The notes beneath the pieces were generated by a model, which worked only from the letters and a program-made list of their open reading frames with translations, ran no database searches and was not told the DNA's origin. A program made the translations under genes and the position numbers. Positions 1-64,000 of a DNA stretch of 64,000 nt are shown here, one piece after another. The DNA lies in assembly GCA_016188065.1 (NCBI GenBank), contig JACPIN010000005.1:13646-77645 (forward strand), in the 5' to 3' direction. How positions within the stretch are numbered: the stretch's first letter is position 1; the number at the start of each line of letters is the position of its first letter. The stretch comes from Candidatus Woesearchaeota archaeon. Its GTDB lineage: Archaea > Nanobdellota > Nanobdellia > SCGC-AAA011-G17 > ARS1403.

Positions 1-131
1 AATACCGTTGCATCTTTCTTTGGATTTTGAGCAACAACATTTCCTGTAGTTCCTTCAGAGTTTGTAAATACGAATCCTCCTGCTAGAAAAACTATTATAA
101 TTACAATGACTAAAATTGTTAAATTTTTCAT
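1..131 (-). CDS. Partial CDS running off the window start; N-terminal signal/TM segment of a secreted or membrane protein
   Basis: ATG at 129-131 on the minus strand opens a frame reading MKNLTILVIVIIIVFLAGGFVFTNSEG... to position 1; hydrophobic N-terminus. Confidence 0.3.
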   Translation of the reverse strand, partial: MKNLTILVIVIIIVFLAGGFVFTNSEGTTGNVVAQNPKKDATV

Positions 132-162
132 ATTATTTTATTTGTATTTCATTTATTTAAAG

Positions 163-849
163 TTATCCGAAAATCCCACTCCTAGGACCAAACACGATAA
201 TCCCTGTTGTTATCGACATTAAAATAAAGGATATAACTATTGTGGAAAAATGATCTTCTTTTCTTTTTCTCTCTTCCCTGTTCATTTCTTTATATATCAT
301 ATAATTAAGACTAAATAATATAATTGCTGAAATTAAAAACACAATAAATGTAGCTGCTCTTAAATTGTCATTGAAAAGCATGAAAGCAGTCATTGCCCCC
401 ATTAACCCCCCCATGAAGCCGGCCATTATTCCCTCCATAATCCCCATTATCCCGCAACATTTTCCATTCCATATTCCGAGAATTATTCCGATGCTCATTC
501 CAAAAATACTTCCGTAGAACATTCCGTTTGTAGAGGCCACAAAGAATCCTGGCAAAAATCCTGCAATCATTCCAATAGTCATTCCAATCATCATTCCAGA
601 CATGCATGGAAACTCTCTGTATGCTCTAACCTGTCGGATTGTAGGGATAATCAAGGCATAACTCAGGGCTGCAAAAAATAAAAAAAATCCTTGCGCAGTT
701 ACAAAACCTTCTCTAAACCTGAACTCAAAAAAATATAAAACTCCTAGAAATATTAAAGACGTTGCAAGTGAATAAAATATTGTTTTAATCATCTCGCCTT
801 CAACCCTTTCATTTTTATTTATCTCTTTAAAAAATTCTTTTAATGACAT
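163..849 (-). CDS. Gly/Met-rich polytopic membrane protein (hypothetical)
   Basis: 228 aa ORF; several TM helices with GxxxG-type glycine zippers (GMMIGMTIGMIAGF, GIMGIMEGIMAGFMGG); no recognisable catalytic motif. Confidence 0.4.
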   Translation of the reverse strand: MSLKEFFKEINKNERVEGEMIKTIFYSLATSLIFLGVLYFFEFRFREGFVTAQGFFLFFAALSYALIIPTIRQVRAYREFPCMSGMMIGMTIGMIAGFLPGFFVASTNGMFYGSIFGMSIGIILGIWNGKCCGIMGIMEGIMAGFMGGLMGAMTAFMLFNDNLRAATFIVFLISAIILFSLNYMIYKEMNREERKRKEDHFSTIVISFILMSITTGIIVFGPRSGIFG

Positions 850-1343
850 TAGCCATCCTCCTTCATCATGTTTAATCCTAAAAAGATAATTAATATAAAT
901 GCTGTCATTGCCATCATCGGTATTGTGATATAACTATGGCTTAAAAAAAATGTTTCAGAGCAAGATGAAGAATAACCAATCACATCGCAATTACTTGTTT
1001 TTAATATAACAGGATAGTTAAACATTTTGTTACCTTTTTTTATTAATGCAAAACCAAAAAATAAAACCTGAGGATACATAAAAATTCTCTGCCACCAGCA
1101 TAAAATACAAGGAGTATATTTTAAAATCTCGGAATAAAATAAGCTGCCAAGAGTTGCAACCAAGGAGACGATAAATCCAAAAAGCAGATACCTTTTCTTA
1201 AAAAATAATCTAATCTTTTCAAGCTTGTAATTATTATTTATGATTTTGAATAAAAACCACAAAACCACAAATACAATAATAATGTCGCTTATTAAAGTAA
1301 GTGTTTTAAGCGTTTCAGGGATTATCTCCAAGGACATGTTCAA
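849..1343 (-). CDS. DsbB/BdbC-like membrane thiol-disulfide oxidoreductase
   Basis: 164 aa, 4 TM; motif TPCILCWWQRIFMYP matches the DsbB/BdbC CxxCxxQR signature; second Cys pair SNCDVIGYSSSC in a later loop. Confidence 0.5.
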   Translation of the reverse strand: MNMSLEIIPETLKTLTLISDIIIVFVVLWFLFKIINNNYKLEKIRLFFKKRYLLFGFIVSLVATLGSLFYSEILKYTPCILCWWQRIFMYPQVLFFGFALIKKGNKMFNYPVILKTSNCDVIGYSSSCSETFFLSHSYITIPMMAMTAFILIIFLGLNMMKEDG

Positions 1344-1433
1344 TTCTAGATATGTATTTTATATAAAAGTCCTTTTGTGAAACTAGTTTCAGTTACCGAA
1401 AACTTATTAAAAACAATAATTATTTGATAGATT

Positions 1434-1937
1434 ATGGAAAATAAAAATGTTGGATATCTAATTATGGGGATTTCTATATTAATCATATTTATTATCTTTC
1501 TGTTCAATAATGCAATGAAAGAAATAGTTACACAAGGTTGCCCGGCTGCACATCTAGGAATCTATTGCCCGGCATATAGAACAATAACGCAGCAAACTTA
1601 CTTATCCTTGAGTATAGTAGGACTGCTTATCACTGTCGGGTTAGTTTTGATATTCTCTAAACCTCAGAAGGAAATCCAGAAAGAGATAATTGTTCAGACA
1701 AAAACTATTGAAAAGAAACTTCCTAAGAAAAAAATTGACACTAGCGATCTTAAACCTGAGGAAAAACAAGTTTTTGAAATGATTCAAAATAATAAAGCAA
1801 TCTTTCAAGCAGACTTAATTGAAAAAACAGAGTTTGGAAAGGCAAAGATGACAAGGATAATTGACAGGTTAGAGGGTAAAAGTTTTGTGGAAAGAAAAAG
1901 GAGAGGAATGACTAACGTTGTGGTGCTGAAGGAATAA
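1434..1937 (+). CDS. Membrane-anchored winged-helix (MarR/TrmB-like) DNA-binding protein
   Basis: 167 aa; N-terminal TM helix plus a Cys pair (CPAAHLGIYCP), a second TM, and a C-terminal wHTH-like segment (QVFEMIQNNKAIFQADLIEKTEFGKAKMTRIIDRLEGKSFVERKRRG). Confidence 0.45.
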   Translation: MENKNVGYLIMGISILIIFIIFLFNNAMKEIVTQGCPAAHLGIYCPAYRTITQQTYLSLSIVGLLITVGLVLIFSKPQKEIQKEIIVQTKTIEKKLPKKKIDTSDLKPEEKQVFEMIQNNKAIFQADLIEKTEFGKAKMTRIIDRLEGKSFVERKRRGMTNVVVLKE

Positions 1938-1948
1938 TTTTTGCAAGT

Positions 1949-2620
1949 TTATCCAAAAATTCTGAAGACAAAGATTAAATAATATAAAGAGATCCCAAGC
2001 ATTAAAATTCCTGCTAACCTATTGATTGCTGATTTATGCTGAACTGCAAATCCTATAATTTTATCATTCCATTTTGAGGATAGTAATGAAAATATTAGAA
2101 GGGGGAAACCTAGACCTAGTCCAAATAATAAAAAATTAATCATGCTTGAGAAAAAGTTATCGATGATTAATGCCCTTGCAAAAAAGGCTGCTATGAAAGC
2201 TGGATTACAGGGGATTACGATAGCTCCGAAGAAGAAGCCGTATAGAAAAGCATTTAGTTTCGGATTCTTGCTTGTCGGTGTTTTTGGTTTTGGTATAAAC
2301 CTTGAAATGTCAAAATCAAATAAAAGCAAAATGCTTACAATCCCAAGAATTGAGAATGCTATTGGAGAAATTATTCCGATTATTTTTGTCAAAGAAATTT
2401 GAAATATTGTCGTGAATATTAATCCCAGCAGCAACATGAAAACTATCACGCCCAAAGTTATAGTCGCGCCGAACAATGCATAAATTTTTTTATTTCTTTC
2501 TTCTGAGGAGAACTGATTTGCAATGTATGCTAAGAAAGCGGGGTAAAGGGGAAGAACGCATACTGCTGTCAATGGTGTTAACAAACCCAAAACAAAAGAT
2601 GAAAAATCAACTAGTGCCAT
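1949..2620 (-). CDS. ccdA: CcdA/DsbD-family transmembrane thiol-disulfide electron transporter
   Basis: 223 aa, 6 TM; conserved CVLPLYPAFLAY (CcdA motif spCvlPllP) and a second Cys in IPCNP. Confidence 0.6.
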   Translation of the reverse strand: MALVDFSSFVLGLLTPLTAVCVLPLYPAFLAYIANQFSSEERNKKIYALFGATITLGVIVFMLLLGLIFTTIFQISLTKIIGIISPIAFSILGIVSILLLFDFDISRFIPKPKTPTSKNPKLNAFLYGFFFGAIVIPCNPAFIAAFFARALIIDNFFSSMINFLLFGLGLGFPLLIFSLLSSKWNDKIIGFAVQHKSAINRLAGILMLGISLYYLIFVFRIFG

Positions 2621-2621
2621 T

Positions 2622-3176
2622 TTAGCTGCATGAATTTATTGCCTCTTTTAATTCTGAGACAGATTTTACTCCTCTCCCCAACATCTTTGCTGATTGATCC
2701 TGACATATTAAAATTACAGGTGCTTGAGGTGCGTTTATTACCGAAGTGCCAAATTCTTCTATCAATTCTTTAGTCAGTTCTGCTGGTGAAATTGCATAGT
2801 ACCAGTCGAATTTGTTTCTTTGCAAATGCTCTCTTACTTTTTCTTCATCTTCATTTGAGTCTGTGTCTAGAGATATTGAAACTACAGAGTCCCCTATTTC
2901 TTCATGAAGCTCTTTTATTTTTCCTTGCTGCTTTGTACATACAGGACACCATACTGCAAAACTCTCCAGTAAAATCGGCTTGCCATTGAAATCGTTAATC
3001 GTAAATATTTTCTGAGAATTAATATCTTTTAATTGTGCATTTAAGATTGTTTCTGATAATTTTCCACTCGTTGGCTCTCTATCTGGAAGGGATGAATCTG
3101 TTGGAATTTCTGTGTGAGAGCAGCCAACTAAGAAAACTGAAAATGCTATGAATAAAAAATAAAATGATTTTTTCAT
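2622..3176 (-). CDS. Thioredoxin-fold lipoprotein (TlpA/ResA-like thiol-disulfide oxidoreductase)
   Basis: 184 aa; lipobox-like signal peptide (LVGCSH); WCPVC thioredoxin active site. Confidence 0.7.
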   Translation of the reverse strand: MKKSFYFLFIAFSVFLVGCSHTEIPTDSSLPDREPTSGKLSETILNAQLKDINSQKIFTINDFNGKPILLESFAVWCPVCTKQQGKIKELHEEIGDSVVSISLDTDSNEDEEKVREHLQRNKFDWYYAISPAELTKELIEEFGTSVINAPQAPVILICQDQSAKMLGRGVKSVSELKEAINSCS

Positions 3177-3218
3177 ATTTAGAGTATAAAGATATTTTTA
3201 TATAAACTTTTCTGACAA

Positions 3219-4514
3219 TTATTTCCTACAGACTAATGAATACATCGCATATCCTATTGCTGTCAAGATTATCCCGCCAATAACAACTTTTGAATTTAAG
3301 TGGAACAACATGAACAAGGAGCTTATAATTCCAAGAAAAGCAAGCACTGGAAACTTTCCAATGTTGCATGGAGATCTGAAAGTTCTTTTAAGCTTGGGAT
3401 ACTTATACCTAGAAACAATCAAAGCTGCATTAACAGTAATGAATGTTCCATAAATCGTGAAATCCGTTATTGAAGCAACTAAAGTTATATCTTTGAACAA
3501 AGTGAAAATCATTGTAAACAACATGACAAGAATAACTGCTATCCACGGTGTTTTTCTCTTTTCATGCACCCTCGATAAAAATCTTAATTTCCTGTATTCA
3601 TGACCCATCCCGTAGGTTAATCTAGACGTTGTTAAAAGCAATAACAAAACTGTATTTCCTGTAGAAAATAATGCAATCACGGATAAAATAAAGAAAGCTT
3701 TATCTCCAAAAACTGATGCCGCAACATCTGCCAGAGGAGCTTTGCTCTCCCCTAATACTTTATAATCAAGTATGCTGACTGCTGTAACTGCAACTAATAT
3801 GTAGATTATTGTTGTGATGATAATAGACAACACCAATGCTTTTGGAATAACTTTTTTTGCTGACTTTGTTTCTTCTGCCAGCTTTATAACGGCTTCAAAA
3901 CCTATAAATGCAAAAAAGATTAATGCTGCTGCAGCTGAAACCCCTGCAAACCCATTTGGCATCTCGAGAAGATTAACTGATCCTATTTTTGGTATTCCTA
4001 TAAAAATTATGAAAAGCAATCCAATGGTTTCTATAGCCGTGAAAAATACATTCAGCCACGAGCTCTGCTCAAGACCGTAATAATTGATGAATGAAAGAAT
4101 AACAACTAAAAGAATGGCAACAAGAAAAACAGGGATTGTAACAATGTTGGCGAATAAAGAAGAGAAATAACCTCCAAAGCCAAGAGCGACTGCAGCTGCT
4201 GAAATAACGCCTTCAAAGAAAATTAACCAAACAACTAAAAATCCTATGCGCTTTGAAAATGATTTTTCTGCATAAATATATTCACCTTCATCTTTTGAAT
4301 AAAGTGAAGAAAATTCAGCATAACTTAATCCTGTAAAAGCTGCAACGAAAGCTGCCAATAGAAAAGAGAGCCAAACTGCATTTCCAGCCATTCCTGCTGC
4401 TGATCCAATTAAGACATAAATTCCTGCTCCTAAAATAATTCCAACACCTGCAAATGTTGTCTGCCAGAGTGAAAGCCCTTTCTTAAGCCTTATTCCATCT
4501 TTAGATATTGTCAT
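3219..4514 (-). CDS. APC-superfamily amino-acid permease; possible arginine/ornithine or citrulline transporter given the context
   Basis: 431 aa, about 12 TM, Gly-rich helices typical of the APC fold; adjacent to the ornithine carbamoyltransferase gene. Confidence 0.7.
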   Translation of the reverse strand: MTISKDGIRLKKGLSLWQTTFAGVGIILGAGIYVLIGSAAGMAGNAVWLSFLLAAFVAAFTGLSYAEFSSLYSKDEGEYIYAEKSFSKRIGFLVVWLIFFEGVISAAAVALGFGGYFSSLFANIVTIPVFLVAILLVVILSFINYYGLEQSSWLNVFFTAIETIGLLFIIFIGIPKIGSVNLLEMPNGFAGVSAAAALIFFAFIGFEAVIKLAEETKSAKKVIPKALVLSIIITTIIYILVAVTAVSILDYKVLGESKAPLADVAASVFGDKAFFILSVIALFSTGNTVLLLLLTTSRLTYGMGHEYRKLRFLSRVHEKRKTPWIAVILVMLFTMIFTLFKDITLVASITDFTIYGTFITVNAALIVSRYKYPKLKRTFRSPCNIGKFPVLAFLGIISSLFMLFHLNSKVVIGGIILTAIGYAMYSLVCRK

Positions 4515-4532
4515 TTTATCTTTAAAGTAATT

Positions 4533-5393
4533 TTATTTTAATAGTTTTAATAATATGGCCTTTTCTATATGCAATCTGTTTTCTGCCTGATCATAAACTA
4601 AACTCTGCTTTGAATCAATGACCTCATCTGTTACCTCCTCATTTCTTGAAGCTGGAAGGCAGTGCATAAATTTCGCTTTTCCTAATAATTTTTTGTTTAC
4701 TTGAAACGGCTTGAGAAGGTTTTTTCTTTTTGCATATTGGGACTTCGGAACATGATAAGAATACCATGTATCTGTATAGACTATATCTCCTTTTGCATCT
4801 TTCGAACTAAATGAAAGAGAATATCTTCCAGAAATTTTGGTCTTCAATTCTTTTGGACAAACAATGTTCAACTTAATTCCTACCTTAGGACATGCATAAA
4901 TCAAGGAAGTTGTTATATTATTATCCGCATCTCCAATGAAAGTCAATTTTATTCCGTCTAATTTTCCAAAGTGTTCTTTTATCGTTAACAAATCTCCTAA
5001 TATCTGACATGGGTGGGAGAAATTTGTAAGCGCATTAATAACTGGGATTAAAGAATACTTTGCTAACTCTTCTAACTGCTTATGTTCATATAGTCTTGCC
5101 ATAATTACATTTACATATCTTGAAGTCACTTTTGAAAAATCCTTGATGGATTCTTTCTCTCCTAGAACTGAATGAGATAGATCATAGAAAATGGCATGCC
5201 CTCCTAATTGGTACATTGCTATATCGAAAGATAGATGTGTTCTTAATGAAGGCTTTGCAAACAGCATCAGCAAAGTTTTTCCTAATAATTTTTTAGAGAA
5301 TTTTTTTGGTTTTCTTTTTATTTTTTCTGCTAATGAGATAAAATCCAGAATTTCCTCTTTTGAAAAATCTTTTATGGATAAGAGATGTTTCAT
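4533..5393 (-). CDS. arcB: Ornithine carbamoyltransferase (catabolic type likely)
   Basis: 286 aa; SLRTH (STRTR-like carbamoyl-phosphate site), HPCQ and HCLP motifs of the OTCase family; clustered with carbamate kinase. Confidence 0.75.
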   Translation of the reverse strand: MKHLLSIKDFSKEEILDFISLAEKIKRKPKKFSKKLLGKTLLMLFAKPSLRTHLSFDIAMYQLGGHAIFYDLSHSVLGEKESIKDFSKVTSRYVNVIMARLYEHKQLEELAKYSLIPVINALTNFSHPCQILGDLLTIKEHFGKLDGIKLTFIGDADNNITTSLIYACPKVGIKLNIVCPKELKTKISGRYSLSFSSKDAKGDIVYTDTWYSYHVPKSQYAKRKNLLKPFQVNKKLLGKAKFMHCLPASRNEEVTDEVIDSKQSLVYDQAENRLHIEKAILLKLLK

Positions 5394-6712
5394 TTTTTAA
5401 TTTTGAAATTTTTTAGCAACTTTTTTAGATTTAACTTACCGACTTCATGCAGTTCATAATCTACATTCACAATTGGCTTGTTTATTTTTAATAATTTAGA
5501 TAAATCAAATGGGCTACCATCAATAACAACATCACATTTTGCTCTATTTATGGTATCTCTCAAATCCTTCATTTGTTTGTGACTATAACCCATTGCAGGT
5601 AGAATTTTTTTTAAATGACTATATTTTTTATAAACTTCTTTTATCGAGCCAACTGCATATTTCTCAGCATCAATAATTACTTTTGCTTTATACATTTTTG
5701 CTGCAACAGTTCCTGCACCGAATTTCATTTCTCCATGTGTTAAAGTTGGACCATCTTCAACAACTAAAACTCTCTTGTTTTTTATCATCTCGGGCTTGTC
5801 AACAATTATCTTGGATTTTGCCATGATCACTTTAGCTTGAGGATTATATTGCTTAATATTGGCTAAAACGGTTTTAATACCTCCTTTTGGTGCAGTATCT
5901 ATTTTGTTAACAACAAAGACATCAGCCATTAGAAAATTAGCTTCTCCTGGATGATATTTTAGCTCGTGTCCTGCTCTATGCGGATCAACTACAACTATAT
6001 GCATGTCTGGTTTATAGAAGGGCAGATCATTGTTCCCCGAATCGAAAATTACAACTTGCGCTTCTTTCTCTGCTCTTTTTATTATCTTTTTATAATCAAC
6101 ACCTGCATAGATTGGAATTCCTAATTTTATCCATGGCTCATATTCCTCTCTTTCTTCAATTGTTACATCTGCTTTCTTTAAATCATCATAAGATGAAAAT
6201 CTTTGAACTTCTTCTTTTAATAAATCTCCATATGGCATGGGATGTCTGATAGCTACTACCTTGTAACCTTTTTCTCTTAGAATAATCCCAATTTTCCTTG
6301 ATGTTTGTGATTTTCCTGCACCAGTCCTTACTGCGCATACTGCAATAATTGGAATATTGTTTGTAATCATGGTCGAGCTAGGTCCCAGTAGATAAAAATC
6401 AGCTCCTGCTGCCAGGCACATAGAAGCCTTGTGCATTACATATTCATGTGAAACATCCGAGTAAGCGAAAATAACCTTATCTACTCTTAATTTTTTAATT
6501 AAGTAAGTTAATTGTGATTCTGGATAGAAAGGAATATCCATTTTATATAACCTTCCAGCTAATTTCTTTGGAAAACTCCTATTTTCTATTCCCGGAATCT
6601 GGTTTTGTGTAAAAGCTACAACATCATAATATGGGTTGTCTTTGAAATATTGTAAGAATACATGGTAGTCCCTTCCTGCAGCTCCGAGGATGAGCACACG
6701 TTTTTTATCCAT
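5390..6712 (-). CDS. P-loop NTPase with N-terminal Rossmann-like domain; resembles the cyclic 2,3-diphosphoglycerate synthetase-like family (uncertain)
   Basis: 440 aa; N-terminal VLILGAAGRDYH; central Walker-A-like AVRTGAGKSQTS; translationally coupled between the OTC and carbamate kinase genes. Confidence 0.35.
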   Translation of the reverse strand: MDKKRVLILGAAGRDYHVFLQYFKDNPYYDVVAFTQNQIPGIENRSFPKKLAGRLYKMDIPFYPESQLTYLIKKLRVDKVIFAYSDVSHEYVMHKASMCLAAGADFYLLGPSSTMITNNIPIIAVCAVRTGAGKSQTSRKIGIILREKGYKVVAIRHPMPYGDLLKEEVQRFSSYDDLKKADVTIEEREEYEPWIKLGIPIYAGVDYKKIIKRAEKEAQVVIFDSGNNDLPFYKPDMHIVVVDPHRAGHELKYHPGEANFLMADVFVVNKIDTAPKGGIKTVLANIKQYNPQAKVIMAKSKIIVDKPEMIKNKRVLVVEDGPTLTHGEMKFGAGTVAAKMYKAKVIIDAEKYAVGSIKEVYKKYSHLKKILPAMGYSHKQMKDLRDTINRAKCDVVIDGSPFDLSKLLKINKPIVNVDYELHEVGKLNLKKLLKNFKIKK

Positions 6713-6813
6713 TAAATCACCTCTTTGTCACAAGCTTAAAGATAAGTATTGTTCTTTATATAACTTTTTATAATTTTTACTTTATAAACTAACAAATAAT
6801 TAATAAGATTCTC

Positions 6814-7332
6814 TCAGAAATATCTAAAAACATTCCCTTCAGTCATAAATACTAATACTATTATGCCTATAAGACTTAAGATTATACCCATTATGCTTAA
6901 TAGTACTATTTTATTTTTTGAATTTTTGTAAGAGATTAGCAGTCCGATAAGAGTTGATATAAAGAAGCTTAATGTACTAAAAACGATTAGAAATATCAGG
7001 AAAAAAATCCCTGAAAGACCAGCCATATCATATGAGCCTCCGCCTGATTTAAAGAGGTTCTGATTCATCCAACCTATAAGCAAGGTGAGAAATAAAAGTA
7101 TTATCGGCAAGGCAATTCCTATTAGAATCCCGATGTAAATAGGTTTTAGTACCTTGCTATTTAAGAAAAATCTTGAACTAAACAATAAGCTTAGCATGAC
7201 TACCATAAAAGGTATGAATATTAAAAAGGGCCATTCTTCGACTTCAAAAATCCCCCAGAAGATACCAACTAACCCTATAATAATTGTTGCAATCATTGCA
7301 ATTTTTACAGATTTGGAATAATCTTCTAGCAT
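6814..7332 (-). CDS. Small polytopic membrane protein (hypothetical)
   Basis: 172 aa, 5 hydrophobic helices, no motif recognised. Confidence 0.35.
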   Translation of the reverse strand: MLEDYSKSVKIAMIATIIIGLVGIFWGIFEVEEWPFLIFIPFMVVMLSLLFSSRFFLNSKVLKPIYIGILIGIALPIILLFLTLLIGWMNQNLFKSGGGSYDMAGLSGIFFLIFLIVFSTLSFFISTLIGLLISYKNSKNKIVLLSIMGIILSLIGIIVLVFMTEGNVFRYF

Positions 7333-7333
7333 T

Positions 7334-8248
7334 TTACTTTGTTATTATTGTAGCTGAGCTTCCTTTTAAAGCCTTCTGTAAATTTTCCGGAGAACAGATT
7401 ATAACTTTTTTTCCTTTTTTTTCTAGGAAATTAATTGCTGCCTCTATTTTCGGTCCCATTGATCCTGGGGGGAAATGTTCTTGCATATAATAATCCCTAA
7501 GACTATCAAGATGAACCTTCTTTATTGGTTTTTGTTGCTTTGTTCCATAATTTAAATATGCATAAGGAACTGATGTGATCATTATTAACACCTCGGCTTT
7601 GATAGAATTAGCTAAACATGCTGAAGCCAGATCTTTATCTATTACTGCTTCCACACCTTTTAATTTTCCATTCTCTTCTATGACTGGAATCCCCCCTCCG
7701 CCTGCTGCAATTATTGTTGTAGATTTTAGCAATTTTTGAATCGTTTTTGCCTCTAAAACTTTTATAGGTTTTGGCGATGGAACAACTCTTCGATAACCCC
7801 TGTCTGCATCTTTCCTTAGCTTATATTTATTTTTTAACTTATCCGCACGGAGTTTTGTGTAAAAAGGTCCAATGAATTTTGTTGGATCTCTGAATGCGGG
7901 ATCATTTTTATCCACTAAGACCTGGGTTAATATTGTTGCAACGTCTCTTTTATGACTTCTTAATGAATTGATTAGTTGTGCTTCTAAAGGATAACCGATT
8001 AAACCTTGAGACTCAGCTCCGAGAATATCCAACGGCATTGGAGGAATTTTCTTTTTTGCTAATTCATTCTGAAGAGCAAGGTATCCGATCTCAGGACCAT
8101 TTCCAAAAGAAATTACTACTTTATGTTTTTTGATTATCGGAGCTAGAACTTTACAAGTTTTTTTAATATTATTAATTAAATTATAATAAGTCTGCTTTTC
8201 ACCTTTCTTGATTAATGCATTCCCACCAAGAGCGATAACTAGTTTCAT
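7334..8248 (-). CDS. arcC: Carbamate kinase
   Basis: 304 aa; N-terminal MKLVIALGGNAL hallmark; amino-acid kinase fold motifs (IAAGGGGIPV). Confidence 0.9.
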   Translation of the reverse strand: MKLVIALGGNALIKKGEKQTYYNLINNIKKTCKVLAPIIKKHKVVISFGNGPEIGYLALQNELAKKKIPPMPLDILGAESQGLIGYPLEAQLINSLRSHKRDVATILTQVLVDKNDPAFRDPTKFIGPFYTKLRADKLKNKYKLRKDADRGYRRVVPSPKPIKVLEAKTIQKLLKSTTIIAAGGGGIPVIEENGKLKGVEAVIDKDLASACLANSIKAEVLIMITSVPYAYLNYGTKQQKPIKKVHLDSLRDYYMQEHFPPGSMGPKIEAAINFLEKKGKKVIICSPENLQKALKGSSATIITK

Positions 8249-9526
8249 TTAGGTATGGCTTTCTCCGCAAGTTAGATAGTTGCAGATTTTTCCCGTATGC
8301 TTAAATCCAGATTCGTTTATTTTTTTATTGACAACTTCAATGATTCCTAATGCCTGATCAATCTCATTTTTAGAAACAATATAAGGAGGGATAATACGAA
8401 TTCCTTTTTCACCGCAGCCAAGCAGCACTAATCCATGCTTTAATGATTCTATAATAAAGTTATTTCTAATGCCTTTATCAGCCAAATCAAAAGCTAACAT
8501 TAATCCTTTTCCGCGAACATTTTCCAGATTTAAATCATTAAGCCCCTTTTTTAGAGAGTATCCCCTCCTTGTTATATTGCTTAATAATTTTCTTTTTTTG
8601 ATTATCTCTATGGTTTTTAATCCGACTGCCATGTCCAAGATATGTCCTCCTCCCCACGTTGAAGAAATGCTTCCAGATTCTACTGAGAATTTTTTGCTTG
8701 CAATTGCTGCTCCTACCTGCAATGCCTTTGCTGAGCTCATTATATCTGGAGTTATATTAAAATGCTGATGCGCCCACCATTTTCCTGTCCTGCCCATGCC
8801 AGATTGGACTTCATCGATAATAAATGGAATGTTGTAAGATTTAGTTATTTTTCTAATACCTTTCACTAATTTTTCTGGAGCTACATTATAACCCCCTTCA
8901 CCTTGAATTGCTTCCATCAAAACAAAAGCTATTTTTTGAGCTCCATCCTGCTTGATTATTTTTCTTAATTTTTCAATAGCATCTTCTGAAAACGGAAGTG
9001 TTTTATTTTGCAATGAAAAAAAATTCTGCTTATGAATTGGTTTTGAATGTGTGTATGACAATGCCCCCAAAGTACGACCATGAAAATCATTCTGAAAAGA
9101 GATTCCGAATTTGGCTTTTTTCTGTCTTCTCATTGCAAGTTTAATACAATTCTCGACAGCTTCTGCTCCTGAGTTTACTAAGAATGCCTTGTCTAAATTT
9201 TTTGGAACTATTGTCAATAATTCTTCCAGCAGATCTGCATGTTCTTTTACATTAAAATCCTGGCCTGCATATTTTATCGGATGCTTTTTGTAACTTTTTA
9301 CAACTTTATTTAACTCGCGATTATTGTAGCCTAGTGGATTTGAAGCTATCTGGGATGCAAAATCCAAAAACCAGTTTCCGTCTATGTCTTTGAAATAACA
9401 TCCATCTCCTTTTTTGGAATGAACATAAGGATAAGGATCAGAATATGCAATGTTTAATTTTTTTATTTTCTTGATTATTATTTCTGATTTTGGTCCTGGA
9501 AGTTGTGTTTTTATTTTAAGGTTCAT
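8249..9526 (-). CDS. Class III PLP-dependent aminotransferase (ornithine/acetylornithine/GABA aminotransferase family)
   Basis: 425 aa; GAEAVENCIKLA; IIDEVQSGMGRTGKWW (the DEVQTGxGRTG motif with the Schiff-base Lys region). Confidence 0.8.
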   Translation of the reverse strand: MNLKIKTQLPGPKSEIIIKKIKKLNIAYSDPYPYVHSKKGDGCYFKDIDGNWFLDFASQIASNPLGYNNRELNKVVKSYKKHPIKYAGQDFNVKEHADLLEELLTIVPKNLDKAFLVNSGAEAVENCIKLAMRRQKKAKFGISFQNDFHGRTLGALSYTHSKPIHKQNFFSLQNKTLPFSEDAIEKLRKIIKQDGAQKIAFVLMEAIQGEGGYNVAPEKLVKGIRKITKSYNIPFIIDEVQSGMGRTGKWWAHQHFNITPDIMSSAKALQVGAAIASKKFSVESGSISSTWGGGHILDMAVGLKTIEIIKKRKLLSNITRRGYSLKKGLNDLNLENVRGKGLMLAFDLADKGIRNNFIIESLKHGLVLLGCGEKGIRIIPPYIVSKNEIDQALGIIEVVNKKINESGFKHTGKICNYLTCGESHT

Positions 9527-9863
9527 CTTTTCCTAGTACTTCTTTTATTTCTGCTATATATTTTTTCATATAGATTATTTCTTTTCTGATATCGCCTGTG
9601 CCCACTTTTATCTCATTAACATCACTCTTTATATGGCTTATATCATTACTTACTCTACTAAAAGAATATATTGTTTTTATCTTAAACTCGCCAAATTCTC
9701 TGTTTAAATTATATAATAATCCGCCTAAGAAAGTAAAGATGCTAATTGTAATTGCTAAATCTGTAGCAGAATGCCCTATAATTCTAGTTAAAACAAGATA
9801 AACTGATAACAAAAATAAAATTATTAACAAAATCTTCAACCAATCTATTTTTTTTATAGCCAT
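9516..9863 (-). CDS. Small two-TM membrane protein (hypothetical)
   Basis: 115 aa ORF overlapping the aminotransferase start by 11 nt; hydrophobic core. Confidence 0.3.
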   Translation of the reverse strand: MAIKKIDWLKILLIILFLLSVYLVLTRIIGHSATDLAITISIFTFLGGLLYNLNREFGEFKIKTIYSFSRVSNDISHIKSDVNEIKVGTGDIRKEIIYMKKYIAEIKEVLGKDEP

Positions 9864-9993
9864 GGAAACCCCTCTTTTATCAAGACTATAACTAATAAGA
9901 TTAAAAACGTTATTAGAACTATCAACAAAAAATAATCAAACCATCCTTTTTTCATATAATCTAAGAAGGATATTACAAAATATATAAAACTTG

Positions 9994-11379
9994 TTAATCT
10001 ATCCCCTGAGCTTTTTGTAAATGACCGCTGAAGTCAATGTAAACTGCCTTTTCCTCGCTAAATTCATCCAAACTCCATCCTGCCTCTTTCCCCCATCCAG
10101 TATCTTTTGTTCCTCCAAATGGAAGATGAACTTCTGCTCCTATTGTTGAAGAGTTGATGTAAGTAATTCCAAATTCTAATTCATTAATTGCTCTGAATGC
10201 ATATTGCATATTTTCTGTGTAAATTGCCGAGGATAAACCGTACTTTATCCCGTTACAAACCTTTATTGCTTCATCTATGTTTTTTATTTTTATTAAAACA
10301 GTGATCGGACCGAAAATTTCTTCCTGTGCAATCCTGAAATTTGGTTTAACATCTGAGAAAATAGTTGGCTTGAAAAAGAAACCTTTTCCTTTAATTCCCT
10401 CTCCTCCGCACAATAACTTTGCTCCTTCATTTTTTCCTATGTCAATATATTTGTAAGATTTTTCCAACGCTGCTTTGTTGATTAACGGACCAATATCTGT
10501 CGCTTTTGACAACCCATTTCCTAATTTTAATTTCCTTGTCTTATTCACCAAGATCGTTTCAAATTTCTTGAAGACTTTCTCATGAATAATAACCCTCGAA
10601 GCGGCTGTGCATCTTTGACCTGTAGTTCCAAATGCCCCCCATAGAACCCCTTCTAAAGCAAGATTAAGATTTGCATCCTCCATTATAATTATAGCGTTCT
10701 TGCTACCTAGCTCGAGATTTACTTTTTTCAGCCCTGCATTTTCTCTGATAAATTTTCCTGTCTCGCGAGATCCTGTGAAGGATAAACCGCGTATTCTCGG
10801 ATGCCTGATTATTGGATTCCCGACCTTGTTTCCTGAGCCAGTTACCAGATTCAGAACTCCTTTTGGGAGCCCGGTTTTTTCTATTATTTTTACTAATTCA
10901 ACTGCACATAATGGAGTGTCTGAAGACGGCTTGAATACGATAGTGTTCCCACAAATTAGTGCCGGAGCTATTTTCCATGCTGGGATTGCTATTGGAAAGT
11001 TCCATGGAGCAATTAAACCAACTACCCCAATTGGGATTCTGACTGTTGCATTGAATTTATTTTTTAATTCACTTGGAGTTGTTCTGCCAAATAACCTTCT
11101 ACCTTCTCCAGCCATGTATTCAAAAATATCTATTGCTTCCTGGACATCTCCTGCTGCTTCCTTGTAGACCTTGCCCATTTCTTTTACTTCTAATTTTGCC
11201 AGCTTATCTTTCTCTTTTTTTAACAAATCACGAATCTTGAAGAGAATTTCAGCTCGTTTTGGTGCTGGTGTGTCTCTCCATGATGAAAATGCTTTTTCTG
11301 CTGCCTGAACAGCGAGCTCAACATCATGCTCATCTGAATCCTGGAATTTTCCTAATGGCTGCTCAGTTGCTGGATTCAA
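9994..11379 (-). CDS. NAD(P)-dependent aldehyde dehydrogenase (candidate glutamate-5-semialdehyde/P5C or succinate-semialdehyde DH)
   Basis: 461 aa; ELGSKNA (ELGGK motif), catalytic GQRCTAASR, NAD-binding GSxxxG. Confidence 0.85.
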   Translation of the reverse strand: MNPATEQPLGKFQDSDEHDVELAVQAAEKAFSSWRDTPAPKRAEILFKIRDLLKKEKDKLAKLEVKEMGKVYKEAAGDVQEAIDIFEYMAGEGRRLFGRTTPSELKNKFNATVRIPIGVVGLIAPWNFPIAIPAWKIAPALICGNTIVFKPSSDTPLCAVELVKIIEKTGLPKGVLNLVTGSGNKVGNPIIRHPRIRGLSFTGSRETGKFIRENAGLKKVNLELGSKNAIIIMEDANLNLALEGVLWGAFGTTGQRCTAASRVIIHEKVFKKFETILVNKTRKLKLGNGLSKATDIGPLINKAALEKSYKYIDIGKNEGAKLLCGGEGIKGKGFFFKPTIFSDVKPNFRIAQEEIFGPITVLIKIKNIDEAIKVCNGIKYGLSSAIYTENMQYAFRAINELEFGITYINSSTIGAEVHLPFGGTKDTGWGKEAGWSLDEFSEEKAVYIDFSGHLQKAQGID

Positions 11380-11519
11380 AGAAAAGAAAGTTTTTCCTGT
11401 TTGTGAAGAAGTCCATTTTCCATCAATGTAATTCTTATAAGTTTCTATCTTAACTACCTCTTTATTATATAGATATTAACTGGCAAAGATTTTTATATAC
11501 CTTTCGATTATATCTAATT

Positions 11520-12884
11520 ATGATTTATGACCTAGTTGTTATTGGCGGCGGAAGTGCCGGCTATAGTGCTGCTAAACTTGCTGCTTCTTATAAAAAAAAT
11601 GTCTGTATTATTGAGAAAGGGCCTTTTGGCGGATTGTGTATATTGAGGGGGTGCATGCCGAGCAAGACATTATTGTGGAGTGCGAGAATTGCTGAGCTAA
11701 TAAGGAATGCTAAAGAATTTGGGATTCATGTAGATCAAAACATTAAAATTGATGCCAAACATATTGTTGAAAGAAAAAATAAAATAATAAAAGGATTTGC
11801 AGATTATAGACTAGATAGTGTTAAGAAAAACAAACATATTGATTTGATTTATGGAAAAGCAAGCTTCATTTTTAAAAACAAAGTTCAAGCCGGAGGAAAA
11901 GTAATTGAAGGAGAGAATTTTTTGATTTCTACCGGGAGCAAAATATCTATTCCAAATATTCCTGGATTGAAAGAAGCGGGTTATCTTACTAGCGACGAGG
12001 CATTGGAGCTTAAAAAGTTTCCAAAATCGTTGATAGTTTTAGGGGGAGGCCCTGTTACTTTAGAGTTAGCTTATTATTTTTTTAATCTTGGGGTTGAAGT
12101 CATAATAATTCAAAGAAGCGATCATGTTATGAGCGATAATGATGAAGATTTGGCTGAAGTCATTGAAGAGAGCTTTAGAAAAGAAGGAATTAAAGTTTAC
12201 ACTGGAACTTTCTTGAAAAAAGTTTCTAAAGTTGGAAACATAAAAGCAGTTGAGTTTGAGCATGGTAAGAAAAACGTTAATGTTAAAGCTGAAGAAATAT
12301 TAGTTGGATTAGGAAGAATACCTGATTTTGACGGATTAAATTTGCAAAGGACTGGAATGAAACTAGATGGTAAGGGAATTCCTATATTAAATGAATACCT
12401 TCAAACTTCTGTTAAAAATATTTATGTTGCTGGTGATGCTAGCAAAATTTTAGAGGTTGTTAACGTTGCTGTTGAGCAAGGGAGAGTTGCTGCTGAAAAT
12501 ATGTTTGGGAAAAAAGAGAAACTTGATTATCATAAATTCCCCGCTGCTGTTTTTACACATCCAGAAGTTGCTTGGATTGGAGTTACTGAAAAAGAAGTTA
12601 AAGAGAAAAATATGAACGCTGAAACTGCAAAATTGCCTTATGAAGACTTGGGAAAAGCTATGTGCCTTGGTGAAACTGAAGGTTTTATCAAAATGATTAT
12701 GGATAAGAAAAGCAAAAGAATCTTAGGTGTGGCTATTGTCGGGCATTTAGCAAGTGATATAATTCATGAAGCTGTTCCTTTGCTTTATAACAAAAATACT
12801 ATTTATGATTTAGCTAAAATGCAGCATATTCACCCTACCTTTGGAGAGATTTACAGTTACTTAGTTGAGGATTGTTGCGATTAA
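11520..12884 (+). CDS. Class I FAD-dependent pyridine nucleotide-disulfide oxidoreductase (Lpd/MerA-like) with a C-terminal Cys-Cys
   Basis: 454 aa; GGGSAGYSAA FAD site, redox-active GGLCILRGCMPSK, C-terminal HIHPTFGE dimer-interface His, and a terminal EDCCD. Confidence 0.8.
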   Translation: MIYDLVVIGGGSAGYSAAKLAASYKKNVCIIEKGPFGGLCILRGCMPSKTLLWSARIAELIRNAKEFGIHVDQNIKIDAKHIVERKNKIIKGFADYRLDSVKKNKHIDLIYGKASFIFKNKVQAGGKVIEGENFLISTGSKISIPNIPGLKEAGYLTSDEALELKKFPKSLIVLGGGPVTLELAYYFFNLGVEVIIIQRSDHVMSDNDEDLAEVIEESFRKEGIKVYTGTFLKKVSKVGNIKAVEFEHGKKNVNVKAEEILVGLGRIPDFDGLNLQRTGMKLDGKGIPILNEYLQTSVKNIYVAGDASKILEVVNVAVEQGRVAAENMFGKKEKLDYHKFPAAVFTHPEVAWIGVTEKEVKEKNMNAETAKLPYEDLGKAMCLGETEGFIKMIMDKKSKRILGVAIVGHLASDIIHEAVPLLYNKNTIYDLAKMQHIHPTFGEIYSYLVEDCCD

Positions 12885-13885
12885 AGGATAATCTTTTAAA
12901 TTTAATTTTGTATGACGGAGATATGAACACTGTTAAGATTTCTGCTAATGATGTTGAAAGAATAGCTAGCAATCTTCCTATGAAGGAGATTGTGAATTTT
13001 TTGGAAGATATACTTAGGGCAAGCCATGACGGGAAAATTAAAGTTACCGACAAAAAAGTTGTCCCCCCAGAGAGCAATGAGCCATATCATTTTCATCTTG
13101 AGCTAGAAACAGAGGATGAAAGAGAAGTTAAGGTCAGAAAAGTGATTGACGAAAGCAGGCCCGATGGTGTCAATGTTAAGAAAAATACTTTAATAACTCT
13201 GATAAATTCCGATAGGATATATGAAATTTTTGGTGACTTTATAACTGATACACGGACTGGAGCTTCCGGTGCCCTGGCTGCAAAGTATTTGACGGAAAAT
13301 CCGAGTGTTATCGCAATTGTTGGAGCTGGTAAAGTTCCAAGACAGTTTGCTTTAATTGCTGATTATCTTTTTAACCCTAGGGAGATTAGGTTTGCTACGA
13401 GAAGTGAAAAATCTAGAATTGAATTTTACGAATTTCTTAAAAATAATACTGATGCAGAGATTCAAGCATATGATATATTTAACTTCGATCATAGGAAGAG
13501 GCTGTTGAAAGATGCAGACATATTGTTTGAAGCAGCTCCTTTGTATAAAGATGGAGAAGACGTAAAATTTAAATTAAAAGAGATAATGTTGATGAGATCT
13601 GGCGCTCATATTTCTTCTATGACCGGTGATGGAAACCAGCATAATTTCCATGAGGATGTTTTGTTAAAAAGTGTTATTGTCGTTGATGATGAAAACTCTG
13701 CAAGGAAAAATTCTGAATTAAGGCACCTTGCTGAGAATGAAGGTAATGTTATTGGAACATTATTCGATGCTGCAGCCGGCAAACTTGAGATATATAAACA
13801 TCAGCTAACATTTTATGATTCAAGCGGAAATGCTCCTATGGATAGACTAGTGGAATTAGTTGTTAAAGAATATAATAAAGATTAA
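12872..13885 (+). CDS. Ornithine cyclodeaminase/mu-crystallin family protein (ornithine cyclodeaminase or archaeal alanine dehydrogenase type)
   Basis: 337 aa; TDTRTGASGALAAKYL and IAIVGAGKVPRQFA Rossmann motif typical of OCD/mu-crystallin. Confidence 0.65.
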   Translation: MLRLKDNLLNLILYDGDMNTVKISANDVERIASNLPMKEIVNFLEDILRASHDGKIKVTDKKVVPPESNEPYHFHLELETEDEREVKVRKVIDESRPDGVNVKKNTLITLINSDRIYEIFGDFITDTRTGASGALAAKYLTENPSVIAIVGAGKVPRQFALIADYLFNPREIRFATRSEKSRIEFYEFLKNNTDAEIQAYDIFNFDHRKRLLKDADILFEAAPLYKDGEDVKFKLKEIMLMRSGAHISSMTGDGNQHNFHEDVLLKSVIVVDDENSARKNSELRHLAENEGNVIGTLFDAAAGKLEIYKHQLTFYDSSGNAPMDRLVELVVKEYNKD

Positions 13886-14991
13886 ATCTTGACTGCGCAT
13901 ATTTTGCATTTTTCTAGAACTCTTTTTCTTGCTATCTCCAACGCTGCTGCTCGGGGATATGTTTTTTTCTTTTCTGCTTGCGTTAAAACCAAATCTGTAT
14001 TCTTTCTAACTTTCTCCTCAACCATCCTGAACATTTTTTTTTCATTTCCGCCAGTGTATTCCACATAACTGCTTATAACTCCGCCAGCATTTGCAACGAA
14101 ATCGGGAACAACGAGGATTCCTTTTCTATGCAAGAGCTCTTCAATTTGTTCGGTCATTGGAATATTGGAACCTTCAACAATCAGCTTTGCCCTTACAGAA
14201 TTTATATCGCCTGATTTTATAATATCTGGAATTGCTGCGGTTATTAAAACATCTACTGGAGATTGGATAATATCCCTGCACGAATCTTTTTTTCCATTGT
14301 AATTTACAACAGAGCCTGTTTCTTCTTTTATTTTCATTAATTTCTCGTAATCAATTCCTTTTTCTACAAAGATGCAACCTTTAGAATCTGAAACAGCTTT
14401 CAATGTTGCACCTGCTTCAGTCAGAAATTTCACTGTAAAGGTTCCTACATTGCCGAAACCTTCAACTGCGAAAGAAACATTTTTTACATCTTTTTTCATG
14501 TGCTTTAAAGCTACAAGAGTAGAGTGCGCAACTCCGAATCCTGTGCTGCCTAATTCATGAGGGATGCCTCCCATTTTCTTCGGCTTGCCAGTACACGCTT
14601 TTTTATTCCCGTTGGCTTTTGCAAACCACTCCATTTCCTGCTCAGCAGTATTTATATCAGGAGCTGCAATATAATATTCCGGGCAGATTACTTTTAACGC
14701 TTTTGAAAAAGCTTCAATGATTTCTTTTTTCTTCTCAAGCGAAAATTGCCTAGGGTCAGCAATGATTCCTGATTTCCCACCACCGAAAGGCAAATCGGCC
14801 ATAGCATTTTTCCATGTCATTGTTCTTGCTAACTTTGCAACTTCATTCATTGAAACTGTTGGCGTCATCCTAATCCCACCTTTAGCAGGACCTAATGCAA
14901 GATTATCGAGAATGACGTAACCCCTCATTCCCACTTTTGGATTATAAACTTCAATTATTTTTTCAGGCCCGTAGGCATCAAATTCTACCAT
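13882..14991 (-). CDS. Glu/Leu/Phe/Val dehydrogenase-family amino-acid dehydrogenase (glutamate dehydrogenase-like)
   Basis: 369 aa; AKGGIRM and LPFGGGKSG GDH signatures; C-terminal NAD-binding GFGNVG. Confidence 0.85.
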   Translation of the reverse strand: MVEFDAYGPEKIIEVYNPKVGMRGYVILDNLALGPAKGGIRMTPTVSMNEVAKLARTMTWKNAMADLPFGGGKSGIIADPRQFSLEKKKEIIEAFSKALKVICPEYYIAAPDINTAEQEMEWFAKANGNKKACTGKPKKMGGIPHELGSTGFGVAHSTLVALKHMKKDVKNVSFAVEGFGNVGTFTVKFLTEAGATLKAVSDSKGCIFVEKGIDYEKLMKIKEETGSVVNYNGKKDSCRDIIQSPVDVLITAAIPDIIKSGDINSVRAKLIVEGSNIPMTEQIEELLHRKGILVVPDFVANAGGVISSYVEYTGGNEKKMFRMVEEKVRKNTDLVLTQAEKKKTYPRAAALEIARKRVLEKCKICAVKI

Positions 14992-15392
14992 TTAATTTTC
15001 CTTTTGTTATAGATTAACTTTTTCTTTATTAAGTTTTTTACCAACTCTCTGTTAAACCTTTTTTTATTTCTTAAATCTGGATTATATCTCAAGTTATTGA
15101 TGCTTGAGAATAATTTAAGAAAGACTTGTTCCTGCTCAACTACAAGCCTGCCAACTATAGAACCAAGCACGTACAGCATTACACTAACACCGAAGATAGC
15201 ATATATTGAAATAAATATCTTTGAAGAGTCTTTGGTCGGAACCAAATCCCCATAGCCAACAGTAGTAATTGTTATGGTTGAAAAATAGAAAGAGTCTACG
15301 TACGACCATGACTCGTTGTTATGCAGATAAACAGTGCCAATAGTTAAAAGAACCACGATTACCGATATTGGATAGATAAGTTTTAGCACCAT
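14985..15392 (-). CDS. Two-TM potassium channel (KcsA-like pore protein)
   Basis: 135 aa; selectivity filter TITTVGYGD between two TM helices. Confidence 0.8.
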   Translation of the reverse strand: MVLKLIYPISVIVVLLTIGTVYLHNNESWSYVDSFYFSTITITTVGYGDLVPTKDSSKIFISIYAIFGVSVMLYVLGSIVGRLVVEQEQVFLKLFSSINNLRYNPDLRNKKRFNRELVKNLIKKKLIYNKRKIKW

Positions 15393-15428
15393 AAATCGAT
15401 AACCCTCTTTTAATATAAAAAACTATTG

Positions 15429-15695
15429 CTACTTTATCCCCAATATTTTTCTTAAACCCTTTTCATCAAAGCCTATGACTGCATCATCCCATTTACCATC
15501 TATAACAATTACAGGAACACCGTGCTGACCTGTTTTTTCCACCATTTCTTTTGCAGCATTTTTATTGTCTTGGACATTAATATCCTGGTATTTCACATTA
15601 TGCTTTTTAAAGAATTCTTTTGTGTGGTTGCAGTGAACACATGTAGGCAGACTATAGACTTTCACTTCATGCTGTTTTTTTGATTTTTCTACCAT
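15429..15695 (-). CDS. Glutaredoxin-like small thioredoxin-fold protein
   Basis: 88 aa; VKVYSLPTCVHC CxxC site near the N-terminus, Grx/NrdH-like length. Confidence 0.75.
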   Translation of the reverse strand: MVEKSKKQHEVKVYSLPTCVHCNHTKEFFKKHNVKYQDINVQDNKNAAKEMVEKTGQHGVPVIVIDGKWDDAVIGFDEKGLRKILGIK

Positions 15696-15739
15696 GTTAA
15701 TTTAAGTACTTGCACATTTATTATTAAATCTTTCTTTGC

Positions 15740-16783
15740 TTAAAAAGTATGTTTCTTTGGCGGGTTTTTTAGAAATTCATACAGTATTTTTATAGTTCCT
15801 TCTATATCGCGCATATCTGAAATTCCAATTGTTGAGTGAATGTTTCTAACTGCCACTCCTATCGCTGTTGAAGGCGTCCCACCTTTTGACAACATTATAT
15901 TAGTTGCATCAGTTGTGCCGAATGAAGAAACATCTTTTTGTAAGTTAACTTTTAATTTCTTAGATATCTTCTCCAGCATATTATTTAGGTGCTTGTCTGC
16001 AATCATCTCTGCATCCTTTACAGTTATTACCGGACCATTGCCTAGCATCCTTGTAGAGCCAACTGCCCCATCTCTTGCTGAAACAACATCTATAGCTATC
16101 CCCCATTCAGGCTTTAGATTATAAATTGAAGTCTTTGCTCCGTATAACCCAATCTCTTCCTGCACTGTAAATATAAAATAGATATCTGCTCTTGCCATTT
16201 TTAGCCTTCTTGCCAGCTCTATAAGAATATAACAACCAGTTCTGTCATCAAGGGCTTTTCCCGATATTACATTCTTGTCACCGAGATATTCAAAATGATG
16301 AAGCGGAATTATATAACAGCCAACATCAATGCCTTTTTTCTTACAACCTTCTTTAGTAAGCCCTACGTCTACATAAAGCTCTGAAATCGGAGGGATATCT
16401 TTCCTATCTAGGGATCTGCCGTCATGAATTTCTTCGAATGTAATAACTCCATGGCAAATTACTTTATTCTTTTCATTCATGATTTGAACTTTCTGGCCAA
16501 CTAGCGCGATAGTATCAACGCCACCGATAGCAGTGATCTTAAGATAGCCGTCGGCATCTACCTTGCTAACCATCAATCCGATTTCATCCATGTGAGCGGC
16601 TAGAACTATTACAGGCCCTTTTCCTTTTTTCCTGCAAATTAAATTTCCCAAGCTATCTGTTTCGATCTTGTTTACATACCTCTTCATCTCTTTTTTAATT
16701 AAGTTTCTTACTAGGTCCTCATCTCCACTTGGACTGACTGTGTTAATTAATTTCTGCAGAAGAGCTGTTGATATTTTATTCAC
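15740..16783 (-). CDS. M42-family metallo-aminopeptidase (TET/FrvX-like)
   Basis: 347 aa; AHMDEIGLMV and DDRTGC metal-binding motifs of peptidase M42. Confidence 0.85.
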   Translation of the reverse strand: MNKISTALLQKLINTVSPSGDEDLVRNLIKKEMKRYVNKIETDSLGNLICRKKGKGPVIVLAAHMDEIGLMVSKVDADGYLKITAIGGVDTIALVGQKVQIMNEKNKVICHGVITFEEIHDGRSLDRKDIPPISELYVDVGLTKEGCKKKGIDVGCYIIPLHHFEYLGDKNVISGKALDDRTGCYILIELARRLKMARADIYFIFTVQEEIGLYGAKTSIYNLKPEWGIAIDVVSARDGAVGSTRMLGNGPVITVKDAEMIADKHLNNMLEKISKKLKVNLQKDVSSFGTTDATNIMLSKGGTPSTAIGVAVRNIHSTIGISDMRDIEGTIKILYEFLKNPPKKHTF

Positions 16784-16801
16784 CTCTTAATTTTAGATGA
16801 T

Positions 16802-18016
16802 TTATTTCTTTAATAATCTTTTTCTTTTTATTTTTGCTAGTAGTTTTGCTTTTGTTCTGTAATATCCCAAGTCTTCTATAACCCCTTGCCTATAACCATG
16901 GTCTAATTTTCTTATTTCTTTCTGTATCTTTTTTATCTCATTCCCAGACAGCTCTTTAAAGTTGAAACATCTTTTTAATTTAAAGACAATCTCTGCTAAT
17001 TTCAATCTTAGTTTTCCTTCTTTTATCTTTTTAATTGATTTTTTTTCGATTAATATTAATACAGCCAGGATAACTGCGATAATTAGCTTGAGGTATTTAT
17101 TTGAAAAGATATTAGATTCTGCTATTTCTATTTCCTTTTCAAATGATGTTGTTTTATCTTTATACTTAACAAGCATAACAACTTTATAACTTCCTGCTGG
17201 CAATTCACTTGTTTTAAAAGGCAATTTGAGAGTATTTGAAACAATAAACCTGCCTTCATTTTTTATGACTACCTCACTATTCCTGATTAATAAATTTGTA
17301 ATTGATACGGATTTTTCCTCGTCTGTGTTTGAAAATATATAAAAGTTAAGATCTGCTTTGCCAGACAAACTTTTTTCCTCCATGTAAATATTGAAAGAAA
17401 TCATTTCATCAACTTGTGTTCCTACTTTTAGAATTTCAATTGTCTGAGACGCTGTTGCTGAGTAGTCCAGGTAATGCACTTTAATATTTAACTTGTATAA
17501 TCCCTGTATCGATGATGGAATCCATAACCTAGAATTCAAAACCTTATCTTCATTTCTTGCTATAAAGATTGTTTCTTCTCCTGTTGAAAAGGCCTTTCCA
17601 GTCTTAAAATCTTCTAAAGAGTAACTTATGATTACATCATCGGAAATTTGGCTCATTTCTTTAATCAGATAAGAAAAATCAAGAAACTCTCCTGCGATCA
17701 TTGGAGAGTCTGCGTGGATTAATTTAATATCAAAAAGTCTTAAGCAATCTCCATCACGACAGATCAAACCAGGGGAGCAATCATTATTGGATAAACATCC
17801 TGAAAAGCTTTTTCCGCCACTACCTCCGCCGCCACTTGTAGCCGTAGTTGTTGTCGATGTTTGCACTGCTTCTTCTCCCACTCCATAACTTCCTTTTCCA
17901 TAATCCCCCTCTCCATAATTTGCTGCTTGCACTAATTGTAAAGAAATAAAAAATAACACAATTAAACAAAGAAAAATATTTCTTCTATAATTTTTTCTTT
18001 TATCAATATGCGGCAT
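16802..18016 (-). CDS. Secreted cell-surface protein with C-terminal TM anchor and basic cytoplasmic tail
   Basis: 404 aa; signal peptide, Gly/Thr/Cys-rich linker (TSTTTTATSGGGGSGG, CLSNNDCSPGLICRDGDC), beta-rich body, C-terminal TM (LKLIIAVILAVLILI) then KRKRLLKK. Confidence 0.45.
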   Translation of the reverse strand: MPHIDKRKNYRRNIFLCLIVLFFISLQLVQAANYGEGDYGKGSYGVGEEAVQTSTTTTATSGGGGSGGKSFSGCLSNNDCSPGLICRDGDCLRLFDIKLIHADSPMIAGEFLDFSYLIKEMSQISDDVIISYSLEDFKTGKAFSTGEETIFIARNEDKVLNSRLWIPSSIQGLYKLNIKVHYLDYSATASQTIEILKVGTQVDEMISFNIYMEEKSLSGKADLNFYIFSNTDEEKSVSITNLLIRNSEVVIKNEGRFIVSNTLKLPFKTSELPAGSYKVVMLVKYKDKTTSFEKEIEIAESNIFSNKYLKLIIAVILAVLILIEKKSIKKIKEGKLRLKLAEIVFKLKRCFNFKELSGNEIKKIQKEIRKLDHGYRQGVIEDLGYYRTKAKLLAKIKRKRLLKK

Positions 18017-19760
18017 TTTCTAGAATTTCTATCCTGTTATTTAACTCTTCTATTTGTTTTTGCTGATCTTGGATAGCTTTTGTTAGTAACGCTGTCAGTC
18101 TCGAGTATTCTACATTTAAAGGCTCACCATTTTCATAAAGAACAAATAAACTAGAAACATTTGCCACTTCCTCTGCAATAAATCCGGCTTGTCTCGGAGC
18201 ATTAGGCAGGTAACTTTCTTTATAATCAAACTCAACAGGATGTAATTCCATTACTTTACCTATCCCTAACTCTAATGATGAGATATTTTCTTTCACTTTT
18301 AAAGTAGACAAAGTGCAATCGGTAGCAGAGCTGGATTCTATAATTGTGTTATTTGATGTGATACAAACAGCCGTCCCTGAATTTTCTGCATTTAATCCTT
18401 CAAATATAACCTGTTTAGAAATATTCATGCTTCCACCAATGTTTAAAGTGTTTGACGGAGAAGTTGTACCTATACCCACGTTTCCATTTTGATCAATTTT
18501 AACCCTGTCAGAGCCTGCTGTAACAAAGCTTATTGCTCCATTTTCATTGTTGACAAAATAAAAACCACCATCAGTAGATCCAAAATTTGTCAGCTGTCCA
18601 CCTATGTTTGAAACGAAACTGGAACTTTTAACTACGCTTCCGGCTGATGCTGTGGTAGAGATATTCCCATTTACTTCAAGCTTATCTCCCGGGGTTGATG
18701 TACCGATGCCGACATTACCTCCTGATTTCATCAACAATAAATCGCTTAAACCGCTTGCTACATTTTTAACTTCAACAGCGGAATACCAGCTAGATCCATT
18801 ATAATAATAAAAACCAACACTTTCCCCTGCTGCTCCTCCCCCTTCTGATAATATTGAAAAGTTGCTTCCTGTAGGTATGATAAATACGCCTGCTGGAAGT
18901 TCTCCGGTTGCTGCCCCATTAGGTCTCACTGAAAGAACATAAGTGTCATTAATTGAGAGAGTTTCATCTGGACTATTTGTTCCGATTCCAACTTTGTCTG
19001 CACCTTTCAAAGTTAAAATGTCTATTGGAGTTCCATCGGTTTTTAGCCTGAAGAATATATCTCCGGCATCATTGTCCCATTTATTGTCAAAAAATGTATC
19101 TCCTCCATCGTTATCATAAAGTATTTGGAAACCTGCTCCATCTGCAGTATCTCTAAAATAGAGTCTGGGGTCTACTGTAGTGGAAGTCCCTGGATTAATT
19201 ACAACTGATGGATCTGTTTCACTTCCGACATTTAGAGTTCCATTTGTATTTGTAGTTCCCACAAGTACTTTTCCCCCCATCAACGCTATGTTGGATGTTG
19301 ATCCGGGATAAATAAAATCTGTTAAGAGAGAATCTGAAATGGATAAATTTCCTGCTACAAAGACATCATTGCTTACGGATAAATTATTAATTAGGATTGA
19401 AGGTAAGGTGTTAGCATAAAGATAATCTGAGATTAAAGAATCTACGATTGTTAAATTGGCCTGAGAGGTTATGTTATCTGTTACTGATAAATTTGCAAGA
19501 AGGAATTCGGAAGTTGCTAAAATATCATCTCCTGAGATTGTTGCATCTAAAATCTGAGTTGTATTGACAATACTTTGACGAAGGTTTCCTCCATCATCAA
19601 TGCTTACATTGAGATAATTGTTTAAAATTGTCCCCCATCCATCATCATCGCTGTTTACCGTTGGAAGCCTTTCTGCATCGACATTTGTTAGATGAATTGT
19701 AAATAGCAGCATCATAAAGAGGATTCTTCTTAACATTGTACAAGATTTATTGTACATCAA
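18003..19760 (-). CDS. Secreted tail-fibre-like protein with C-terminal peptidase-S74 intramolecular chaperone (auto-processing) domain
   Basis: 585 aa; signal peptide; repeated VGIGT(N/S/T)SP and SDSLLTDFIY beta-helix-like repeats; C-terminus HPVEFDYKES...RQAGFIAEEVANVSSLFV...coiled coil (QDQQKQIEELNNRIEILEN) matches the S74 self-cleaving chaperone domain of phage tail spikes and endosialidases. Confidence 0.6.
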   Translation of the reverse strand: MMYNKSCTMLRRILFMMLLFTIHLTNVDAERLPTVNSDDDGWGTILNNYLNVSIDDGGNLRQSIVNTTQILDATISGDDILATSEFLLANLSVTDNITSQANLTIVDSLISDYLYANTLPSILINNLSVSNDVFVAGNLSISDSLLTDFIYPGSTSNIALMGGKVLVGTTNTNGTLNVGSETDPSVVINPGTSTTVDPRLYFRDTADGAGFQILYDNDGGDTFFDNKWDNDAGDIFFRLKTDGTPIDILTLKGADKVGIGTNSPDETLSINDTYVLSVRPNGAATGELPAGVFIIPTGSNFSILSEGGGAAGESVGFYYYNGSSWYSAVEVKNVASGLSDLLLMKSGGNVGIGTSTPGDKLEVNGNISTTASAGSVVKSSSFVSNIGGQLTNFGSTDGGFYFVNNENGAISFVTAGSDRVKIDQNGNVGIGTTSPSNTLNIGGSMNISKQVIFEGLNAENSGTAVCITSNNTIIESSSATDCTLSTLKVKENISSLELGIGKVMELHPVEFDYKESYLPNAPRQAGFIAEEVANVSSLFVLYENGEPLNVEYSRLTALLTKAIQDQQKQIEELNNRIEILENAAY

Positions 19761-19853
19761 TCTTCCCTCTTTTTATAATAAAAATGCTTGAGATTATTTA
19801 AAGATTTGGGTTATTTTTCAGATAAAGGAGATATAATGATAAACTTTAGCCTT

Positions 19854-21002
19854 CTATTTCAGATATTTTTCAATCCTTTCCAGAGCTTTTTTTATCAGAA
19901 ATAATTTTGTTGCATATGAAAATCTAATATAACCTTCTCCATATTCCCCGAATTCTGTCCCTGGAACGACTGCAACTTTTGCTTTTTTTAAAAGATCTTG
20001 AGAGAATTTATAGCTGGATTTCTTTGTTACATACTTTATATTTGAGAATGCATAAAATGCGCCTTTTGGCTCTTTTGTAATTAGATTTATTTCATTCAAT
20101 CTTTTTACAAGATATTTTCTTCTTCTGTTGTATGCTCTGACCATCCTGTTTATATACCGATTTGGCAAGGATAAGGCCTTGATTGCCATTAGCTGAGATA
20201 TGTGGGTAGGAGATATTGTCAGGAAATGCGAAGATTCTATTATTGATTCTGATAAATTCTTGGGGGATACTACATAGCCTACTCTAAAACCACACATAGC
20301 ATAACTTTTTGAAAACGTGTAAAGAGAGATGACATATTCTTTCATTCCGTTTAGTGATGCTATGGATACATGCTTTTCACCATCGTAAATTAATCTTTCA
20401 TAAGCTTCGTCTGAAAGTATGTAAAGATTTTTTTCTCTTGCAATGCCCGCAATTTCTTCAAGTAATTTTCTTGAATAGATCTGTCCTGTTGGATTGGAGG
20501 GGGAGTTGACTATAATCGCTTTTGTTTTTTTGTTTACTAGCTTTTTTATTTGATCTGGATCTGGCTGAAAATTATTTTCTTCAGAAAGCTTGTATGAAAT
20601 TGGTTTTCCATCGCTTAGTTCAATTGCTGGGAGATAAGCTAAATATCCTGGATTTGGAATCAATACTTGGTCTTTTGGATCTGTTGTTGTTAACAATGAT
20701 GCGAAAATAGCTTCTTGGCTTCCTGTTGTTACAATTACATTTTCAGGAATTGCATTTATCTTATTCTCTTTCTTTAATTTTTTACAGATTGCTTCTCTCA
20801 ATTCCTTTAAGCCTTGAGTCGGAGTGTAATGGGTGGATTTATGGATTATACTTGCTCCGTATCTTAACAAAGGCCGAGGCGTTGTGAAGTCTGGCTCCCC
20901 AGCTGAGAGTGAAATGATGCTTTTAGATTCGTACATTATCCTCAATAGTTCAGGAAGTGTAAAATTAGGCAGATGTTTTTCGCGTTCAGAAATCCCTCTC
21001 AT
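19854..21002 (-). CDS. Class I/II PLP aminotransferase (aspartate aminotransferase family)
   Basis: 382 aa; YTFSKSYAMCGFRVGY (the SxSKxxxxxGxRxG Lys motif); NPSNPTG. Confidence 0.85.
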   Translation of the reverse strand: MRGISEREKHLPNFTLPELLRIMYESKSIISLSAGEPDFTTPRPLLRYGASIIHKSTHYTPTQGLKELREAICKKLKKENKINAIPENVIVTTGSQEAIFASLLTTTDPKDQVLIPNPGYLAYLPAIELSDGKPISYKLSEENNFQPDPDQIKKLVNKKTKAIIVNSPSNPTGQIYSRKLLEEIAGIAREKNLYILSDEAYERLIYDGEKHVSIASLNGMKEYVISLYTFSKSYAMCGFRVGYVVSPKNLSESIIESSHFLTISPTHISQLMAIKALSLPNRYINRMVRAYNRRRKYLVKRLNEINLITKEPKGAFYAFSNIKYVTKKSSYKFSQDLLKKAKVAVVPGTEFGEYGEGYIRFSYATKLFLIKKALERIEKYLK

Positions 21003-21014
21003 AATTCTTTTAAA

Positions 21015-22139
21015 TTAATCTTGATTTATATATCTTTTTACGGTTTTTATAACATCCATATTAAACCGGGTTTGATATTTCGATAAAATTCTTTCCGAGA
21101 TTTCTTGAATTCCGATACCATTCTTTAACATAACTTTAATTTCTTCTCTAATTTTTTGTTTTGTTTCTTTATCTGTTTTCTGGAAAGTTTTAGATTTTAC
21201 AAAAGATTCCAGCAGTTTATATCTATAAGAGTTGACATATGGATTGAATATTGGGATTTCAAAAATGTCTTCTATTTTCTTAGTATTTCTAATCCAGACA
21301 ATATTCACCATTTTCCCCATCTTAGGAATCTTCCTTAATTTAATCCCTTTTGAGGTTCCAATTAACTCTATCAATATTTCTCTAATTAGTCCTGAATTAG
21401 GGTATGAAAATATCCTTAGATATCTACCTGGAAGATGTATTTTTGATCCGTCGCTATCACAAACACCTTGTATAAATCCGATCTTAAGCCATTTGGGTGA
21501 CTTCTTCATCCATTTTAGATTAACTTGATCATAAGTTGTAAGATCTTTTTCTTTTAATCCTAATATCTTTTCAAAAATGTAATCTGCCAAAAGAGAGTTT
21601 TTTGATCTCCAAAAGTACTCTAATCTATCCTTCTTTATTCGGTCTCTTCTACGAATCATTCTTATACCAAGAAGATTTGTTGTAAGTGAAAAGAAATCTC
21701 CGAATCTTTCATTACAGTCATGTTTTTTTGATAGTCCAAGACTTATTGTTCTAGACGATGTATGTAATTTGTCTTTACTACTATCTCCAATTAATACTCC
21801 AATAAAATAACCAAATAGATAGTCTTTATTCTTTTTTGAAAAATCATTAGGAAGATTAAATTTTTTCAGAAAGATACTAGTTTCTTTTGTTGGTTCTAAC
21901 TTACTAATAACTCTCTTAATATTTTTGAAATTGGTTATTTTCTTAGGTACTTGTATGAATCTTCCTATTGGAACTCCTCCACTTCCAAGTTTTAGGTTTA
22001 TCCATAAGAACCCTTTTTCAGGTTTTCCAATCTTTTTTAATGATTCGCCCCATTTTTTTGGGAGATTTCTGTTTCTATTGAAAAACCTTCTAGGTAGGTA
22101 AAAATATTTCATATCTCCATTAATATAGATATTTTTCAT
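21015..22139 (-). CDS. Free-standing double-motif LAGLIDADG-like homing endonuclease homolog with basic C-terminal extension
   Basis: 374 aa, very basic; two motifs about 120 aa apart, YLFGYFIGVLIGDSS (PI-SceI/I-DmoI type LLGLxIGDG) and WLKIGFIQGVCDSDGS; not embedded in an intein host or intron. Confidence 0.45.
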   Translation of the reverse strand: MKNIYINGDMKYFYLPRRFFNRNRNLPKKWGESLKKIGKPEKGFLWINLKLGSGGVPIGRFIQVPKKITNFKNIKRVISKLEPTKETSIFLKKFNLPNDFSKKNKDYLFGYFIGVLIGDSSKDKLHTSSRTISLGLSKKHDCNERFGDFFSLTTNLLGIRMIRRRDRIKKDRLEYFWRSKNSLLADYIFEKILGLKEKDLTTYDQVNLKWMKKSPKWLKIGFIQGVCDSDGSKIHLPGRYLRIFSYPNSGLIREILIELIGTSKGIKLRKIPKMGKMVNIVWIRNTKKIEDIFEIPIFNPYVNSYRYKLLESFVKSKTFQKTDKETKQKIREEIKVMLKNGIGIQEISERILSKYQTRFNMDVIKTVKRYINQD

Positions 22140-22288
22140 AATAAAACAAGAATATATTCATTTTTAAATGGTGTGAGGGTGTATGGCACATGTCATGTGA
22201 ATTTTAGAAATGAGATATTTTAGTTGTTGTTGAAACTTATGATTATATCTAGAGATAAACTACTTAGATTTTTTAGCAAAACTTTGCA

Positions 22289-22738
22289 TTATCTCTTTAT
22301 GCCTTGCATTCCTCCACATAGGTACTCGTGAAGAGTCATTCCAGTTAATTTCATACTTGGAAGTTGTATTAATAGTATATTTACTAAGAATAAATCAAAT
22401 GGGAAGAATATCCAAAATAATAGGGTACTAAAACTTGCGGTATAAAGAACTGCATGAATAACCTGTTGTTTTATTTTATATTTCTTCTTCCAATATGTTT
22501 TTGTTATCATCATTCCAAAAGTGCGGTTTTTATTAAAGAAAACAAAAATTAGTTTATATAATAGGAATAATGAAATGAAGATTAGTTTTTTAATTAAAGA
22601 ATTATTTACAATTAAGAAAAAAGGAAGGAATGCTATTGAGACAACAGCAACATTAATAACTGAATTAATTAGCTTTTCTATAGAAGATACTTGTCGCATA
22701 TACTTTACAGAATTATCTAATTTATATATGCTTCGCAA
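22289..22738 (-). CDS. Small membrane protein (hypothetical)
   Basis: 149 aa, 4 hydrophobic segments. Confidence 0.3.
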   Translation of the reverse strand: MRSIYKLDNSVKYMRQVSSIEKLINSVINVAVVSIAFLPFFLIVNNSLIKKLIFISLFLLYKLIFVFFNKNRTFGMMITKTYWKKKYKIKQQVIHAVLYTASFSTLLFWIFFPFDLFLVNILLIQLPSMKLTGMTLHEYLCGGMQGIKR

Positions 22739-23315
22739 AATTTTCTATAACTTCTTTATTAAAAACTTCAGGATGAAACAACACCCCGTAATGGTTATTT
22801 ATTTTAATTGCCTGTATTGATTTTGAAGACTCAGCTAATAGGTCAAATCCTCCCGGCAAAGTAACTGAAAATTGATGCAGTGAATAAACTTTTGTTATGT
22901 CTTTGATTAATTTATTTTCTTTTAAAATTTTAATTTCTGTTTGACCAATTTCTTTTGCCTTTTTTAATCTTGATCCATTTGCCAAAGCTAAGATCTGCAT
23001 GCCTGCACATATTCCTAAAATTGGTTTTTTGTAATCTTTAATCCAAGAAAATTTTTCTAAATCTTTTAGATATTCATCATCTTTTAGAGATGTTCCTGCA
23101 ATTATTATTTTTTCAGCTGAATCTAAGTCTTTTTGCTTTAAATCTTTATAATGAATTACTTTAGATTTTTTTAATAAATCCGTGATTGGTTTTATAAATT
23201 CTAAATCATGCAGCCTGTCTTTGCTAACATTAATTATTAGAATCATCTTTGAATAGCGGGCAGTAAACAATTTCTGTTTCTGCTTCACCTCCCTCGAATG
23301 CCGGATTAAATCCAT
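22722..23315 (-). CDS. Class I glutamine amidotransferase (GMP synthase subunit A-like)
   Basis: 197 aa; GICAGMQIL catalytic Cys motif and C-terminal LFHPE; the true start is probably an internal Met that shortens the overlap. Confidence 0.65.
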   Translation of the reverse strand: MDLIRHSREVKQKQKLFTARYSKMILIINVSKDRLHDLEFIKPITDLLKKSKVIHYKDLKQKDLDSAEKIIIAGTSLKDDEYLKDLEKFSWIKDYKKPILGICAGMQILALANGSRLKKAKEIGQTEIKILKENKLIKDITKVYSLHQFSVTLPGGFDLLAESSKSIQAIKINNHYGVLFHPEVFNKEVIENFAKHI

Positions 23316-23838
23316 ATTTTTTGCTTAGTTCAATTAATTTTGGAAGAGACTCTTTATCTATAACCCTTCCAATCCAAGAATCATCTAATCCGTCTGTCGC
23401 TACTTTTATTATTTTAAACCTAAAATGATTTGCCACAAGCTCATTTAACAATTCAATTTGATTTTTCTGCCAGAGAGGATTGAAACAATAGAGATCTAAT
23501 TCGTTGCAGATTTTTTGTATTCTTGACGCTTGGTATGTTGAAGCTACTGCCCCTGTAACAATCCCCTCAACCTGATATTTTTCTATTGCTGCTTTGATTG
23601 CTCTTTTTAAATCTGCTAATTCTTTTTCTTTCTCTCCAGCTGTTGAAAACTTTATCAATGGTAAATTCATTTTTTTAGCTATTTCATCAACTTTATCTAT
23701 AGGCGTGTGGAACATATAACTGTCTTTATTTTTTGAATCCATGGTTATTAAGCAGACTATTTGATGATCGAATTTTTTGGCTAGATAAAGTGCATATGTA
23801 GAATCCTTCCCTCCTGAGAATAAGGATGCTAGTCTCAT
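23230..23838 (-). CDS. PP-loop ATP pyrophosphatase of the MJ0570/Dph6 (diphthine-ammonia ligase-like) family
   Basis: 202 aa; N-terminal ASLFSGGKDS PP-loop. Confidence 0.55.
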   Translation of the reverse strand: MRLASLFSGGKDSTYALYLAKKFDHQIVCLITMDSKNKDSYMFHTPIDKVDEIAKKMNLPLIKFSTAGEKEKELADLKRAIKAAIEKYQVEGIVTGAVASTYQASRIQKICNELDLYCFNPLWQKNQIELLNELVANHFRFKIIKVATDGLDDSWIGRVIDKESLPKLIELSKKYGFNPAFEGGEAETEIVYCPLFKDDSNN

Positions 23839-24233
23839 GAGGATTTTTTGAGATTGACTTGCTTATTTTTTAATCTCAATGGCAGAAGGTTTAAAAGAGA
23901 GGCTTGATTTAATCTCCTTGACATTTTATCAGGTCCTCTTTGCCCTCTGCTTTTTTTAATCTCTTTTCTTAGCTCCCCTGATAGCGGACTAAAAGTCATA
24001 AAAAACCCTTCTCTTTTATTCTCCCTTAAATTATGAACGTAAACTACTTCATCTCTTTCTTCTATGTATACTTCTAAATTTCTTATAGATGATCCTGGCT
24101 CACTGCTTCTTCTCAAATACCTTTCTATGTGGTAATATACTGCCTGCCTTGTCAGGCTCTTCATTTCTGCATACTGCTTGATTGAAAAAGTTTGATTTCC
24201 TTCTACTTCTATGGGGAGATATAATTTTGACAT
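23835..24233 (-). CDS. Hypothetical small protein with putative HTH
   Basis: 132 aa; SIKQYAEMKSLTRQAVYYHIERY HTH-like segment. Confidence 0.3.
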   Translation of the reverse strand: MSKLYLPIEVEGNQTFSIKQYAEMKSLTRQAVYYHIERYLRRSSEPGSSIRNLEVYIEERDEVVYVHNLRENKREGFFMTFSPLSGELRKEIKKSRGQRGPDKMSRRLNQASLLNLLPLRLKNKQVNLKKSS

Positions 24234-24289
24234 ATAATTTAGTATAAAATTTGTTTTATAAATGTTACTTATTTAGAGTCATGAAAAGG

Positions 24290-24298
24290 TTTATATAA
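24290..24298 (+). promoter_or_regulatory. Archaeal TATA box for tRNA-Leu
   Basis: TTTATATAA centred about 27 bp upstream of the tRNA 5' end at 24321. Confidence 0.45.
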
Positions 24299-24320
24299 GA
24301 TTTTCTAAAGGATACATTTA

Positions 24321-24437
24321 TGCGGGAGTGCCGGAGTGGCCAAACGGGGTAGAAATTCCAAAATTGCCCGACCTCAAGAATTTGGCTAAGAAAGCTACTG
24401 GCTTAGTGCCTACGCAGGTTCGAATCCTGTCTCCCGC
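24321..24437 (+). tRNA. tRNA-Leu(CAA), class II, with two predicted introns (19 nt at 30/31 and 14 nt at 37/38)
   Basis: Acceptor GCGGGAG/CTCCCGC; 3-bp D stem with 11-nt loop; T arm GCAGG-TTCGAAT-CCTGT. Removing 24352-24370 and 24379-24392 gives anticodon arm GTAGC-CTCAAGA-GCTAC; variable arm GGC-TTAGT-GCC; mature length 85. Confidence 0.6.
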
Positions 24438-24478
24438 AGTTTGGATAAGCATATAAGCCTTAAGATATTTATTTTTAT

Positions 24479-24703
24479 ATGGAGAAAAGTATAGAAATAT
24501 TCTGCTATTATAGTGAATGCGGAAGAGGGAATAATTTGGGTGATAGAAATTATGTTATTGACGAAAAAGAAAAATACTATTTCTGTGATTCGGGATGCAA
24601 AGCAATGTGGGCTGTTGAGAATTCTCCAGATATATTAATGTTAGGACTACGTGAAAAGGGGATAGAATATTTAGTTACTAGAAATAGGATAGTTGAGGTA
24701 TGA
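24479..24703 (+). CDS. Small Cys-rich zinc-ribbon/TRASH-like protein
   Basis: 74 aa; CYYSEC...YFCDSGC pattern of YHS/TRASH-type metal-binding domains. Confidence 0.35.
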   Translation: MEKSIEIFCYYSECGRGNNLGDRNYVIDEKEKYYFCDSGCKAMWAVENSPDILMLGLREKGIEYLVTRNRIVEV

Positions 24704-24764
24704 CCTTCGGAGTTTTTAAATTTAAATTGGGAAATTTTAAATAACCCATCATTATTAGTTTTTT

Positions 24765-25331
24765 ATGGAAGAAAGATTTCTTGAAAAGCTGAAAAAAATA
24801 AAAAGGGGACCTGCAATTATCCTGCAGAAAGATGCGGGCGTTATTTTAGCTAATACTAGCATCGACAAAAATTCAGTTGTGTTAGATGCAGGATCTGGAT
24901 GCGGGGTTTTAACTGCCAATCTTGCAAGATTTGTAAAAAAAGTTTACAGCTATGATAACAGAAAAGAGTTTTTGGAGATAGCTAAAGAAAATGCAAAAAT
25001 GCTTGGGCTAAAAAATATTGTTTTTAGGAACAAAGATATCTTTGAAAACATTAAAGATAAAAACTTGGATTTAATAACCTTGGATTTGAAAGATTCTTGG
25101 AGGGCTTTGGAAAACTGCAAAAAAGCATTGAAAGAAAATGGCGAGCTTGCTGTTTATTTTCCGAATATTACTCAAGTGCATGAATTTGTGAATAAGCTAG
25201 GAGAAGATTTTAAACTCTTAAAAGTTATTGAGGATATTCAGAGAGAATGGATCGTTGATGAGAGAAGAGCAAGACCCGAAAACATCGGGATTTTGCATAC
25301 GGGATTCTTAGTATTTGTTAAGAAAAATTAG
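24765..25331 (+). CDS. Class I SAM-dependent methyltransferase (TrmI/GCD14-like or small RNA MTase)
   Basis: 188 aa; VLDAGSGCGVLT motif I. Confidence 0.55.
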   Translation: MEERFLEKLKKIKRGPAIILQKDAGVILANTSIDKNSVVLDAGSGCGVLTANLARFVKKVYSYDNRKEFLEIAKENAKMLGLKNIVFRNKDIFENIKDKNLDLITLDLKDSWRALENCKKALKENGELAVYFPNITQVHEFVNKLGEDFKLLKVIEDIQREWIVDERRARPENIGILHTGFLVFVKKN

Positions 25332-25377
25332 TTGTTTTCTTTCTTAAAAAGCATTACGAAAAGTTTTTTAATCTGAG

Positions 25378-26886
25378 TTGAATTTTGTTGTGGCGATGGC
25401 AAAGAAAAAAGGCGTGATTGCTCAGAGCTTGCAGAACTCAATTAAGGATGCAGGCGCTGTTTCTGTGATGGACGGGGCTGGAACTAATTTCGTCAGTCCT
25501 TTTGCTATTGCCATGCAGGCGACTCCTCTGCAAATAGGATTACTGACCTCTATAGCTAATCTTCTTGCACCGTGGTTCCAGATATTTGCAAACAAGCTAA
25601 TGAGAGTTAGAAGCAGAAAATTTATTGTAAGCAGAGCAGTTCTATTCCATGCTTTATTATGGATACCACTAGCTTTGATTCCATTTTTATTTAAAGACTT
25701 ATCGTTGAGAACTTGGAGCGTTGTTTTTTTGTTTGCCTTAATTGCTATTGTCGGCGGCTTTGCAAGCCCTGCCTGGAATTCATGGATAGGGGACCTTGTC
25801 AAAAAAGAAGAGAGGGGAAGATATTTCAGCAGGAGAAATAAGATTGCCGGCGCTGTTGTGCTGATAAGCAGCTTATTTGCGGCGTGGTTTCTGAATTTGT
25901 TCAACGGAGAAAAAAATAATTTAAGTGGGGAAGAGGTTTTAATAGGATTTAGCATTTTATTTTTTATAGCTTTTTTAGCAAGACTAATCTCGAGATATTA
26001 TCTCAACAGACAGTATGAACCTAAATTTAAATATGATCCTGAGAGTTATTTTTCTCTTGGCAGTTTCATGAAAAGATTGAGAAACAGCAACCTGGGAAGA
26101 TTTGTTTTATACAGCGCTTTGCTCAGGGCTGCTGTAACTATCTCTGGCCCTTTTTTTGCTGTCTACATGCTGAGAGAATTGAATTTTAGCTATCCTGCTT
26201 ATATTTCCATGACGGTTGCAAGCTCTTTGGGAAGCATTGCTATCCTTTCTATTTGGGGAAGATTAGTTGATAGATTTGGAACAGTTAAAGTAATTATCAT
26301 AAGCGGAATTATGCTCAGTTTTATCCCTTTATTGTGGCTGGTCAGCAGAAACTGGTATTATCTACTGCTGGTGAATGCTTTTGGCGGCGCAGCTTGGGGA
26401 GGATTTGGGTTGAGCGGCGGGAATTTTATTTTCGACGTTGTTCCAAGGGAAAAAAGATCATTTGCGTTTGCATATTATAATATTTTCATCGGTGCAGGAA
26501 TCTTCATTGGCGCTTCCATCGGCGGATTGATTGCAACACACAGCAGCTTAAAGATTTTGGGAAGTGTTTATCTATTTTTGTTTACTATTAGCGGACTGGC
26601 AAGATTGTTTTTTACCTTGATTTTTGTTTTTGGCTTAAGAGAAGAAAGGAAAGTTGAAGACAAGCCTATTGTGGAAATTGCCGGCACAGAATTGATGGGA
26701 GGCTTTGTCGACGATGTTTTTGTCTTTGTGAACAATGCCTTGCCTAGAAGAGAAGCTATTGAAGAAGCATTGAAAGTGAACAGCATAAAGTTGAAAGAGA
26801 AGAGAAAAATCCTGAGAAGAAGAATATTAAAGTTCAACAGAAAATTCAGCGATAAAAAAGAAAAAAGCTTCTTTACAAAAATTTAA
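25378..26886 (+). CDS. MFS transporter
   Basis: 502 aa, 12 TM in a 6+6 arrangement with a basic central loop; C-terminal K/R-rich tail. Confidence 0.65.
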   Translation: MNFVVAMAKKKGVIAQSLQNSIKDAGAVSVMDGAGTNFVSPFAIAMQATPLQIGLLTSIANLLAPWFQIFANKLMRVRSRKFIVSRAVLFHALLWIPLALIPFLFKDLSLRTWSVVFLFALIAIVGGFASPAWNSWIGDLVKKEERGRYFSRRNKIAGAVVLISSLFAAWFLNLFNGEKNNLSGEEVLIGFSILFFIAFLARLISRYYLNRQYEPKFKYDPESYFSLGSFMKRLRNSNLGRFVLYSALLRAAVTISGPFFAVYMLRELNFSYPAYISMTVASSLGSIAILSIWGRLVDRFGTVKVIIISGIMLSFIPLLWLVSRNWYYLLLVNAFGGAAWGGFGLSGGNFIFDVVPREKRSFAFAYYNIFIGAGIFIGASIGGLIATHSSLKILGSVYLFLFTISGLARLFFTLIFVFGLREERKVEDKPIVEIAGTELMGGFVDDVFVFVNNALPRREAIEEALKVNSIKLKEKRKILRRRILKFNRKFSDKKEKSFFTKI

Positions 26887-26924
26887 AAACTGTTTTTCTT
26901 TGTGTAAATCTTAGTATAGTATTT

Positions 26925-27365
26925 TTAATGCATTTGCTTTAATTTAGAATAAATGCGTTTTGTAAAATATATTACTTTTTCTGCATATGACTTATCTAAA
27001 ATTGTACCGTAGTAGAGCATTCCATTTCTGAAAAACCTCATCTGATCAGCGAATTGCACATCCTTCTCATCAAATTCTAAAACCCTCATATAAGATACTT
27101 CAGCTTCATGCGCCCCAAACCCAGAAGCATTATATCCAGCTAAAAGCATCTTTGCTCTTATTAACTCCATTAATATATCATAACAAGATTTTACAAAATC
27201 ATTGGCATTAGCATCATTCAATTTTATCTTTTGTATTTTCTCCAATAGATTAGTATAACTGTTTTCAGATTCCTTAATCAAAAATTCTGCTCGAGATTTG
27301 TCTGCAGATTGCTTTTTAACAACATTATCTTTTATGAATTCATCAAATTTTCGTATTGCTCTCAT
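26925..27365 (-). CDS. HEPN-like partner protein of the upstream nucleotidyltransferase
   Basis: 146 aa all-alpha; overlaps the NTase gene stop by 4 nt (ATGA), the classical MNT-HEPN arrangement. Confidence 0.4.
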   Translation of the reverse strand: MRAIRKFDEFIKDNVVKKQSADKSRAEFLIKESENSYTNLLEKIQKIKLNDANANDFVKSCYDILMELIRAKMLLAGYNASGFGAHEAEVSYMRVLEFDEKDVQFADQMRFFRNGMLYYGTILDKSYAEKVIYFTKRIYSKLKQMH

Positions 27366-27910
27366 AGCTCAATTCCTCCTGCAAGGACAATTCCATTGTA
27401 CAAGTTTTCTTTCAAATTCTTATGGATATTTTTAAATGAAATGTAAAAATTTATATTTATTTTTCTCTCTAACAATTTTTCATAATTTGTTGTATCAATT
27501 ATTTTATCTTTCCTGCCGATTACTGCAAAATCTATGTCTGAATTTATTGTATCTTCGCCTCTTGAATAGCTTCCGAATAAAATTATTGCAGCTCCTGCAA
27601 ATTCTTTTTCAAGAAAATCTGCAAGCCCGGTTTCATATATCTGTTTTAAGTTGTCTACCATTTTTAGCTGCATTACTTTGTGATTATCCCTGTTCAATTC
27701 TATTGACCACCTTTTTGTTTCTTTGTCCTGATGTATTTTGATTAACTTTTCTTTTTCCAACGCTGGAAGCGCTTTCATTACTGCTGGCTGTGTAACCCAC
27801 AAAAAATTTGATATCTGTCTTTGATTTAGCAGAATTCCTACCTTTACAAATAGGAGCCTTAAAATCTCCTGCTGTAGACTTGTTAACTTTAGTTTATAGA
27901 TATTTACCAT
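27362..27910 (-). CDS. HTH plus minimal nucleotidyltransferase (MNT) fusion
   Basis: 182 aa; N-terminal wHTH; ILFGSYSRGEDTINSDIDFAV (GSxxxGxxxxxSDxD NTase motif). Confidence 0.7.
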   Translation of the reverse strand: MVNIYKLKLTSLQQEILRLLFVKVGILLNQRQISNFLWVTQPAVMKALPALEKEKLIKIHQDKETKRWSIELNRDNHKVMQLKMVDNLKQIYETGLADFLEKEFAGAAIILFGSYSRGEDTINSDIDFAVIGRKDKIIDTTNYEKLLERKININFYISFKNIHKNLKENLYNGIVLAGGIEL

Positions 27911-28015
27911 AGTTAATATATATTAACTTTAGTTTATATATCTTTTGGTTTTGTTTCTAAAATCGAAAATTTTAGCAATATTTAAAAGAAGCTTTTTCTT
28001 TAAAGTTTTCATAAT

Positions 28016-28176
28016 GCCCGGGTAGCTCAGCCTGGAAGAACCCTTTTGGAAAAAGCGTTCACGGAAAATTAAGCTTCACCAAAGAAAGCGGTTCTGGGTA
28101 AATAGAGCACAGATCTTAGCAAAAGAGTGCGACACTCCTAATGCTGGGGCCGGGGGTTCGAATCCCCTCTCGGGCG
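28016..28176 (+). tRNA. tRNA-Arg(CCU) with two predicted introns (67 nt in the D loop at 20/21 and 20 nt at 29/30)
   Basis: Acceptor GCCCGGG/CTCGGGC. Removing 28036-28102 restores the canonical D arm GCTC-AGCCTGGTA-GAGC. Removing 28113-28132 gives anticodon arm CAGCA-CTCCTAA-TGCTG. T arm GGGGG-TTCGAAT-CCCCT. Mature length 74. Confidence 0.55.
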
Positions 28177-28177
28177 A

Positions 28178-28834
28178 TTATTCATTTTTCGAAGTTTTTC
28201 TTCTATGCTTGATATATTCCATGATTGCCGGAATGAACGAGATAATTACAATTATTGCAATTACAAGAGTAAGATTCTCTTTTATATACGCAATGTTGCC
28301 GAAGTAAAATCCTGAAAAAATAAATATTGCAACCCATGCTATTCCTCCAATTACGTTATAAATTAAAAAAGTAAGATAATCCATCTTTCCTATTCCTGCG
28401 ATGAATGGTGCAAATGTCCTAATAATCGGAATAAAGCGTGCAAGCACAATTGTTTTCTTGCCGTGATGATGAAAAAATAATTTTGTTCTTTCGATATGCT
28501 CTTTCTTGATAAATTTTGAAAAAAATTTTTCTCCGAAGTGATAGCCAATCCAATAATTAATGGTGTCTCCTAAAATCGCTGCAATTGAAAGCAATAAAAA
28601 TAACAGATAAACATTTAATGCGCCTGCTGCTGCTAGCGCCCCTGCAATAAAAAGCAAAGAATCTCCTGGAAGGAATGGAGTCAAAACAAATCCAGTTTCC
28701 ATAAAAATGATGAGGAAAAGCAGAAGATAAACAAAGTCTCCATAGCTTTGGATAAGCACAGTGAGAGAAGTGTCTAAGTGAAGAATAAAGTTGATGATGG
28801 ATTTAATCATTTTCCAATTATAAAAAAACACCAT
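28178..28834 (-). CDS. DedA/TVP38-family membrane protein
   Basis: 218 aa; FLPGDSLLFIAGALAA DedA signature. Confidence 0.75.
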   Translation of the reverse strand: MVFFYNWKMIKSIINFILHLDTSLTVLIQSYGDFVYLLLFLIIFMETGFVLTPFLPGDSLLFIAGALAAAGALNVYLLFLLLSIAAILGDTINYWIGYHFGEKFFSKFIKKEHIERTKLFFHHHGKKTIVLARFIPIIRTFAPFIAGIGKMDYLTFLIYNVIGGIAWVAIFIFSGFYFGNIAYIKENLTLVIAIIVIISFIPAIMEYIKHRRKTSKNE

Positions 28835-28931
28835 TAATAAATGTTCAGTTGCTAAAAAAAGAGAACAAATAGCTTTATATATAAGTTCTGCTACTATTTT
28901 GATTTAAGAAGCCGAGAGGTGTAAAAAGAGG

Positions 28932-29669
28932 ATGACTACTCCTTCAAAAATTGTTCAGGGAATGGGTATTAATTTTGAAGAGCCTGTAATTAGGGAAAAA
29001 GAGCAAAAGCAGGATCTTAATAGGTTTAGTAAAATGGTTCCTTTTCTTATGCAAAAAGGCATTGACAAGCTTAACTTAACCATGTTCAGCCCAGAGCTTA
29101 GAAAAGATTTACTGCTTGCAATGGGTGATGAGTATAGGAAAAAAGGAGACTTGTATGATGCTGCAAGAGCGTACCTTTTAGCTGATCATAAAGAAAATTT
29201 AAACCTTATCGGAGAGGATTATGAAGTGTTGATGCAGTGGGATAATTGCGTTGAAGTCTATAAAATGGCTGGAAATAGGTCAAAATTATTGAAGATTGGC
29301 AGGAAATGCATCCAAGATGGAAATTTGAAACAGGCTGCCAAGGCTTTTATGGCTGCAGATGACTCTGATAATCTGCTTATTGTTGGAGAGAAATGCATGG
29401 ACTGCTACAGGTTTGATCAGGCTTTTGAGGTTTTTTCATTCTTACATGACAAGCATAAATTAGTCACACTTGGGATGAGGTGCTTGGAGCACAATGAATA
29501 CCATTATGCAATTAAATCATTTAATGCTGCTGAAGACAAGGAAAAATTAAACTTGACTGGTGATCAATTACTTAAAGAAGAAAAAATAGAGATGGCTTTA
29601 GAGGCATACAAGCTTGCGGACAATCAGCCAATGGTTGCTTTTATCAAGCAGAACTTTATTAATTTTTAA
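28932..29669 (+). CDS. Soluble tandem-repeat protein (four ~38-aa alpha-helical repeats), unknown function
   Basis: 245 aa; repeats with the pattern G-x-x-Y-D/K-A-A-x-A-Y/F-x-x-A-D-x-x-x-N-L-x-x-x-G-E. Confidence 0.35.
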   Translation: MTTPSKIVQGMGINFEEPVIREKEQKQDLNRFSKMVPFLMQKGIDKLNLTMFSPELRKDLLLAMGDEYRKKGDLYDAARAYLLADHKENLNLIGEDYEVLMQWDNCVEVYKMAGNRSKLLKIGRKCIQDGNLKQAAKAFMAADDSDNLLIVGEKCMDCYRFDQAFEVFSFLHDKHKLVTLGMRCLEHNEYHYAIKSFNAAEDKEKLNLTGDQLLKEEKIEMALEAYKLADNQPMVAFIKQNFINF

Positions 29670-29708
29670 TTTCTAAAGATTTTTATATTTGAAAGTTTTT
29701 TACATTAT

Positions 29709-30155
29709 ATGCCAGCAGATATTATTATCCTTTTATACATCCTTGGAATTTTTGCTGCGATTGCTTTTTGGGAGGCTTATATTGAGGGGAAAAATGGGTG
29801 GGCTGCAAATCAAGTTGGCTGGAGGATTAATTTCAAAGTTGGTTTTCTGAAAAGGCCATTGGATGCATATCACTTTTGGAGCTGGCTTGTGATGATTCCT
29901 GCTTTCTTGATGCTTCCGTTTTTGATGTTTGGATTTGACAGGCATTTATTCTGGCTAGTTATAATTGGCCTCTTGCTCGGAACTGTTTTAGAAGATTTTT
30001 TATGGTTTGTTGTGAATCCCAAATTTCCTTTAAGTGATTTTAACCCCAAGAAAGTTTGGTGGCATTACTGGATTGGATTTGGAAGATTTAAAGTACCTGA
30101 GATTTACGTTGTTTATCCTGTTGTTGCTTTGCTGATAGGAATTTTTCTATTATAG
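29709..30155 (+). CDS. Small Trp-rich membrane protein (hypothetical)
   Basis: 148 aa, 4 TM. Confidence 0.3.
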   Translation: MPADIIILLYILGIFAAIAFWEAYIEGKNGWAANQVGWRINFKVGFLKRPLDAYHFWSWLVMIPAFLMLPFLMFGFDRHLFWLVIIGLLLGTVLEDFLWFVVNPKFPLSDFNPKKVWWHYWIGFGRFKVPEIYVVYPVVALLIGIFLL

Positions 30156-31212
30156 ATGCTGCCTGCTCTGCTCCATTAGTTTCAATATTTAATTTATCAA
30201 AATTCTTTTCCAAATCTGGCATTATGGTTATGAACTCCTCAATTATCGACGATAACTGCTGCTTTATCAAGTTTTTTTTCCTTTCAACTAATGAAATCCT
30301 GCTCTTTTCTGCGAAATGCGCGTTTAATTCCTGCTCGATAAAATTAGGTATTGGAAATATCAATGAAGGCTTCTTTAAGGCGATGCATTCTGAAAGCGTT
30401 GAGTGGCCTGCTTGGGTTATTATCCCCTTTGAGGCTTTTAAATACTCCAAAAAATTTTCCTTGAACTGGAGGAAGGTTATATTTCCTTTTGATTCTCCTG
30501 AAATCCCGTATGTAAAAATTATAAATTCCTCTTTTATTTCCGGCAAGATCTCCTGAAGGTTATAGAGAAGCTCTGTTGAAAAATGAGACCCTCCAAACAT
30601 TATAATTATCGGCGGCTTTTCTAGCTTCAATTTTTCCATGAGTTCATGCTTAGACGCCTTCGGCAGCTTCCTTAATACGGGATTTACAAAATTGTAGCCT
30701 CCTGTTAAATGTTCCTCAAAAGTTGGAATTATAATCGGTGTGTTTGATTTTCTTGCTTTGTTGTAAATTAACGAGATGTACTTGTACTGCGCCCAGTATC
30801 TTCTCTTCTTTGACTTAACATATTCCTTGTATTGCAATGGATCGAAGTTAAAAATTACAAAGTGCTGCTTTTTTTTATTCATGTAGAGCGGGAGAGGCTC
30901 AAAATCGCAGATTATAGCGTCGGGATTGAATACTTTAAACAGCCTTCTTAATTTAAAATAATTTTTAAGGCAGAGTATTGGAAGCTTTAGGTTCATAAAA
31001 ATGGTCTTCATCGTCGAGAATCTTGAATCTTTTTCTGGAAATTTCGGACCATCGATTTTTAACGTGGTATATGTGTGCTCGAAATACTCTAATGCATTGC
31101 CATAAGAAGCTACAACGATCTCAGCTCCTTTCTTTTCCAATTCAGACAGGATTGCTGCCTGCCTGATCGCATGGCCATAACCTATTCCAGTTATAACTGA
31201 AACAACTTTCAT
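30088..31212 (-). CDS. GT-B fold glycosyltransferase (GT1/GT28-like)
   Basis: 374 aa; N-terminal VITGIGYGHAIRQAAILSEL resembling the GxGxGH motif of the MurG/MGT families; C-terminal nucleotide-sugar-binding half. Confidence 0.5.
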   Translation of the reverse strand: MKVVSVITGIGYGHAIRQAAILSELEKKGAEIVVASYGNALEYFEHTYTTLKIDGPKFPEKDSRFSTMKTIFMNLKLPILCLKNYFKLRRLFKVFNPDAIICDFEPLPLYMNKKKQHFVIFNFDPLQYKEYVKSKKRRYWAQYKYISLIYNKARKSNTPIIIPTFEEHLTGGYNFVNPVLRKLPKASKHELMEKLKLEKPPIIIMFGGSHFSTELLYNLQEILPEIKEEFIIFTYGISGESKGNITFLQFKENFLEYLKASKGIITQAGHSTLSECIALKKPSLIFPIPNFIEQELNAHFAEKSRISLVERKKNLIKQQLSSIIEEFITIMPDLEKNFDKLNIETNGAEQAASIIEKFLSAKQQQDKQRKSQVL

Positions 31213-31850
31213 TATCTTACCTTCTCAAATTTTTCTGCATACCTGCATTTGTTCTTTATGCCATAATATCTTGCTCTAAATATTACCGGGAGAAACTGCA
31301 GATAAATTGAAAACCATTGGCTTCTGTGCTGTTTTAGTATTTTCATTTTTTTCCAGAAATAATTTGAAATGTCAACATATATTATTGGCCTTTGCGCCAG
31401 CCTTGGCCTTGTCCAAATGCTAAAAGCATAAACCGGATATTTTTTCTTAAGTGAGTCTGCTACTGCCAATACTGCCTCGTTTACAGCCCTATGGTCTGGA
31501 TGCGTTTCTGAATCGGAGACTGTAATAATTTTTTCCGGCTTGTGCATTTCTATTAATTCTTTTATCTTGCCTCTTATGTTTTTCTCCTCTATCTCTTCCT
31601 TAATGCTCATGTCCTTTAAATCAAAATAGATTAGTTTCTTTAGTCCTATTTTTTTTGCTACCTTTTCAGTTTCTTTTTCCCTTATATCTTTAATAACTTC
31701 TTCTTTAAAATGGGGATGCGACATCGCTCCCTTTGAGAAAACTACCTGAATGACTGACTTGCCCTCGTCGATTAGTTTCAGGGCAAAGCCCAGCCCCCCG
31801 ATAGTGAGATCGTCGTCGTGCGGACAGAAAAATATCACATTTTTTGTCAT
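31212..31850 (-). CDS. PIG-L/LmbE-family N-acetylglucosaminyl deacetylase
   Basis: 212 aa; FFCPHDDDLTIGG (HPDDE-type zinc site) and HPDHRAV. Confidence 0.8.
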   Translation of the reverse strand: MTKNVIFFCPHDDDLTIGGLGFALKLIDEGKSVIQVVFSKGAMSHPHFKEEVIKDIREKETEKVAKKIGLKKLIYFDLKDMSIKEEIEEKNIRGKIKELIEMHKPEKIITVSDSETHPDHRAVNEAVLAVADSLKKKYPVYAFSIWTRPRLAQRPIIYVDISNYFWKKMKILKQHRSQWFSIYLQFLPVIFRARYYGIKNKCRYAEKFEKVR

Positions 31851-31873
31851 TTTTATTTTTGGATTGTGTTGAA

Positions 31874-31989
31874 TGCGTCGGCCGGGATTCGAATTTCCGA
31901 ACCTATAAAGGCTTCCCGGATCATCGCCTTGGAAGGGCGAAATTTCAGCCCGTTTGTTTTATGACGCCTGGCCATTGAACTACCGACGC
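31874..31989 (-). tRNA. tRNA-Gly(UCC) with two predicted non-canonical introns (D-loop and T-loop)
   Basis: On the minus strand: acceptor GCGTCGG/CCGACGC; intact anticodon hairpin TCGCC-CTTCCAA-GGCGA; T stem CCGGG...CCCGG interrupted by about 21 nt before TTCGAAT; about 22 nt of extra sequence in the D loop. Exact splice boundaries are uncertain. Confidence 0.45.
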
Positions 31990-32022
31990 TCATTATGCTG
32001 GAAGAATTTTTAGTTTTTAAAA

Positions 32023-34605
32023 TTATTGTTTCTTGCTGTTTAATTTACTGAATGCATATTCTACCTGCTGCCTGCTCCACCCTCTTTCCAGCAAAGAATC
32101 AGCAATCTTCTCCTCATCGTATCCTTTATCCAGTGCTGATTTTATGTATGACCTGACTTTTGCCAACTCTACTCCTGACTTGAACGGAGATTTCTTGAAT
32201 CTTGAAGAAAGTAAATTTATCACTTCGTATAATTTTAGCTTCTGATAGAGCTTAAATTTATAAAATGCAAATCCGAGCCCTAAAATTAAAATTACTGTGA
32301 CTATAAATGGAATCCATGGAAATCCAGATACAACTACTTTTTCTTCTCTGCAATCCTCTGGGCAGGAGATAATGTCCTCTGCTGGATTGCAAACTCCATC
32401 GCCGCAGTTGAAGGGGATTAAGCTTGGAGAAAGCTCTTTTGGAATTACAACCAATACAGCATCTTTAACACTATTAATATTGTTGGAATGCAGCTTGTAG
32501 GAAAATGAAAATGAGTCTTTTAAAACTGGTATTGTGAACTTTGCACTTTGATAATCCTGCAGCCTTGTTATTTCTGGAAATGAATCTGTGAACTCAATTT
32601 TGTCTTGCGAAGATGCCAGCGAAGTTGGAATTAACTCAATTATGATTGCTTCCCTTATTTCCAGCGGAGTTGTTATAGTTTTCTTTACTAAAATAAAGCT
32701 TTCCTGCTTATTTGGATATGATAATGAAACTGCTGTTGCCGCCACTTCTTTCTGAAGCCTTGAATTTAATTCCTGCAATGTAGCCTTGTAGCTTTCTGTC
32801 TCAAGACCATATAACTTGTTAGTTTCTTCAACTGAAAGATAGGGTGTTATCGTTATTTTATTTACAGCTGTTATTGACGTCGGTATTGAATTTATGAGGT
32901 CATTAACTTCCTCTTCTGTCAATGTTGTTGACGATGACAGCGTTGAAATAGAACTATCTATTTTTTTACCTAAAGCAAGGCTTTCAAAAATCTCTTTTGT
33001 TGCCGGCATGGATAATTTATCTTTAATTGACTGCAGCCTTGAGATTGCTTCCTGAACTAACTCTGTTTTTGCCTTCTCTGAAAATATTTCTACCTGCAGC
33101 GTTTTTTCATCTGATATTCCATTTTCGTCTGTGACTATTAATTTAACTAAATAAACTTTTGGAAGTAGATATGAATGCGTTGTTGTCTTTGCATTAGCTG
33201 TAGTGTTGTCGCCAAAATCCCAGCTGTATGCCAGTTTGGAATCTGATTTTGAGCTTGATGCGTCGAATGTTATTGGCGTCAGCGTTGGTGCAAATTGCTG
33301 TGATATGTTAAAACCTGCTGCTGGCGCTGAGACTACTTGTATGTTTGCAGTTGCTGCTTCAGCCCCATACTCGACTTTTAATGTATAATTTCCAAGGTTT
33401 TTAGGAGCAAAAAGATCAAATTTTGAAACGGGAATTACTGCTTTTGATGATAGTTTATAATATGGCTTTTCTCCTTGTGAGTTCACTCCCAGCAAAAACT
33501 TATTTCTATTATAGGATTGCCCATCTTCAAGAGTTTCTGTGTAAGACAAATCATGGATCTTTACATTGTTTCCATTTTTAGCTGTCACATTAATTGGGAT
33601 TATACAGAAATCATCTTGATATGTACATGCCTGCAGGAAATTTGCGATTGCGTCTTTGAAATATTTTTCTTGAATTGTGTTTGATTCGAAATATTCCAGA
33701 GATTCTTGCAGCGTTGTTATGAAATTTGAAGATTTTGCCTTTATTGCATAATCTGTGTTTTGTATTTTGCTGCATGACGAAGCTGTGCATCTATATCCTT
33801 GTGAGTTAGATACAGAGTCATTTACAGCTAAAACAATTCCTGCTGAAGGCGCTGTCAGGCATATTTTATAATCTCCTTCATTAATTGGAGCAGAAGTTGA
33901 AATCGTACATTCTATTTCGGTAAATGTTTGCTGCAAAGAACTGCATGATTGCAGATTTGTTTCTATTCCTTGTATATATATTCCTAAACTTGGTGGGGCG
34001 GTTATTGATTTTTTTATTGCTGAGCTAATTCTGAATGTGTCTGATTTGTTCAAAAATATTTGCTGGCAGGTTCCTGTAGAATCCAAATTCAATTCTGTTG
34101 CATCGGCTGCATTAATTTCTGCTCCTTTATATTGATTCACATTCCAATCGATAACTGCCGGTGATTTTCCCTGGAATTCCCAGTCTATTATCCCATCATT
34201 GCCTACATCCACTCTTGGAGTGTCTGGATAATTTGCATCCGAATTTGATATATTGAATTTTGCATCAATGCCAATTGTCGAACCTTTTTTTATCCTGATT
34301 CCCGTTAGAAAGTTTGACGAGTTTATTTCTGTTGCTGTTGCTCCTGTGTAAACAAAATACTCTGAAGACTTTTCCTCGCATCCAGATGTGCAATTTATTA
34401 CTTGCTGTATCTGCTTTTCTTTTGAAACTGAATTTATTGAAACCTTTATTGTAGAATCTTTGCTGTAAGCCCCTTCCTGCAAGATAAGATTTCCCGATAA
34501 TTGCTTTTCCTTTCCTGCTTTTGACTCGTTGAAATCAAATGAAACAGCCATAGCCGTGCTTGCAAAAGCTATTAAGACAATCAAAAAGACTAGTTTCTTT
34601 AGCAT
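32023..34605 (-). CDS. Large secreted cell-surface protein with PKD domain and C-terminal TM anchor
   Basis: 860 aa; signal peptide; PKD-like segment (PITFDASSSKSDSKLAYSWDFGDNTTANAKTTTHSYLLPKVYLVKLIVTDENG); C-terminal TM (IPFIVTVILILGLGFAFY) plus cytoplasmic tail. Confidence 0.55.
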   Translation of the reverse strand: MLKKLVFLIVLIAFASTAMAVSFDFNESKAGKEKQLSGNLILQEGAYSKDSTIKVSINSVSKEKQIQQVINCTSGCEEKSSEYFVYTGATATEINSSNFLTGIRIKKGSTIGIDAKFNISNSDANYPDTPRVDVGNDGIIDWEFQGKSPAVIDWNVNQYKGAEINAADATELNLDSTGTCQQIFLNKSDTFRISSAIKKSITAPPSLGIYIQGIETNLQSCSSLQQTFTEIECTISTSAPINEGDYKICLTAPSAGIVLAVNDSVSNSQGYRCTASSCSKIQNTDYAIKAKSSNFITTLQESLEYFESNTIQEKYFKDAIANFLQACTYQDDFCIIPINVTAKNGNNVKIHDLSYTETLEDGQSYNRNKFLLGVNSQGEKPYYKLSSKAVIPVSKFDLFAPKNLGNYTLKVEYGAEAATANIQVVSAPAAGFNISQQFAPTLTPITFDASSSKSDSKLAYSWDFGDNTTANAKTTTHSYLLPKVYLVKLIVTDENGISDEKTLQVEIFSEKAKTELVQEAISRLQSIKDKLSMPATKEIFESLALGKKIDSSISTLSSSTTLTEEEVNDLINSIPTSITAVNKITITPYLSVEETNKLYGLETESYKATLQELNSRLQKEVAATAVSLSYPNKQESFILVKKTITTPLEIREAIIIELIPTSLASSQDKIEFTDSFPEITRLQDYQSAKFTIPVLKDSFSFSYKLHSNNINSVKDAVLVVIPKELSPSLIPFNCGDGVCNPAEDIISCPEDCREEKVVVSGFPWIPFIVTVILILGLGFAFYKFKLYQKLKLYEVINLLSSRFKKSPFKSGVELAKVRSYIKSALDKGYDEEKIADSLLERGWSRQQVEYAFSKLNSKKQ

Positions 34606-34656
34606 TAATATCCCTCTTTATTGCTGTAGAAAATATATTTCTTTTTATATAAATAT

Positions 34657-35178
34657 TTACTTTTTGAATTCTTTTCCTTTTGCTGACGGGATGATTTGGA
34701 TTTTTGCATTGCTGAATTTCGCATTCAGTTCTTCCCCCCTTAAAATCACGTGAAGGAAAACTGCCAGTGCTGAAACTTCTGAAATCGGCTGTTGAGTAAC
34801 TGAAACATTGTAATCTGATTCTTTAAAAATTTCAGGAGGTACTTTTTCTCCTCCAACAATGACTAGAATATCTTTCTGGACTTTTATTTTTTTTAAAATG
34901 GAATTTAATGTTAAGCCATAAACAGATAAATGGATTATTAAAAATTCTTCATCCTTTTTTTCATTAATCAGCTTTACTGGATCTTCAATGTGCTCTATTT
35001 TGAAATTCCCTCCAAACTGGCTTGTTACTTTATTTATTGTTGCCTCTAAAGAAGAATCTTTATCTCCAGAATAATATATTTTTGAAGCCAAGAATGCCCT
35101 TGCTGTTAGTGCTAGATGCGTTGATAATCTTGGATCTCTTCTAATCCTATGAGATAAGCGAAGAATTTCTATTTGCAT
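34657..35178 (-). CDS. tRNA (cytidine56-2'-O)-methyltransferase aTrm56 (SPOUT)
   Basis: 173 aa; LRLSHRIRRDPRLSTHLALTARAF and VGGEKVPPEIF...TQQPISEVSALAVFL closely parallel Pyrococcus aTrm56. Confidence 0.85.
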   Translation of the reverse strand: MQIEILRLSHRIRRDPRLSTHLALTARAFLASKIYYSGDKDSSLEATINKVTSQFGGNFKIEHIEDPVKLINEKKDEEFLIIHLSVYGLTLNSILKKIKVQKDILVIVGGEKVPPEIFKESDYNVSVTQQPISEVSALAVFLHVILRGEELNAKFSNAKIQIIPSAKGKEFKK

Positions 35179-35230
35179 TTTAATTTAATAAAGGATAGTT
35201 ATTTAAATATATTTAGCAGATTTTTTTATA

Positions 35231-36124
35231 ATGAATTGGGAAGAATTTTTAGAGAAGCACTATAAGAAACTTTTTGTAGTTCCTGCAATCATGCTGATAT
35301 TTAGTCTGATTGTTGTCGGAATTTTTTTAAACAAAACTGGAGAATTGTTCTACAGAGATGTTAGCTTGAAGGGCGGGATCAGCGCAACGGTTTATGAGAA
35401 AGGCATTGATGCTGAGAAGCTTGAAAAATTTCTTGAAGATGAGCTGGGGACAGATGTGTTTGTCAGGAAGCTTGGAGACATTGCGACAGACAGCGACATC
35501 GGCGTTGTCGTCGAGATTGGCGATGAAGCCACTGGTGAATTGAAAAAACTTATAGAGGAAAATATTGGAAGAGGATTGAATGAAAAAAATTTCAGCATTG
35601 AGCAGGTTAGCAGCAGCCTCGGAGAGAGCTTCTATAACGGCCTGCTTAAGGCAGTGGTGATTTCTTTTGCATTAATGGGGCTTGTTATTTTTGTCGCCTT
35701 CAGAAGCTTTGTCCCAAGCGCTGCGGTGCTATTAAGCGCTTTTCTTGATATAGTATTTCCGCTTTCCATTATGGAGCTGGCGGGAGTAAAGATAAATGCT
35801 GCCGGCATTGCTGCTTTCCTGCTTGTCATAGGATATAGTGTAGACACAGATATACTACTAACAGTTAAAGCATTAAAAAGAAAAGAAGGCAATATTTATC
35901 AGAGGATCATTGATTCTGCAAAGACTGGCTTAACTATGACTTTAGCTACTGTCTGCGCTTTAGGTATTGCTTACTTTATCACAACCAGCTTTGTGCTGAA
36001 GCAGATGTTTATGATTATTGTGATTGCCTTGCTTGTAGACATTGTTTCAACTTATTTCATGAACTCTGGAATATTAATCTGGTATTGCAAGAAACGAGGA
36101 GAAAATGAAAAGTTTTGGGGTTAG
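35231..36124 (+). CDS. secF: Protein-export membrane protein SecF
   Basis: 297 aa; N-terminal TM; DVSLKGGIS (the LDFxGG-type motif); six C-terminal TM helices of the SecDF fold. Confidence 0.7.
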   Translation: MNWEEFLEKHYKKLFVVPAIMLIFSLIVVGIFLNKTGELFYRDVSLKGGISATVYEKGIDAEKLEKFLEDELGTDVFVRKLGDIATDSDIGVVVEIGDEATGELKKLIEENIGRGLNEKNFSIEQVSSSLGESFYNGLLKAVVISFALMGLVIFVAFRSFVPSAAVLLSAFLDIVFPLSIMELAGVKINAAGIAAFLLVIGYSVDTDILLTVKALKRKEGNIYQRIIDSAKTGLTMTLATVCALGIAYFITTSFVLKQMFMIIVIALLVDIVSTYFMNSGILIWYCKKRGENEKFWG

Positions 36125-37832
36125 GATTAACTTGCTTATATTTATGCTGATCTTGTCTTTCATAGCAATAGCTCCCAGACTTAGTGTTGACGGCGTTGAG
36201 ATAAAAAGCTTGGACGTTGTAAGCAAAAGCCAGGGGCTTGGCATCGGAGAGGTTGTAAAGAGCATTGGTGATGCAAATGTGGATAGCCCTGAGAAATTTG
36301 CTGAACTTCTGAAGGATGCCAGTTCTGTCAAGCCTGTGAAGATAAATATTGTTACTGATAAGAATAATGCAAGCTATTTTGCACAAGATGATTTATTGTT
36401 CGAGCTTGATAATTTGACTATCAAGAATTCTAAAATTGGAAACATTAGAGACGGAGAGATGCTGAAAGAGATAAATAATGTTAAGATTGAAAGCATTGAT
36501 GATTGGGAGAGGATTAGATACGAGCTACTGCCAAGCAAAATTGTGAGGATTAAAACCGACAAGAAAGAGTATGTTTTTCAAGTGAACAAGGAAATTGAAA
36601 TAAATGTAAAAGAAGTAAGCAGAAGCAATATCAGGAAAGGCTTGGACCTTGAAGGTGGAACTAGAGTTTTATTAAAGCCTGTTGGGGAGACCAAAGCAAG
36701 CGATCAAGACATTAGAAATTTAATCGATGTCATTTCTGACAGGCTTGACATTTATGGATTAGCAGACAAGAGGATAAGGGCTGCTGATGTCGGCGAGGAT
36801 AAATTAATTCTGATTGAAATTGCAGGCATATCCAAGGAACAGGTTGAAGACTTTATTGCGACACAAGGAAAGTTTGAAGCCAAAATCGGGAATGAAACTG
36901 TTTTTACCGGAGGCAATGATGTTCCATTTGTGTGCAAAGATGATGGAACCTGCTCTGGAGTCAGGAGCTGCAGTTCAGTGAGTGAAGGACAATATGGATG
37001 CAGGTTTGAGTTCAGCATTAAGCTAAGCATTGAAGCTGCCAAAAGGCATGCTGAAATAACAAAAAAATTGGACGTTGTAAGCGGAAGCGGAGTTAGCGGC
37101 GAGGGGTATTTGAGCAAACCACTTGAATTATATCTTGATAATGAGCTGATTGACAGCCTGCAAATCTCCTCCAGCTTGAAGGGCAGCGAGACGACTGATA
37201 TTCTTATTTCTGGAAGCGGGTTTGGCGAGAATCAGGATGCTGCACTGAATGATGCTTTGTTAAATATGGAAAAGCTGCAGACGGTTTTAATTACGGGAAG
37301 CCTTCCATTCCAATTAGAGATTGTAAAAATTGACAGCATCAGCCCAATATTCGGAGAGGAGTTTTTGAAGAACGCGGTCCTTTCCGGCGCTGTTGCAGTG
37401 GTTGCTGTTTTAATTGTAGTGTTTATCCGCTATAGAAATTTCAAAATTATCTTTCCTATGATGATCACTCTATTAAGCGAGATATTTATCATACTTGGAT
37501 TTGCCGGGCTATTCAAATGGAACTTGGATTTAGCTGCGATCGCGGGAATAATTGCTTCTGTCGGCACTGGAGTAGATGACCAGATAGTGATTGCAGATGA
37601 AATATTAAGAGGGAAAGAGCAGTATTTCAACTGGAAAGAAAAATTAAAACGGGCTTTCTTTATAATCCTCGTTGCTTATGCTGCTACATTTGCTGCAATG
37701 CTTCCTTTGATATGGGCTGTTGCCGGCTTATTGAGGGGATTTGCAATTGCAACCCTTGTTGGAGTTACAATTGGAGTATTTGTTACTCGCCCTGCATTTG
37801 GTGCAATGCTTGAAAAACTCATGAACAAATAA
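36105..37832 (+). CDS. secD: Protein-export membrane protein SecD
   Basis: 575 aa; large periplasmic-type domain; GLDLEGGTRVLL motif; C-terminal 6-TM SecDF domain; overlaps secF by 20 nt. Confidence 0.75.
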   Translation: MKSFGVRINLLIFMLILSFIAIAPRLSVDGVEIKSLDVVSKSQGLGIGEVVKSIGDANVDSPEKFAELLKDASSVKPVKINIVTDKNNASYFAQDDLLFELDNLTIKNSKIGNIRDGEMLKEINNVKIESIDDWERIRYELLPSKIVRIKTDKKEYVFQVNKEIEINVKEVSRSNIRKGLDLEGGTRVLLKPVGETKASDQDIRNLIDVISDRLDIYGLADKRIRAADVGEDKLILIEIAGISKEQVEDFIATQGKFEAKIGNETVFTGGNDVPFVCKDDGTCSGVRSCSSVSEGQYGCRFEFSIKLSIEAAKRHAEITKKLDVVSGSGVSGEGYLSKPLELYLDNELIDSLQISSSLKGSETTDILISGSGFGENQDAALNDALLNMEKLQTVLITGSLPFQLEIVKIDSISPIFGEEFLKNAVLSGAVAVVAVLIVVFIRYRNFKIIFPMMITLLSEIFIILGFAGLFKWNLDLAAIAGIIASVGTGVDDQIVIADEILRGKEQYFNWKEKLKRAFFIILVAYAATFAAMLPLIWAVAGLLRGFAIATLVGVTIGVFVTRPAFGAMLEKLMNK

Positions 37833-38010
37833 ATTTATAAATGATAAGAGATATATATTGAAAGAGGTGATTATTTAATGGTTGATGCTAATACAATTAT
37901 GCTTTATGTTATTGTTGGAGCAGTTTTCGGCATTGTTTACGGCTTGAGAAGGATCTATGTTATTGAGAGAAAAATAGATGCTATCGATAAAAGAATTGCA
38001 CAAGTATTGG

Positions 38011-38766
38011 TCAAGAAGAGGAAGAGATAAATTCCTTTCTTGCTTTTTCTAAGGTTTCTGGTGTGCCTATATCGAAATATTTCCCTCCAATCTTAACTCC
38101 ATAAATCGTATCTTTTTTATAAAGCCACTGTAAAAAATACCCGGGGGCATCTGGATTATTACCTTCGTTCAAATACAATTTAATTTTATTAATTGATTTT
38201 TTCTTTAGGAGATAAACTACATGCGCAATGAGTTTTGATTTTGGATTCTCTGGCTTTTCTATCAATGAAATAATTTTAGAGTCTCTGTCCAAATCTACTA
38301 CCCCATGTTTTTTTGCTTGCTCTAATGTAGGCAATTCGACTATTACTATAACATTTTCATTTTTTTCTTTGAAATAATCGTAAACCGGATTTAGGCTTGA
38401 ACTGAACAAATTATCTCCGGCGATAATAAGAACATCTGAATTAATATTTTCTGAACTCAAAACAAGATTTATATCTCCTATAGCTCCAAGCTTATCTTCT
38501 TCATGCAGTGTACCATCATTAATTATCTTTATATCTAATTTTGTTTTCAAATTATCTTTCCATCTGACAAAATGATTACAGTAGCGATTATTTGTCACGA
38601 CATAAACTTTGTTTATTTCTTTAATAGGCTCTAATTTCTCGACGATGTTTGTTATCACTGGCTTTCCTCCCACCTCCAGCAACGGCTTTGGGAAATTTTT
38701 TGTTAATGGATATAATCTAGTACTGTATCCTGCTGCCAGTAAAATTACATCTATATCCTTTTTCAT
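38011..38766 (-). CDS. Sugar-phosphate nucleotidyltransferase (NDP-sugar pyrophosphorylase)
   Basis: 251 aa; ILLAAGYSTRLYPLT (the GxGTRLxPLT signature). Confidence 0.8.
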   Translation of the reverse strand: MKKDIDVILLAAGYSTRLYPLTKNFPKPLLEVGGKPVITNIVEKLEPIKEINKVYVVTNNRYCNHFVRWKDNLKTKLDIKIINDGTLHEEDKLGAIGDINLVLSSENINSDVLIIAGDNLFSSSLNPVYDYFKEKNENVIVIVELPTLEQAKKHGVVDLDRDSKIISLIEKPENPKSKLIAHVVYLLKKKSINKIKLYLNEGNNPDAPGYFLQWLYKKDTIYGVKIGGKYFDIGTPETLEKARKEFISSSS

Positions 38767-39632
38767 CTTATTTTCAACCCTCCGTTTAAAATTAGCTGAA
38801 TTATTTTTATATTATTCTCTTCGAATACTGGCTTTAATTTATTTTCCAGATCCAGAACTATGGCTGCCCCTCCAGACCCTGTTTGATTTGCAAACCCTTT
38901 ATTTTTCAATATTAAATCCTTTACGAGCTTATCCTCTTTTGTCAACCCGAGAGTTGATTCCCTGATTTCCCAGTTGTTATTCATCAGCAACCCTAACCTT
39001 TTCCAATCCATTTTTTGGAGTGCTGCATGCGCATCTAGTGTTATCTCCCTTGTTTTTTTCATGAGAGAGATAAATTCTTCACTGCCCTTTTTCTTTCCAT
39101 TATTATGGATGTCTTTTGAAGTGTTATTTTTTCCATAATAGACTATGTACATTCCCTGAGGGATTGATGTTAGCTTTTGGCAGGTAAAATTTTTACAGTC
39201 AATCAATGAGGAGCCAAAAACTGCAACGGCCCTGTCCTGCCATCCTGCATTTATTTTTAATTCTCTTTCTATCTGCAGTGCATGCTTTGAGATATCTGTC
39301 AGGGAAAGATTCAAATTGAATCTCTTATTCAAACATGCTATTAATGAAACTAGAATTGCTGCTGACCCTCCAAGACCGCACTTGAATGGAATATCCGACG
39401 AATAATCTATTTTTAAAGGCGCAGCTATATTGAAATGCTTTAGTGCCTGATGTATAAGCTTATGAGTTGAGTCTAGATTAGTTTCAGAATTAATTATGAG
39501 CTTATTTGAATCATCTAATTTCACTATGGCTTTGTTTTTTATTGAATAAGCAAGGACTAGCGCATCTTCCAAGTAAACATCTCCTGGATTTCCTGTAACT
39601 GCTGCCCTTCCTGTCGCCTCTGCCTCTATCAT
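38763..39632 (-). CDS. GHMP-family sugar kinase
   Basis: 289 aa; PFKCGLGGSAAILVSL GHMP ATP-binding motif; coupled to the downstream NDP-sugar pyrophosphorylase, consistent with a sugar-1-kinase. Confidence 0.7.
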   Translation of the reverse strand: MIEAEATGRAAVTGNPGDVYLEDALVLAYSIKNKAIVKLDDSNKLIINSETNLDSTHKLIHQALKHFNIAAPLKIDYSSDIPFKCGLGGSAAILVSLIACLNKRFNLNLSLTDISKHALQIERELKINAGWQDRAVAVFGSSLIDCKNFTCQKLTSIPQGMYIVYYGKNNTSKDIHNNGKKKGSEEFISLMKKTREITLDAHAALQKMDWKRLGLLMNNNWEIRESTLGLTKEDKLVKDLILKNKGFANQTGSGGAAIVLDLENKLKPVFEENNIKIIQLILNGGLKIR

Positions 39633-39685
39633 CGAAAATTTTTCTTAAAGATATGTTTAAATAACTTTTCTTTAATTTTTATTTT

Positions 39686-40096
39686 ATGCAACAAGTTTAT
39701 TTACATGCTTTATTTGCTTTTGCATTAGCAGCAATATTGTATCCTTTTATCGGCAATTACAGCATTGTTGTTTTCCTGAGCGGATTTGTCTTTGACATTG
39801 ACCACTACATCTATTACGCTGCCAAAAAAAGAGATTATAATCTTATGAACGGGTATTTTTATCACGTCCCCGGAAGCAAGGTTCATGAGGAGCACAGCGA
39901 TTCACTTCATATCTTTCATACTTGGGAGATGTGGCTGCTGCTTTTTATTCTTGGTCTTTTGATACACGAGATATTTCTATTCACATTAATAGGAATTATA
40001 TTTCACATGATTTTTGACTGGGGATATTTGCTTTTCAACAGCGATGCACTAGGCGAGAGAGCTTGGTCATTAATCGGATGGATTTCAAGAAACTAA
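39686..40096 (+). CDS. Small His-rich membrane protein (possible membrane-bound metal-dependent hydrolase, DUF457-like)
   Basis: 136 aa, 4 TM; His-rich loops (HYIYY, HEEHSDSLH, FHMIFDWGY). Confidence 0.3.
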   Translation: MQQVYLHALFAFALAAILYPFIGNYSIVVFLSGFVFDIDHYIYYAAKKRDYNLMNGYFYHVPGSKVHEEHSDSLHIFHTWEMWLLLFILGLLIHEIFLFTLIGIIFHMIFDWGYLLFNSDALGERAWSLIGWISRN

Positions 40097-40097
40097 A

Positions 40098-40106
40098 TTT
40101 TATAAA
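40098..40106 (+). promoter_or_regulatory. Archaeal TATA box for tRNA-Ser
   Basis: TTTTATAAA about 27 bp upstream of the tRNA start at 40129. Confidence 0.45.
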
Positions 40107-40128
40107 GCGGGATTTCTTGTTTTCTTAT

Positions 40129-40248
40129 GCCGAGATCGCATAATCTGGTATTGCGCAGGTCTTGAATGAAACTTTTAGAAAAAGCTTCACCAAAAATAAG
40201 ATAACCTGTTCCCGAGAGGGTATCTGGGTTCAAATCCCAGTCTCGGCG
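40129..40248 (+). tRNA. tRNA-Ser(UGA), class II, with a 36-nt canonical (37/38) intron
   Basis: Acceptor GCCGAGA/TCTCGGC; 3-bp D stem with 11-nt loop; anticodon arm CAGGT-CTTGAA[intron 40167-40202]A-ACCTG; variable arm TCCCGAGAGGGTA; T arm TCTGG-GTTCAAAT-CCCAG. Confidence 0.75.
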
Positions 40249-40290
40249 CGCCATCAAAAAGATTTATATAGAGGTGGATAATAATTATAT

Positions 40291-40731
40291 TTGATGAAAA
40301 AGAGTGTGGCAAGAGCTGAAAGGAAAGACAAAGGGGTAATTTTCGTGTTTTCTATCATTGCATTATTCATTGTAGCTTTGGTTGGATTTAATCTTGAAAA
40401 CGTTACTGCCGGAGCAATAAGGAGTACCAAGACAACTGTAGATGTATCTCCAAAGTTTTTAAATGCGGGAGAGTATGTTACTGTAACTGTAAATCCTGGA
40501 AAGTATTGCGTTAACAGCGTAGTCGGATTCTATGATGATTCTGGATTGAGAAGGGCAACTGCAAGGACTGAAATTGGGAGCCCTAAAAAAGTCTGCCAAC
40601 AGTTCAGCGTCAAATATAAAACAAGCTCTGACTGGAAACCTGATGAAGAAGAGTCTGGAGTGTTTTTAGTAAAAGTATTTGATTACGGAAAGGAAGATTA
40701 TATTACAACTGCTTTCACAATAAATGAGTGA
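40291..40731 (+). CDS. Small secreted/anchored Cys-containing protein, paralog 1 of 3
   Basis: 146 aa; N-terminal TM/signal; conserved block VGFNLENVTAG...VDVSPKFLNAGEYVTVTVNPGKYCVNSVVGFYDD shared with the next two ORFs; stop overlaps the next start. Confidence 0.5.
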   Translation: MMKKSVARAERKDKGVIFVFSIIALFIVALVGFNLENVTAGAIRSTKTTVDVSPKFLNAGEYVTVTVNPGKYCVNSVVGFYDDSGLRRATARTEIGSPKKVCQQFSVKYKTSSDWKPDEEESGVFLVKVFDYGKEDYITTAFTINE

Positions 40732-41191
40732 GGAAATGGAAAAAAATAAATTAATCATCGGTGTTATTGCAGTTATATTGATTGCAGTGATAGGGTTTAA
40801 TTTCGGTAATTTAACTGGGAAGGTTACTAAGAATCTATCTCCGGATGCAACCGTATACCCAAATGTTGTTAAGGCTGGCGAAAAGATAAATGTAAAAGTG
40901 AAGCCAAATAATGGGTGTGTTGATCCTGAAATAGGATTTTATTTTTCTGGAAAATTGAGTGACGGCAGCATTACAAGCAGCGGCGGAAGGAAAGGTGTTG
41001 TGTCGCATAAAGGCGGATATAAGGTATGCAAAAATGATGGATTAATATTAGACAGGGATGGAACATTTACTGTGAGCTATAAGACCGAGCCTGGCTGGGA
41101 TGGAGAGCATTTTGCCAAGGTTTATTATTGGAAGAATAGAAATACAAAAGATTCTGTAAATGCATACTTCAATGTTTTGCCGAAAGAATGA
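40724..41191 (+). CDS. Small secreted/anchored Cys-containing protein, paralog 2 of 3
   Basis: 155 aa; IGFNFGNLTGKVTKNLSPDATVYPNVVKAGEKINVKVKPNNGCVDPEIGFYF; overlaps both neighbours (translational coupling). Confidence 0.5.
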   Translation: MSEEMEKNKLIIGVIAVILIAVIGFNFGNLTGKVTKNLSPDATVYPNVVKAGEKINVKVKPNNGCVDPEIGFYFSGKLSDGSITSSGGRKGVVSHKGGYKVCKNDGLILDRDGTFTVSYKTEPGWDGEHFAKVYYWKNRNTKDSVNAYFNVLPKE

Positions 41192-41649
41192 TGAAAATAA
41201 GCAATATTTTAATAGCTGCAGTTTTTTTAGTATTGATATCTTTATTTTCTTTAAATTTTGAAGAGCTAACCGGATATGTCCCTAAGCAAAGAATTCCTGA
41301 TGTCAGTGTAATTCAGCAGGTTGTTGATGCTGGCGAATACATTGATATTAGAGTTAAAATAAACGGATTCTGCATCGACCCTAAATTTGAAATTTTAACT
41401 AATGTAGATCTGCATAAAGACTATAAGACATATTTACCGACGGAAGATGATTGCGCCAAGCAGAATTTTAGGACGTGCAAGAGCCATAAGTACTGCCCTG
41501 GAGATATTAAAGACGATATCTTGGAATTGAGCTATAAAACACAGCCTGACTTTTATGGAGACTATAAAGTTAGAGTGAAATACATAGAGAAACCTGGACA
41601 GGATGAGTTCTACATGCCTTATATTGAAGCTGGATTCAAAGTTGTGTGA
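41188..41649 (+). CDS. Small secreted/anchored Cys-containing protein, paralog 3 of 3
   Basis: 153 aa; LFSLNFEELTGYVPKQRIPDVSVIQQVVDAGEYIDIRVKINGFCIDP; extra Cys cluster CAKQNFRTCKSHKYC. Confidence 0.5.
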   Translation: MMKISNILIAAVFLVLISLFSLNFEELTGYVPKQRIPDVSVIQQVVDAGEYIDIRVKINGFCIDPKFEILTNVDLHKDYKTYLPTEDDCAKQNFRTCKSHKYCPGDIKDDILELSYKTQPDFYGDYKVRVKYIEKPGQDEFYMPYIEAGFKVV

Positions 41650-41723
41650 AAAGATTTATTAATCCCCTATGAAATCCTTTTTCCTTTAGTTCTTTTTCAG
41701 CTTTATTCAAACACCATTTAACT

Positions 41724-42320
41724 TTATTGGAGGCTTGTGACATTTTCGATTATTTTTACTAATTTTTCATATCCTTGTAAAACATAACAATTTTTAATAA
41801 TATTCAGAACAACCTCATCTTTTTTCTTTAAGTTTTTAATTAAATCGTCTGGAGTCTGCTTCACTATATGCATGATTTTAGCAGATATTCCTCTTCTTTG
41901 GTTAATCTCTTTTTCTATCATACTATATCTCTCCTTTTTAAAAACAATTAATAAATCAATGTCGTTAGCGGTTTTAGGATTTCTTATAATAGATCCAAAT
42001 ATTATTGCAATCTCAATACATTCAAGCAATTCTTTGAATTCTGACAACCATCTTGATGCCTTCTCTCTTGCCTCTTCCATGAGAAGTATAGACATTAACT
42101 TGATTGTATATTCATCACTAAAATTTATTTTATAAAAAACAGCTTTCCCAAACTCTCTGCTGGTAAGGATATTCTGCGATTTAAGATTCTTGAGCATCTT
42201 TAAAGCCCCCCTCGGAGTTATCCCTATTTTTTTTGAAAGAGAATTGGCGTTATAATTATTAGTAAAATCTTTAAACAAAGTTAATAGTATTTCACTTTCC
42301 TTCTTTGTTAACCTTTTCAT
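41724..42320 (-). CDS. HTH plus minimal nucleotidyltransferase fusion (paralog of 27362..27910 and 46226..46744)
   Basis: 198 aa; N-terminal wHTH (GALKMLKNLKSQNIL); AIIFGSIIRNPKTANDIDLLIVF NTase motif. Confidence 0.65.
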   Translation of the reverse strand: MKRLTKKESEILLTLFKDFTNNYNANSLSKKIGITPRGALKMLKNLKSQNILTSREFGKAVFYKINFSDEYTIKLMSILLMEEAREKASRWLSEFKELLECIEIAIIFGSIIRNPKTANDIDLLIVFKKERYSMIEKEINQRRGISAKIMHIVKQTPDDLIKNLKKKDEVVLNIIKNCYVLQGYEKLVKIIENVTSLQ

Positions 42321-42362
42321 ATATCGGAACTATTTGTTCATATATCGGAACTATTTGTTCAT
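42321..42362. repeat. Perfect tandem duplication of a 21-bp unit (ATATCGGAACTATTTGTTCAT x2) between a TATA-like element and the start codon of the HTH-NTase gene
   Basis: Copies at 42321-42341 and 42342-42362; a TATA-like ATATATAAA follows at 42361-42369; the gene start codon is at 42318-42320 on the minus strand. Confidence 0.8.
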
Positions 42363-42431
42363 ATATAAATCTTTGCATAATTTTTGAATCTAAGTACTTG
42401 AATTTAGTATTGTTTATTTGATGAGACTTAA

Positions 42432-42653
42432 GATACTGCAAAAGAAAAAATAAGTAGAGAATTTATTGTTAAAGAAACTAAATACTATGTCCATGTTTCG
42501 GCATTAGTTAATAGAAAATTAGGCGTGTTAGAATCAGTTATAGAATACCTGAAAGAAAATTATGACTTGAATTATTCTGAGATTGGAAGACTGCTGGGAA
42601 GAGACCCGAGGACGATTTTGACTGCTTATAATCGAACTAGAAAAAAAGAATAA
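42432..42653 (+). pseudogene. ATG-less (5'-truncated) paralog of the small HTH protein encoded at 44005..44235
   Basis: Open frame from the stop at 42429 to the TAA at 42651-42653 encodes ...YYVHVSALVNRKLGVLESVIEYLKENYDLNYSEIGRLLGRDPRTILTAYNRTRKKE, about 80% identical to the 44005 protein but with no in-frame ATG/GTG start. Confidence 0.45.
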
Positions 42654-42665
42654 TTTTCTTTGATT

Positions 42666-43931
42666 TTATTTTAGTAACCATTTCCATAAGGGAATATATT
42701 TTATTTTTTTATTTTTGATTTTTTCTTCTCCTTCTTTGTCTTCTGTTATAACAAGAAGATTAGAGCATTTTAATTCTTTTGAGGCTTTTAGCAATGCTCT
42801 TAATTCTCTTTTTTTTGTATCGATATCAGAGATATCATAACATACCTGAATTAATTGTCCGACTTTTAGTTTTTCTTTTACGACAAAGTCCACTTCTTCA
42901 TGTTGGATATTTTTCCAGTAATAAAACTCAAGATTTGGATTGAAAGATTTTTTCCTTAGAAATTCTAAAGCAACTAAATTTTCATAGAGTCTTCCATAAT
43001 CCTGCGAATGCTTTATCGATACATTATTTATAATTCCAGTGTCTATAGCATAGATTTTTTTCTCGCTTTTTTCAATTTCTACTGGTTTAAAGGAAAACCT
43101 GTTTAGTAAAAAAATCATATAAGCTTCTTCTAGATAAGAAATATAATTTTTTATAGTATGTTCACTTTTAATATTGAATTGCTTCTTTATTTTGTTATAA
43201 CTAATCTTTCTTCCCGGGTTGCTTAGTAAAACTATAGCAATTTCTCTAAATGTTTTCTTATATGCTATGTCATATCTACTAATTATATCTCTCTCCACTA
43301 TCCTTCCGTATAGTTCTCTTAAATATCTCTTTGGATCTTCTTTTTCTACAACAACTTCAGGAAAGCCCCCGTTATTAAGATAGTTTTCAAGTTCCCTCTT
43401 TATAGCACCTTTGCCAATCGTGGTTTCGGTATCTTCTTTGAAATCCATCGCTTTTAAATATTCTTTAAAACTAAACGGAAATAATTCTATTGTTATGTGC
43501 CTGCCTGTTAAATGTGTAGCTAATTCTTTACTTAGTAACCTTGAATTACTACCAGTGATATAAATATTAAATCCTTGCCTTTTTAGCCTGTTGGAGAAGA
43601 GCTCCCACTTATCCAAATTTTGAATTTCATCAAAGAGAATATTTTTGACATTTTTCCCGTAAATTTCCTGGAAGGAGGATAATATCTCATCAGTATCAAA
43701 TTTGGTTAGCCTTTCATCATCAAAGTTCATATAAGCAAATTTTTCATTTTGTAGAAAGGCGTAAGATAATACTGATTTCCCACATCTTCTTGCTCCGATG
43801 ATTACTTTTATTAATTTAGAGGCTACTACATCTTTAAATGATTCATGAGCTTCCCTTTCAACAATCTTCTTTTTTTTTAACCAATCATCTAATTCTCTTT
43901 TCTGATCTCTTAATAAAAGCGTTAATTCCAT
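42666..43931 (-). CDS. AAA+ ATPase of the AAA_14 + DUF4143 family (COG1373-like), copy 1
   Basis: 421 aa; Walker A GARRCGKS, Walker B ILFDEIQ, DUF4143-like C-terminal half; the last ~40 aa are near-identical to copy 2. Confidence 0.75.
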   Translation of the reverse strand: MELTLLLRDQKRELDDWLKKKKIVEREAHESFKDVVASKLIKVIIGARRCGKSVLSYAFLQNEKFAYMNFDDERLTKFDTDEILSSFQEIYGKNVKNILFDEIQNLDKWELFSNRLKRQGFNIYITGSNSRLLSKELATHLTGRHITIELFPFSFKEYLKAMDFKEDTETTIGKGAIKRELENYLNNGGFPEVVVEKEDPKRYLRELYGRIVERDIISRYDIAYKKTFREIAIVLLSNPGRKISYNKIKKQFNIKSEHTIKNYISYLEEAYMIFLLNRFSFKPVEIEKSEKKIYAIDTGIINNVSIKHSQDYGRLYENLVALEFLRKKSFNPNLEFYYWKNIQHEEVDFVVKEKLKVGQLIQVCYDISDIDTKKRELRALLKASKELKCSNLLVITEDKEGEEKIKNKKIKYIPLWKWLLK

Positions 43932-44004
43932 AGATTTATGGCGTATTTTAACTATATAAATCTTTGTTTTTATAATACGTAAAAATTATAAATTTTACGC
44001 ATTT

Positions 44005-44235
44005 ATGGTTTTTATGATAATTAACTGTAATGGGTTAATTTTAGACGACTACAAAAACCTCCCAACCTTTTCTGTTCCTGTTTCTGCATTGACCGATAGA
44101 AAACTTGGTGTTCTTGAGAGTGTTGTGAAATTCTTGAAGGAAAATTACGAGCTGAATTATTCTGAGATTGGAAGATTATTGGGAAGAGATCCAAGAACTG
44201 TTTGGACTGCTTATTCGAGAGGGAAGAAGAATTAG
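44005..44235 (+). CDS. Small HTH protein with a DnaA-domain-IV-like motif
   Basis: 76 aa; LNYSEIGRLLGRDPRTVWTAYSRG resembles the DnaA C-terminal (F)GGRDHTTV(IHA) DNA-binding signature. Confidence 0.5.
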   Translation: MVFMIINCNGLILDDYKNLPTFSVPVSALTDRKLGVLESVVKFLKENYELNYSEIGRLLGRDPRTVWTAYSRGKKN

Positions 44236-44254
44236 ATATTATAGTAGAATAGAT

Positions 44255-45550
44255 TCATACTTGTAATAGCCACTTCCATAAGGGAATAAATTTTATCTTT
44301 TTATTTTTGATTTTTTCTTCCCCTTCTTTGTCTTCGGTTATAACTAAAAGATTATTACATTTTAGTTCCTTTGAAGCTTTTAATAGGGATTTCAATTCCC
44401 GTTCTTTTGTGCTAAGCTCTTCCAAGGAACAGCATACCTGAATTAGTTCCTTTACCTTTTTATTTTCAATAACAACGAAATCAGTTTCTTTTGCATTAGA
44501 GGATTTGTGATAGTAAACCTCTTTATTCTTTCTCAACAATTCAATAAAAACCAGATTTTCCATAAGTTTGTCCATGTCTTTGATCCCATTAATTGTCAAT
44601 AAACCATTATCTATAATATACATCTTTGGCAGAGATTGCTCTTTTTCCCTGTAAGAATATGAGAATTTCCTTAATGGGAAAGCGAAGAAAACATCATTTA
44701 AAGCATCAACATAATTATAAAGGGCATCTTTACTTGCTTTAATTCCTTGAGACTTTACAAAATTGTAAAATTTATGGACAGAAAATTCTCTTGCAATGGA
44801 ATTTATTAAAGTATTTATGAGTATCCTCAAAAGCTTTATATTTCGAATCTTATATCTTTCAATTACATCTCTAACAATTGTTGTTTCAACTATATCACGA
44901 TGAATTTTTTCTCTCTCTTTTTCATATAAAGCCACTTCAGGATATCCCCCTTTTTCAAGATAGTTTCTGAAATGGCTAAGAAGATTCCTCTTCCCTGATT
45001 TGGAAAGATATTTTTCGATTTTGAAACTCTTAAAGTGCAGATACTCTAAGAAAGAAAGGGGAAAAATTGTATAGGTTAGAGTTCTTCCTCTCATAGAGGT
45101 GGCAATTTCTCGGCTTAGGAGTTTTGAGGAAGAGCCTGAAAGAAATAGCTGTAATCTTTCATTGTCAATCAGGGTTCTTACTGAATTTTCCCATCCATCA
45201 ACCACTTGTATTTCATCAAAAAAAACCCAGCATTTCTTTTTTTCATTGTCAGGATATATCTCGAAAAAGGTATCAATTAAAACCAAGATGTCCTTCCCAG
45301 TGATCCCTTCAAGCTCTGCTCTTTCGAAGTTAATATACAATAATCTCGTTTTTTCAATTCCGTTGTTAATAAGTTCTGTTATGACTTGGAATAACCTAAA
45401 AGTTTTCCCGGACCTTCTAGGGCCAATGAGAGATATTGACCTCCTTAAGGGGATATAATCGGGGATATTTAAACTTCTTTTAATTAGATGGGGCAAATCC
45501 TTTTCATGAAAATCCTTTATAATTTCTCCGAGATTGGATTTAGTTATCAT
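44255..45550 (-). CDS. AAA+ ATPase of the AAA_14 + DUF4143 family, copy 2
   Basis: 431 aa; Walker A GPRRSGKT, Walker B VFFDEIQ; C-terminus LKASKELKCNNLLVITEDKEGEEKIKNKKIKFIPLWKWLL nearly identical to copy 1. Confidence 0.75.
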   Translation of the reverse strand: MITKSNLGEIIKDFHEKDLPHLIKRSLNIPDYIPLRRSISLIGPRRSGKTFRLFQVITELINNGIEKTRLLYINFERAELEGITGKDILVLIDTFFEIYPDNEKKKCWVFFDEIQVVDGWENSVRTLIDNERLQLFLSGSSSKLLSREIATSMRGRTLTYTIFPLSFLEYLHFKSFKIEKYLSKSGKRNLLSHFRNYLEKGGYPEVALYEKEREKIHRDIVETTIVRDVIERYKIRNIKLLRILINTLINSIAREFSVHKFYNFVKSQGIKASKDALYNYVDALNDVFFAFPLRKFSYSYREKEQSLPKMYIIDNGLLTINGIKDMDKLMENLVFIELLRKNKEVYYHKSSNAKETDFVVIENKKVKELIQVCCSLEELSTKERELKSLLKASKELKCNNLLVITEDKEGEEKIKNKKIKFIPLWKWLLQV

Positions 45551-45670
45551 GGTATTTCATAGAAGGAAATTATTTATAAATGTTTCCTTTTATAAAATCT
45601 GTAATTTATTGTAATGTCTTCCTTAATTTTTAAGTGGATTAATTCCTTCTTCAGAATCATTTCAACAACT

Positions 45671-45688
45671 ATTTCCATAGGGAATATA
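45671..45688. repeat. Decayed third copy of the 3' end of the AAA_14/DUF4143 ATPase gene
   Basis: ATTTCCATAGGGAATATA matches CATTTCCATAAGGGAATA(T/A)A at the stops of both ATPase genes (42669-42690 and 44268-44290), but no ORF follows. Confidence 0.4.
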
Positions 45689-45714
45689 GATTATCAAGGT
45701 TTTAAAAAGACGAA

Positions 45715-46131
45715 GTGTTGACCGTAAGCGTTGATTTATTAATTGGTGGAATGGGACTAAGGCAGACAGATTCATCTTTAAGTTTTGATATTATGAATAA
45801 GAATTCCACCCAGAAAGTTATAAATGGTCTGGAGAAAGAAATTAAAATTAAGATTCCTTCAAAAGAATTGTTAATTGCCATGAAATTTCATTCTGGAAGA
45901 TGATCCGATATTAGAGATATTATAGCCTTGATGCCATGCAATGAGGAAAAACTAAAAGTGCACATAGCAAAAGGAAATATAAAATTGCTAAAAGAAAATG
46001 TAGACAGGCAGAAAAAGTTCTTGGAAAAACCACAATTTGATGACAGCTTTAAGGTAATTTTTGGAATCAAAAGTTATAATGAGAAGAAGGTAAAGGAGGC
46101 AAAAAAAATTAATAAATACAGAGTATATTAA
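45715..46131 (+). pseudogene. Single reading frame interrupted by an in-frame TGA (45901-45903); unknown small protein, possibly a decayed partner of the adjacent NTase
   Basis: ORFs 45715..45903 and 45928..46131 are in the same frame (offset 213 nt) with an open frame between them except for one TGA. Confidence 0.3.
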
Positions 46132-46225
46132 AGTTATAAATATGCAGCAGAAGACTAAATCCTCAAATTTTTATCAGGATTCTGTTTTTTAACATCGCCC
46201 TTTTTTAAAAAAATTTCAAAATCTT

Positions 46226-46744
46226 TTACCATGATCCTTCCAGCACAATTCCATTAGTAAGACTTGCTTTAAATTCATTACTTATTTTATTTAAATCGAA
46301 TTCATGCAGATTTATGTGTTTTCTTAAAATCTTTTCATATTTTCCCATATTTAAGTCAATTTTTTTCTTTGTAAATACTGCTATATCTATATCAGACTTT
46401 TCTATATCATCCCCCCTGGAGAAACTTCCAAATAATATTATATTTTTTGGATGGTTGTATAAATTTGAGATATAATCTATAACACCTGATTTATAAATAT
46501 TTTCAAGATTGTGTAGACGCTTGAACCTTATAAAATTCATATTTTCCCTATCTGCCTGCACTTTAGTTATTACCTTTCCCTTAGTTTTTATAATCAATTT
46601 TTCTCTCGATAAAATATCTGTAGAAGCAACTATTGTAGGCATAGAAAACTTCAACAACCTAGAAAGTTCCCTAAGATGAAATTCTTTAGCGGGATTATCA
46701 AAAAATATATCTAATACCTTCTGAATGGTAGATTTTTCTATCAT
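46226..46744 (-). CDS. HTH plus minimal nucleotidyltransferase fusion (third paralog)
   Basis: 172 aa; wHTH N-terminus (FHLRELSRLLKFSMPTI); IILFGSFSRGDDIEKSDIDIAVF. Confidence 0.65.
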   Translation of the reverse strand: MIEKSTIQKVLDIFFDNPAKEFHLRELSRLLKFSMPTIVASTDILSREKLIIKTKGKVITKVQADRENMNFIRFKRLHNLENIYKSGVIDYISNLYNHPKNIILFGSFSRGDDIEKSDIDIAVFTKKKIDLNMGKYEKILRKHINLHEFDLNKISNEFKASLTNGIVLEGSW

Positions 46745-46916
46745 ATGATATATAAAACTGACAGATGGTATATAAATCTATCTATTTGTGTGTAATGTGT
46801 GTTTGTGCTATCCCGAAGCTATGTTGTGTAATCCTGAAATTATCCCCATCGATAGATGTTTTGAGCTCTCTTAATGTGAGGAAAAGTATTTAAATTTCAA
46901 AGAAAAACTAAAAGCA

Positions 46917-47765
46917 ATGGTTATTGAAAATCTTGTAAACCCTGCCAAGGCTGAAGGCCGGCCGTGGGAGATGTTCTTCCTTGGGTTTTTATATTCTTCA
47001 GTTGCTGTTTTCCTGAGCTTGTGGATATTTCAGGATTATTCTAGTTTAGTAATGGTGTTCCTGACTGTTTTTGCAAGTGTTCCGGTTGTATATACCTTAA
47101 TTGCTATTGAAGAAAAAAAAGATACTAGTAATAAGAGTGAAAGATTTTTGCTGAAGGAGCATAGCAAAGCGCTTGCTGTCCTAATCTTTCTTTTTTTGGG
47201 ATACACCGTCGCTTTTTCTCTATGGTTTGTTGTCCTTCCTGAAAACACTGTGCAAAACATGTTCAATGTCCAGCTTGAAACAATTAGAAGCATAAATGCG
47301 GGAGTTACAAGCTTTAGCACTGGAACTGGCTTTGTGATGCAGATTTTTAGCAATAACATTAAAGTTATGATCTTCTGCATAATGTTTGCCTTCTTATTTG
47401 GTGCCGGAGCGATCTTTATCCTGACCTGGAATGCTTCTGTTATTGCTGCTGCCATTGGAACTTTTATCAGGAGCAATGTTGCCAGCTATGCCGAAGCTGC
47501 CGGGCTTGGAAAATTAACCGGATACTTTCATATTGGAAGCATTGGACTGATGAGATATATGATTCACGGGATTCCGGAAATACTTGCTTACTTCGCTGCT
47601 GGCCTTGCAGGGGGAATAATTTCTGTTGCTGTAATAAGGCATGATTTTGGAAGCAAGAATTTTAACAAGATTTTGTACGACTCAATGGATTTAATTGTCA
47701 TAGCGATATTAGTTTTGTTTATCGCTGCCCTGATTGAAGTGTTTATCACTCCTGTTTTATTTTAG
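46917..47765 (+). CDS. SpoIIM/DUF95-like polytopic membrane protein
   Basis: 282 aa, 6-7 TM, topology and length typical of the DUF95 family; weak assignment. Confidence 0.35.
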   Translation: MVIENLVNPAKAEGRPWEMFFLGFLYSSVAVFLSLWIFQDYSSLVMVFLTVFASVPVVYTLIAIEEKKDTSNKSERFLLKEHSKALAVLIFLFLGYTVAFSLWFVVLPENTVQNMFNVQLETIRSINAGVTSFSTGTGFVMQIFSNNIKVMIFCIMFAFLFGAGAIFILTWNASVIAAAIGTFIRSNVASYAEAAGLGKLTGYFHIGSIGLMRYMIHGIPEILAYFAAGLAGGIISVAVIRHDFGSKNFNKILYDSMDLIVIAILVLFIAALIEVFITPVLF

Positions 47766-48730
47766 TCGTAATCATTTTTTAACTTTAATAATTCAAGAGA
47801 GATTGCCAGAATTAAAGGGCCTATTATTAATCCTATAAATCCCAGAAGATTTAAGCCGCCCAGAATTCCAAGAAGGATTATTGTTGGATGGATGTTTGCT
47901 TTTCTTCCAATTAACTTCGGCTTGATTAAATTATCTACGGTTCCTACTACTAAAGCCCCGAAGATAATAATCCCTACTCCGGAAAAATAATCCTGCTGGA
48001 TAATTTGAATAATTCCCGCTGGAAGCCAGATAAGTGCAGTGCCTGCAAAGGGGATTAAAGAAGCGAATGCCATGACAAAGCCCCATAATATTGGAGAAGG
48101 AATGTTGAAGATAGCAAAGCCTATTCCGCCTAAAACCCCCTGTATTATTGCTGTGAGGATTATGCCGTAGATTAGTGCGCCAGTTATTGACTTGAATTTT
48201 TCCAGGATCAATGTTTTTTTTCTCTCGTCTAGAGGGAGGTGTTTTTTTACAAAACTAACTAATGAAGAAGATTCTTTTAACAGATAATAAGTCAGGAAGA
48301 CAATTATGAATAAATTCAATGCCCTTTGCGGGATTGAAAGAATAAAATTTGAAGCGGACTTTGCTATGAATAATAATGTATTATTAGCTATGCCTGAAAT
48401 GTATTTCTGGAAATCGGATTCTAGATACTTTGTTGCTATCTGCAGCAGATTCTTTTCCTTCACTTTTTGGTAGACTGCGACTGACTCGTGCGCCAGCGAA
48501 TTTGCTATTATTAAAGAGGGGATTATTGCTAAAAACAAGATGATTAGGAGTGTGAATGCTGAGCTGATGCTTTTACTGTTAATCTTGCTGTTTAATTTTG
48601 CATATAATGGGGAGAAAACAAATGCCAGGACGAAACTGAATAATATTGCTGATATAAACGGCTTGACTGTTAAGAAGATTAAATAAGCTAACAGCAGAGA
48701 GATTAAGATTGAGAAAGATTGCCTTTTCAT
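47762..48730 (-). CDS. AI-2E (PerM/UPF0118) family transporter
   Basis: 322 aa, 8 TM; conserved C-terminal block DNLIKPKLIGRKANIHPTIILLGILGGLNLLGFIGLIIGP typical of UPF0118. Confidence 0.7.
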   Translation of the reverse strand: MKRQSFSILISLLLAYLIFLTVKPFISAILFSFVLAFVFSPLYAKLNSKINSKSISSAFTLLIILFLAIIPSLIIANSLAHESVAVYQKVKEKNLLQIATKYLESDFQKYISGIANNTLLFIAKSASNFILSIPQRALNLFIIVFLTYYLLKESSSLVSFVKKHLPLDERKKTLILEKFKSITGALIYGIILTAIIQGVLGGIGFAIFNIPSPILWGFVMAFASLIPFAGTALIWLPAGIIQIIQQDYFSGVGIIIFGALVVGTVDNLIKPKLIGRKANIHPTIILLGILGGLNLLGFIGLIIGPLILAISLELLKLKNDYD

Positions 48731-48750
48731 GCTATTATGATTGATTACTT

Positions 48751-48785
48751 TTTTATAAACATTGCTTTTTTAATCGCTTTGCTCT
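48751..48785. repeat. Left copy of an about 35-42 bp imperfect direct repeat flanking the DUF433/DUF5615 pair
   Basis: TTTTATAAACATTGCTTTTTTAATCGCTTTGCTCT; the partner at 49439-49480 differs by a 7-nt insertion and one substitution. Confidence 0.7.
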
Positions 48786-48816
48786 CATGGACAACTACGT
48801 TTTCCATTGCCTTTCC

Positions 48817-49173
48817 TTAATCGATTTTTCTCATCCTAATTCCTGCTTCTGAGATAACTAAAAATTTACCACTTAATTCAACCCCCAGTTTTTCTATGAC
48901 ATATAATAAAAGCTTTAGCCTGTTTTCTGGATTGTCTATGTTTAACCTTAAAAGAATGACTCCTTTTGAATGCTTTTTTCTTCTGAAAACTATCTCTCCG
49001 AAGTCTTTATCATTTGTTATCAAAATCCTGTCATCTTTTAATGCCTCCTCTAGAACAATCTCATCATCTGCACCAAGCAAATCTTCACTAATGTATTCCG
49101 TGTCATATCCTTTTTCCCTGAGCGATGAAACTAATTTTCTACCAGTACTTTCATCAACTAGAAACTTTAGCAT
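48817..49173 (-). CDS. DUF5615-like PIN-related putative nuclease (toxin-like partner of DUF433)
   Basis: 118 aa; LKFLVDESTG...ILITNDKDFGEIVF pattern of DUF5615/Mut7-C-like proteins; overlaps the DUF433 gene by 20 nt. Confidence 0.6.
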   Translation of the reverse strand: MLKFLVDESTGRKLVSSLREKGYDTEYISEDLLGADDEIVLEEALKDDRILITNDKDFGEIVFRRKKHSKGVILLRLNIDNPENRLKLLLYVIEKLGVELSGKFLVISEAGIRMRKID

Positions 49174-49417
49174 ATCTCTTTTTTTCTAAGAAGGGCAATA
49201 CTGTTTCTGAACCGACAATTTCAGCACCATACATTAATGCTGCCTTAATGTCCTTCTTATTTATATGAGGATAATCTTCCAATATTTCTCTTTCAGTCAT
49301 TCCTTGTGCAACTAACTTAATAAGTAGGTCCACCGGAATCCTTGTGCCTTTTATTACCGGTTTTCCTACCATAATCTTTGGATTGACAACGATCCTATTT
49401 AATAAGCCTTGATCCAT
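49154..49417 (-). CDS. DUF433-family small protein (antitoxin-like partner)
   Basis: 87 aa; PVIKGTRIPVDLLIKLVAQGMTEREILEDYPHINKKDIKAAL matches the DUF433 signature. Confidence 0.65.
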   Translation of the reverse strand: MDQGLLNRIVVNPKIMVGKPVIKGTRIPVDLLIKLVAQGMTEREILEDYPHINKKDIKAALMYGAEIVGSETVLPFLEKKRYAKVSS

Positions 49418-49438
49418 ATTATTTTATGAAACCTTTAA

Positions 49439-49480
49439 TTTTATAAACATTGCTTTTTACTTTTTTAATCGCTTCGCTCT
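49439..49480. repeat. Right copy of the direct repeat flanking the DUF433/DUF5615 pair
   Basis: TTTTATAAACATTGCTTTTTACTTTTTTAATCGCTTCGCTCT. Confidence 0.7.
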
Positions 49481-49524
49481 AATAAGACACCTGCGGTTTC
49501 TTATGAAAACTTCCCATCTTCCTT

Positions 49525-49700
49525 TTTCTTTCAGAAAGAAACACTAATTGAACAAAGTTCAATTGTGCGCCATTGAGTTTCACTCAATTAGCGAATCAAG
49601 CCCGAAAAGAAACATTTTAGCTTCCAATTTTTCTTTGGACACGATTTCTTTTTCCTAAAAAGAAAGTGTGATGGAAGGCAGATGGAAACCTTGGTGTCCA
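49525..49700. promoter_or_regulatory. Cluster of AT-rich palindromes in the divergent intergenic region between the TA-like pair and the retropepsin/RimK operon
   Basis: P1 TTTCTTTC-A-GAAAGAAA (49525-49541); P2 AATTGAAC-AAA-GTTCAATT (49546-49564); P3 ATTGAGT-TTC-ACTCAAT (49572-49588); P4 TTTCTTTTT-CCT-AAAAAGAAA (49645-49665); outer inverted repeat TGGACAC/GTGTCCA (49636-49642 and 49694-49700). Confidence 0.6.
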
Positions 49701-49755
49701 TGTTTTCCTAAACTTTTGTGGAAAAATTTAAATAAGATTTTATCAATCAAAAGTT

Positions 49756-50085
49756 ATGTTAAAAGACAATGAAATTCTTGGATTGGTTGAAAAAGTGAAA
49801 ATAAAAGGCAGGGAGATTTTAGCAAGAGTGGATACTGGGGCCAGAAGATGCAGCATTGACAAGAAGCTTGCAAATGAGTTGAAGCTAGGCCCTGTCATTG
49901 GGAATCGGAAATATAGAAGCGCCCATGGGAAAAGTATTAGGCCTGTTGTTATCGAGGAGATTGAGCTGAAAGGAAAGAAATTAATTGTAAAGATAAACTT
50001 AAGCGATAGGAGAGAGATGAAATACAACTTTTTAGTGGGAAGGGAAGCTTTAAAAAAAGGTTTTCTGATTGACCCTAGCAGATGA
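49756..50085 (+). CDS. Retropepsin-like aspartic protease (the so-called ATP-dependent zinc protease family commonly paired with RimK)
   Basis: 109 aa; ARVDTGARRCSI with a DTGA catalytic motif; immediately upstream of, and overlapping, the RimK-like gene. Confidence 0.55.
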   Translation: MLKDNEILGLVEKVKIKGREILARVDTGARRCSIDKKLANELKLGPVIGNRKYRSAHGKSIRPVVIEEIELKGKKLIVKINLSDRREMKYNFLVGREALKKGFLIDPSR

Positions 50086-51161
50086 GATTGGCTATAATAA
50101 GCTTGGGGGGGACAAGCAGCGAGCTCATTGGGAAAGAGGCTGGAAATTTTTTCAAAAGCGTTGACTTGCTTGACATCAGGAAGATTGAGATTGCTGCCGG
50201 CTCTAAGGAATCAGAGATTTTATATGAAAAAAATCCCTTGAAGGAGTATGACTGCGTTTATATCAGAGGGAGCTTTAATTATGCACTGCTGCAGAGGAGC
50301 CTGACTTTTATTCTTCAAAGCAAGAATGTTTACATGCCATTTAACCCGGATACGTTTACAATTGCGCATGATAAATTCTTAACAACTTTATCTCTGCAGA
50401 AAGCGGGAATTAAAATTCCAAAGACTTATCTTGCTGCGACTATGAAGGATGCTAAGAAGCTGCTTGAAGAGGTGAATTTCCCAATCATAATGAAAGTGCC
50501 TACAGGGACTCAGGGAAAGGGGGTGATGAGCGCTGATTCGCTTGCAAGCGCAAGATCAATGCTTGATACCTTAGAGAGCTTGAGGCAGCCAGTTATTCTG
50601 CAGGAGTATATAGAAACTGATGCTACTGATATAAGAGCAATAGTTGCTGGAAAAAAAGTAATTGCGAGCATGAAGAGAAAGGGAATGAGCGGAGAGATAA
50701 GGAGCAACATACATCAAGGAGGGATTGGAGTTGAATATGAATTAGACTATGACACTGAGAATATTGCAGTTAAAGCTGCTAAATCTGTGAATGCGGAGAT
50801 ATGCGGGGTTGACATCCTTGAAAGCGTTAGAGGTAATGTTGTTATAGAGGTTAACTTAAGCCCGGGGTTGAGAGGGATAATGAATGCTACTAAAAAGAAT
50901 GTTGCCAAATCCATTGCTGAATATTTATTTAAAAAAACTGCTGAATTTAAAAAAACCGAGAAGGATAATGGATATAATGAGATTATGAAGGGGATAAAAG
51001 CTAAAAGCGACAAAGAAGTGCTCACTAACTTAGAGATTAAAGCTGGGAAGATAAGGCTGCCTGAATTGATGACTAAGATGAGCGGGTTTGAAAATGAAGA
51101 GGAGGTTGTTCTAGTTGCTGAGAACGGGAAGATAGAGATAAAGAAGCAGGACATTAAATAA
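50082..51161 (+). CDS. RimK-like ATP-grasp ligase (alpha-L-glutamate ligase family) with C-terminal extension
   Basis: 359 aa; ATP-grasp motifs FPIIMKVPTGTQGKGV and EICGVDILES; about 70-aa extra acidic C-terminal tail. Confidence 0.7.
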   Translation: MRLAIISLGGTSSELIGKEAGNFFKSVDLLDIRKIEIAAGSKESEILYEKNPLKEYDCVYIRGSFNYALLQRSLTFILQSKNVYMPFNPDTFTIAHDKFLTTLSLQKAGIKIPKTYLAATMKDAKKLLEEVNFPIIMKVPTGTQGKGVMSADSLASARSMLDTLESLRQPVILQEYIETDATDIRAIVAGKKVIASMKRKGMSGEIRSNIHQGGIGVEYELDYDTENIAVKAAKSVNAEICGVDILESVRGNVVIEVNLSPGLRGIMNATKKNVAKSIAEYLFKKTAEFKKTEKDNGYNEIMKGIKAKSDKEVLTNLEIKAGKIRLPELMTKMSGFENEEEVVLVAENGKIEIKKQDIK

Positions 51162-51489
51162 TTATTTACTTGATTCTTTAATTACAAGAAAAAGAAAACT
51201 ATCACGCTAAATAAAGCCAATAGAAAATAAATTAATACCTTTTTTTTGATGATATAAAAAGGATAAATGCCTCTAACAATAAAATCCAGTTTTGAACACT
51301 TATTATTTCAGGCATATTTTGCTCCTGCGATTAATCCAAATCCAACTGTTGCCAAGACCCCTGCAAGATAGAGATTCCTTGCTTATCCATCATTATAATG
51401 TAGGTTAGCCTGTATTTATTATTTTTGGCCTTTGCCAATTATTTTATCTTAAGAAAGATATTTAAAGTTTTGTCTGGGCTGTTAAGGCA

Positions 51490-54189
51490 ATGGAAGAGAG
51501 TTCTGCTAAAGAGGCCTTGAAAAACGATTTCGGAGATAAGGCTTTAGAGGAAAGAAAACAGAAGATTTTTGCTTATTTTAAGAAAGACAAGAAATGGATA
51601 ATCTGGCTGGCTTTTGCTTTTATTGCCTGGTTTGGGTTTTGGATAAGGACCAGGAATATTCCTCTGTTGAAAGATGTTACTACGGGCGATTTTATCCAGG
51701 CAGATCCTGATGCTACTGCTTTCCTGAGATATGCAAAATACATTGTTGAGAATGGAAGATTGATGGATATTGACTTGATGAGGTATTACCCTTGGGGATA
51801 CGGAAACATGGTTGAATTTAAATTACTGAGTTATGCAATTGCTTACTTCTACAAATTCTTGCATTTCTTTAACTCCGATGTTACTGTTGGGTATGCGCAT
51901 GTTCTTTATCCACCTGTAGCTTTTGTAATTGGATTGATATTTTTCTTTTTGCTTGTTAGAAAACTATTTGATTATAGAATTGCTTTGCTTTCTAGTTTAT
52001 TATTGACAATAATTCCCCCGTATCTTTTTAGGACGATAGCCGGCGTGGGGGACAAAGAAGCATTTGGCATGATATTCTTTTTTGCTGCTTTATATTTTTT
52101 TGTTTGCGGCTGGAAGTCAGAAACTCTAAAGAAAAACTTAATTTTTGGAGCACTAGCTGGATTATCGACAGGCGTTATGGGACTTATTTGGGGCGGATTT
52201 GCCTTCGTAGTTACGATAATTGCCATTTTTTGCTTGATAGCTTTTACCTTTCTTGAATTTAACAGGCAAAGATTTTTTTCTTATGCTGTGTGGTATTTTA
52301 TTTTTTATCTAATCATGATTATTTTCAGAGGTTATAGATTAAATACCATAATCGGCGGCTATTATCATGCATTAGCCTTATTTACTTTATTAATTGGGGT
52401 AATTATTTATCTATCTTTAAAATATAACCTCAAAAACCTTATTGAAAAAAAATCCAAATTGCCTTACACAATTTCTATATCCATTTCTGTTATAATTATT
52501 GGGACCATTATTTCGCTGATTGTCATAGGAGGAGAGTTTGTATTTGGGCATATCGAGCAGGTATATGATACCTTAACAAGCCCATTTGGAAACGACCGAT
52601 GGCAATTAACTGTTGCTGAGGCGCATCAGCCATACTTGATTGAATTCATTAACTTTGTGAGCTGGAAATTTTTCTGGATTTATTTCATTGGCTCTATACT
52701 GATGGTTTATTTCTTGTTAAACAAAATAGATAAAAAGACAAGGAGTTGTGGTTTAATTATCTATACTTTATTCATTGTTGGATTTAGCTTTAGCAGATTT
52801 TCTCAGAATTCGAAAATTCTAAACGGAGAAAGCTTCTTTTCACTCAACATTATGTATCTAGGGGGTATTTCTATTGTGATGGTTTCATTCTTAGCCTACT
52901 ATCTTTATACTTACTATAAAAATAAAGAAGTTTTTGAAAAATTAAAGACCTTAGATGATAAATATTTATTTGTATTGATATGGCTGGTTGTCTTGCTTGT
53001 CGGCTCTAGAAGTGCAATAAGATTATTATTTATTTTCTCTACAATCGCATCTTTATTAGCAGCTTACTTTTGCATTAAGCTCTTTGATATTTCGCTTAAA
53101 TTTAAAAAAGATATTTACAAAATTTCAATTTGGATATTTCTAATTCTTGTTTTAGTAAATCCTTTTGCAATTGCCGGAAGTTTTGCTTATGGATTATTTA
53201 ATAAAGGCATCATTCTCGAGCATTCCCAGATAACCTATAATCAGGCAAGATATACTGGAACTGGATATGGCCAGCAATGGCAGATAGCTGGAAAATGGGT
53301 CAGAGAAAATGTGCCTGAAGATGCAATTTTTGCCCACTGGTGGGATTATGGTTATTGGGTGCAAACAAATTTTAATAGAGTAACAGTTACAGATGGGGGG
53401 AATGCTAAAGCTAGTTTAAACCACTATATGGGGAGATATGGGTTAACAGGACAAAATGAATTAGAAGCATTGGAATTTTTCAAAGCCCATAATGTTACCA
53501 ATTTCTTAGCTGTTTCTGATGAAATTGGAAAGTATCCTGCTTTTTCATCAATTGGAAGCGATGAGAATTGGGACAGATATTCCTGGCTGCCCCCCTTCCA
53601 AATGGATACAAGCAAGACTCAAGAAACAAGAGAGTATACTGTTTATGTTTACGGAGGGGTAAGCCCTCTTGATTATGATTTCAGATTCAATGGAGCATTA
53701 TACCCTAAAGGCGGCTCTGCCATAATCGGTTTCTTTATTCCTACAAAAGAAGAGAATGGAACCTTGAAGATAGAAACACCAGCTGCTGCCGTAATAAATC
53801 AAGGACAGCAAAGACAGATTCCACTTGAATGTATTTTTTTCAATGGACAGGAGATTTATTTCAATCAAAAAGGCTTGAAGGGGTGTTTCCATATCTTCCC
53901 TAGTGTTGATGGGCAAAAAGTTAATAATATTGGAGCAGGGATATATGTTTCTGAAAAAGTTAAGAAAACAATATTTGCCCAGCTTTATTTGTTTGGCAAG
54001 CCAGGAAAATATTTTAAATTGGCTTATAGCGATGAAAACCAGATACCCTTGGCACTTTATAACGGAAGATTAATAGGGCCGTTGAAAATCTGGGGGGTTA
54101 CATATCCTGAAAACCTAGGGGTTCCGGAGCATTACTATGAAGATGTGTTGATAAATCCAAATGTAACAAGCTTGGAAGGAAGGTATTAA
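51490..54189 (+). CDS. aglB: Oligosaccharyltransferase AglB (STT3 homolog)
   Basis: 899 aa; 13 TM N-terminal domain; WWDYGYW motif (HWWDYGYWVQ) and downstream DGG/DK-type motif region (TVTDGGNAKAS). Confidence 0.9.
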   Translation: MEESSAKEALKNDFGDKALEERKQKIFAYFKKDKKWIIWLAFAFIAWFGFWIRTRNIPLLKDVTTGDFIQADPDATAFLRYAKYIVENGRLMDIDLMRYYPWGYGNMVEFKLLSYAIAYFYKFLHFFNSDVTVGYAHVLYPPVAFVIGLIFFFLLVRKLFDYRIALLSSLLLTIIPPYLFRTIAGVGDKEAFGMIFFFAALYFFVCGWKSETLKKNLIFGALAGLSTGVMGLIWGGFAFVVTIIAIFCLIAFTFLEFNRQRFFSYAVWYFIFYLIMIIFRGYRLNTIIGGYYHALALFTLLIGVIIYLSLKYNLKNLIEKKSKLPYTISISISVIIIGTIISLIVIGGEFVFGHIEQVYDTLTSPFGNDRWQLTVAEAHQPYLIEFINFVSWKFFWIYFIGSILMVYFLLNKIDKKTRSCGLIIYTLFIVGFSFSRFSQNSKILNGESFFSLNIMYLGGISIVMVSFLAYYLYTYYKNKEVFEKLKTLDDKYLFVLIWLVVLLVGSRSAIRLLFIFSTIASLLAAYFCIKLFDISLKFKKDIYKISIWIFLILVLVNPFAIAGSFAYGLFNKGIILEHSQITYNQARYTGTGYGQQWQIAGKWVRENVPEDAIFAHWWDYGYWVQTNFNRVTVTDGGNAKASLNHYMGRYGLTGQNELEALEFFKAHNVTNFLAVSDEIGKYPAFSSIGSDENWDRYSWLPPFQMDTSKTQETREYTVYVYGGVSPLDYDFRFNGALYPKGGSAIIGFFIPTKEENGTLKIETPAAAVINQGQQRQIPLECIFFNGQEIYFNQKGLKGCFHIFPSVDGQKVNNIGAGIYVSEKVKKTIFAQLYLFGKPGKYFKLAYSDENQIPLALYNGRLIGPLKIWGVTYPENLGVPEHYYEDVLINPNVTSLEGRY

Positions 54190-54190
54190 A

Positions 54191-54829
54191 ATGCCGGAAA
54201 TTTACGAAGAAGATTATCATAGGATTATACATAAACATTTATTACAAGATGAAAAATATTATCTATTTAGAGCAAAACATGCTACTAAAAGCTATTGGAA
54301 GCATTTAAACGGGAAAGTTTTGGAATTTGGGTGTGGAATTGGACAGAATATTTATCTTCAAAAAGATAAAGCAATTGGGCTAGACATCAGTAACTTTTGC
54401 AAAAATGAATGTGAGAAAAGAGGAATTAAGATAGTTCAAGATTCTAGGAAAATAAAAGATAATTCTTTTGATAGCATATTAGCCTGCCATGTGTTGGAGC
54501 ATATGGAGAATCCTGCTGAGATATTAAGAGAATTTCATAGGCTGCTTAACGATAGTGGCAGATTAGTTTTGGTTCTGCCGGTATCTTGCCATAACAAACC
54601 TTATAGAAACTGGAAGTCAGATAGATCAAAACACTTATTTCAATGGAATTTTGCTGCCATTAATGAGCTTCTGCATTTCATTGGATTTAAAATAAAATTA
54701 AATAGCTTTAATTACGCTTATGGCTATTCTATTTTTTATAAATTGCCTTTTTTTATTGGATATAATTCTCTTCAGCTATCTGGATTTTTGAGAAATAGAA
54801 AAGAGATGATTATTGTTGCAGATAAATAA
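54191..54829 (+). CDS. Class I SAM-dependent methyltransferase (Methyltransf_11-like)
   Basis: 212 aa; VLEFGCGIGQN motif I and ILACHVLEHMENP motif. Confidence 0.65.
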   Translation: MPEIYEEDYHRIIHKHLLQDEKYYLFRAKHATKSYWKHLNGKVLEFGCGIGQNIYLQKDKAIGLDISNFCKNECEKRGIKIVQDSRKIKDNSFDSILACHVLEHMENPAEILREFHRLLNDSGRLVLVLPVSCHNKPYRNWKSDRSKHLFQWNFAAINELLHFIGFKIKLNSFNYAYGYSIFYKLPFFIGYNSLQLSGFLRNRKEMIIVADK

Positions 54830-54864
54830 ATTTAAATACGTTAACTATTGTTAATTTAAATAAG

Positions 54865-55959
54865 ATGAATCTTGCCAGAATTGCCTTAAATTCGTATGTG
54901 TTAAAAAAAGAACCTATCAGTTTGATACACTTTGTTACAAATAAATGCAATGCCAGATGCAAGCACTGTTTTATAGATTTTGATCATCCTGATGTTTTCA
55001 AAGGCGAGCTTACATTAGAAGAGATAGATAAACTTACTAAGAGTTTTGGAAGGTCTATGCTTAATGTTAATCTTACAGGTGGAGAGCCGTTTTTGAGGAA
55101 GGATTTTTTTGAGATCGTGAAGATGTATTTTGAAAATGCAGGCATCAGGTCTGTTTACATAACAACAAACGGGATGTTTACACAATTAACAAAGAACTTT
55201 ATTGATAAATTCATTGAATCTGGAATAAAGGGAAATGTAATACTTTCATTTTCTATTGATAATTTTGAGGAAGGACATGATGAAAACAGGAGAGTTAAAG
55301 GACTATATCAAAACACATTAAAGACTTATGAGCTTGTGAAGAGCTATCATCTGCCAAATATAATGGCTAATATCTCGATAACTGTAACAGACCATAATTA
55401 TGATAGGGTTATAGATTTATACCATTATTTAAAAGATGTAAAAAAAGTAGATGCATTCACAGCAATTGCCATGCGTGAAGAGGGAGTTATTAAAAAAATA
55501 GACCCAGCAGTTAAACAAAATATTGGGATAGCTTATGCGAGACTGACTAATCTTATAAAAGAAGGCATGCTGAAAGATGAGATTGACGGCTATAAAAAAG
55601 AAGGTCTCCAGGGAACTTTGCTTAATTCTAAAAATATGATCATGTATAAAAACATAGCTGAATCTTATATTAAGCCGCATTATATATCTCATTGCCCTGC
55701 CGGCGCATTATTTGGAGTTATCTGGGCAAATGGAATGGTCTATCCCTGTGAAGTCCTTAATAAGCCACTTGGGAACTTAAGGGATTATAATATGAATTTC
55801 ATGGAACTATGGAAAAATGAAAAGACTAAAGATGTTAAGAAGTTTATTAAAGATACGGACTGTAACTGTACCTTTGAATGCGCATGGGCAATAAATATTA
55901 TCTCAAATAAAAGATATATCCCCTCTTTGATAAAAAATTCTATTAAACAAAAAATCTGA
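54865..55959 (+). CDS. Radical SAM enzyme with C-terminal SPASM-like Cys cluster
   Basis: 364 aa; CNARCKHC (CxxxCxxC); C-terminal CPAG...CEV...CNCTFEC auxiliary cluster pattern. Confidence 0.75.
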   Translation: MNLARIALNSYVLKKEPISLIHFVTNKCNARCKHCFIDFDHPDVFKGELTLEEIDKLTKSFGRSMLNVNLTGGEPFLRKDFFEIVKMYFENAGIRSVYITTNGMFTQLTKNFIDKFIESGIKGNVILSFSIDNFEEGHDENRRVKGLYQNTLKTYELVKSYHLPNIMANISITVTDHNYDRVIDLYHYLKDVKKVDAFTAIAMREEGVIKKIDPAVKQNIGIAYARLTNLIKEGMLKDEIDGYKKEGLQGTLLNSKNMIMYKNIAESYIKPHYISHCPAGALFGVIWANGMVYPCEVLNKPLGNLRDYNMNFMELWKNEKTKDVKKFIKDTDCNCTFECAWAINIISNKRYIPSLIKNSIKQKI

Positions 55960-56899
55960 TAATTCCACTAATCATTCCAGTTGTCCACGACATATTTCTG
56001 AGGATTATGACAAACATTGATTTTACAGAAGATATAATCCCTTCTTTCTTAGATATATAATTAATAAGGCTAAAATCGAGGAGCAAGATTATTATGAGCA
56101 GAAATGGAATGAGATAAACAATTGTAGAATAAAAAAAACTTAAAACTATATTTAACTCTAAAATAGCTGTATAAAATATTACAAACTTGTTTTTTTCTTC
56201 CTGATAGGTCTTTATTTTTTTTAAATTTGGTTTTCTTAAATAGAGATAGATTGTGTCTCTTGCAAACCTATACTGCTGCTTAATGTATTTTTTAAGCCCT
56301 TTATGGAAGTGGTGCTTTATACCTAAATTCTTGTCCCAAAATATTTTATATTTTCTTCCAACTTCCAAGCTAAATTCTAAATCTTCAGCTACGTAATTTT
56401 TTTGCTCAGAAAATCCTTTTTCTTTAATGAAGATTTCTCTGTTGCATGCGAAATTATTTGATGGAAAAGAGGTTATAGGATTTGAGAGGTTTTTTCTCCG
56501 TATTAATAACTCATAGAAAGCATATTTTTCTAAAAAGGTATTTCCTACTGAGCCTGAATATCCGTCGCATATAAATTCTGCTTTTCTATTTTTGAAATCT
56601 GCCATGATTTTTGACAGCCAATCTTTAGGAAGAATGCAATCTGAATCTGTAAATGCCAGATATTTTGTTAAAGCCTGCTGTGCGCCGATGTTTCTTGCTT
56701 TGCCTTGTCCTGAACGCTGATTTAGTTTTATTATTTTATATCCATATTCTTGAGTTACCTGTGCTGAGTTATCTGTCGAGCAATCGTCGATTAAAATAAC
56801 ACCATAGTTTTTATAATTTTGCGCTTTTACTGAATCAAGGCATTTCCTTAAAGTTTTTTCTGCATTATACATGGGGATTATAATTGTTATTTCAGCCAT
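55943..56899 (-). CDS. Family 2 glycosyltransferase with C-terminal TM helices
   Basis: 318 aa; IIIPMYNAEKTL...LIDDCSTDNS and DSDC (DxD) motifs. Confidence 0.8.
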   Translation of the reverse strand: MAEITIIIPMYNAEKTLRKCLDSVKAQNYKNYGVILIDDCSTDNSAQVTQEYGYKIIKLNQRSGQGKARNIGAQQALTKYLAFTDSDCILPKDWLSKIMADFKNRKAEFICDGYSGSVGNTFLEKYAFYELLIRRKNLSNPITSFPSNNFACNREIFIKEKGFSEQKNYVAEDLEFSLEVGRKYKIFWDKNLGIKHHFHKGLKKYIKQQYRFARDTIYLYLRKPNLKKIKTYQEEKNKFVIFYTAILELNIVLSFFYSTIVYLIPFLLIIILLLDFSLINYISKKEGIISSVKSMFVIILRNMSWTTGMISGIIRFFV

Positions 56900-56951
56900 C
56901 TTAAAGAAGCCACTAAGTTAATCTTATAAATATTCTTACTAAATAAACGTT

Positions 56952-57662
56952 ATGAAAAGTGTTGACATTGTTATCCCTATCTACTATAATAACATTGATG
57001 AAATTGAGCCGAGTGTTAGAGAACAAATTGATTTCTATAAAAAAAATCTGAAAGAGTATAGATGGAAAATTGTAATCGGTATTAACGGACTTGATAAAAA
57101 TGGCATCGTTGAAAAGGTAGAAGACCTTTCTAAGAGATATGAAAATGTTGCCTATGATTATACTGATCAAGCAGGAAGGGGGGCTTCTTTGAATAGGACT
57201 TTTGTCAACAGCAAGGCTGATTTTGTTTGTTACATGGATGTTGATCTTGCCACTGGGTTGGATGCTGTTCCCAGAATGCTAAAAGAGCTAGAATATTACG
57301 AAGTTGTTGTTGGCTCAAAATATATTAAGGATGCAAAATATAATCGGACACCCCTAAGATTTGTACTTTCTAAAATCTACAACTTAATTATCACAAAGTT
57401 AATTTTAAATGCTAAGTTCAGTGATGCTCAATGTGGTTTTAAGGGGATGCACACTTTAATAGCTAGAGAGATTATGCCACTTGTAGAGGACAAGGGGTGG
57501 TTTTTAGATACCGAGATTTTATATATTGTTCAGAAAAAAGGATACAAATTTAAGGAGATCCCTGTCCACTGGATTGAAAGAGAAAATAGTGGTGTTAAGC
57601 TGCTCAAAACTGTAAAAGATTTTACTGTTAAAACAATTAGATTGAGATATAGAAATCTTTAA
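56952..57662 (+). CDS. GT2 dolichyl-phosphate glycosyltransferase (DPM1/AglD/AglJ-like)
   Basis: 236 aa; VDIVIPIYYN..., MDVDLATG DxD-type motif; soluble DPM1-like size. Confidence 0.7.
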   Translation: MKSVDIVIPIYYNNIDEIEPSVREQIDFYKKNLKEYRWKIVIGINGLDKNGIVEKVEDLSKRYENVAYDYTDQAGRGASLNRTFVNSKADFVCYMDVDLATGLDAVPRMLKELEYYEVVVGSKYIKDAKYNRTPLRFVLSKIYNLIITKLILNAKFSDAQCGFKGMHTLIAREIMPLVEDKGWFLDTEILYIVQKKGYKFKEIPVHWIERENSGVKLLKTVKDFTVKTIRLRYRNL

Positions 57663-57684
57663 AATAAGTTCTTTCAGTTTAATT

Positions 57685-58716
57685 TTGATGAAATATTTGA
57701 AAGATGCATATTCCGGCAAGAGAATATTGATTACTGGTGGTCTGGGATTTATGGGTAGCAATCTTGCACACAAACTTGTAGAATTTGATTCGGATGTTGT
57801 GATATTTAATAGAGAGATATGCACTCAACCCTATGGGGCAAATGCTTACAATATTGAAGGCATAAAAGATAAGGTAAAATTAAGAATAGGGGATATTAGA
57901 GATGATCAAATAAAAGAACTGATTACGGGACAGGATATCATTTTTCATCTGGCTGGCCAGGTTGGGCATTATAATAAATCTGACCCATTATTCCAAACTT
58001 ATATCAAAGATGCTGAAAGCATTAACATTGATGGAACATTTAATCTGCTTTCTTTATGTAGAGATTCCAATCCTGGTGCCAGAATTATTTATGCAGGGTC
58101 TAGTTTTCAATATGGAAATCCGAAATATGTTCCTGTCGATGAGAAACATCCAGCAAATCCTGATAGGAATAACCTTTATGCAACTTCAAAACACCAAGCC
58201 GATATCTTGTTTGAGACTTTTCATAATAGATTCGGGTCAGATACCGTAAGACTAAGAATAGCAAATCCATATGGTCCAAGAGCTCAGATGAAACATCCTA
58301 ATTATGGATTTTTAAATTGGTTTATAAGAAGAGCAATTGATGGACAGCCCATAGAAATTTTTGGAAGCGGTGAACAAAAGAAGGATATGATATACATAGA
58401 TGACCTTGTTGATGCTTTCTTGTTTGTTTCTGCAGATCAAAAAACAAATGGAGAAGTTTTTAATGTTGGCTCCGGAATTGGGCATAGCATTAAAGAATTA
58501 GCTGAAATTGTTGTTGACACTGTTGGTAGCGGTGAAGTTAAATTCATTGGAAATGCATGTATCCCTGAAAAATATAAAAACACTGGCATGCCCAGTTATA
58601 TTTCTGATATAAGCAAGATCAAAACTATGACGGGTTGGGTTCCTTTAATTGACATTGCCGAAGGAATAAAGCGAACAATTGAATTTTACAGAGAAAATAG
58701 AAAATACTATTGGTGA
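57685..58716 (+). CDS. NAD-dependent nucleotide-sugar epimerase/dehydratase (SDR)
   Basis: 343 aa; ITGGLGFMGSNL Rossmann motif, catalytic YATSKHQAD (YxxxK). Confidence 0.85.
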   Translation: MMKYLKDAYSGKRILITGGLGFMGSNLAHKLVEFDSDVVIFNREICTQPYGANAYNIEGIKDKVKLRIGDIRDDQIKELITGQDIIFHLAGQVGHYNKSDPLFQTYIKDAESINIDGTFNLLSLCRDSNPGARIIYAGSSFQYGNPKYVPVDEKHPANPDRNNLYATSKHQADILFETFHNRFGSDTVRLRIANPYGPRAQMKHPNYGFLNWFIRRAIDGQPIEIFGSGEQKKDMIYIDDLVDAFLFVSADQKTNGEVFNVGSGIGHSIKELAEIVVDTVGSGEVKFIGNACIPEKYKNTGMPSYISDISKIKTMTGWVPLIDIAEGIKRTIEFYRENRKYYW

Positions 58717-60197
58717 ATTTTATGAAGAAGGTTCCTGATAAATGGCTTTACTTGCCTGCCTTAATACTTTGGGCATATCTTATAATAAGATTGATAGATC
58801 AATCCAAACTTCTCTTTTACTTCCCTCTAGATTATACTAATGATATAAGCTCTTACATGGCTCAGCTATTTTTTCTAGATAAATGTGGCTTTCATCAATT
58901 TTGTCCATATTGGTACAATGGATTTACTGCTTTCCAGTTTACTCCTCCTGCCTGGTTTTTTTTTACTTTACCATTATACTGGATGTTTAATGATGTTAAG
59001 ATTGCAACTTATGTCTCGATGATTTTGGTATTTATAATCGGCTTAGTATCGTTTATTTTATTTGGTCGATTATTTAACCTTTCTTTTGTAAAAAGATTAG
59101 CTTACTTCATATTCTTTTTCGGTAATGCTATTGCCATTGGGAATTTCATAAGGCTAGGAGACTTGCATCAACTCTTTGGATGGGTTAATCTTGCGATCCT
59201 ATCATTTATTGTTCTCTATTATAAGGACAGAGAAATCAAAACAAGATTTTATTGGAGTATTTTGTTTTTAAGCATTGTAATTTTATCTCATCAAACAACT
59301 TCCATTTTAGCTCCATTTATCTTAGTCGGCTTATTTTTTATAAAAAATAGTAAAGAAAAACTAAAAATTTTTGCTGTCGGCTTACTCTCTTTGATAATCA
59401 CTAGTTTTTGGTGGGTCCCCTATGTTACTGGGTTCTGGAAAACCTCTGGGAGCAGCCACCTTCTTACTAAAAGTTTGCTTTCTTTAGACATAAGAGATTT
59501 ACCCCAAAATATTGCTACAGTTATCATCCCATTGGCTTTTCTAGTTATATTTTATTTTTACTGGAATACATATAATAGACGAAGGAGTGAACTTCTATTT
59601 TTTACTCCCATTATTTTTCTGTCTTTAATTCTGCTTCTCAGAGTCGCCTATTTTATCCCTATATTGAAATACGTTTATCCAGATTCCTATCTCCATTTAT
59701 TTATTTTTTTTACACTGTTCATGTTTTTTCAGCTGGATGTGGAACTTATTAAATTAAAAAAATTTATTCCAGCTACCCTGATAATCCTCTCACTAATTAG
59801 TGCCTCCATAGGGCTATTTTATACTCCAAATTTCGTGACACCAAATAATGTTGGAGATAGAACTATCGAAATTCTCGATGATGTTGACGATAAGTTTATA
59901 ATTTTCGGAAAAGGAACTGAAGTATATAACAAGGCAGTATATTCTTATGCACCAATCTATTTGAATTTGTCAACGCCTGAAGGATGGTATTTTATTTTTG
60001 ATGAAGAACAACTGGAACTTTCCCGTAAAACTCGAATTGATTTGGAAAATGAAAACTGTGCTGAGCTGGATAATGATTTGAATCTTATAGGAGCCAAATA
60101 TACTATTGCATATGATGAACAATGTGAAATCCTCGACAAATGCGATTTTGCTGAAAAAGGAAGCCTAGAAAATGTTTGCTTATATTATGCTGATTAG
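58710..60197 (+). CDS. Large polytopic membrane protein with soluble C-terminal domain; possible GT-C glycosyltransferase or polymerase
   Basis: 495 aa, more than 10 TM; location inside the glycosylation locus; no firm motif. Confidence 0.3.
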   Translation: MVNFMKKVPDKWLYLPALILWAYLIIRLIDQSKLLFYFPLDYTNDISSYMAQLFFLDKCGFHQFCPYWYNGFTAFQFTPPAWFFFTLPLYWMFNDVKIATYVSMILVFIIGLVSFILFGRLFNLSFVKRLAYFIFFFGNAIAIGNFIRLGDLHQLFGWVNLAILSFIVLYYKDREIKTRFYWSILFLSIVILSHQTTSILAPFILVGLFFIKNSKEKLKIFAVGLLSLIITSFWWVPYVTGFWKTSGSSHLLTKSLLSLDIRDLPQNIATVIIPLAFLVIFYFYWNTYNRRRSELLFFTPIIFLSLILLLRVAYFIPILKYVYPDSYLHLFIFFTLFMFFQLDVELIKLKKFIPATLIILSLISASIGLFYTPNFVTPNNVGDRTIEILDDVDDKFIIFGKGTEVYNKAVYSYAPIYLNLSTPEGWYFIFDEEQLELSRKTRIDLENENCAELDNDLNLIGAKYTIAYDEQCEILDKCDFAEKGSLENVCLYYAD

Positions 60198-60239
60198 GCT
60201 TTAGAAATCTTTTTATAAGGATTCATTGATAAACGAAAT

Positions 60240-61262
60240 ATGAGATTTGTGCTGATAACAAGCATGCTAGTATCTTTCTTTACTGTAATTTACATCACTC
60301 CCTGGCTGATTCGCTATCTGATAAGAATAGGACTCATTGTCAAAGATCAGAATAAAGATGGAAAACCTTTAGTCCCAATTTCCGGTGGGATGGCTGTCTT
60401 ATCTGGATTTTTTACCGGGTTGATGTGTTTTATTTTTCTTACTACTTTCTTTCCTGATGGAAATAAATTAGTTTTAGACAATAAAGTACTTATGTTTCTT
60501 TTGAGCAGCACTATCTCAATAATCATGATTACTTTTGTAGGTTTCATTGATGATTTGATAATTCGCAGAGATAATGAAAGTTCGTCTGGATTGAAACAGT
60601 GGCAAAAGCCTTTACTGACTTTAGCTGCAGCTATTCCACTCATGGTCGTGAATTCTGGCGTCAGTACGCTTTCTGTTCCTGTTTTTGGCAGAGTGGACAT
60701 TGGATTGATCTATCCATTAATCTTTATTCCCATTGGTGTTGTAGGTGCTGCCAACATGGTAAATATGCTGGCTGGTTTCAATGGTCTTGAGACTGGAATG
60801 GGGATTATCTATACAGGAATGCTTGGAGTTTATGCATATTTTAATATGGAAGGCTTATTTTTAGCAGAAAGAACTTCTGCTGTAATCATATCTGCTGTTG
60901 TGTTTTCATCTTTAATCGCTTTTTATATCTTTAACAGGTATCCTGCTAGGATCCTTCCTGGTGATTCTCTCACTTATCTTCTAGGAGGAATCTTGGCAAG
61001 TATTGCAATCGTTGGGAATTTGGAGAAGGCTGCTTTAATCCTGTCTATTCCATTTTTAATAGAACTAATTTTGAAAATGAGGGGAAGGTTTAAGAAACAG
61101 AGTTACGGATATTATCTCAATGGTAAGGTTAAGTCACACTATGATAAAATTTATTCCCTCCCACATATTTTTACTAAAACCGGAAGATTCACAGAAAAAC
61201 AAATAGTCTATTTTTTCGTAGTACTGGAGCTGATCTTTGGCGGCTTGATATGGATTGTTTAA
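60240..61262 (+). CDS. GT4-family polyprenyl-phosphate hexosamine-1-phosphate transferase (MraY/WecA/AglH-like)
   Basis: 340 aa; DDLIIRRD, VNMVNMLAGFNGLETG motifs of the MraY/WecA superfamily. Confidence 0.75.
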   Translation: MRFVLITSMLVSFFTVIYITPWLIRYLIRIGLIVKDQNKDGKPLVPISGGMAVLSGFFTGLMCFIFLTTFFPDGNKLVLDNKVLMFLLSSTISIIMITFVGFIDDLIIRRDNESSSGLKQWQKPLLTLAAAIPLMVVNSGVSTLSVPVFGRVDIGLIYPLIFIPIGVVGAANMVNMLAGFNGLETGMGIIYTGMLGVYAYFNMEGLFLAERTSAVIISAVVFSSLIAFYIFNRYPARILPGDSLTYLLGGILASIAIVGNLEKAALILSIPFLIELILKMRGRFKKQSYGYYLNGKVKSHYDKIYSLPHIFTKTGRFTEKQIVYFFVVLELIFGGLIWIV

Positions 61263-62537
61263 ATGTTAAATCTTATAAAACTTCATTTGAATAAGAATAA
61301 AAGATTAATTAAAGAAAATCTAATACTCTTTTTGGCTATTACTTTTGCTAATCTGCTCAATTATTTATTCCATTTTTATGTTGGTAGAATTCTAGGTCCT
61401 GAAGAGTACGGTGTTTTTGGCGTTCTGCTTTCGATAGTTTACCTTCTTGTTATGCCTTTGATGGCGGTTCAAACAATCTTTTCCAAATATGTTGCTGAAT
61501 TGAAAGTTGATAGTAATGAAAAGAAAATATCCTATTTATTTTATCGTTCTTTTAGAAAGATTTTATTTGTTGGGATAATCTTCAGCATTATTTTTCTTAT
61601 GATAAGCCCTTTTTTGTCTCATTTCTTAAAAATTGGAAGCGTCACTCCATTAATTATTTTGGGGATATCAATTACTTTTATTTTTTTGATTCCTCTTCTG
61701 CGCGGCTTCATTCAAGGACTGCAGAACTTTCCTTTGCTTGGCGCGACATTTATAAGCGAAGGTCTGACAAAAGTCATTCTTGGTGTTCCATTAGTATTGT
61801 TAGGCTTTGGTATTACCGGTGCTATTGGTGCATTCGCCATTAGCTTTTTCCTACCATTCATCATCCTATCTTATTTTCTAAGAAAGATGCTTACAAGGGA
61901 TAGGGAAAAGTTTGATACCTCTAAAATTTACGGTTATTCTTTTCTCGTAATTATTATGCTAGTAAGCCTAACTGGATTTTATACTACGGATTTAATTCTT
62001 GTAAAATTATTCCTTGATCCTATAGAGGCAGGCTATTATGCAGCCTTAAGTTTATTTGGAAAGATAATATTTTTTGCTTCCATGTCTATAAGTATGGTCA
62101 TGTTTCCTAAACTTTCTGAACTTAATCTGCAGAAGAAGGATACTAGAACTTTATTATTGAAATCAGTTTTAATTGCAGTTGTTTTGGGAGGGATAATTAG
62201 CTTATTTTATTTTTTAATTCCTACATTTATTATTGGCTTGTTATTTGGAGGAGGATACTTATTAATATCGAATCTACTGTGGATCTTTGGGATAATGATG
62301 ACAATCTATTCGATTGTCTATTTGCTTTCTTACTATAATATGGCCCTTCATCGAGAAAGTTTCCTCTATCTGCTATTTTCTTTTAATTTGCTTCAGACAA
62401 TCTTGATTATTCTATTTCATAAAACAATAACGCAAGTTGTAGTAAGCTTAATAATCGTTATGTCTTTGCTATTTTTAGGGATGGTTGTATATACTTTAAA
62501 AAATGAGAAATCTATCGATAATTATTCCGGCATATAA
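61263..62537 (+). CDS. MOP-superfamily oligosaccharide flippase (Wzx/AglR-like)
   Basis: 424 aa, about 12-14 TM, typical flippase size and position next to the GT4 phosphotransferase. Confidence 0.55.
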   Translation: MLNLIKLHLNKNKRLIKENLILFLAITFANLLNYLFHFYVGRILGPEEYGVFGVLLSIVYLLVMPLMAVQTIFSKYVAELKVDSNEKKISYLFYRSFRKILFVGIIFSIIFLMISPFLSHFLKIGSVTPLIILGISITFIFLIPLLRGFIQGLQNFPLLGATFISEGLTKVILGVPLVLLGFGITGAIGAFAISFFLPFIILSYFLRKMLTRDREKFDTSKIYGYSFLVIIMLVSLTGFYTTDLILVKLFLDPIEAGYYAALSLFGKIIFFASMSISMVMFPKLSELNLQKKDTRTLLLKSVLIAVVLGGIISLFYFLIPTFIIGLLFGGGYLLISNLLWIFGIMMTIYSIVYLLSYYNMALHRESFLYLLFSFNLLQTILIILFHKTITQVVVSLIIVMSLLFLGMVVYTLKNEKSIDNYSGI

Positions 62538-63195
62538 TGAAGGTAAAAGAATAAGCTCGGTGCTGGAGTCTATTCTTAGATTCTTTGGGGAGGATGTAAA
62601 TGTACTAGTTGTTTCAAATGGGAGTAAAGATGATACTGTAAAAATCCTTATAGATTGGAAAACCAAACATAAAAATCTTAATTTCTTAGAGTTTTCTGAA
62701 AAACTTGGCAAGGGCGGAGCGATAGTTGAGGGATTAAAGATTGTTAATAGTGATCTTATCGGATTCATAGATGCTGATGATGCATTTGATCTCGGATATA
62801 TAAAAAAAATACTGGATGAATCAAATGATAGGTTTGATTGTATTATTGCATCCAAGTGGAAAGGAAGAAACTTTTTTCAAGTTAATGAGCCTAAATTAAG
62901 AAAAATATTGAGTAGGGGCTGGAATCTTTTTGTTAGGATTTTTTTAAATTTGGAGTATAGGGATACGCAGGCAGGCGCAAAATTTTTTAAGAAAAAAGTC
63001 AAGGATTCTATCGGATTTAATTTTATCTCGACTGGTTTTGCTTTCGATGTTGAATTATTAAAGAAAATCCAGAATAAGAAATTTCATATAGAAGAGGTTT
63101 ACGTCCCCAGTAAACATATAGAAGGAAGTACTTTTAAAATTCGGCATTGCTCTAATATGCTTAAAGACTTAATAAATATCTGGAGACATGGATGA
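62503..63195 (+). CDS. GT2 dolichyl-phosphate glycosyltransferase
   Basis: 230 aa; LSIIIPAYNEGKRI, FIDADDAFD DxD motif. Confidence 0.8.
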   Translation: MRNLSIIIPAYNEGKRISSVLESILRFFGEDVNVLVVSNGSKDDTVKILIDWKTKHKNLNFLEFSEKLGKGGAIVEGLKIVNSDLIGFIDADDAFDLGYIKKILDESNDRFDCIIASKWKGRNFFQVNEPKLRKILSRGWNLFVRIFLNLEYRDTQAGAKFFKKKVKDSIGFNFISTGFAFDVELLKKIQNKKFHIEEVYVPSKHIEGSTFKIRHCSNMLKDLINIWRHG

Positions 63196-63986
63196 AATAT
63201 TGCTTGTTAACCTTTGACTTAGAGGAATTTGATCTACCCTTGGAATATGGTAAAGACATAAAATCTGTTGAGATGTTTCATATCAGTTACTTCGGCTGCA
63301 GAAAAGTATTGGAAATTTTGGAGAAGAATAAGGTTAAAGGTACATTTTTTGTGAGTGCTTTGTTTGCATTGAAGTATCCGGAATTGATAAAAGAAATTTC
63401 TTTACATCATGAGATTGGATTGCATTGCTTTGAACATAAAGATAATTATAAAAAGATGGATAATGATGGGGTTTTTGAAAAATTAAGCAAAGCAAAAGAT
63501 AGTATTGAAAAGATCACGAAGAAAAAAATTCTGGGCTTTAGGGCGCCGAGATTTCAAGTCCCTAGTTATAAGATATTAAGGGATATCGGTTTTGGATATG
63601 ACAGCTCCTACCATCCTACGTATATCCCAAAAAGATATAATAACTTCTTTAAAACTAGGAAGGGCTTCAATAAAGAAGGCGTTAATATTTTACCTTTGTC
63701 AGTATCCCCCATATTAAGGCTCCCATTATTCTGGCTAGCCTTTAGAATTTTACCTCTCTCTTATTCAAAAGTAGTTACAAGAATTTGTCTTATGGCTGAT
63801 GGTTATGCATCCCTGATTTTTCATCCTTGGGAATTCGCAGATATCAAAAGAGATGATCTCCCAATGATTGTCAAAAGGAATTCTGGCAATGACCTTTGTT
63901 TGAAACTTGATAGGTATATAGGATGGAACCTAAAAAATAAAATTTCGTTTATAACTATGTCAGATTATCTATCTAAAAATTTATAG
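63192..63986 (+). CDS. Polysaccharide deacetylase-like (CE4/DUF3473-like) protein
   Basis: 264 aa; N-terminal LLTFDLEEFD resembles the TFDVEDYF start of DUF3473/CE4 deacetylases; His-rich segments. Confidence 0.4.
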   Translation: MKYCLLTFDLEEFDLPLEYGKDIKSVEMFHISYFGCRKVLEILEKNKVKGTFFVSALFALKYPELIKEISLHHEIGLHCFEHKDNYKKMDNDGVFEKLSKAKDSIEKITKKKILGFRAPRFQVPSYKILRDIGFGYDSSYHPTYIPKRYNNFFKTRKGFNKEGVNILPLSVSPILRLPLFWLAFRILPLSYSKVVTRICLMADGYASLIFHPWEFADIKRDDLPMIVKRNSGNDLCLKLDRYIGWNLKNKISFITMSDYLSKNL

Positions 63987-64000
63987 ACGACCAGTATTGG

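Follow-up and report, generated by a model that had tools for sequence, protein, structure and literature searches.

DPANN archaea depend on the cell surface for their episymbiotic lifestyle and, to our knowledge, no envelope component of the Woesearchaeota has been characterised. The closest described systems to the locus reported here are the type IV pilins and archaellins, the archaeal S-layer proteins, and proteins that contain MG, or E-set, domains. A helix followed by one Ig-like domain, within about 150 residues, has been cited as a hallmark of archaellins/ArlB-like proteins of a DPANN archaeon (bioRxiv 10.1101/2023.10.27.564410). In the archaeal S-layers of H. volcanii (csg, PDB 7ptp) and N. 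maritimus (PDB 8c8k), the lattice is built of large proteins that have several domains and a C-terminal anchor, and MG or E-set domains are found in alpha2-macroglobulin (MG2, PDB 2p9r) and in complement C3/C4/C5. Among export signals, those of the YSIRK-G/S type and the SipW-cognate signals of the TasA type have a conserved motif in or after the hydrophobic export segment, common to diverged cargo. The stretch of Woesearchaeota DNA analysed here, 64 kb in length and termed the window, encodes three small proteins, A, B and C. Their family is new and has no annotation, but its type is familiar: archaeal surface proteins with an Ig-like domain that are secreted or tethered by the N-terminus.

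Gene A occupies positions 40294–40731 of the window on the forward strand (145 residues from its ATG, the open reading frame extending from 40291), gene B positions 40736–41191 on the same strand (151 residues, or 155 from an alternative upstream ATG at 40724), and gene C positions 41188 or 41191 to 41649, also forward (153 or 152 residues). Each product is composed of a hydrophobic helix, a short motif and a predicted β-sandwich ectodomain. Protein A has a K/R-rich N-terminal tail ahead of its 18-residue helix, the motif GFNLENVTAG and two Cys in the ectodomain; protein B has the motif GFNFGNLTG and, again, two Cys, and protein C the motif SLNFEELTG and four. Protein A (P0043) is 100% identical to NCBI entry HYV89_01875 and protein C is identical to HYV89_01885, the family being annotated by NCBI as ‘hypothetical protein’. 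An earlier, sequence-only reading of this DNA had described three open reading frames overlapping start to stop. This holds for the B/C junction, a 4-nt overlap of the ATGA type, whereas A and B overlap only if B begins at the 40724 ATG, which is in frame and overlaps the A stop codon by 8 nt; orthologues of B begin with MEKNK, corresponding to 40736, 4 nt past the A stop, and a GAGGA sequence lies upstream of that codon.

A BRE/TATA-like element, AAGATTTATATAG (40258–40272, forward strand), lies approximately 24–31 nt 5′ of the A start codon and, judged against the archaeal promoter consensus, probably functions as a promoter. An equal distance is kept in loci L004, L013, L014, L008 and L015, although the upstream genes differ, and in L016–L018, which belong to a deeper clade, the element is positioned farther upstream and a GAGGTG Shine–Dalgarno sequence precedes the start codon. 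The three genes are one autonomous operon, with its own conserved putative promoter and translationally coupled junctions. Directly upstream, as a conserved neighbour outside the operon, is a gene for tRNA-Ser(UGA) (40129–40249, forward strand), with a 36–38-nt intron in the anticodon loop. This tRNA was missed by default ARAGORN and by a whole-window Rfam gathering scan, but was detected by intron-aware ARAGORN (aragorn -i) and by a local Rfam scan (RF00005, 44.6 bits, E = 1e-8), in agreement with the adjoining tRNA-Ser noted earlier. The same tRNA is located 3′ of a gene for a 136-residue membrane protein in L001, L004 and L014; at the syntenic position described below it was detected in the window and in L001, and not in L008.

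The alignment of A, B and C defines a common layout, in which a short charged N-terminus leads into a hydrophobic helix of 16–19 residues, followed by the motif [GS][FL]N[FL]xx[ILV]T[GA] and by an ectodomain block with the pattern V.P...aGE.i.v.V...C...K.C...YKT...G...F. Ectodomain-only BLASTP connects A with B (E = 7e-5) and B with C (E = 3e-8), and A and C, which did not match significantly by direct BLASTP, are connected via a profile. Comparison at the sequence level shows the three proteins to be paralogues; the shared block described previously was retained in the alignment (N..TG, V, AGE, C, K.C, YKT, G and F), and the N-terminal hydrophobic anchor or signal is present as a helix in all three. 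The Cys residues are found at matching columns (72 and 101 in A; 61 and 98 in B; 61, 88, 96 and 102 in C), the two additional Cys of C residing in an inserted C-x7-C loop, as expected from the pairs and the extra residues noted in the third copy, and the conserved Cys count is even in every paralogue. Pfam and NCBIfam searches of A, B and C at E ≤ 1 returned no family beyond noise, and a PDB sequence search gave nothing below E = 0.4. These searches uphold the earlier statement that the proteins have no recognisable family. A full-text search of the literature found no description of the family or of its leader.

A profile search of 5.8 billion proteins yielded 84 relatives of approximately 145–160 residues each, and all those with a named source come from Woesearchaeota or Nanoarchaeota. 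Orthogroups A, B and C are about equal in size, with 27, 32 and 24 members, respectively. When B orthologues only were used as the query in a scan of GTDB species representatives (one genome per species), the B type was found in 7 of 185,579 genomes, all seven being Woesearchaeota or Nanoarchaeota MAGs. These searches show that the triad is restricted to a sub-group of Woesearchaeales (DPANN). Copy-number variation, for which the sequence-only reading had suggested looking, was not seen with the family HMM: exactly three family genes, always in the order A-B-C, are present in all nine distinct loci carrying any copy (the window, L004, L013, L014, L008, L015, L016, L017 and L018), with junctions ranging from −11 to +4 nt, and the 64-kb window contains no copy besides A, B and C. 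No relative of A, B or C was found in the viral contigs of IMG/VR.

In the window, L008 and L001, gene order is preserved on both sides of the triad. The upstream genes encode a PKD surface protein, Trm56, SecF, SecD, the product of a small ORF, NDP-sugar enzymes and the 136-residue membrane protein (followed by tRNA-Ser), and the downstream genes encode SpoIIM, an AI-2E transporter, RimB/RimK and then AglB. Envelope genes are abundant in these surroundings, comprising those for the PKD surface protein, SecDF, an NDP-sugar enzyme, SpoIIM, AglB, glycosyltransferases and a flippase. This synteny is confined to some lineages, the triad being located elsewhere in L004, L012 and L013. Only in the window are the triad and SpoIIM separated by a 5-kb insertion (41.7–46.8 kb), which is made up of two tandem pairs of a wHTH–Pol-beta nucleotidyltransferase and an AAA_14/DUF4143 ATPase, which PADLOC assigns to the candidate families PDC-M05A and PDC-S01. 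In other genomes insertions lie between tRNA-Ser and the triad: that of L001 has genes for a LAGLIDADG protein, RuBisCO and a ribose-1,5-bisphosphate isomerase-like protein, and that of L004 an rve integrase gene and approximately 7 kb of further genes. The insertions fall on either side of the triad and never include it; the triad is therefore flanked by insertion hot spots and is not itself island cargo.

This arrangement bears on the proposal that A, B and C represent a fast-evolving family of adhesins, host-interaction factors, effectors or immunity proteins bordering a genomic island linked to a tRNA. The adjacent tRNA-Ser, the variable, defence-like insertion immediately downstream and the probable surface position of the proteins in an episymbiotic lineage are consistent with it. 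However, every relative examined has the triad, and those without the 41.7–46.8 kb insertion, a separate unit that holds the variable genes, keep the synteny on both sides. Neither an integrase gene near the triad, among the Pfam-scanned ORFs of the window, nor a repeat of the tRNA 3′ end in the window, with up to three mismatches allowed, was found, so that of the marks of a tRNA-integrated island (variable presence, an integrase and a tRNA-end repeat) the triad displays none. Copy number and gene order are invariant, and the toxin, immunity and defence profiles searched with PADLOC gave no match for A, B or C, in line with the absence of relatives from viral contigs. An Ig domain of approximately 120 residues on a short tether would, in addition, be unlikely to pass the surface layer.

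Evolutionary rates argue in the same direction. Proteins of the window are identical to their L008 and L001 orthologues at 59–61% (A), 61–62% (B) and 62–66% (C) of positions, values equalling those of the flanking genes: 64–68% for SecF, 66–79% for SecD, 67–73% for Trm56, 62% for AI-2E, 59–64% for AglB/STT3 and 57% for the PKD surface protein (L008 only). The dN/dS ratios, calculated by the Nei–Gojobori method from four close genomes in which synonymous sites are near saturation, are 0.08–0.15 for A, 0.04–0.09 for B and 0.03–0.04 for C. As far as these codon and protein comparisons reach, they show strong purifying selection on the triad, which evolves at the pace of core envelope genes and is not a diversifying family. 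The conservation data contradict the effector/immunity and fast-evolving adhesin readings, leaving such a role very improbable, and correct the view of these genes as a diversifying host-interaction family; what endures of the earlier suggestion of a surface or secreted family is the likely extracytoplasmic location.

The conserved neighbourhood could also be taken to indicate that A, B and C are accessory subunits of an adjoining machine, namely the SecDF translocon, the SpoIIM-like membrane protein or the AglB oligosaccharyltransferase. The order SecF–SecD, triad–SpoIIM and AglB is kept in the window, L008 and L001, and in the latter two SpoIIM is the next gene after the triad, directly 3′ of it and on the same strand. 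By contrast, the triad has a promoter of its own, as judged from the consensus, and in L004/L012 and L013 it is set in unrelated surroundings. Nearly all archaea have SecDF and AglB, whereas the triad was found in the seven species genomes mentioned above, and the one structural match pointing to an oligosaccharyltransferase partner, OST48, stands among more than 1,000 generic Ig-like matches. An accessory role of this kind seems distinctly unlikely.

Models of B and C were calculated with AlphaFold2 from family alignments, with pLDDT values of 88.5 and 88.3, respectively. Both contain an N-terminal helix, a low-confidence stretch that starts precisely at or after the Thr-Gly pair, and a complete β-sandwich of seven to eight strands. 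The helix ends at approximately residue 22–31 and is followed by a flexible linker, with no continuous packing on the sheet. The predicted sandwich has two sheets and is superposable on known Ig/MG domains; the matches include MG domains of complement C3/C4/C5, Ig domains of PECAM, RbmA, Ig-like modules of glycosidases and the Ig domains of archaeal S-layer proteins, from H. volcanii csg (models B and C) and from N. maritimus (model C). The Foldseek matches are weak and of a generic Ig kind, with a best E value of 2.6e-4, and indicate no specific function for A, B or C. Judged from the models, the domain folds as a sandwich of the Ig-like, MG type and has no specific functional relative. A copper or LPMO-like site, PmoD and AA10 being among the weak Foldseek matches, was rejected, as there is no conserved His or Met.

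The reading that best accommodates these features, and to which we give an even chance, is that A, B and C form a co-translated, stoichiometric hetero-oligomer of membrane-anchored (or Thr-Gly-processed) Ig-like envelope proteins with a housekeeping or structural role. A single transcript would yield the three proteins in equal amounts, and each would be exported via its N-terminal hydrophobic segment in an N-in/C-out orientation. Each would display one probably disulfide-stabilised Ig-like β-sandwich at the outer face of the cytoplasmic membrane, with a short flexible hinge, starting from the conserved Thr-Gly, joining the retained helix to the domain. Together they would assemble into a hetero-oligomer with a conserved role in the envelope, perhaps as a scaffold or spacer beneath the surface layer or in some other core function there. 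The fixed order, the strict 1:1:1 copy number and the equal slow rates suggest that the three proteins work together; combined with coupling, such features typically mark obligate complexes. The paired Cys residues, the Ig-like fold and the occurrence of this domain in secreted multi-domain proteins that also carry dockerin, Peptidase_C25 and PEGA domains make a cell-surface, extracytoplasmic location likely.

By architecture, the main alternative is that A, B and C are pilin-like subunits, major or minor, of a non-canonical type-IV-like or other surface filament. Their N-terminal hydrophobic helix and single Ig-like domain, in approximately 150 residues, are arranged as in archaellins/ArlB-like proteins, conservation is higher in the leader than in the head, tandem paralogues are also found in the wider family, and protein A of the window has the sequence K-G-V-I just before its helix. 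The processing motif is, however, lacking at this position from the other members: B (MEKNK/LIIG) and C (MKISN/ILIA) have no G, A or S at −1, A orthologues mostly have D-N-S/I rather than [KR]-G, and the class III signal peptide pattern is confined to the K-G/V of the A protein in the window. No match to the pilin or archaellin profiles (Pilin_N, Class_IIIsignal and Arch_flagellin) was obtained at E ≤ 1 in Pfam or NCBIfam, and no pilin or archaellin is among the fold matches of models B and C, in which the flexible linker after the helix, and the helix that does not pack continuously on the sheet, depart from the pilin structure. No gene for the ATPase (PilB/ArlI), the platform protein (PilC/ArlJ) or a prepilin peptidase was found within 8–10 kb of the triad at the loci surveyed, or among the Pfam-scanned ORFs of the window. 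Judged by the motif, the profiles and the fold, a pilin-like role is improbable.

The leader of the proteins is the most intriguing lead of the analysis. When 1.84 billion cluster representatives were searched exhaustively with a profile, the family grew to 187 clusters at E ≤ 1e-3, most of them of 125–170 residues and of the same design, with a strikingly similar leader, such as MEKDNKILLGAVLILLVAMVSFNFxxITGKAV. A word-indexed search with the broad alignment, which returned 30 proteins, contributed nothing further. Across 121 diverged members, the Thr and Gly that follow the helix are 93% and 98% conserved, respectively; the only other columns conserved at 90% or more are one Gly and one Phe of the domain, and the Asn of FNF reaches 78%. 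Pairwise identity among 110 generic members is 33% in the leader versus 24% in the ectodomain, with 9% expected from composition. Members of the wider family often occur as tandem paralogous pairs (L009, L010 and L011) and some are single (L019 and L020), in gene contexts that are archaeal (Sec61-beta, NAC and diphthamide synthase). Of five contigs retrieved for distant members, three span 1–1.6 kb and show little of the gene surroundings. In one case (L019:3560-4027), the same leader precedes an unrelated ectodomain. The domain itself is also found after ordinary A-x-A signal peptides, in three tandem copies with an N-glycan-rich tail (P0223), in four or more copies (P0203), and in two copies with dockerins, Peptidase_C25 and a PEGA domain (P0202). 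A Rosetta-stone fusion of A, B and C in P0223 was considered and rejected: the three domains of this protein are all closest to subfamily A and give no fusion evidence that A, B and C interact.

Several known signals do not account for the leader motif. It is not an N-glycosylation sequon, as an Asn is located two residues before the Thr in only approximately 17% of members, nor a lipobox, as it has no Cys. It differs from the sortase LPXTG signal in being N-terminal, after the helix, and without Pro, and no NCBIfam match at E ≤ 1 was obtained to the SipW-cognate (TasA-type) signal peptide, TIGR04088.

The leader may instead be a cleaved signal peptide that signal peptidase I, or a protease dedicated to it, cuts at Thr-Gly or beside it; the Ig-like domains would then reach the pseudo-periplasm or the surface layer in soluble form, as (hetero)oligomers. 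It has an n-h-c layout with an h-region of 16–19 residues, and the [ILVMF]-T-G sequence, with I, L, V, M or F at −3 and the near-invariant G at −1, loosely fits the −3/−1 rule. The models are disordered right after Thr-Gly, the distance from there to the first strand resembles that between the A-x-A cleavage site and the domain in the multi-domain relatives with classical signal peptides, and the occurrence of the leader on an unrelated ectodomain is of the same tendency. As the motif also fits a signal peptidase I site, the proteins may be released rather than anchored. Other secreted proteins of the window, however, use ordinary A-x-A sites and have shorter h-regions, and Phe at −3, in approximately 17% of members, with Trp in some, is unusual for signal peptidase I. 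The higher identity of the leader than of the ectodomain in the wider family also argues against cleavage. In orthogroup C the helix and motif are more conserved than the ectodomain, which is atypical for a discarded signal peptide; in orthogroup A they are conserved as much as the ectodomain, and in B slightly less, and each of the three paralogues has a conserved helix sequence of its own. Release by cleavage is possible, though we consider it doubtful. Within the trio, retention of the helix as an anchor is somewhat favoured over cleavage at Thr-Gly owing to the conservation of the leader in A and C, the paralogue-specific helix sequences and the long h-region.

A further, speculative and rather unlikely reading is that the leader is an unrecognised, DPANN-specific N-terminal sorting or processing signal, read by a dedicated protease or transpeptidase, that sends a large family of small Ig-like proteins to one particular site in the envelope. 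A, B and C would then make up the invariant centre of an assembly at the surface, which could be a lattice anchor or a novel non-type-IV filament. The near-invariant Thr-Gly leader of the wider family could reveal how these archaea sort small surface proteins. The trio is a candidate structural component of the Woesearchaeales envelope, being clade-specific, strongly constrained and as slow to evolve as SecDF and AglB, and constitutes a defined target for structure prediction, metaproteomics and heterologous expression.

Compared with the described systems, A, B and C have 15–17% identity to MG/E-set domains (alpha2-macroglobulin MG2 and complement C3/C4/C5), with no profile match. Each is a single domain of approximately 120 residues on an N-terminal helix, without the thioester, bait region or multi-MG array of MG proteins, and membership of the alpha2-macroglobulin/thioester family was rejected for these single-domain proteins of 145–152 residues, which have no A2M Pfam match. 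Unlike the S-layer proteins, they are single-domain, N-terminally tethered and made as a trio. With type IV pilins, archaellins and ArlB-like proteins they share small size, an N-terminal helix with an Ig-like domain, a conserved N-terminus and tandem paralogues; they differ in having a hinge after the helix and in the absence of a [KR][GAS] motif from B, C and the A orthologues. The leader resembles the YSIRK-G/S and TasA-type signals in the placement of its motif and in its association with diverged cargo, but the motif, FNFxx[ILF]TG-x-[AV][VTI], is unlike theirs and its cleavage is only putative. Read as a sorting signal, it would correspond, at the N-terminus, to the signals of sortases and archaeosortases.

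The conserved tRNA-Ser gene beside the triad, the three paralogous genes A, B and C that each encode an N-terminal hydrophobic helix and an Ig-like domain, is split by an intron. No tRNA was found in the 64-kb window by default ARAGORN or by a whole-window Rfam gathering scan; intron-aware ARAGORN placed tRNA-Ser(UGA), with a 36-nt intron, at 40129–40249 (Rfam, 44.6 bits). It also called tRNA-Trp(CCA), with a 20-nt intron, and a doubtful tRNA-Ala, with a 68-nt intron, these calls lying at 24321–24439 and 28015–28177; Rfam verification applies to tRNA-Ser(UGA) only. The gene at 39686–40096 (+), linked to tRNA-Ser in the window and in the related archaeal loci L001, L004 and L014, encodes a 136-residue multi-pass membrane protein without a match in Pfam or NCBIfam, which carries the His/Asp-rich motifs FDIDHY, HIFHTWE and HMIFDW and is 62–88% identical to its orthologues in L008 (a further related locus), L001 and L014.

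As L001 and L004 show, the conserved tRNA-Ser has a hot spot for insertions on its 3′ side. In L001, the genes at this position (4589–7923) encode a LAGLIDADG protein, the large subunit of RuBisCO and an IF-2B-family protein resembling ribose-1,5-bisphosphate isomerase, and in L004 an rve integrase gene and approximately 7 kb of genes for methyltransferase, NUDIX and flavoprotein products (158–7403) lie there, ahead of the triad.

In the window, a 5-kb insertion with its genes on the − strand (41724–46744), absent from L008 and L001 and specific to the window, separates the triad from SpoIIM. It contains two tandem pairs of nucleotidyltransferase and ATPase genes: wHTH–Pol-beta nucleotidyltransferases at 41724–42320 and 46226–46744, and AAA_14/DUF4143 ATPases at 42666–43931 and 44255–45550, all on the − strand. 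Parts of the two ATPase genes, spaced approximately 1.59 kb apart, share 70–83% nucleotide identity, and in PADLOC the insertion genes match PDC-M05A (E = 3e-13) and PDC-S01 (E = 1e-110), both of them families of candidate defence genes. A perfect 21-nt tandem repeat in two copies, TTCATATATCGGAACTATTTG (42316–42357), starts inside the first codons of a nucleotidyltransferase gene (start codon at 42320, −) and runs on upstream.

At L019, a locus with a single member of the wider triad-like family, a 155-residue protein (3560–4027) joins a family-type leader, a hydrophobic helix followed by GNMTGKV, to an ectodomain unrelated to that family, which suggests that the leader is a portable module.

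The region is rich in envelope genes, since it holds SecDF (35231–37832), a PKD surface protein (32023–34605) and an N-glycosylation cluster (51490–62537) encoding AglB/STT3 (899 residues), a radical SAM protein, a GT2 glycosyltransferase, an NAD-dependent epimerase/dehydratase, a GT4-family glycosyltransferase (Glycos_transf_4) and a Polysacc_synt flippase. At 16802–19760 (−), a 404-residue open reading frame that encodes a classical signal peptide but matches nothing in Pfam is overlapped at its start by a 585-residue open reading frame containing a Peptidase_S74 domain, the endosialidase chaperone of phage tail-fibre type.

Follow-up and report, generated by a model that had tools for sequence, protein, structure and literature searches.

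How does a toxin-antitoxin (TA) gene pair become part of a chromosome when it brings no mobility genes of its own? Such entries are poorly documented, least of all in archaea with leaderless transcripts, where a gene that arrives from elsewhere depends on a TATA box at a set spacing ahead of its start codon. The question is raised by a two-gene locus in a Candidatus Woesearchaeota archaeon (GenBank assembly GCA_016188065.1, contig JACPIN010000005.1), which we analysed within a stretch of 64,000 nucleotides, hereafter the window. An initial annotation of this DNA had placed a DUF433 gene and a gene for a PIN-like DUF5615 protein between two imperfect direct repeats, and had proposed a small mobile cassette that came in by site-specific recombination or with duplication of a target site. 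Both protein families, their coordinates and the two repeats were recovered in our analysis (Table 1).

Table 1. Features of the toxin-antitoxin locus, in the order of their positions in the window
Feature	Position	Strand	Remarks
AI-2E family transporter gene	47762..48730	-	host gene with duplicated promoter; PF01594, E 1.2e-49
Repeat copy 1, 35 nt	48751-48785	-	putative promoter of the AI-2E transporter gene
31-nt element CATGGACAACTACGTTTTCCATTGCCTTTCC	48786..48816	+	between toxin stop and copy 1; inverted copy of 49675-49702
DUF5615/Mut7-C PIN-like predicted toxin gene, 118 aa	48817..49173	-	Pfam PF18480, E 5.3e-21
DUF433 (COG2442) predicted DNA-binding antitoxin gene, 87 aa	49154..49417	-	Pfam PF04255, E 2.3e-24
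Repeat copy 2, 42 nt	49439-49480	-	putative promoter of the TA operon
Non-coding, lineage-specific spacer	49481..49674	-	from decayed promoter to copy 2; includes weak extension 49481-49500
Forward copy of 31-nt element	49675..49702	-	same place and orientation in TA-less L019
Decayed remnant of ancestral AI-2E promoter	49703..49726	-	TTTTTCCACAAAAGTTTAGGAAAA against TTTTTCCACAATGTTTATAAAA in relatives
TATA box TTTAAATA of divergent retropepsin-RimK operon	49727..49734	+	21 nt before ATG at 49756

We compared the two proteins with known TA families. The DUF433 protein matches PF04255 at 85.4 bits against a cut-off of 23.6, and the DUF5615 protein matches PF18480 at 75 bits and PF01927 at 32.6 bits. 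The two small genes are co-oriented, with the antitoxin gene first and the toxin gene second, and they overlap by 20 nt. In the predicted toxin, residues D7, D37, D55, D57 and E60 are all kept, and the same residues are invariant in 14 homologues. The pair is predicted to belong to the PIN-COG2442 family of VapBC-like type II TA systems, in which the antitoxin is a predicted three-helix DNA-binding protein and the toxin a predicted PIN-like RNase (PMC2701414). One studied pair of this type is VapBC10 from Synechocystis PCC 6803 (PMC3834315). Our pair resembles such systems in its two domain families, in having the antitoxin gene first, in its small overlapping genes and in the conserved PIN-like acidic residues. 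It differs from them in residing in a DPANN archaeon and in apparently forming a leaderless operon that, instead of having its own promoter, uses a copy of the one in front of a neighboring host gene.

The two repeat copies are assembled from the same two blocks, an exact 20-mer (TTTTATAAACATTGCTTTTT) and a 15-mer (TAATCGCTT[T/C]GCTCT) in which they differ by a single base. Copy 2 alone carries a 7-nt insertion, ACTTTTT, between these blocks, and the alignment of the two copies gives 34/35 identities and one 7-nt indel. Weaker similarity reaches about 20 nt farther outward from the copies, to positions 48804 and 49500. A local alignment of the 250 nt upstream with the 250 nt downstream of the gene pair scored 24, and the best of 200 shuffles reached 13.5. 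When up to three mismatches are allowed, each half of the repeat matches at these two places only on both strands of the 64-kb window, with 0.19 and 0.14 matches expected by chance.

What is the repeated sequence? A TATA-like box 20-24 nt before an ATG is the geometry expected of archaeal promoters that make leaderless mRNAs. Throughout the window, TATA-like octamers that end 20-24 nt before an ATG occur 16 times, compared with 0-3 times in any other 5-nt bin, and 19 of the 64 genes show such an octamer at this offset. On the minus strand, both repeat copies end in GCAATGTTTATAAAA, with TTTATAAAA at 49447-49439 in copy 2, followed by 21 nt to the DUF433 ATG at 49417, and at 48759-48751 in copy 1, followed by 20 nt to the AI-2E ATG at 48730; TTTATAAA stands 21-22 nt ahead of an ATG in both copies. 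Because TTTATAAAA is found 20-21 nt before an ATG, the usual place of a TATA box in this window, the repeat is likely to be the AI-2E promoter, present twice. Each of the two repeats would then represent the BRE/TATA promoter that belongs to the AI-2E gene, their use as promoters being deduced from their geometry. The core of this element, C[A/G]CAATGTTTATAAAA, is kept before AI-2E in the majority of orthologous loci; L014, L010, L019 and L021 have variants that differ at one base. Upon reading the sequence between the toxin gene and copy 1, we found no oligo-T terminator, and read-through from the toxin gene into AI-2E is thus possible. The initial annotation had named a duplicated promoter or terminator element at many unrelated loci as evidence against its proposal. 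Half of this applies: the repeat indeed appears to be a duplicated promoter, but it is confined to this locus, with no second genomic context for it in the 64-kb window. With up to two mismatches, CAATGTTTATAAAA is found in the two copies and at one unrelated site, which is no more than expected by chance and argues against a common element or a generic promoter motif.

We next consider the orthologous sites. Related Woesearchaeota contigs have a conserved gene order of STT3, RimK and retropepsin, followed by AI-2E on the opposite strand and then SpoIIM. In three of them (L014, L020 and L021) the site is empty: retropepsin and AI-2E are adjacent with their start codons 64-75 nt apart, and the spacer is a compact bidirectional promoter, ...CTATTTAAATTTTTCC[A/C][C/G]CAATGTTTATAAAATA..., with a single promoter copy. 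Small membrane-protein ORFs, one or two in number, separate retropepsin from AI-2E in L010 and L019. Besides the window, three or four orthologous sites are filled (L015/L016, L017 and L024). L024 has the order RimK, retropepsin, DUF433, DUF5615, AI-2E, and its gene pair is bracketed by a perfect 36-nt (36/36) direct repeat, TTCCTATTTAAATTTTTCCACAATGTTTATAAAATA, the downstream copy of which contains the toxin stop codon. Aligned with the one copy that L020 has at its empty site, this repeat shows a single substitution and a single 1-nt indel. In L015/L016, which are 96-97% identical to L024, the stretch common to both sides is 29 nt long, and in L017 the pair is located directly upstream of AI-2E. 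It is the comparison of the repeats in L024, L015 and L016 with the single copy in L020 that points to an insert with a duplicated target on the one hand and an empty site on the other. For the repeat of the window, alignment with the empty sites is confined to a core of 15-24 nt, and the remaining 20-odd nt are lineage-specific. Empty sites with one repeat copy and adjacent retropepsin and AI-2E genes had been named by the initial annotation as the place to look, and finding them in L014, L020 and L021 favors its proposal of an inserted pair with a duplicated target site, the target probably being the AI-2E promoter.

The DUF433 orthologues at the same locus share 87% (L017) and 77% (L015/L024) identity with the DUF433 protein of the window. 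The closest relatives of the toxin, at 69% and 77% identity, are likewise same-locus copies, and every other match is at or below 58%. In L017 (278-640), the orthologous toxin gene loses its reading frame past about residue 35 through a frameshift and stop codons, and the antitoxin gene is intact; as the coverage of this contig is only 2.7x, the interruption may be a sequencing error.

RimK identity to the window is 86% for L020 (empty), 86% for L024 (filled) and 84% for L019 (small ORFs), which puts filled and empty lineages at roughly the same distance from the window. Since the more distant L014, L010 and L021 also have no pair, its absence is probably the ancestral state. The comparators are genus-level relatives and not strains of the same species (RimK only 84-86%), and at this distance an insertion looks the same as ancestral presence followed by loss, and duplication at insertion the same as later copying of the promoter. 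All five of the five Logan contigs that encode an identical AI-2E protein carry the pair, and the collections searched contained no closer TA-less relative.

Taken together, we think it fairly probable that a promoterless TA operon was inserted at the AI-2E promoter with duplication of its target, that the event is old, and that the pair has been inherited with two promoter copies. The DUF433-DUF5615 operon would have entered between the TATA box and the start codon of AI-2E, in a recombinase-independent 'insertion with long target duplication', the AI-2E promoter being duplicated on entry. The upstream copy may now drive a leaderless DUF433-DUF5615 transcript, with translation of the two genes coupled through their 20-nt overlap, and the downstream copy would keep AI-2E expressed. 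Because the duplicated target is a promoter, the duplication would be functional, and it would solve the promoter problem for the insert and for the host gene alike. The insertion would then have been inherited vertically at this locus in several lineages, and recombination between the two copies could delete the pair. As our comparison is among genus-level relatives rather than strains, the event is likely to be old and overlaid by later changes.

A precedent exists in bacterial restriction-modification gene complexes, which are reported to produce long and variable target duplications on insertion and to carry no mobility genes (PMC2853133, Furuta et al. 2010); the same insertion mode is credited to Nobusato et al. 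2000, as cited in PMC2853133. The screen in that study selected inserts that are absent at the orthologous site, that have repeats of more than 30 bp which are unique in the genome and both align with the single empty-site copy, and that contain no integrase or transposase; no archaeal case passed it (PMC2853133). Our locus is similar in that its insert is a small addiction-type module that carries no mobility genes and that relatives do not have at the orthologous site. Its repeats exceed 30 bp, with 35 and 42 nt, or 54 and 62 nt when the weak extension is included, and the repeat has two copies in the 64 kb searched. Alignment with the single empty-site copy spans the whole repeat in the orthologous filled site of L024 and the 15-24-nt core in the window. 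The locus differs from the restriction-modification cases in that the cargo is a TA pair, the host an archaeon and the duplicated target a promoter. These findings suggest that TA pairs in DPANN archaea are likewise subject to the long-target-duplication route described for restriction-modification genes. Both the gene family and the insertion pattern are known, and the combination of a TA pair, a DPANN host and a duplicated leaderless promoter would be a new example rather than a new kind.

A less probable course of events, to which we nevertheless give some weight, is that the pair was inserted without duplication, and that the AI-2E promoter was copied later, to a position before either DUF433 or AI-2E, by local duplication or gene conversion. 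Selection would have kept the second copy, since each leaderless unit needs its own TATA box. Such later copying is consistent with the lineage-specific sequence AGAGCRAAGCGATT... in both window copies, which is absent from L024, L020 and L014. It would also account for the decayed third promoter copy next to the retropepsin gene and for the downstream copies in L024 and L016, which extend over 36 and 29 nt, respectively, in two sequences that are 97% identical. What speaks against it is that the duplication in L024 directly meets the insert at each end and has the sequence of the empty site, as in a classical target duplication, and that a second, archaeal-looking locus, upstream of the arginyl-tRNA synthetase gene (ArgRS; L027-L029), also has a local duplication around the pair, of ~120-130 nt.

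Copies 1 and 2 of the window share 20-odd nt (AGAGCRAAGCGATTAAAAAAG) that are absent from L024 and L020, and an A-rich variant of the AI-2E promoter is common to the window, L017 and L019. Outside the 15-24-nt core, the sequence differs between lineages and is the same within a genome. Because copies in one genome are more alike than orthologues, homogenisation or re-duplication within lineages is likely, and the pattern points to gene conversion or re-duplication as the process that kept the two copies alike in each lineage; selection on promoter function probably contributed. The base differences between L024 and L016, despite their 97% overall identity, form a cluster at the outer edge of the downstream copy, which fits a conversion tract.

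Several further features are preserved in the window. In the decayed promoter that adjoins the retropepsin gene (49703-49726), TTTAGGAAAA replaces TTTATAAAA. About 220 extra nt are located between this remnant and copy 2, and the spacer therein (~170 nt) has no homologue in any fetched locus; it contains short palindromes at 49546-49564 and 49571-49589. TA-less L019 also has counterparts of the 31-nt element at 49675-49702 and of the promoter stretch at 49703-49726. The inverted 31-nt element at 48786-48816 matches L019 3026-3056 at ~29/32 positions by eye (BLAST 21/22 over the first 22 nt), and its inner 19 nt are the weak outer extension of the direct repeat. The spacer between RimK and STT3 (51180-51440, minus strand) holds a decayed remnant of a small membrane-protein ORF, ~75% identical to L019 3248-3438. 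Since the ORF is found between retropepsin and AI-2E in L019/L010, a short segment appears to have moved in the window lineage. The decayed promoter, the inverted 31-nt element, the ~220 extra nt and the displaced ORF remnant together indicate several rearrangements rather than one clean event.

The minus strand of 49481-49702 folds at -68.5 kcal/mol (z = -4.7), and 0/200 shuffles fold as well. This segment contains two similar palindromes, AATTGAAC-AAA-GTTCAATT and ATTGAGT-TTC-ACTCAAT, and its ends are inverted copies of the 31-nt element. Independent Logan assemblies from three to four samples (L001-L003, L006-L009) all break at 49511 and 50028. The shared break points suggest that strains vary, or that the assembly graph branches, in the retropepsin/spacer segment. 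The exact retropepsin protein has no database record.

It is also conceivable, if quite improbable, that the repeat is a shared operator, and that one regulator, for example the DUF433 protein, binds both promoters and couples AI-2E to the TA pair. Such an operator would be compatible with either origin of the second copy, by duplication at insertion or by later copying. The identity between the copies runs ~25 nt upstream of the TATA box, beyond the need of a basal promoter, and DUF433 has a predicted DNA-binding fold (PMC2701414). By eye, however, the segment common to both copies contains no palindrome or inverted repeat, and L024 and L017, whose orthologous sites are filled, do not share its upstream part. 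A GCGAAGCG motif found near a few other DUF433 pairs is accounted for by GC content and unrelated contexts and is attributable to chance.

We also considered what else could have carried the pair to its site. Direct repeats of 16-60 bp around an insert are typical of integrase-mediated integration, and TA cassettes are common in integron arrays. Our insert has flanking repeats in this size range, and it resembles integron cassettes, including the TA cassettes of chromosomal integrons, in being short, apparently promoterless as these often are, and bounded by repeats. Unlike in integrons, there is no IntI, attC structure or array at the locus, and the repeat is target-derived and locus-specific. 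Pfam scans of the genes from ~35 to 63 kb, corresponding to ~13 kb on either side of the pair, revealed no integrase or transposase. ARAGORN and Rfam found no tRNA gene at the junctions, Rfam found no attC site or other family at the locus, and a tRNA or attC target was consequently rejected. The repeat appears to be a host promoter that varies between lineages and does not travel with the pair, DUF433-DUF5615 pairs in other contexts have unrelated flanks, and no close DUF433 relative was found on viral contigs. The main idea of the initial annotation, in which the repeats are attL/attR-type sites of a site-specific, integron-like cassette moved by an integrase acting in trans, is thus the least probable of the explanations considered here. 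Mobility of the cassette at the present time is not supported either, as the closest pairs (69-87% amino acid identity) are found at the same locus in other lineages, no near-identical pair was found elsewhere, and the insert does not deviate from the average GC content of the genome. The pair is better described as an old insertion than as a demonstrably mobile one. A transposon or MITE-like element was considered in view of the 31-nt inverted pair (48786-48816 and 49675-49702), which brackets the insert, and was rejected, as one arm is present at the same place in TA-less L019; neither a target duplication outside the arms nor further arm copies were found in the window and the fetched loci.

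We also aligned upstream with downstream flanks for 28 DUF433-toxin loci, as a check on generality. Apart from the AI-2E locus, one locus showed a clear duplication: in L027-L029, which look archaeal and have the pair upstream of the arginyl-tRNA synthetase gene, ~120-130 nt of local intergenic DNA are present on both sides at ~72-78% identity. The pair itself is 94.7% identical between L027 (1097-1832) and L028 (2861-3594) and the flanks are only 75-78% identical; lineages may recently have exchanged the pair at a single locus. In L027, the upstream repeat and the pair are 800 nt farther apart. Several other candidates were rejected. The 16-nt repeat in L025 is borderline (shuffle maximum 15.5) and absent from the 84%-identical L064, and L065, a TA-less relative of L025, has other small ORFs at that site. 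The repeat in L058 is a hairpin-forming, REP/MITE-like element on a bacterial contig, and the 19-nt GC-rich repeat in L068/L070 is part of a hairpin element. In L068, which comes from a different Woesearchaeota genome, copies of the GC-rich sequence CCCAGTCCCGGCG stand on both sides of the pair (2100-2215 and 2859-2880; also in L070). The upstream copy in L068 forms a 12-bp hairpin with its complement, and CCCAGTCCCGGCG may represent a family of short repeat elements. The remaining loci showed no target duplication, borderline matches only, or repeats that look REP-type. Because the cases of L025, L058 and L068/L070 fail, flanking duplication is not established as a general rule.

It is still worth stating a broader proposal, which we regard as rather unlikely: that DPANN DUF433-DUF5615 pairs spread independently of recombinases, duplicating targets of tens to more than 100 bp and preferring promoter regions. 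In its favor are the two independent archaeal loci with a local duplication, at the AI-2E promoter and upstream of ArgRS (L027-L029), and the contrast between pair and flanks in L027/L028. If the proposal is correct, each insertion would provide the leaderless TA transcript with a captured host promoter, the host gene would retain its own copy, and the flanking copies would later permit homogenisation and clean loss.

Other inserts were seen near the conserved gene block. L010 (8069-9487; GCA_016181275.1) carries a different two-gene module on the other side of AI-2E, between AI-2E and SpoIIM, which consists of a 224-aa protein without a Pfam hit and an AbiEii-domain protein. Neither this AbiE pair nor the insert in L021 has a convincing flanking repeat.

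Several features elsewhere in the window deserve mention. The segment from SecDF to SpoIIM (38000-46750) contains two AAA_14/DUF4143 ATPase genes, two Pol-beta-type nucleotidyltransferase genes and several ORFs without Pfam matches, and looks like a variable island; in L014, SecDF is ~2.5 kb away from SpoIIM. A 120-nt tRNA gene, apparently with an intron, is found at 40129-40248 on the plus strand. A permissive local search with Rfam RF00005 gave it 44.6 bits; ARAGORN and the Rfam gathering run over the whole window missed it. On the minus strand at ~31851-31910, just upstream of the gene at 31212-31850, GGTTCGGAAATTCGAATCCCGGCCGACGCA resembles a tRNA T-arm together with the 3' end of the acceptor. 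The region 31840-32040 matched no Rfam model; the sequence may come from a fragmentary tRNA or from one that is unusual or split. Finally, a 21-nt unit, TATATGAACAAATAGTTCCGA, is tandemly duplicated on the minus strand at ~42321-42365, directly before the start codon of the gene at 41724-42320, and this duplication yields three in-frame ATGs just downstream of a TATA-like box.

Follow-up and report, generated by a model that had tools for sequence, protein, structure and literature searches.

The region spanning positions 51490-63986 of the window, the 64,000-nucleotide stretch of DNA analyzed here, is a protein N-glycosylation gene cluster from a DPANN (Woesearchaeota-like) archaeon. It combines a conserved AglB-methyltransferase-GT-C core with an accessory cassette formed by a radical SAM enzyme and a GT2 glycosyltransferase. 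Pfam and NCBIfam searches recovered the assigned domains in all 11 open reading frames at the coordinates given below and, together with the AglB motifs, support the aglB-centered toolkit for lipid-linked oligosaccharides proposed in the initial annotation. The genes, all on the plus strand except one, form an operon-like array headed by aglB, with catalytic motifs intact; neighboring genes overlap or stand at most 52 nt apart between 54189 and 57685, and the junctions between 61262 and 63195 are 1 nt or overlapping. This arrangement is no chance grouping, as the same gene set is found again in close relatives (loci L001-L003 and L088/L089; radical SAM enzymes 84-90% identical). On balance, we lean towards the view that this is the main agl locus and that the radical SAM enzyme and its GT2 act as one cytoplasmic-face unit on a sugar of the N-glycan precursor.

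The first gene encodes an AglB/STT3 oligosaccharyltransferase (51490..54189; 899 aa) with about 11 transmembrane (TM) segments and a C-terminal globular domain, matching PF02516 at 57.9 bits (cut-off 24.5). Its catalytic motif, WWDYGYW, occupies residues 617-623, the first loop carries the DP motif ADPDA (residues 71-75), and GDKE aligns to the YDNE of STT3; TVAE is also present. All of its homologues are AglB/STT3 proteins of DPANN archaea, and it is strongly divergent, scoring 104 bits against TIGR04154 (cut-off 450). Only 1 nt past the aglB stop begins the gene for a class I SAM-dependent methyltransferase (54191..54829; 212 aa; Methyltransf_23/11) with the motif VLEFGCGIGQN. An orthologue (51-59% identity) overlaps or directly trails aglB in L172, L173, and L174, whose AglB proteins are 51-70% identical to that of the window.

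Downstream of the cassette, a short soluble GT2 without predicted TM segments (56952..57662; 236 aa; PF00535, 44.4 bits) shows weak NCBIfam matches to AglJ and to dolichyl-phosphate hexose transferases, which makes it a candidate dolichyl-phosphate-hexose synthase or glycan-extending glycosyltransferase. It is followed by an extended-SDR NDP-sugar epimerase, dehydratase, or decarboxylase (57685..58716; 343 aa; PF01370, 155 bits), which by sequence comes closest, within the PDB, to UDP-glucose 4-epimerase and UDP-glucuronate decarboxylase (E about 1e-33). The next gene (58710..60197; 495 aa, or about 491 aa if translation starts at the ATG at 58722) encodes a membrane glycosyltransferase of a DPANN-specific family, which had been described as a possible GT-C protein. 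A Pfam search gave no matches in the window protein itself, and some of its homologues contain PF10131, a member of the Pfam GT-C clan. The GT-C assignment now gains support from an AlphaFold2 model (pLDDT 92.6), for which Foldseek returns AftA, STT3, AglB, AftD, and ArnT; three residues of the first external loop, D38, N41, and D42, do not vary across the family.

The priming enzyme of the locus is a polyprenyl-phosphate HexNAc-1-phosphate transferase of the AglH/WecA/MraY family (60240..61262; PF00953, 113.5 bits; about 8 predicted TM segments). The label "GT4 phosphotransferase" given to it earlier was right about the phosphotransferase and wrong if read as CAZy family GT4, as Pfam Glycos_transf_4 denotes the MraY/WecA/AglH phospho-sugar transferases. 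The remaining genes encode a Wzx/MOP-type flippase (61263..62537; 424 aa, 12 TM segments; PF01943, PF13440), a short soluble GT2 resembling DPM synthase, PpgS, and AglJ (62503..63195; 230 aa; PF00535, 95.2 bits), and a polysaccharide (HexNAc) deacetylase (63192..63986; 264 aa; PF01522, 52.1 bits), the last complete gene inside the window. The second of these scores 52 bits against PpgS and 47 bits against AglJ in NCBIfam and matches the Pyrococcus DPM synthase 5mlz in the PDB with an E-value of 1.9e-8. The window end cuts the cluster, which runs further in relatives: in L001, L088, and L172, a minus-strand PMT_2 GT-C gene comes after the deacetylase.

Several of these components, namely Wzx, PF00953, the GT2s, the deacetylase, and the PMT_2-type GT-C, are shared with pathways of the O-antigen and O-mannosylation types. 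The downstream genes are variable as well, with 38-82% identity between close relatives versus about 90% for AglB, the methyltransferase, and the radical SAM enzyme, as is seen in O-antigen loci. The locus might accordingly be read as building mainly a non-N-linked surface polymer (an exopolysaccharide, O-linked glycan, or lipoglycan) beside an incidental aglB, a reading that we consider improbable. An aglB with intact motifs heads the array; loci with AglB identities of 62-70% (L172, L173) retain the shared gene set, and one at 51% (L174) its core; Wzy and Wzz chain-length genes were not identified; and archaeal N-glycosylation typically shows such strain-level variation in its agl clusters (PMC11407970). 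Surface proteins encoded in the window are plausible recipients of the glycan; of two signal-peptide proteins, one carries 10 sequons where 9.4 are expected and the other 17 where 10.5 are expected.

The radical SAM gene (54865..55959; 364 aa) encodes Radical_SAM and SPASM domains and belongs to a GT2-linked family of about 1,375 clusters at 50% identity, distributed over bacteria and archaea. The earlier description of a SPASM-type enzyme stands as far as these domains go; the SPASM domain is, however, degenerate (reduced or twitch-like), with 5 conserved auxiliary cysteines versus 7-8 in full SPASM domains. Across 154 family sequences, the CX3CX2C motif, four auxiliary cysteines, and D132/H138/R142 are near-invariant, and the family has its own signatures, the cysteine pattern C-X17-C ... 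CxCx3C and the motif S-I-D-x5-H-D-x2-R. In NCBIfam, every match lies far under its cut-off and no curated family fits, the best matches being NirJ2 and AhbD.

An enzyme of this type could, in principle, be a protein or peptide maturase, either formylglycine-making and anSME-like or of the sactipeptide/ranthipeptide RiPP type, with the GT2 glycosylating the modified peptide. SkfB, PapB, and other maturases do appear among the weak NCBIfam matches, the closest structural matches include the peptide-modifying SkfB, SuiB, and anSME, and L090 has a sulfatase gene 7 kb from its radical SAM gene. We nevertheless judge this reading very improbable. All family scores are 3- to 8-fold under cut-off; the CX3CX2C motif begins at residue 28, leaving the enzyme without an N-terminal RRE (peptide-recognition) domain; the auxiliary cysteines are 5 rather than 7-8; the gaps beside the gene, at most 52 nt, leave no space for a precursor gene; and no sulfatase was found among the scanned open reading frames of the window, which included every one of at least 320 aa. 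The anSME model TIGR03942 is not among the best 25 NCBIfam matches of the window protein, and it reaches 46-47 bits in two relatives (cut-off 349). A role as anaerobic sulfatase maturase or peptide maturase was therefore rejected, and with it the sulfatase-maturase-like activity offered as an alternative in the initial annotation. The enzyme groups with neither anSME nor the peptide maturases, and its proposed link to glycosylation holds through its conserved partner, a GT2.

This family almost always adjoins, or is fused with, a GT2 in both bacteria and archaea. In a sample of loci drawn from at most 600 pattern matches per scan, rather than a census, a GT2 directly adjoins the radical SAM gene in 21 of 22 orthologous loci (36-66% identity) and is next to or fused with it in 53 of 77 more distant relatives, making it the sole conserved neighbor over 100 loci. 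The GT2-radical SAM fusion proteins are real, as Pfam confirms; among the best 150 representatives, five proteins are over-long, and every one of them is such a fusion. Hydropathy profiles of three fusions (L057, L043, and L083) indicate a probable two-TM hairpin between the GT2 and radical SAM domains, which would place both on the same, cytoplasmic, side.

In the window, the adjoining gene (55943..56899, minus strand) encodes a membrane-anchored GT2 of 318 aa with a C-terminal TM region (PF00535, 123 bits; weaker PF13632 and PF13506). This gene converges on that of the radical SAM enzyme, and the last 17 nt of each overlap. Judged from sequence, this GT2 belongs to the radical SAM-partnered type: 38 of its 40 best matches among the open reading frames of the fetched loci are GT2s adjoining or fused with radical SAM enzymes of the family, and the GT2 halves of the fusion proteins likewise find their best match in it. 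Because it is just 24% identical to the GT2 partnering the orthologous radical SAM clade and runs towards the radical SAM gene instead of in parallel with it, adjacency and family type are the basis for pairing the two in the window. It is probably the functional partner of the radical SAM enzyme.

Comparison across Woesearchaeota aglB loci separates core from accessory genes. Loci with AglB identities of 51-70% again contain the AglB-methyltransferase-GT-C core, accompanied by genes for AglH, Wzx, GT2, and PMT_2 proteins: L172 and L173 (62-70%) share AglB, the methyltransferase, the GT-C, AglH, Wzx, and one GT2 (GT2c), and L174 (51%) retains the core and a gene weakly similar to GT2c. The close relative L172 (AglB 70%) has no radical SAM-GT2 cassette, which is therefore dispensable for N-glycosylation as such. 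Synteny of the radical SAM gene with aglB in relatives, a point raised in the initial annotation, is kept at radical SAM identities of at least 83% and absent from all 22 orthologous loci at 36-66%. Neither aglB nor the methyltransferase lies nearby in those loci, and the methyltransferase and the radical SAM enzyme do not form a conserved pair: the methyltransferase travels with aglB, and the radical SAM enzyme travels with the GT2.

The cassette also stands alone in unrelated neighborhoods (L005, L006, L091) and occurs in many bacteria without AglB, so its product need not be an N-glycan residue. It may be merely housed in the glycan locus and make its own product, such as a glycosylated small molecule or a glycolipid with a modified head group, an alternative that we regard as possible but rather unlikely. 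The radical SAM enzyme would then create or remodel an acceptor for the GT2 to glycosylate, or, in the manner suggested for HpnJ and calditol synthase, would remodel a sugar bound to a lipid; these two enzymes, however, are radical SAM enzymes of another type, with a B12-binding domain. Precedents for the former order are HpnH followed by HpnI in hopanoid synthesis, MftC followed by MftF in mycofactocin, and ArsS with an MftF-like glycosyltransferase in arsenosugars; radical SAM enzymes working with GT2s on lipids have been reviewed (PMC13459092), and adenosylation by ArsS is described in PMC13598754. The partner GT2s score best against MftF (up to 97 bits) and the TIGR04283 glycosyltransferase, and PF13506, of the ceramide-glucosyltransferase type, also matches them. 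These scores are nonetheless far under cut-off (87-97 bits versus 280 for MftF; 71 versus 182 for TIGR04283), and the neighborhood showed neither MftA/MftB-like nor arsenic genes. Moreover, three separate aglB loci of Woesearchaeota, namely those of the window clade, L173, and L175, contain the cassette in differing forms and independent arrangements, and its presence in the more distant L173 and L175 backs a role in the N-glycan.

Under this preferred N-glycan role, we infer the following order of steps, substrate, and chemistry. The PF00953 enzyme would prime dolichyl phosphate with HexNAc-1-phosphate at the cytoplasmic face, and GT2 enzymes would extend the glycan, with the SDR enzyme supplying a modified NDP-sugar. 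The aglB-coupled methyltransferase may methylate a glycan residue, and the deacetylase may remove one N-acetyl group. The radical SAM enzyme and the GT2 at 55943-56899 would work as a unit on the cytoplasmic side: the GT2 would place a sugar on a membrane-bound acceptor, and the radical SAM enzyme, with the help of one auxiliary [4Fe-4S] cluster and a 5'-deoxyadenosyl radical, would alter that sugar or its nucleotide-sugar donor; oxidation, epimerization, dehydration, and decarboxylation are candidate reactions. The Wzx-type protein would flip the lipid-linked glycan, AglB would transfer it to the sequon asparagine of secreted proteins, and the GT-C enzymes (58710-60197 and the PMT_2 protein just past the window) could add outer sugars extracellularly from dolichyl-phosphate-sugars made by the short soluble GT2s. 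If this reading is correct, the cassette is responsible both for adding one sugar to the N-glycan precursor and for remodeling it by radical chemistry.

The nearest known counterparts of the locus are archaeal agl clusters centered on aglB, among them the Methanococcus agl genes and the cluster of Haloferax volcanii, which comprises aglB, aglJ/G/I/E/D, the methyltransferase AglP, AglR as a putative flippase, and AglS of the GT-C type. The window locus likewise places aglB beside a priming phospho-sugar transferase, GT2s, a SAM methyltransferase, and a flippase, together with GT2s resembling dolichyl-phosphate-sugar synthases and a GT-C potentially capable of extracellular sugar addition. Its gene content differs between strains, as in Haloferax (PMC11407970). 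It departs from known agl clusters in its DPANN lineage, its very divergent AglB, a methyltransferase joined to and conserved with aglB, a DPANN-specific GT-C family, and the presence of a radical SAM enzyme. Literature searches found no paper combining radical SAM, AglB, N-glycosylation, and archaea, and nothing on topic for radical SAM with oligosaccharyltransferase and archaea.

The cassette itself resembles the mycofactocin (MftC/MftF), arsenosugar (ArsM/ArsS/TIGR04283 glycosyltransferase), and hopanoid (HpnH, HpnI, HpnJ) systems in coupling a radical SAM enzyme with an MftF/HpnI-like membrane GT2. It differs from the first two in its MftF and TIGR04283 scores given above, in an MftC score of 49.5 bits versus 265, and in a locus without MftA/B/D/E or arsenic genes. 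A SAM methyltransferase adjoins the pair in the window, as in the ArsM-ArsS-GT cassette, but here it belongs with aglB. With BlsE (cytosylglucuronate decarboxylase), BtrN, DesII, and AhbD/NirJ, the radical SAM enzyme shares a partial TIM-barrel core, a CX3CX2C motif near the N-terminus, and a C-terminal cysteine-rich domain. Its first two auxiliary cysteines are spaced C-X17-C, as they are in BtrN. It is, however, just 17-23% identical to these enzymes and has its own cysteine pattern, and its family is marked by a GT2 linkage or fusion that they do not have.

The interval 51490-63986 holds eleven closely packed ORFs in a window of AT-rich composition (about 33% GC). The initial annotation had read it as an N-glycosylation locus, and Pfam and NCBIfam returned the same gene assignments: an AglB/STT3 protein (51490-54189, plus strand), a class I SAM methyltransferase (54191-54829, plus), a Radical_SAM plus SPASM protein (54865-55959, plus), a 318-aa GT2 ending in a membrane region (55943-56899, minus; Pfam), two short soluble GT2s (56952-57662 and 62503-63195, both plus), an extended-SDR epimerase/dehydratase (57685-58716), a PF00953 phospho-sugar transferase (AglH, 60240-61262), a Wzx-type flippase (61263-62537) and a PF01522 deacetylase (63192-63986). 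The AglB protein scores 57.9 bits against PF02516 (gathering score 24.5) and, slightly under the cut-off, 21.3 bits against the PF21436 core domain (cut-off 23), and its multi-spanning N-terminal part, with about 11 predicted hydrophobic segments, is followed by a C-terminal globular domain. All catalytic motifs expected of AglB/STT3 are present: an acidic first-loop motif (ADPDA at 71-75) lies ahead of the STT3-aligned segment, GDKE occupies the YDNE position and WWDYGYW that of WWDYGY, and a TIXE-type motif appears as TVAE. Assignment to the archaeosortase-A-associated subfamily TIGR04154 was rejected (104 bits in NCBIfam, cut-off 450), and by its sequence the protein is placed in a divergent DPANN AglB clade. 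The closest homologues of AglB (P0243, 81% identical) and of the radical SAM protein (P0004, 84%) are both annotated as Candidatus Woesearchaeota or Nanoarchaeota, which makes a DPANN archaeon the very probable source. AglB, a priming phosphoglycosyltransferase, glycosyltransferases and a flippase are kept together in relatives, and the locus is a genuine N-glycosylation cluster, a DPANN version of an already known type.

The remaining ORF encodes a 495-aa membrane protein (58710-60197, plus) with no Pfam match; PF10131, a Pfam family of the GT-C clan, is carried by some of its homologues only. Its AF2 model (pLDDT 92.6) matches AftA, STT3, AglB, AftD and ArnT in Foldseek with a probability of 1.0 and TM-scores of 0.5-0.58, and residues D38, N41 and D42 of the first external loop are invariant. 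With its membrane fold, acidic first-loop residues and C-terminal extracytoplasmic domain, the protein is a predicted GT-C glycosyltransferase.

The radical SAM protein belongs to its superfamily by a CX3CX2C motif, a GGE motif and a partial TIM-barrel: C28, C32, C35 and G72-G73-E74 are invariant, PF04055 scores 75.9 bits, and the AF2 model (pLDDT 91.4) matches radical SAM structures. The cluster motif (residues 28-35) is preceded by one helix only, and a start at residue 28 leaves no space for an RRE domain N-terminal to it. The Pfam SPASM match is marginal (25.3 bits against 21.5); the region has five conserved cysteines, C277-X17-C295 ... C333-x-C335-x3-C339, and the canonical two-cluster SPASM arrangement (7-8 Cys, CX9-15GX4C ... 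CX2CX5CX3C ... C) was therefore rejected. Across 154 aligned relatives, the most distant 24% identical, practically no variation is seen in the three SAM-cluster cysteines or in C277, C295, C333 and C335; about 90% have C339, and more than 94% have D132, H138 and R142 (motif SIDx5HDx2R), a pattern that points to one family with one probable twitch-like auxiliary cluster. Foldseek places anSMEcpe first (TM-score 0.6, 21% identity), then SkfB, SuiB and BlsE, a likeness to SPASM/twitch proteins that is generic only.

Whether this protein could instead be a peptide or protein maturase bears directly on the initial annotation, which had named grouping with anSME or peptide maturases as a finding that would tell against its reading. 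No such grouping appeared. For the window protein and five relatives every NCBIfam model scored far under its cut-off, the best matches of the window protein being NirJ2 and AhbD (about 87 bits against 500). As an anSME it was rejected, with TIGR03942 outside the best 25 NCBIfam matches and at 46-47 bits against 349 in two relatives; no PF00884 sulfatase was detected by Pfam among the scanned window ORFs. As a RiPP maturase it was likewise rejected (SkfB 69 bits against 300, PapB 64 against 340), and no precursor-peptide gene was found, the gaps flanking the radical SAM gene being at most 52 nt. These sub-threshold scores, the lack of an RRE domain, of a precursor gene and of a sulfatase in the window, and a GT2 as the sole conserved neighbour lead us to reject the maturase explanation.

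That neighbour emerged from 170 loci around relatives of the radical SAM protein, drawn from genomes and metagenomes as a sample of the profile matches listed, with ORFs classified by our own scripts and neighbours counted only for loci with at least 1.2 kb on either side of the gene. Among 22 sampled orthologues (36-66% identical), a GT2 is adjacent or fused in 21, mostly directly downstream and co-directional, and neither aglB nor the methyltransferase gene lies nearby in any; among 77 sampled distant relatives (<36%), a GT2 is adjacent or fused in 53 (six fused), mostly directly upstream, aglB is nearby in none and the methyltransferase gene in one. The unusual glycan tailoring that the initial annotation had attributed to the radical SAM enzyme and methyltransferase beside aglB survives as an idea, but the radical SAM gene travels with the GT2 and not with aglB or the methyltransferase gene. 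Its synteny with aglB, loss of which had also been named as counting against that reading, holds at 84-90% radical SAM identity but not at 36-66%, with few loci at 60-80%, where the matches listed include few close Woesearchaeota relatives. When neighbours were clustered, no third gene proved to be conserved beside the pair, the next most frequent family occurring in at most 7 of 81 loci, and the pair stands alone amid unrelated genes in a proteobacterium (L005), a member of Woesearchaeota (L006) and a further locus (L091). Our findings show that this radical SAM family is strictly coupled in evolution to a membrane GT2.

The fusions make the same association within single proteins. Those at loci L057 and L043 are true GT2-Radical_SAM-SPASM proteins by Pfam, and among the best 150 of 1,375 family representatives all five over-long proteins have this architecture. 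In the fusions of L057, L043 and L083 the hydropathy profile indicates a probable two-helix hairpin between the domains, so both domains would face the cytoplasm. The fusions P0464 (558 aa) and P0488 (618 aa) are too short for such a membrane hairpin, and soluble forms of the pair may thus exist.

In the window, the radical SAM gene is followed by the 318-aa GT2 gene on the opposite strand, the 3' ends overlapping by 17 nt; the same convergent arrangement occurs at L091 and L008. With the GT2 beside the orthologous radical SAM clade, the window GT2 shares just 24% identity. When compared with all ORFs of the sampled loci, 38 of its 40 best matches are GT2s adjacent or fused to a radical SAM gene (the locus's two short GT2s give 17/40 and 6/12), and the GT2 halves of the fusions find their best match in it. 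Because of these matches, we infer that 54865-55959 and 55943-56899 form one functional cassette.

A profile search of 1.84 billion representatives returned 1,375 clusters of the radical SAM family at E <= 1e-30 (about 1,375 at 50% identity), and this GT2-linked family is large, lacks curated annotation and is common to bacteria and archaea. It ranges from SAR11-type marine bacteria to Woesearchaeota, with carriers that include Pelagibacterales, Melainabacteria, Planctomycetota, Omnitrophota, Geobacter, Chitinophagales, Poseidoniia and Nanoarchaeia. Bacterial copies, from a Planctomycetota MAG (L017, 8001-9086, 60% identical), Omnitrophica (P0041) and the cultured bacterium in which P0069 (52%) is annotated, Anaerobacterium chartisolvens, share 52-60% identity with the window protein. 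Values this high are unusual between domains and point to horizontal transfer of the cassette. A profile scan of viral contigs found generic radical-SAM-core matches and no cassette, and the GC content of the cassette (0.30-0.36 throughout) carries no foreign-origin signature of recent arrival.

The locus encodes the components of a pathway that builds a lipid-linked oligosaccharide and has AglB as its last step. The PF00953 enzyme would prime dolichyl phosphate, the GT2s would lengthen the glycan and the SDR enzyme may supply a modified NDP-sugar, while the aglB-coupled methyltransferase could methylate one glycan residue; the glycan would then be flipped by Wzx and transferred by AglB, as predicted, to the Asn of N-X-S/T. 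The soluble GT2s may produce dolichyl-phosphate-sugars for GT-C enzymes working outside the cell, and a comparable dolichyl-phosphate-sugar route involves AglD, AglR and AglS in Haloferax. The deacetylase could trim a HexNAc. Within the cassette, the GT2 would attach a sugar to a membrane-bound acceptor; this sugar, or its donor, would be altered by the radical SAM enzyme via hydrogen abstraction, the auxiliary cluster of the enzyme possibly acting as an electron sink. Candidate outcomes are oxidation to a keto-sugar, epimerisation, dehydration or, as in BlsE, decarboxylation of a uronic acid. That the locus builds a polymer other than an N-linked glycan is unlikely, because aglB heads the conserved array.

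A broader proposal, somewhat less likely than not, is that the GT2-linked radical SAM proteins, often fused, constitute a so far unrecognised class of glycan- or glycolipid-modifying radical enzymes, that a mobile cassette of two genes has spread them between bacteria and archaea, and that in DPANN archaea they add a radical-derived change to a sugar of N-linked glycans. Were this so, the cassette would provide N-glycosylation with its first radical SAM step. Our literature searches joining radical SAM with AglB or oligosaccharyltransferase, or SPASM with glycosyltransferase, found nothing relevant. Alternatively, the cassette might make a separate glycolipid or a glycosylated small molecule, as its solitary occurrence in other genomes would allow. 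Its GT2s score highest against MftF and TIGR04283, and radical SAM enzymes that act with a GT2 have precedents in HpnH/HpnI/HpnJ, MftC/MftF and ArsS (PMC13459092; PMC13598754). We consider such a separate product doubtful, given that the cassette lies inside three different Woesearchaeota aglB loci. Specific identities drawn from these precedents were rejected: for a mycofactocin system, TIGR03962 and TIGR03965 gave 49.5 bits against 265 and 87 against 280, and the cluster ORFs contain no MftA/B-like genes; for an arsenosugar cassette, the TIGR04283 glycosyltransferase model gave 71 bits against 182 and an ArsM-related model 17.9 against 575, and the ArsS model is absent from the NCBIfam matches listed for the locus. 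An arsenosugar-like unit of methyltransferase, radical SAM and glycosyltransferase genes is rejected as well, as the methyltransferase follows aglB and every score falls under its cut-off.

Beyond the closest relatives, aglB loci share a conserved core of AglB, methyltransferase and GT-C, the methyltransferase gene starting at most 12 nt from the aglB stop or overlapping it. Locus L172 (AglB 70% identical) reads RimB-like protease, RimK, AglB, methyltransferase, GT-C, second methyltransferase, GT2, SDR, AglH, Wzx, GT2, deacetylase and PMT_2; it has neither the radical SAM gene nor the membrane GT2, and by blastn window positions 54827-58775 have no counterpart there. The marine locus L173 (62%) reads AglB, methyltransferase, GT-C, GT2 (plus), radical SAM (minus, 34% identical to the window protein), GT2 (minus), GT2, AglH, Wzx, GT2 and PMT_2. 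At L174 (51%), RimB, RimK, AglB, methyltransferase, GT-C, methyltransferase and GT2 are followed by a B12-binding radical SAM gene, and at L175 (47%), RimB, RimK and AglB precede two B12-binding radical SAM genes, two GT2s, a radical SAM/SPASM gene of the window family (28% identical), a methyltransferase and an SDR. Radical SAM genes are thus recurrent yet variable accessories of Woesearchaeota aglB loci. The B12-binding type (467-506 aa) recurs at L174 16400-17848 and L175 14581-17730, and at L090 12147-13550 one adjoins a radical SAM plus GT2 pair, two PF01522 deacetylases and ferredoxins, which suggests that several radical enzymes share in DPANN glycan tailoring.

Directly upstream of aglB, at 49756-51161 (plus), lie genes for a RimB-like aspartyl protease and a RimK-type ATP-grasp ligase, a position they also hold at L172 8501-9955, L174 8585-9978 and L175 8566-9968 (loci whose AglB is 70% to 47% identical); SpoIIM and AI-2E transporter genes often come before them. 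Locus L001 lacks the pair and has toxin-antitoxin-like genes there instead. The stretch that separates the housekeeping genes from the aglB locus carries two paralogous AAA_14/DUF4143 ATPase genes and a DUF5615/Mut7-C toxin-like gene (42666-45550 and 48817-49417, minus). This region is variable, since L001 has HepT/nucleotidyltransferase toxin-antitoxin genes at the matching spot.

Two window proteins with signal-peptide-like N-termini and sequons are plausible candidate AglB substrates: a 585-aa protein (18003-19760, minus; 17 N-X-S/T sequons against 10.5 expected) and an 860-aa PKD-domain protein (32023-34605, minus; 10 against 9.4). The former ends in a Peptidase_S74 (endosialidase chaperone) domain, typical of tail-fibre-like or self-cleaving surface proteins. 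The latter, secreted protein is adjoined by a GT28/Glyco_trans_1_3-type glycosyltransferase and a PIG-L family de-N-acetylase, and 30088-34605 (minus) may be a second, separate glycoconjugate module. At 38011-39632 (minus) genes for a GHMP kinase and a sugar-phosphate nucleotidyltransferase overlap, and the pair could feed NDP-sugar to the glycosylation genes. Scans of the whole window (1-64000) detected no tRNA genes and no Rfam families at gathering score.

The most interesting result lies partly beyond the window, in the large uncurated family of GT2-coupled radical SAM proteins; being well delimited, it offers a specific, testable prediction of new radical sugar chemistry, and the homologue in Anaerobacterium chartisolvens, a cultured bacterium, makes experiments feasible. 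To our knowledge, DPANN N-glycosylation is almost unstudied. DPANN episymbionts depend on their cell surface, and the locus gives a concrete conserved core of AglB, methyltransferase and GT-C with variable tailoring modules.

The closest contigs (L001-L003 and L088/L089) have the same gene set, with radical SAM proteins 84-90% identical to that of the window; there a minus-strand PMT_2-type GT-C gene comes after the deacetylase gene, so the cluster runs on and the window cuts the locus. Compared with L001, AglB (92.5%), the methyltransferase (90.6%) and the radical SAM protein (89.8%) are highly similar, and identity drops steeply at the radical SAM/GT2 boundary, to 64% for the membrane GT2, 59-82% for other genes and 38% for the GT-C protein, encoded at another position. 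This gradient looks as if the glycan-assembly genes of the locus had recombined or been replaced by other alleles. Archaeal N-glycosylation clusters of related strains have a conserved head and then a variable assembly block (PMC11407970), and the window locus follows the same pattern of a steady head and a variable block.
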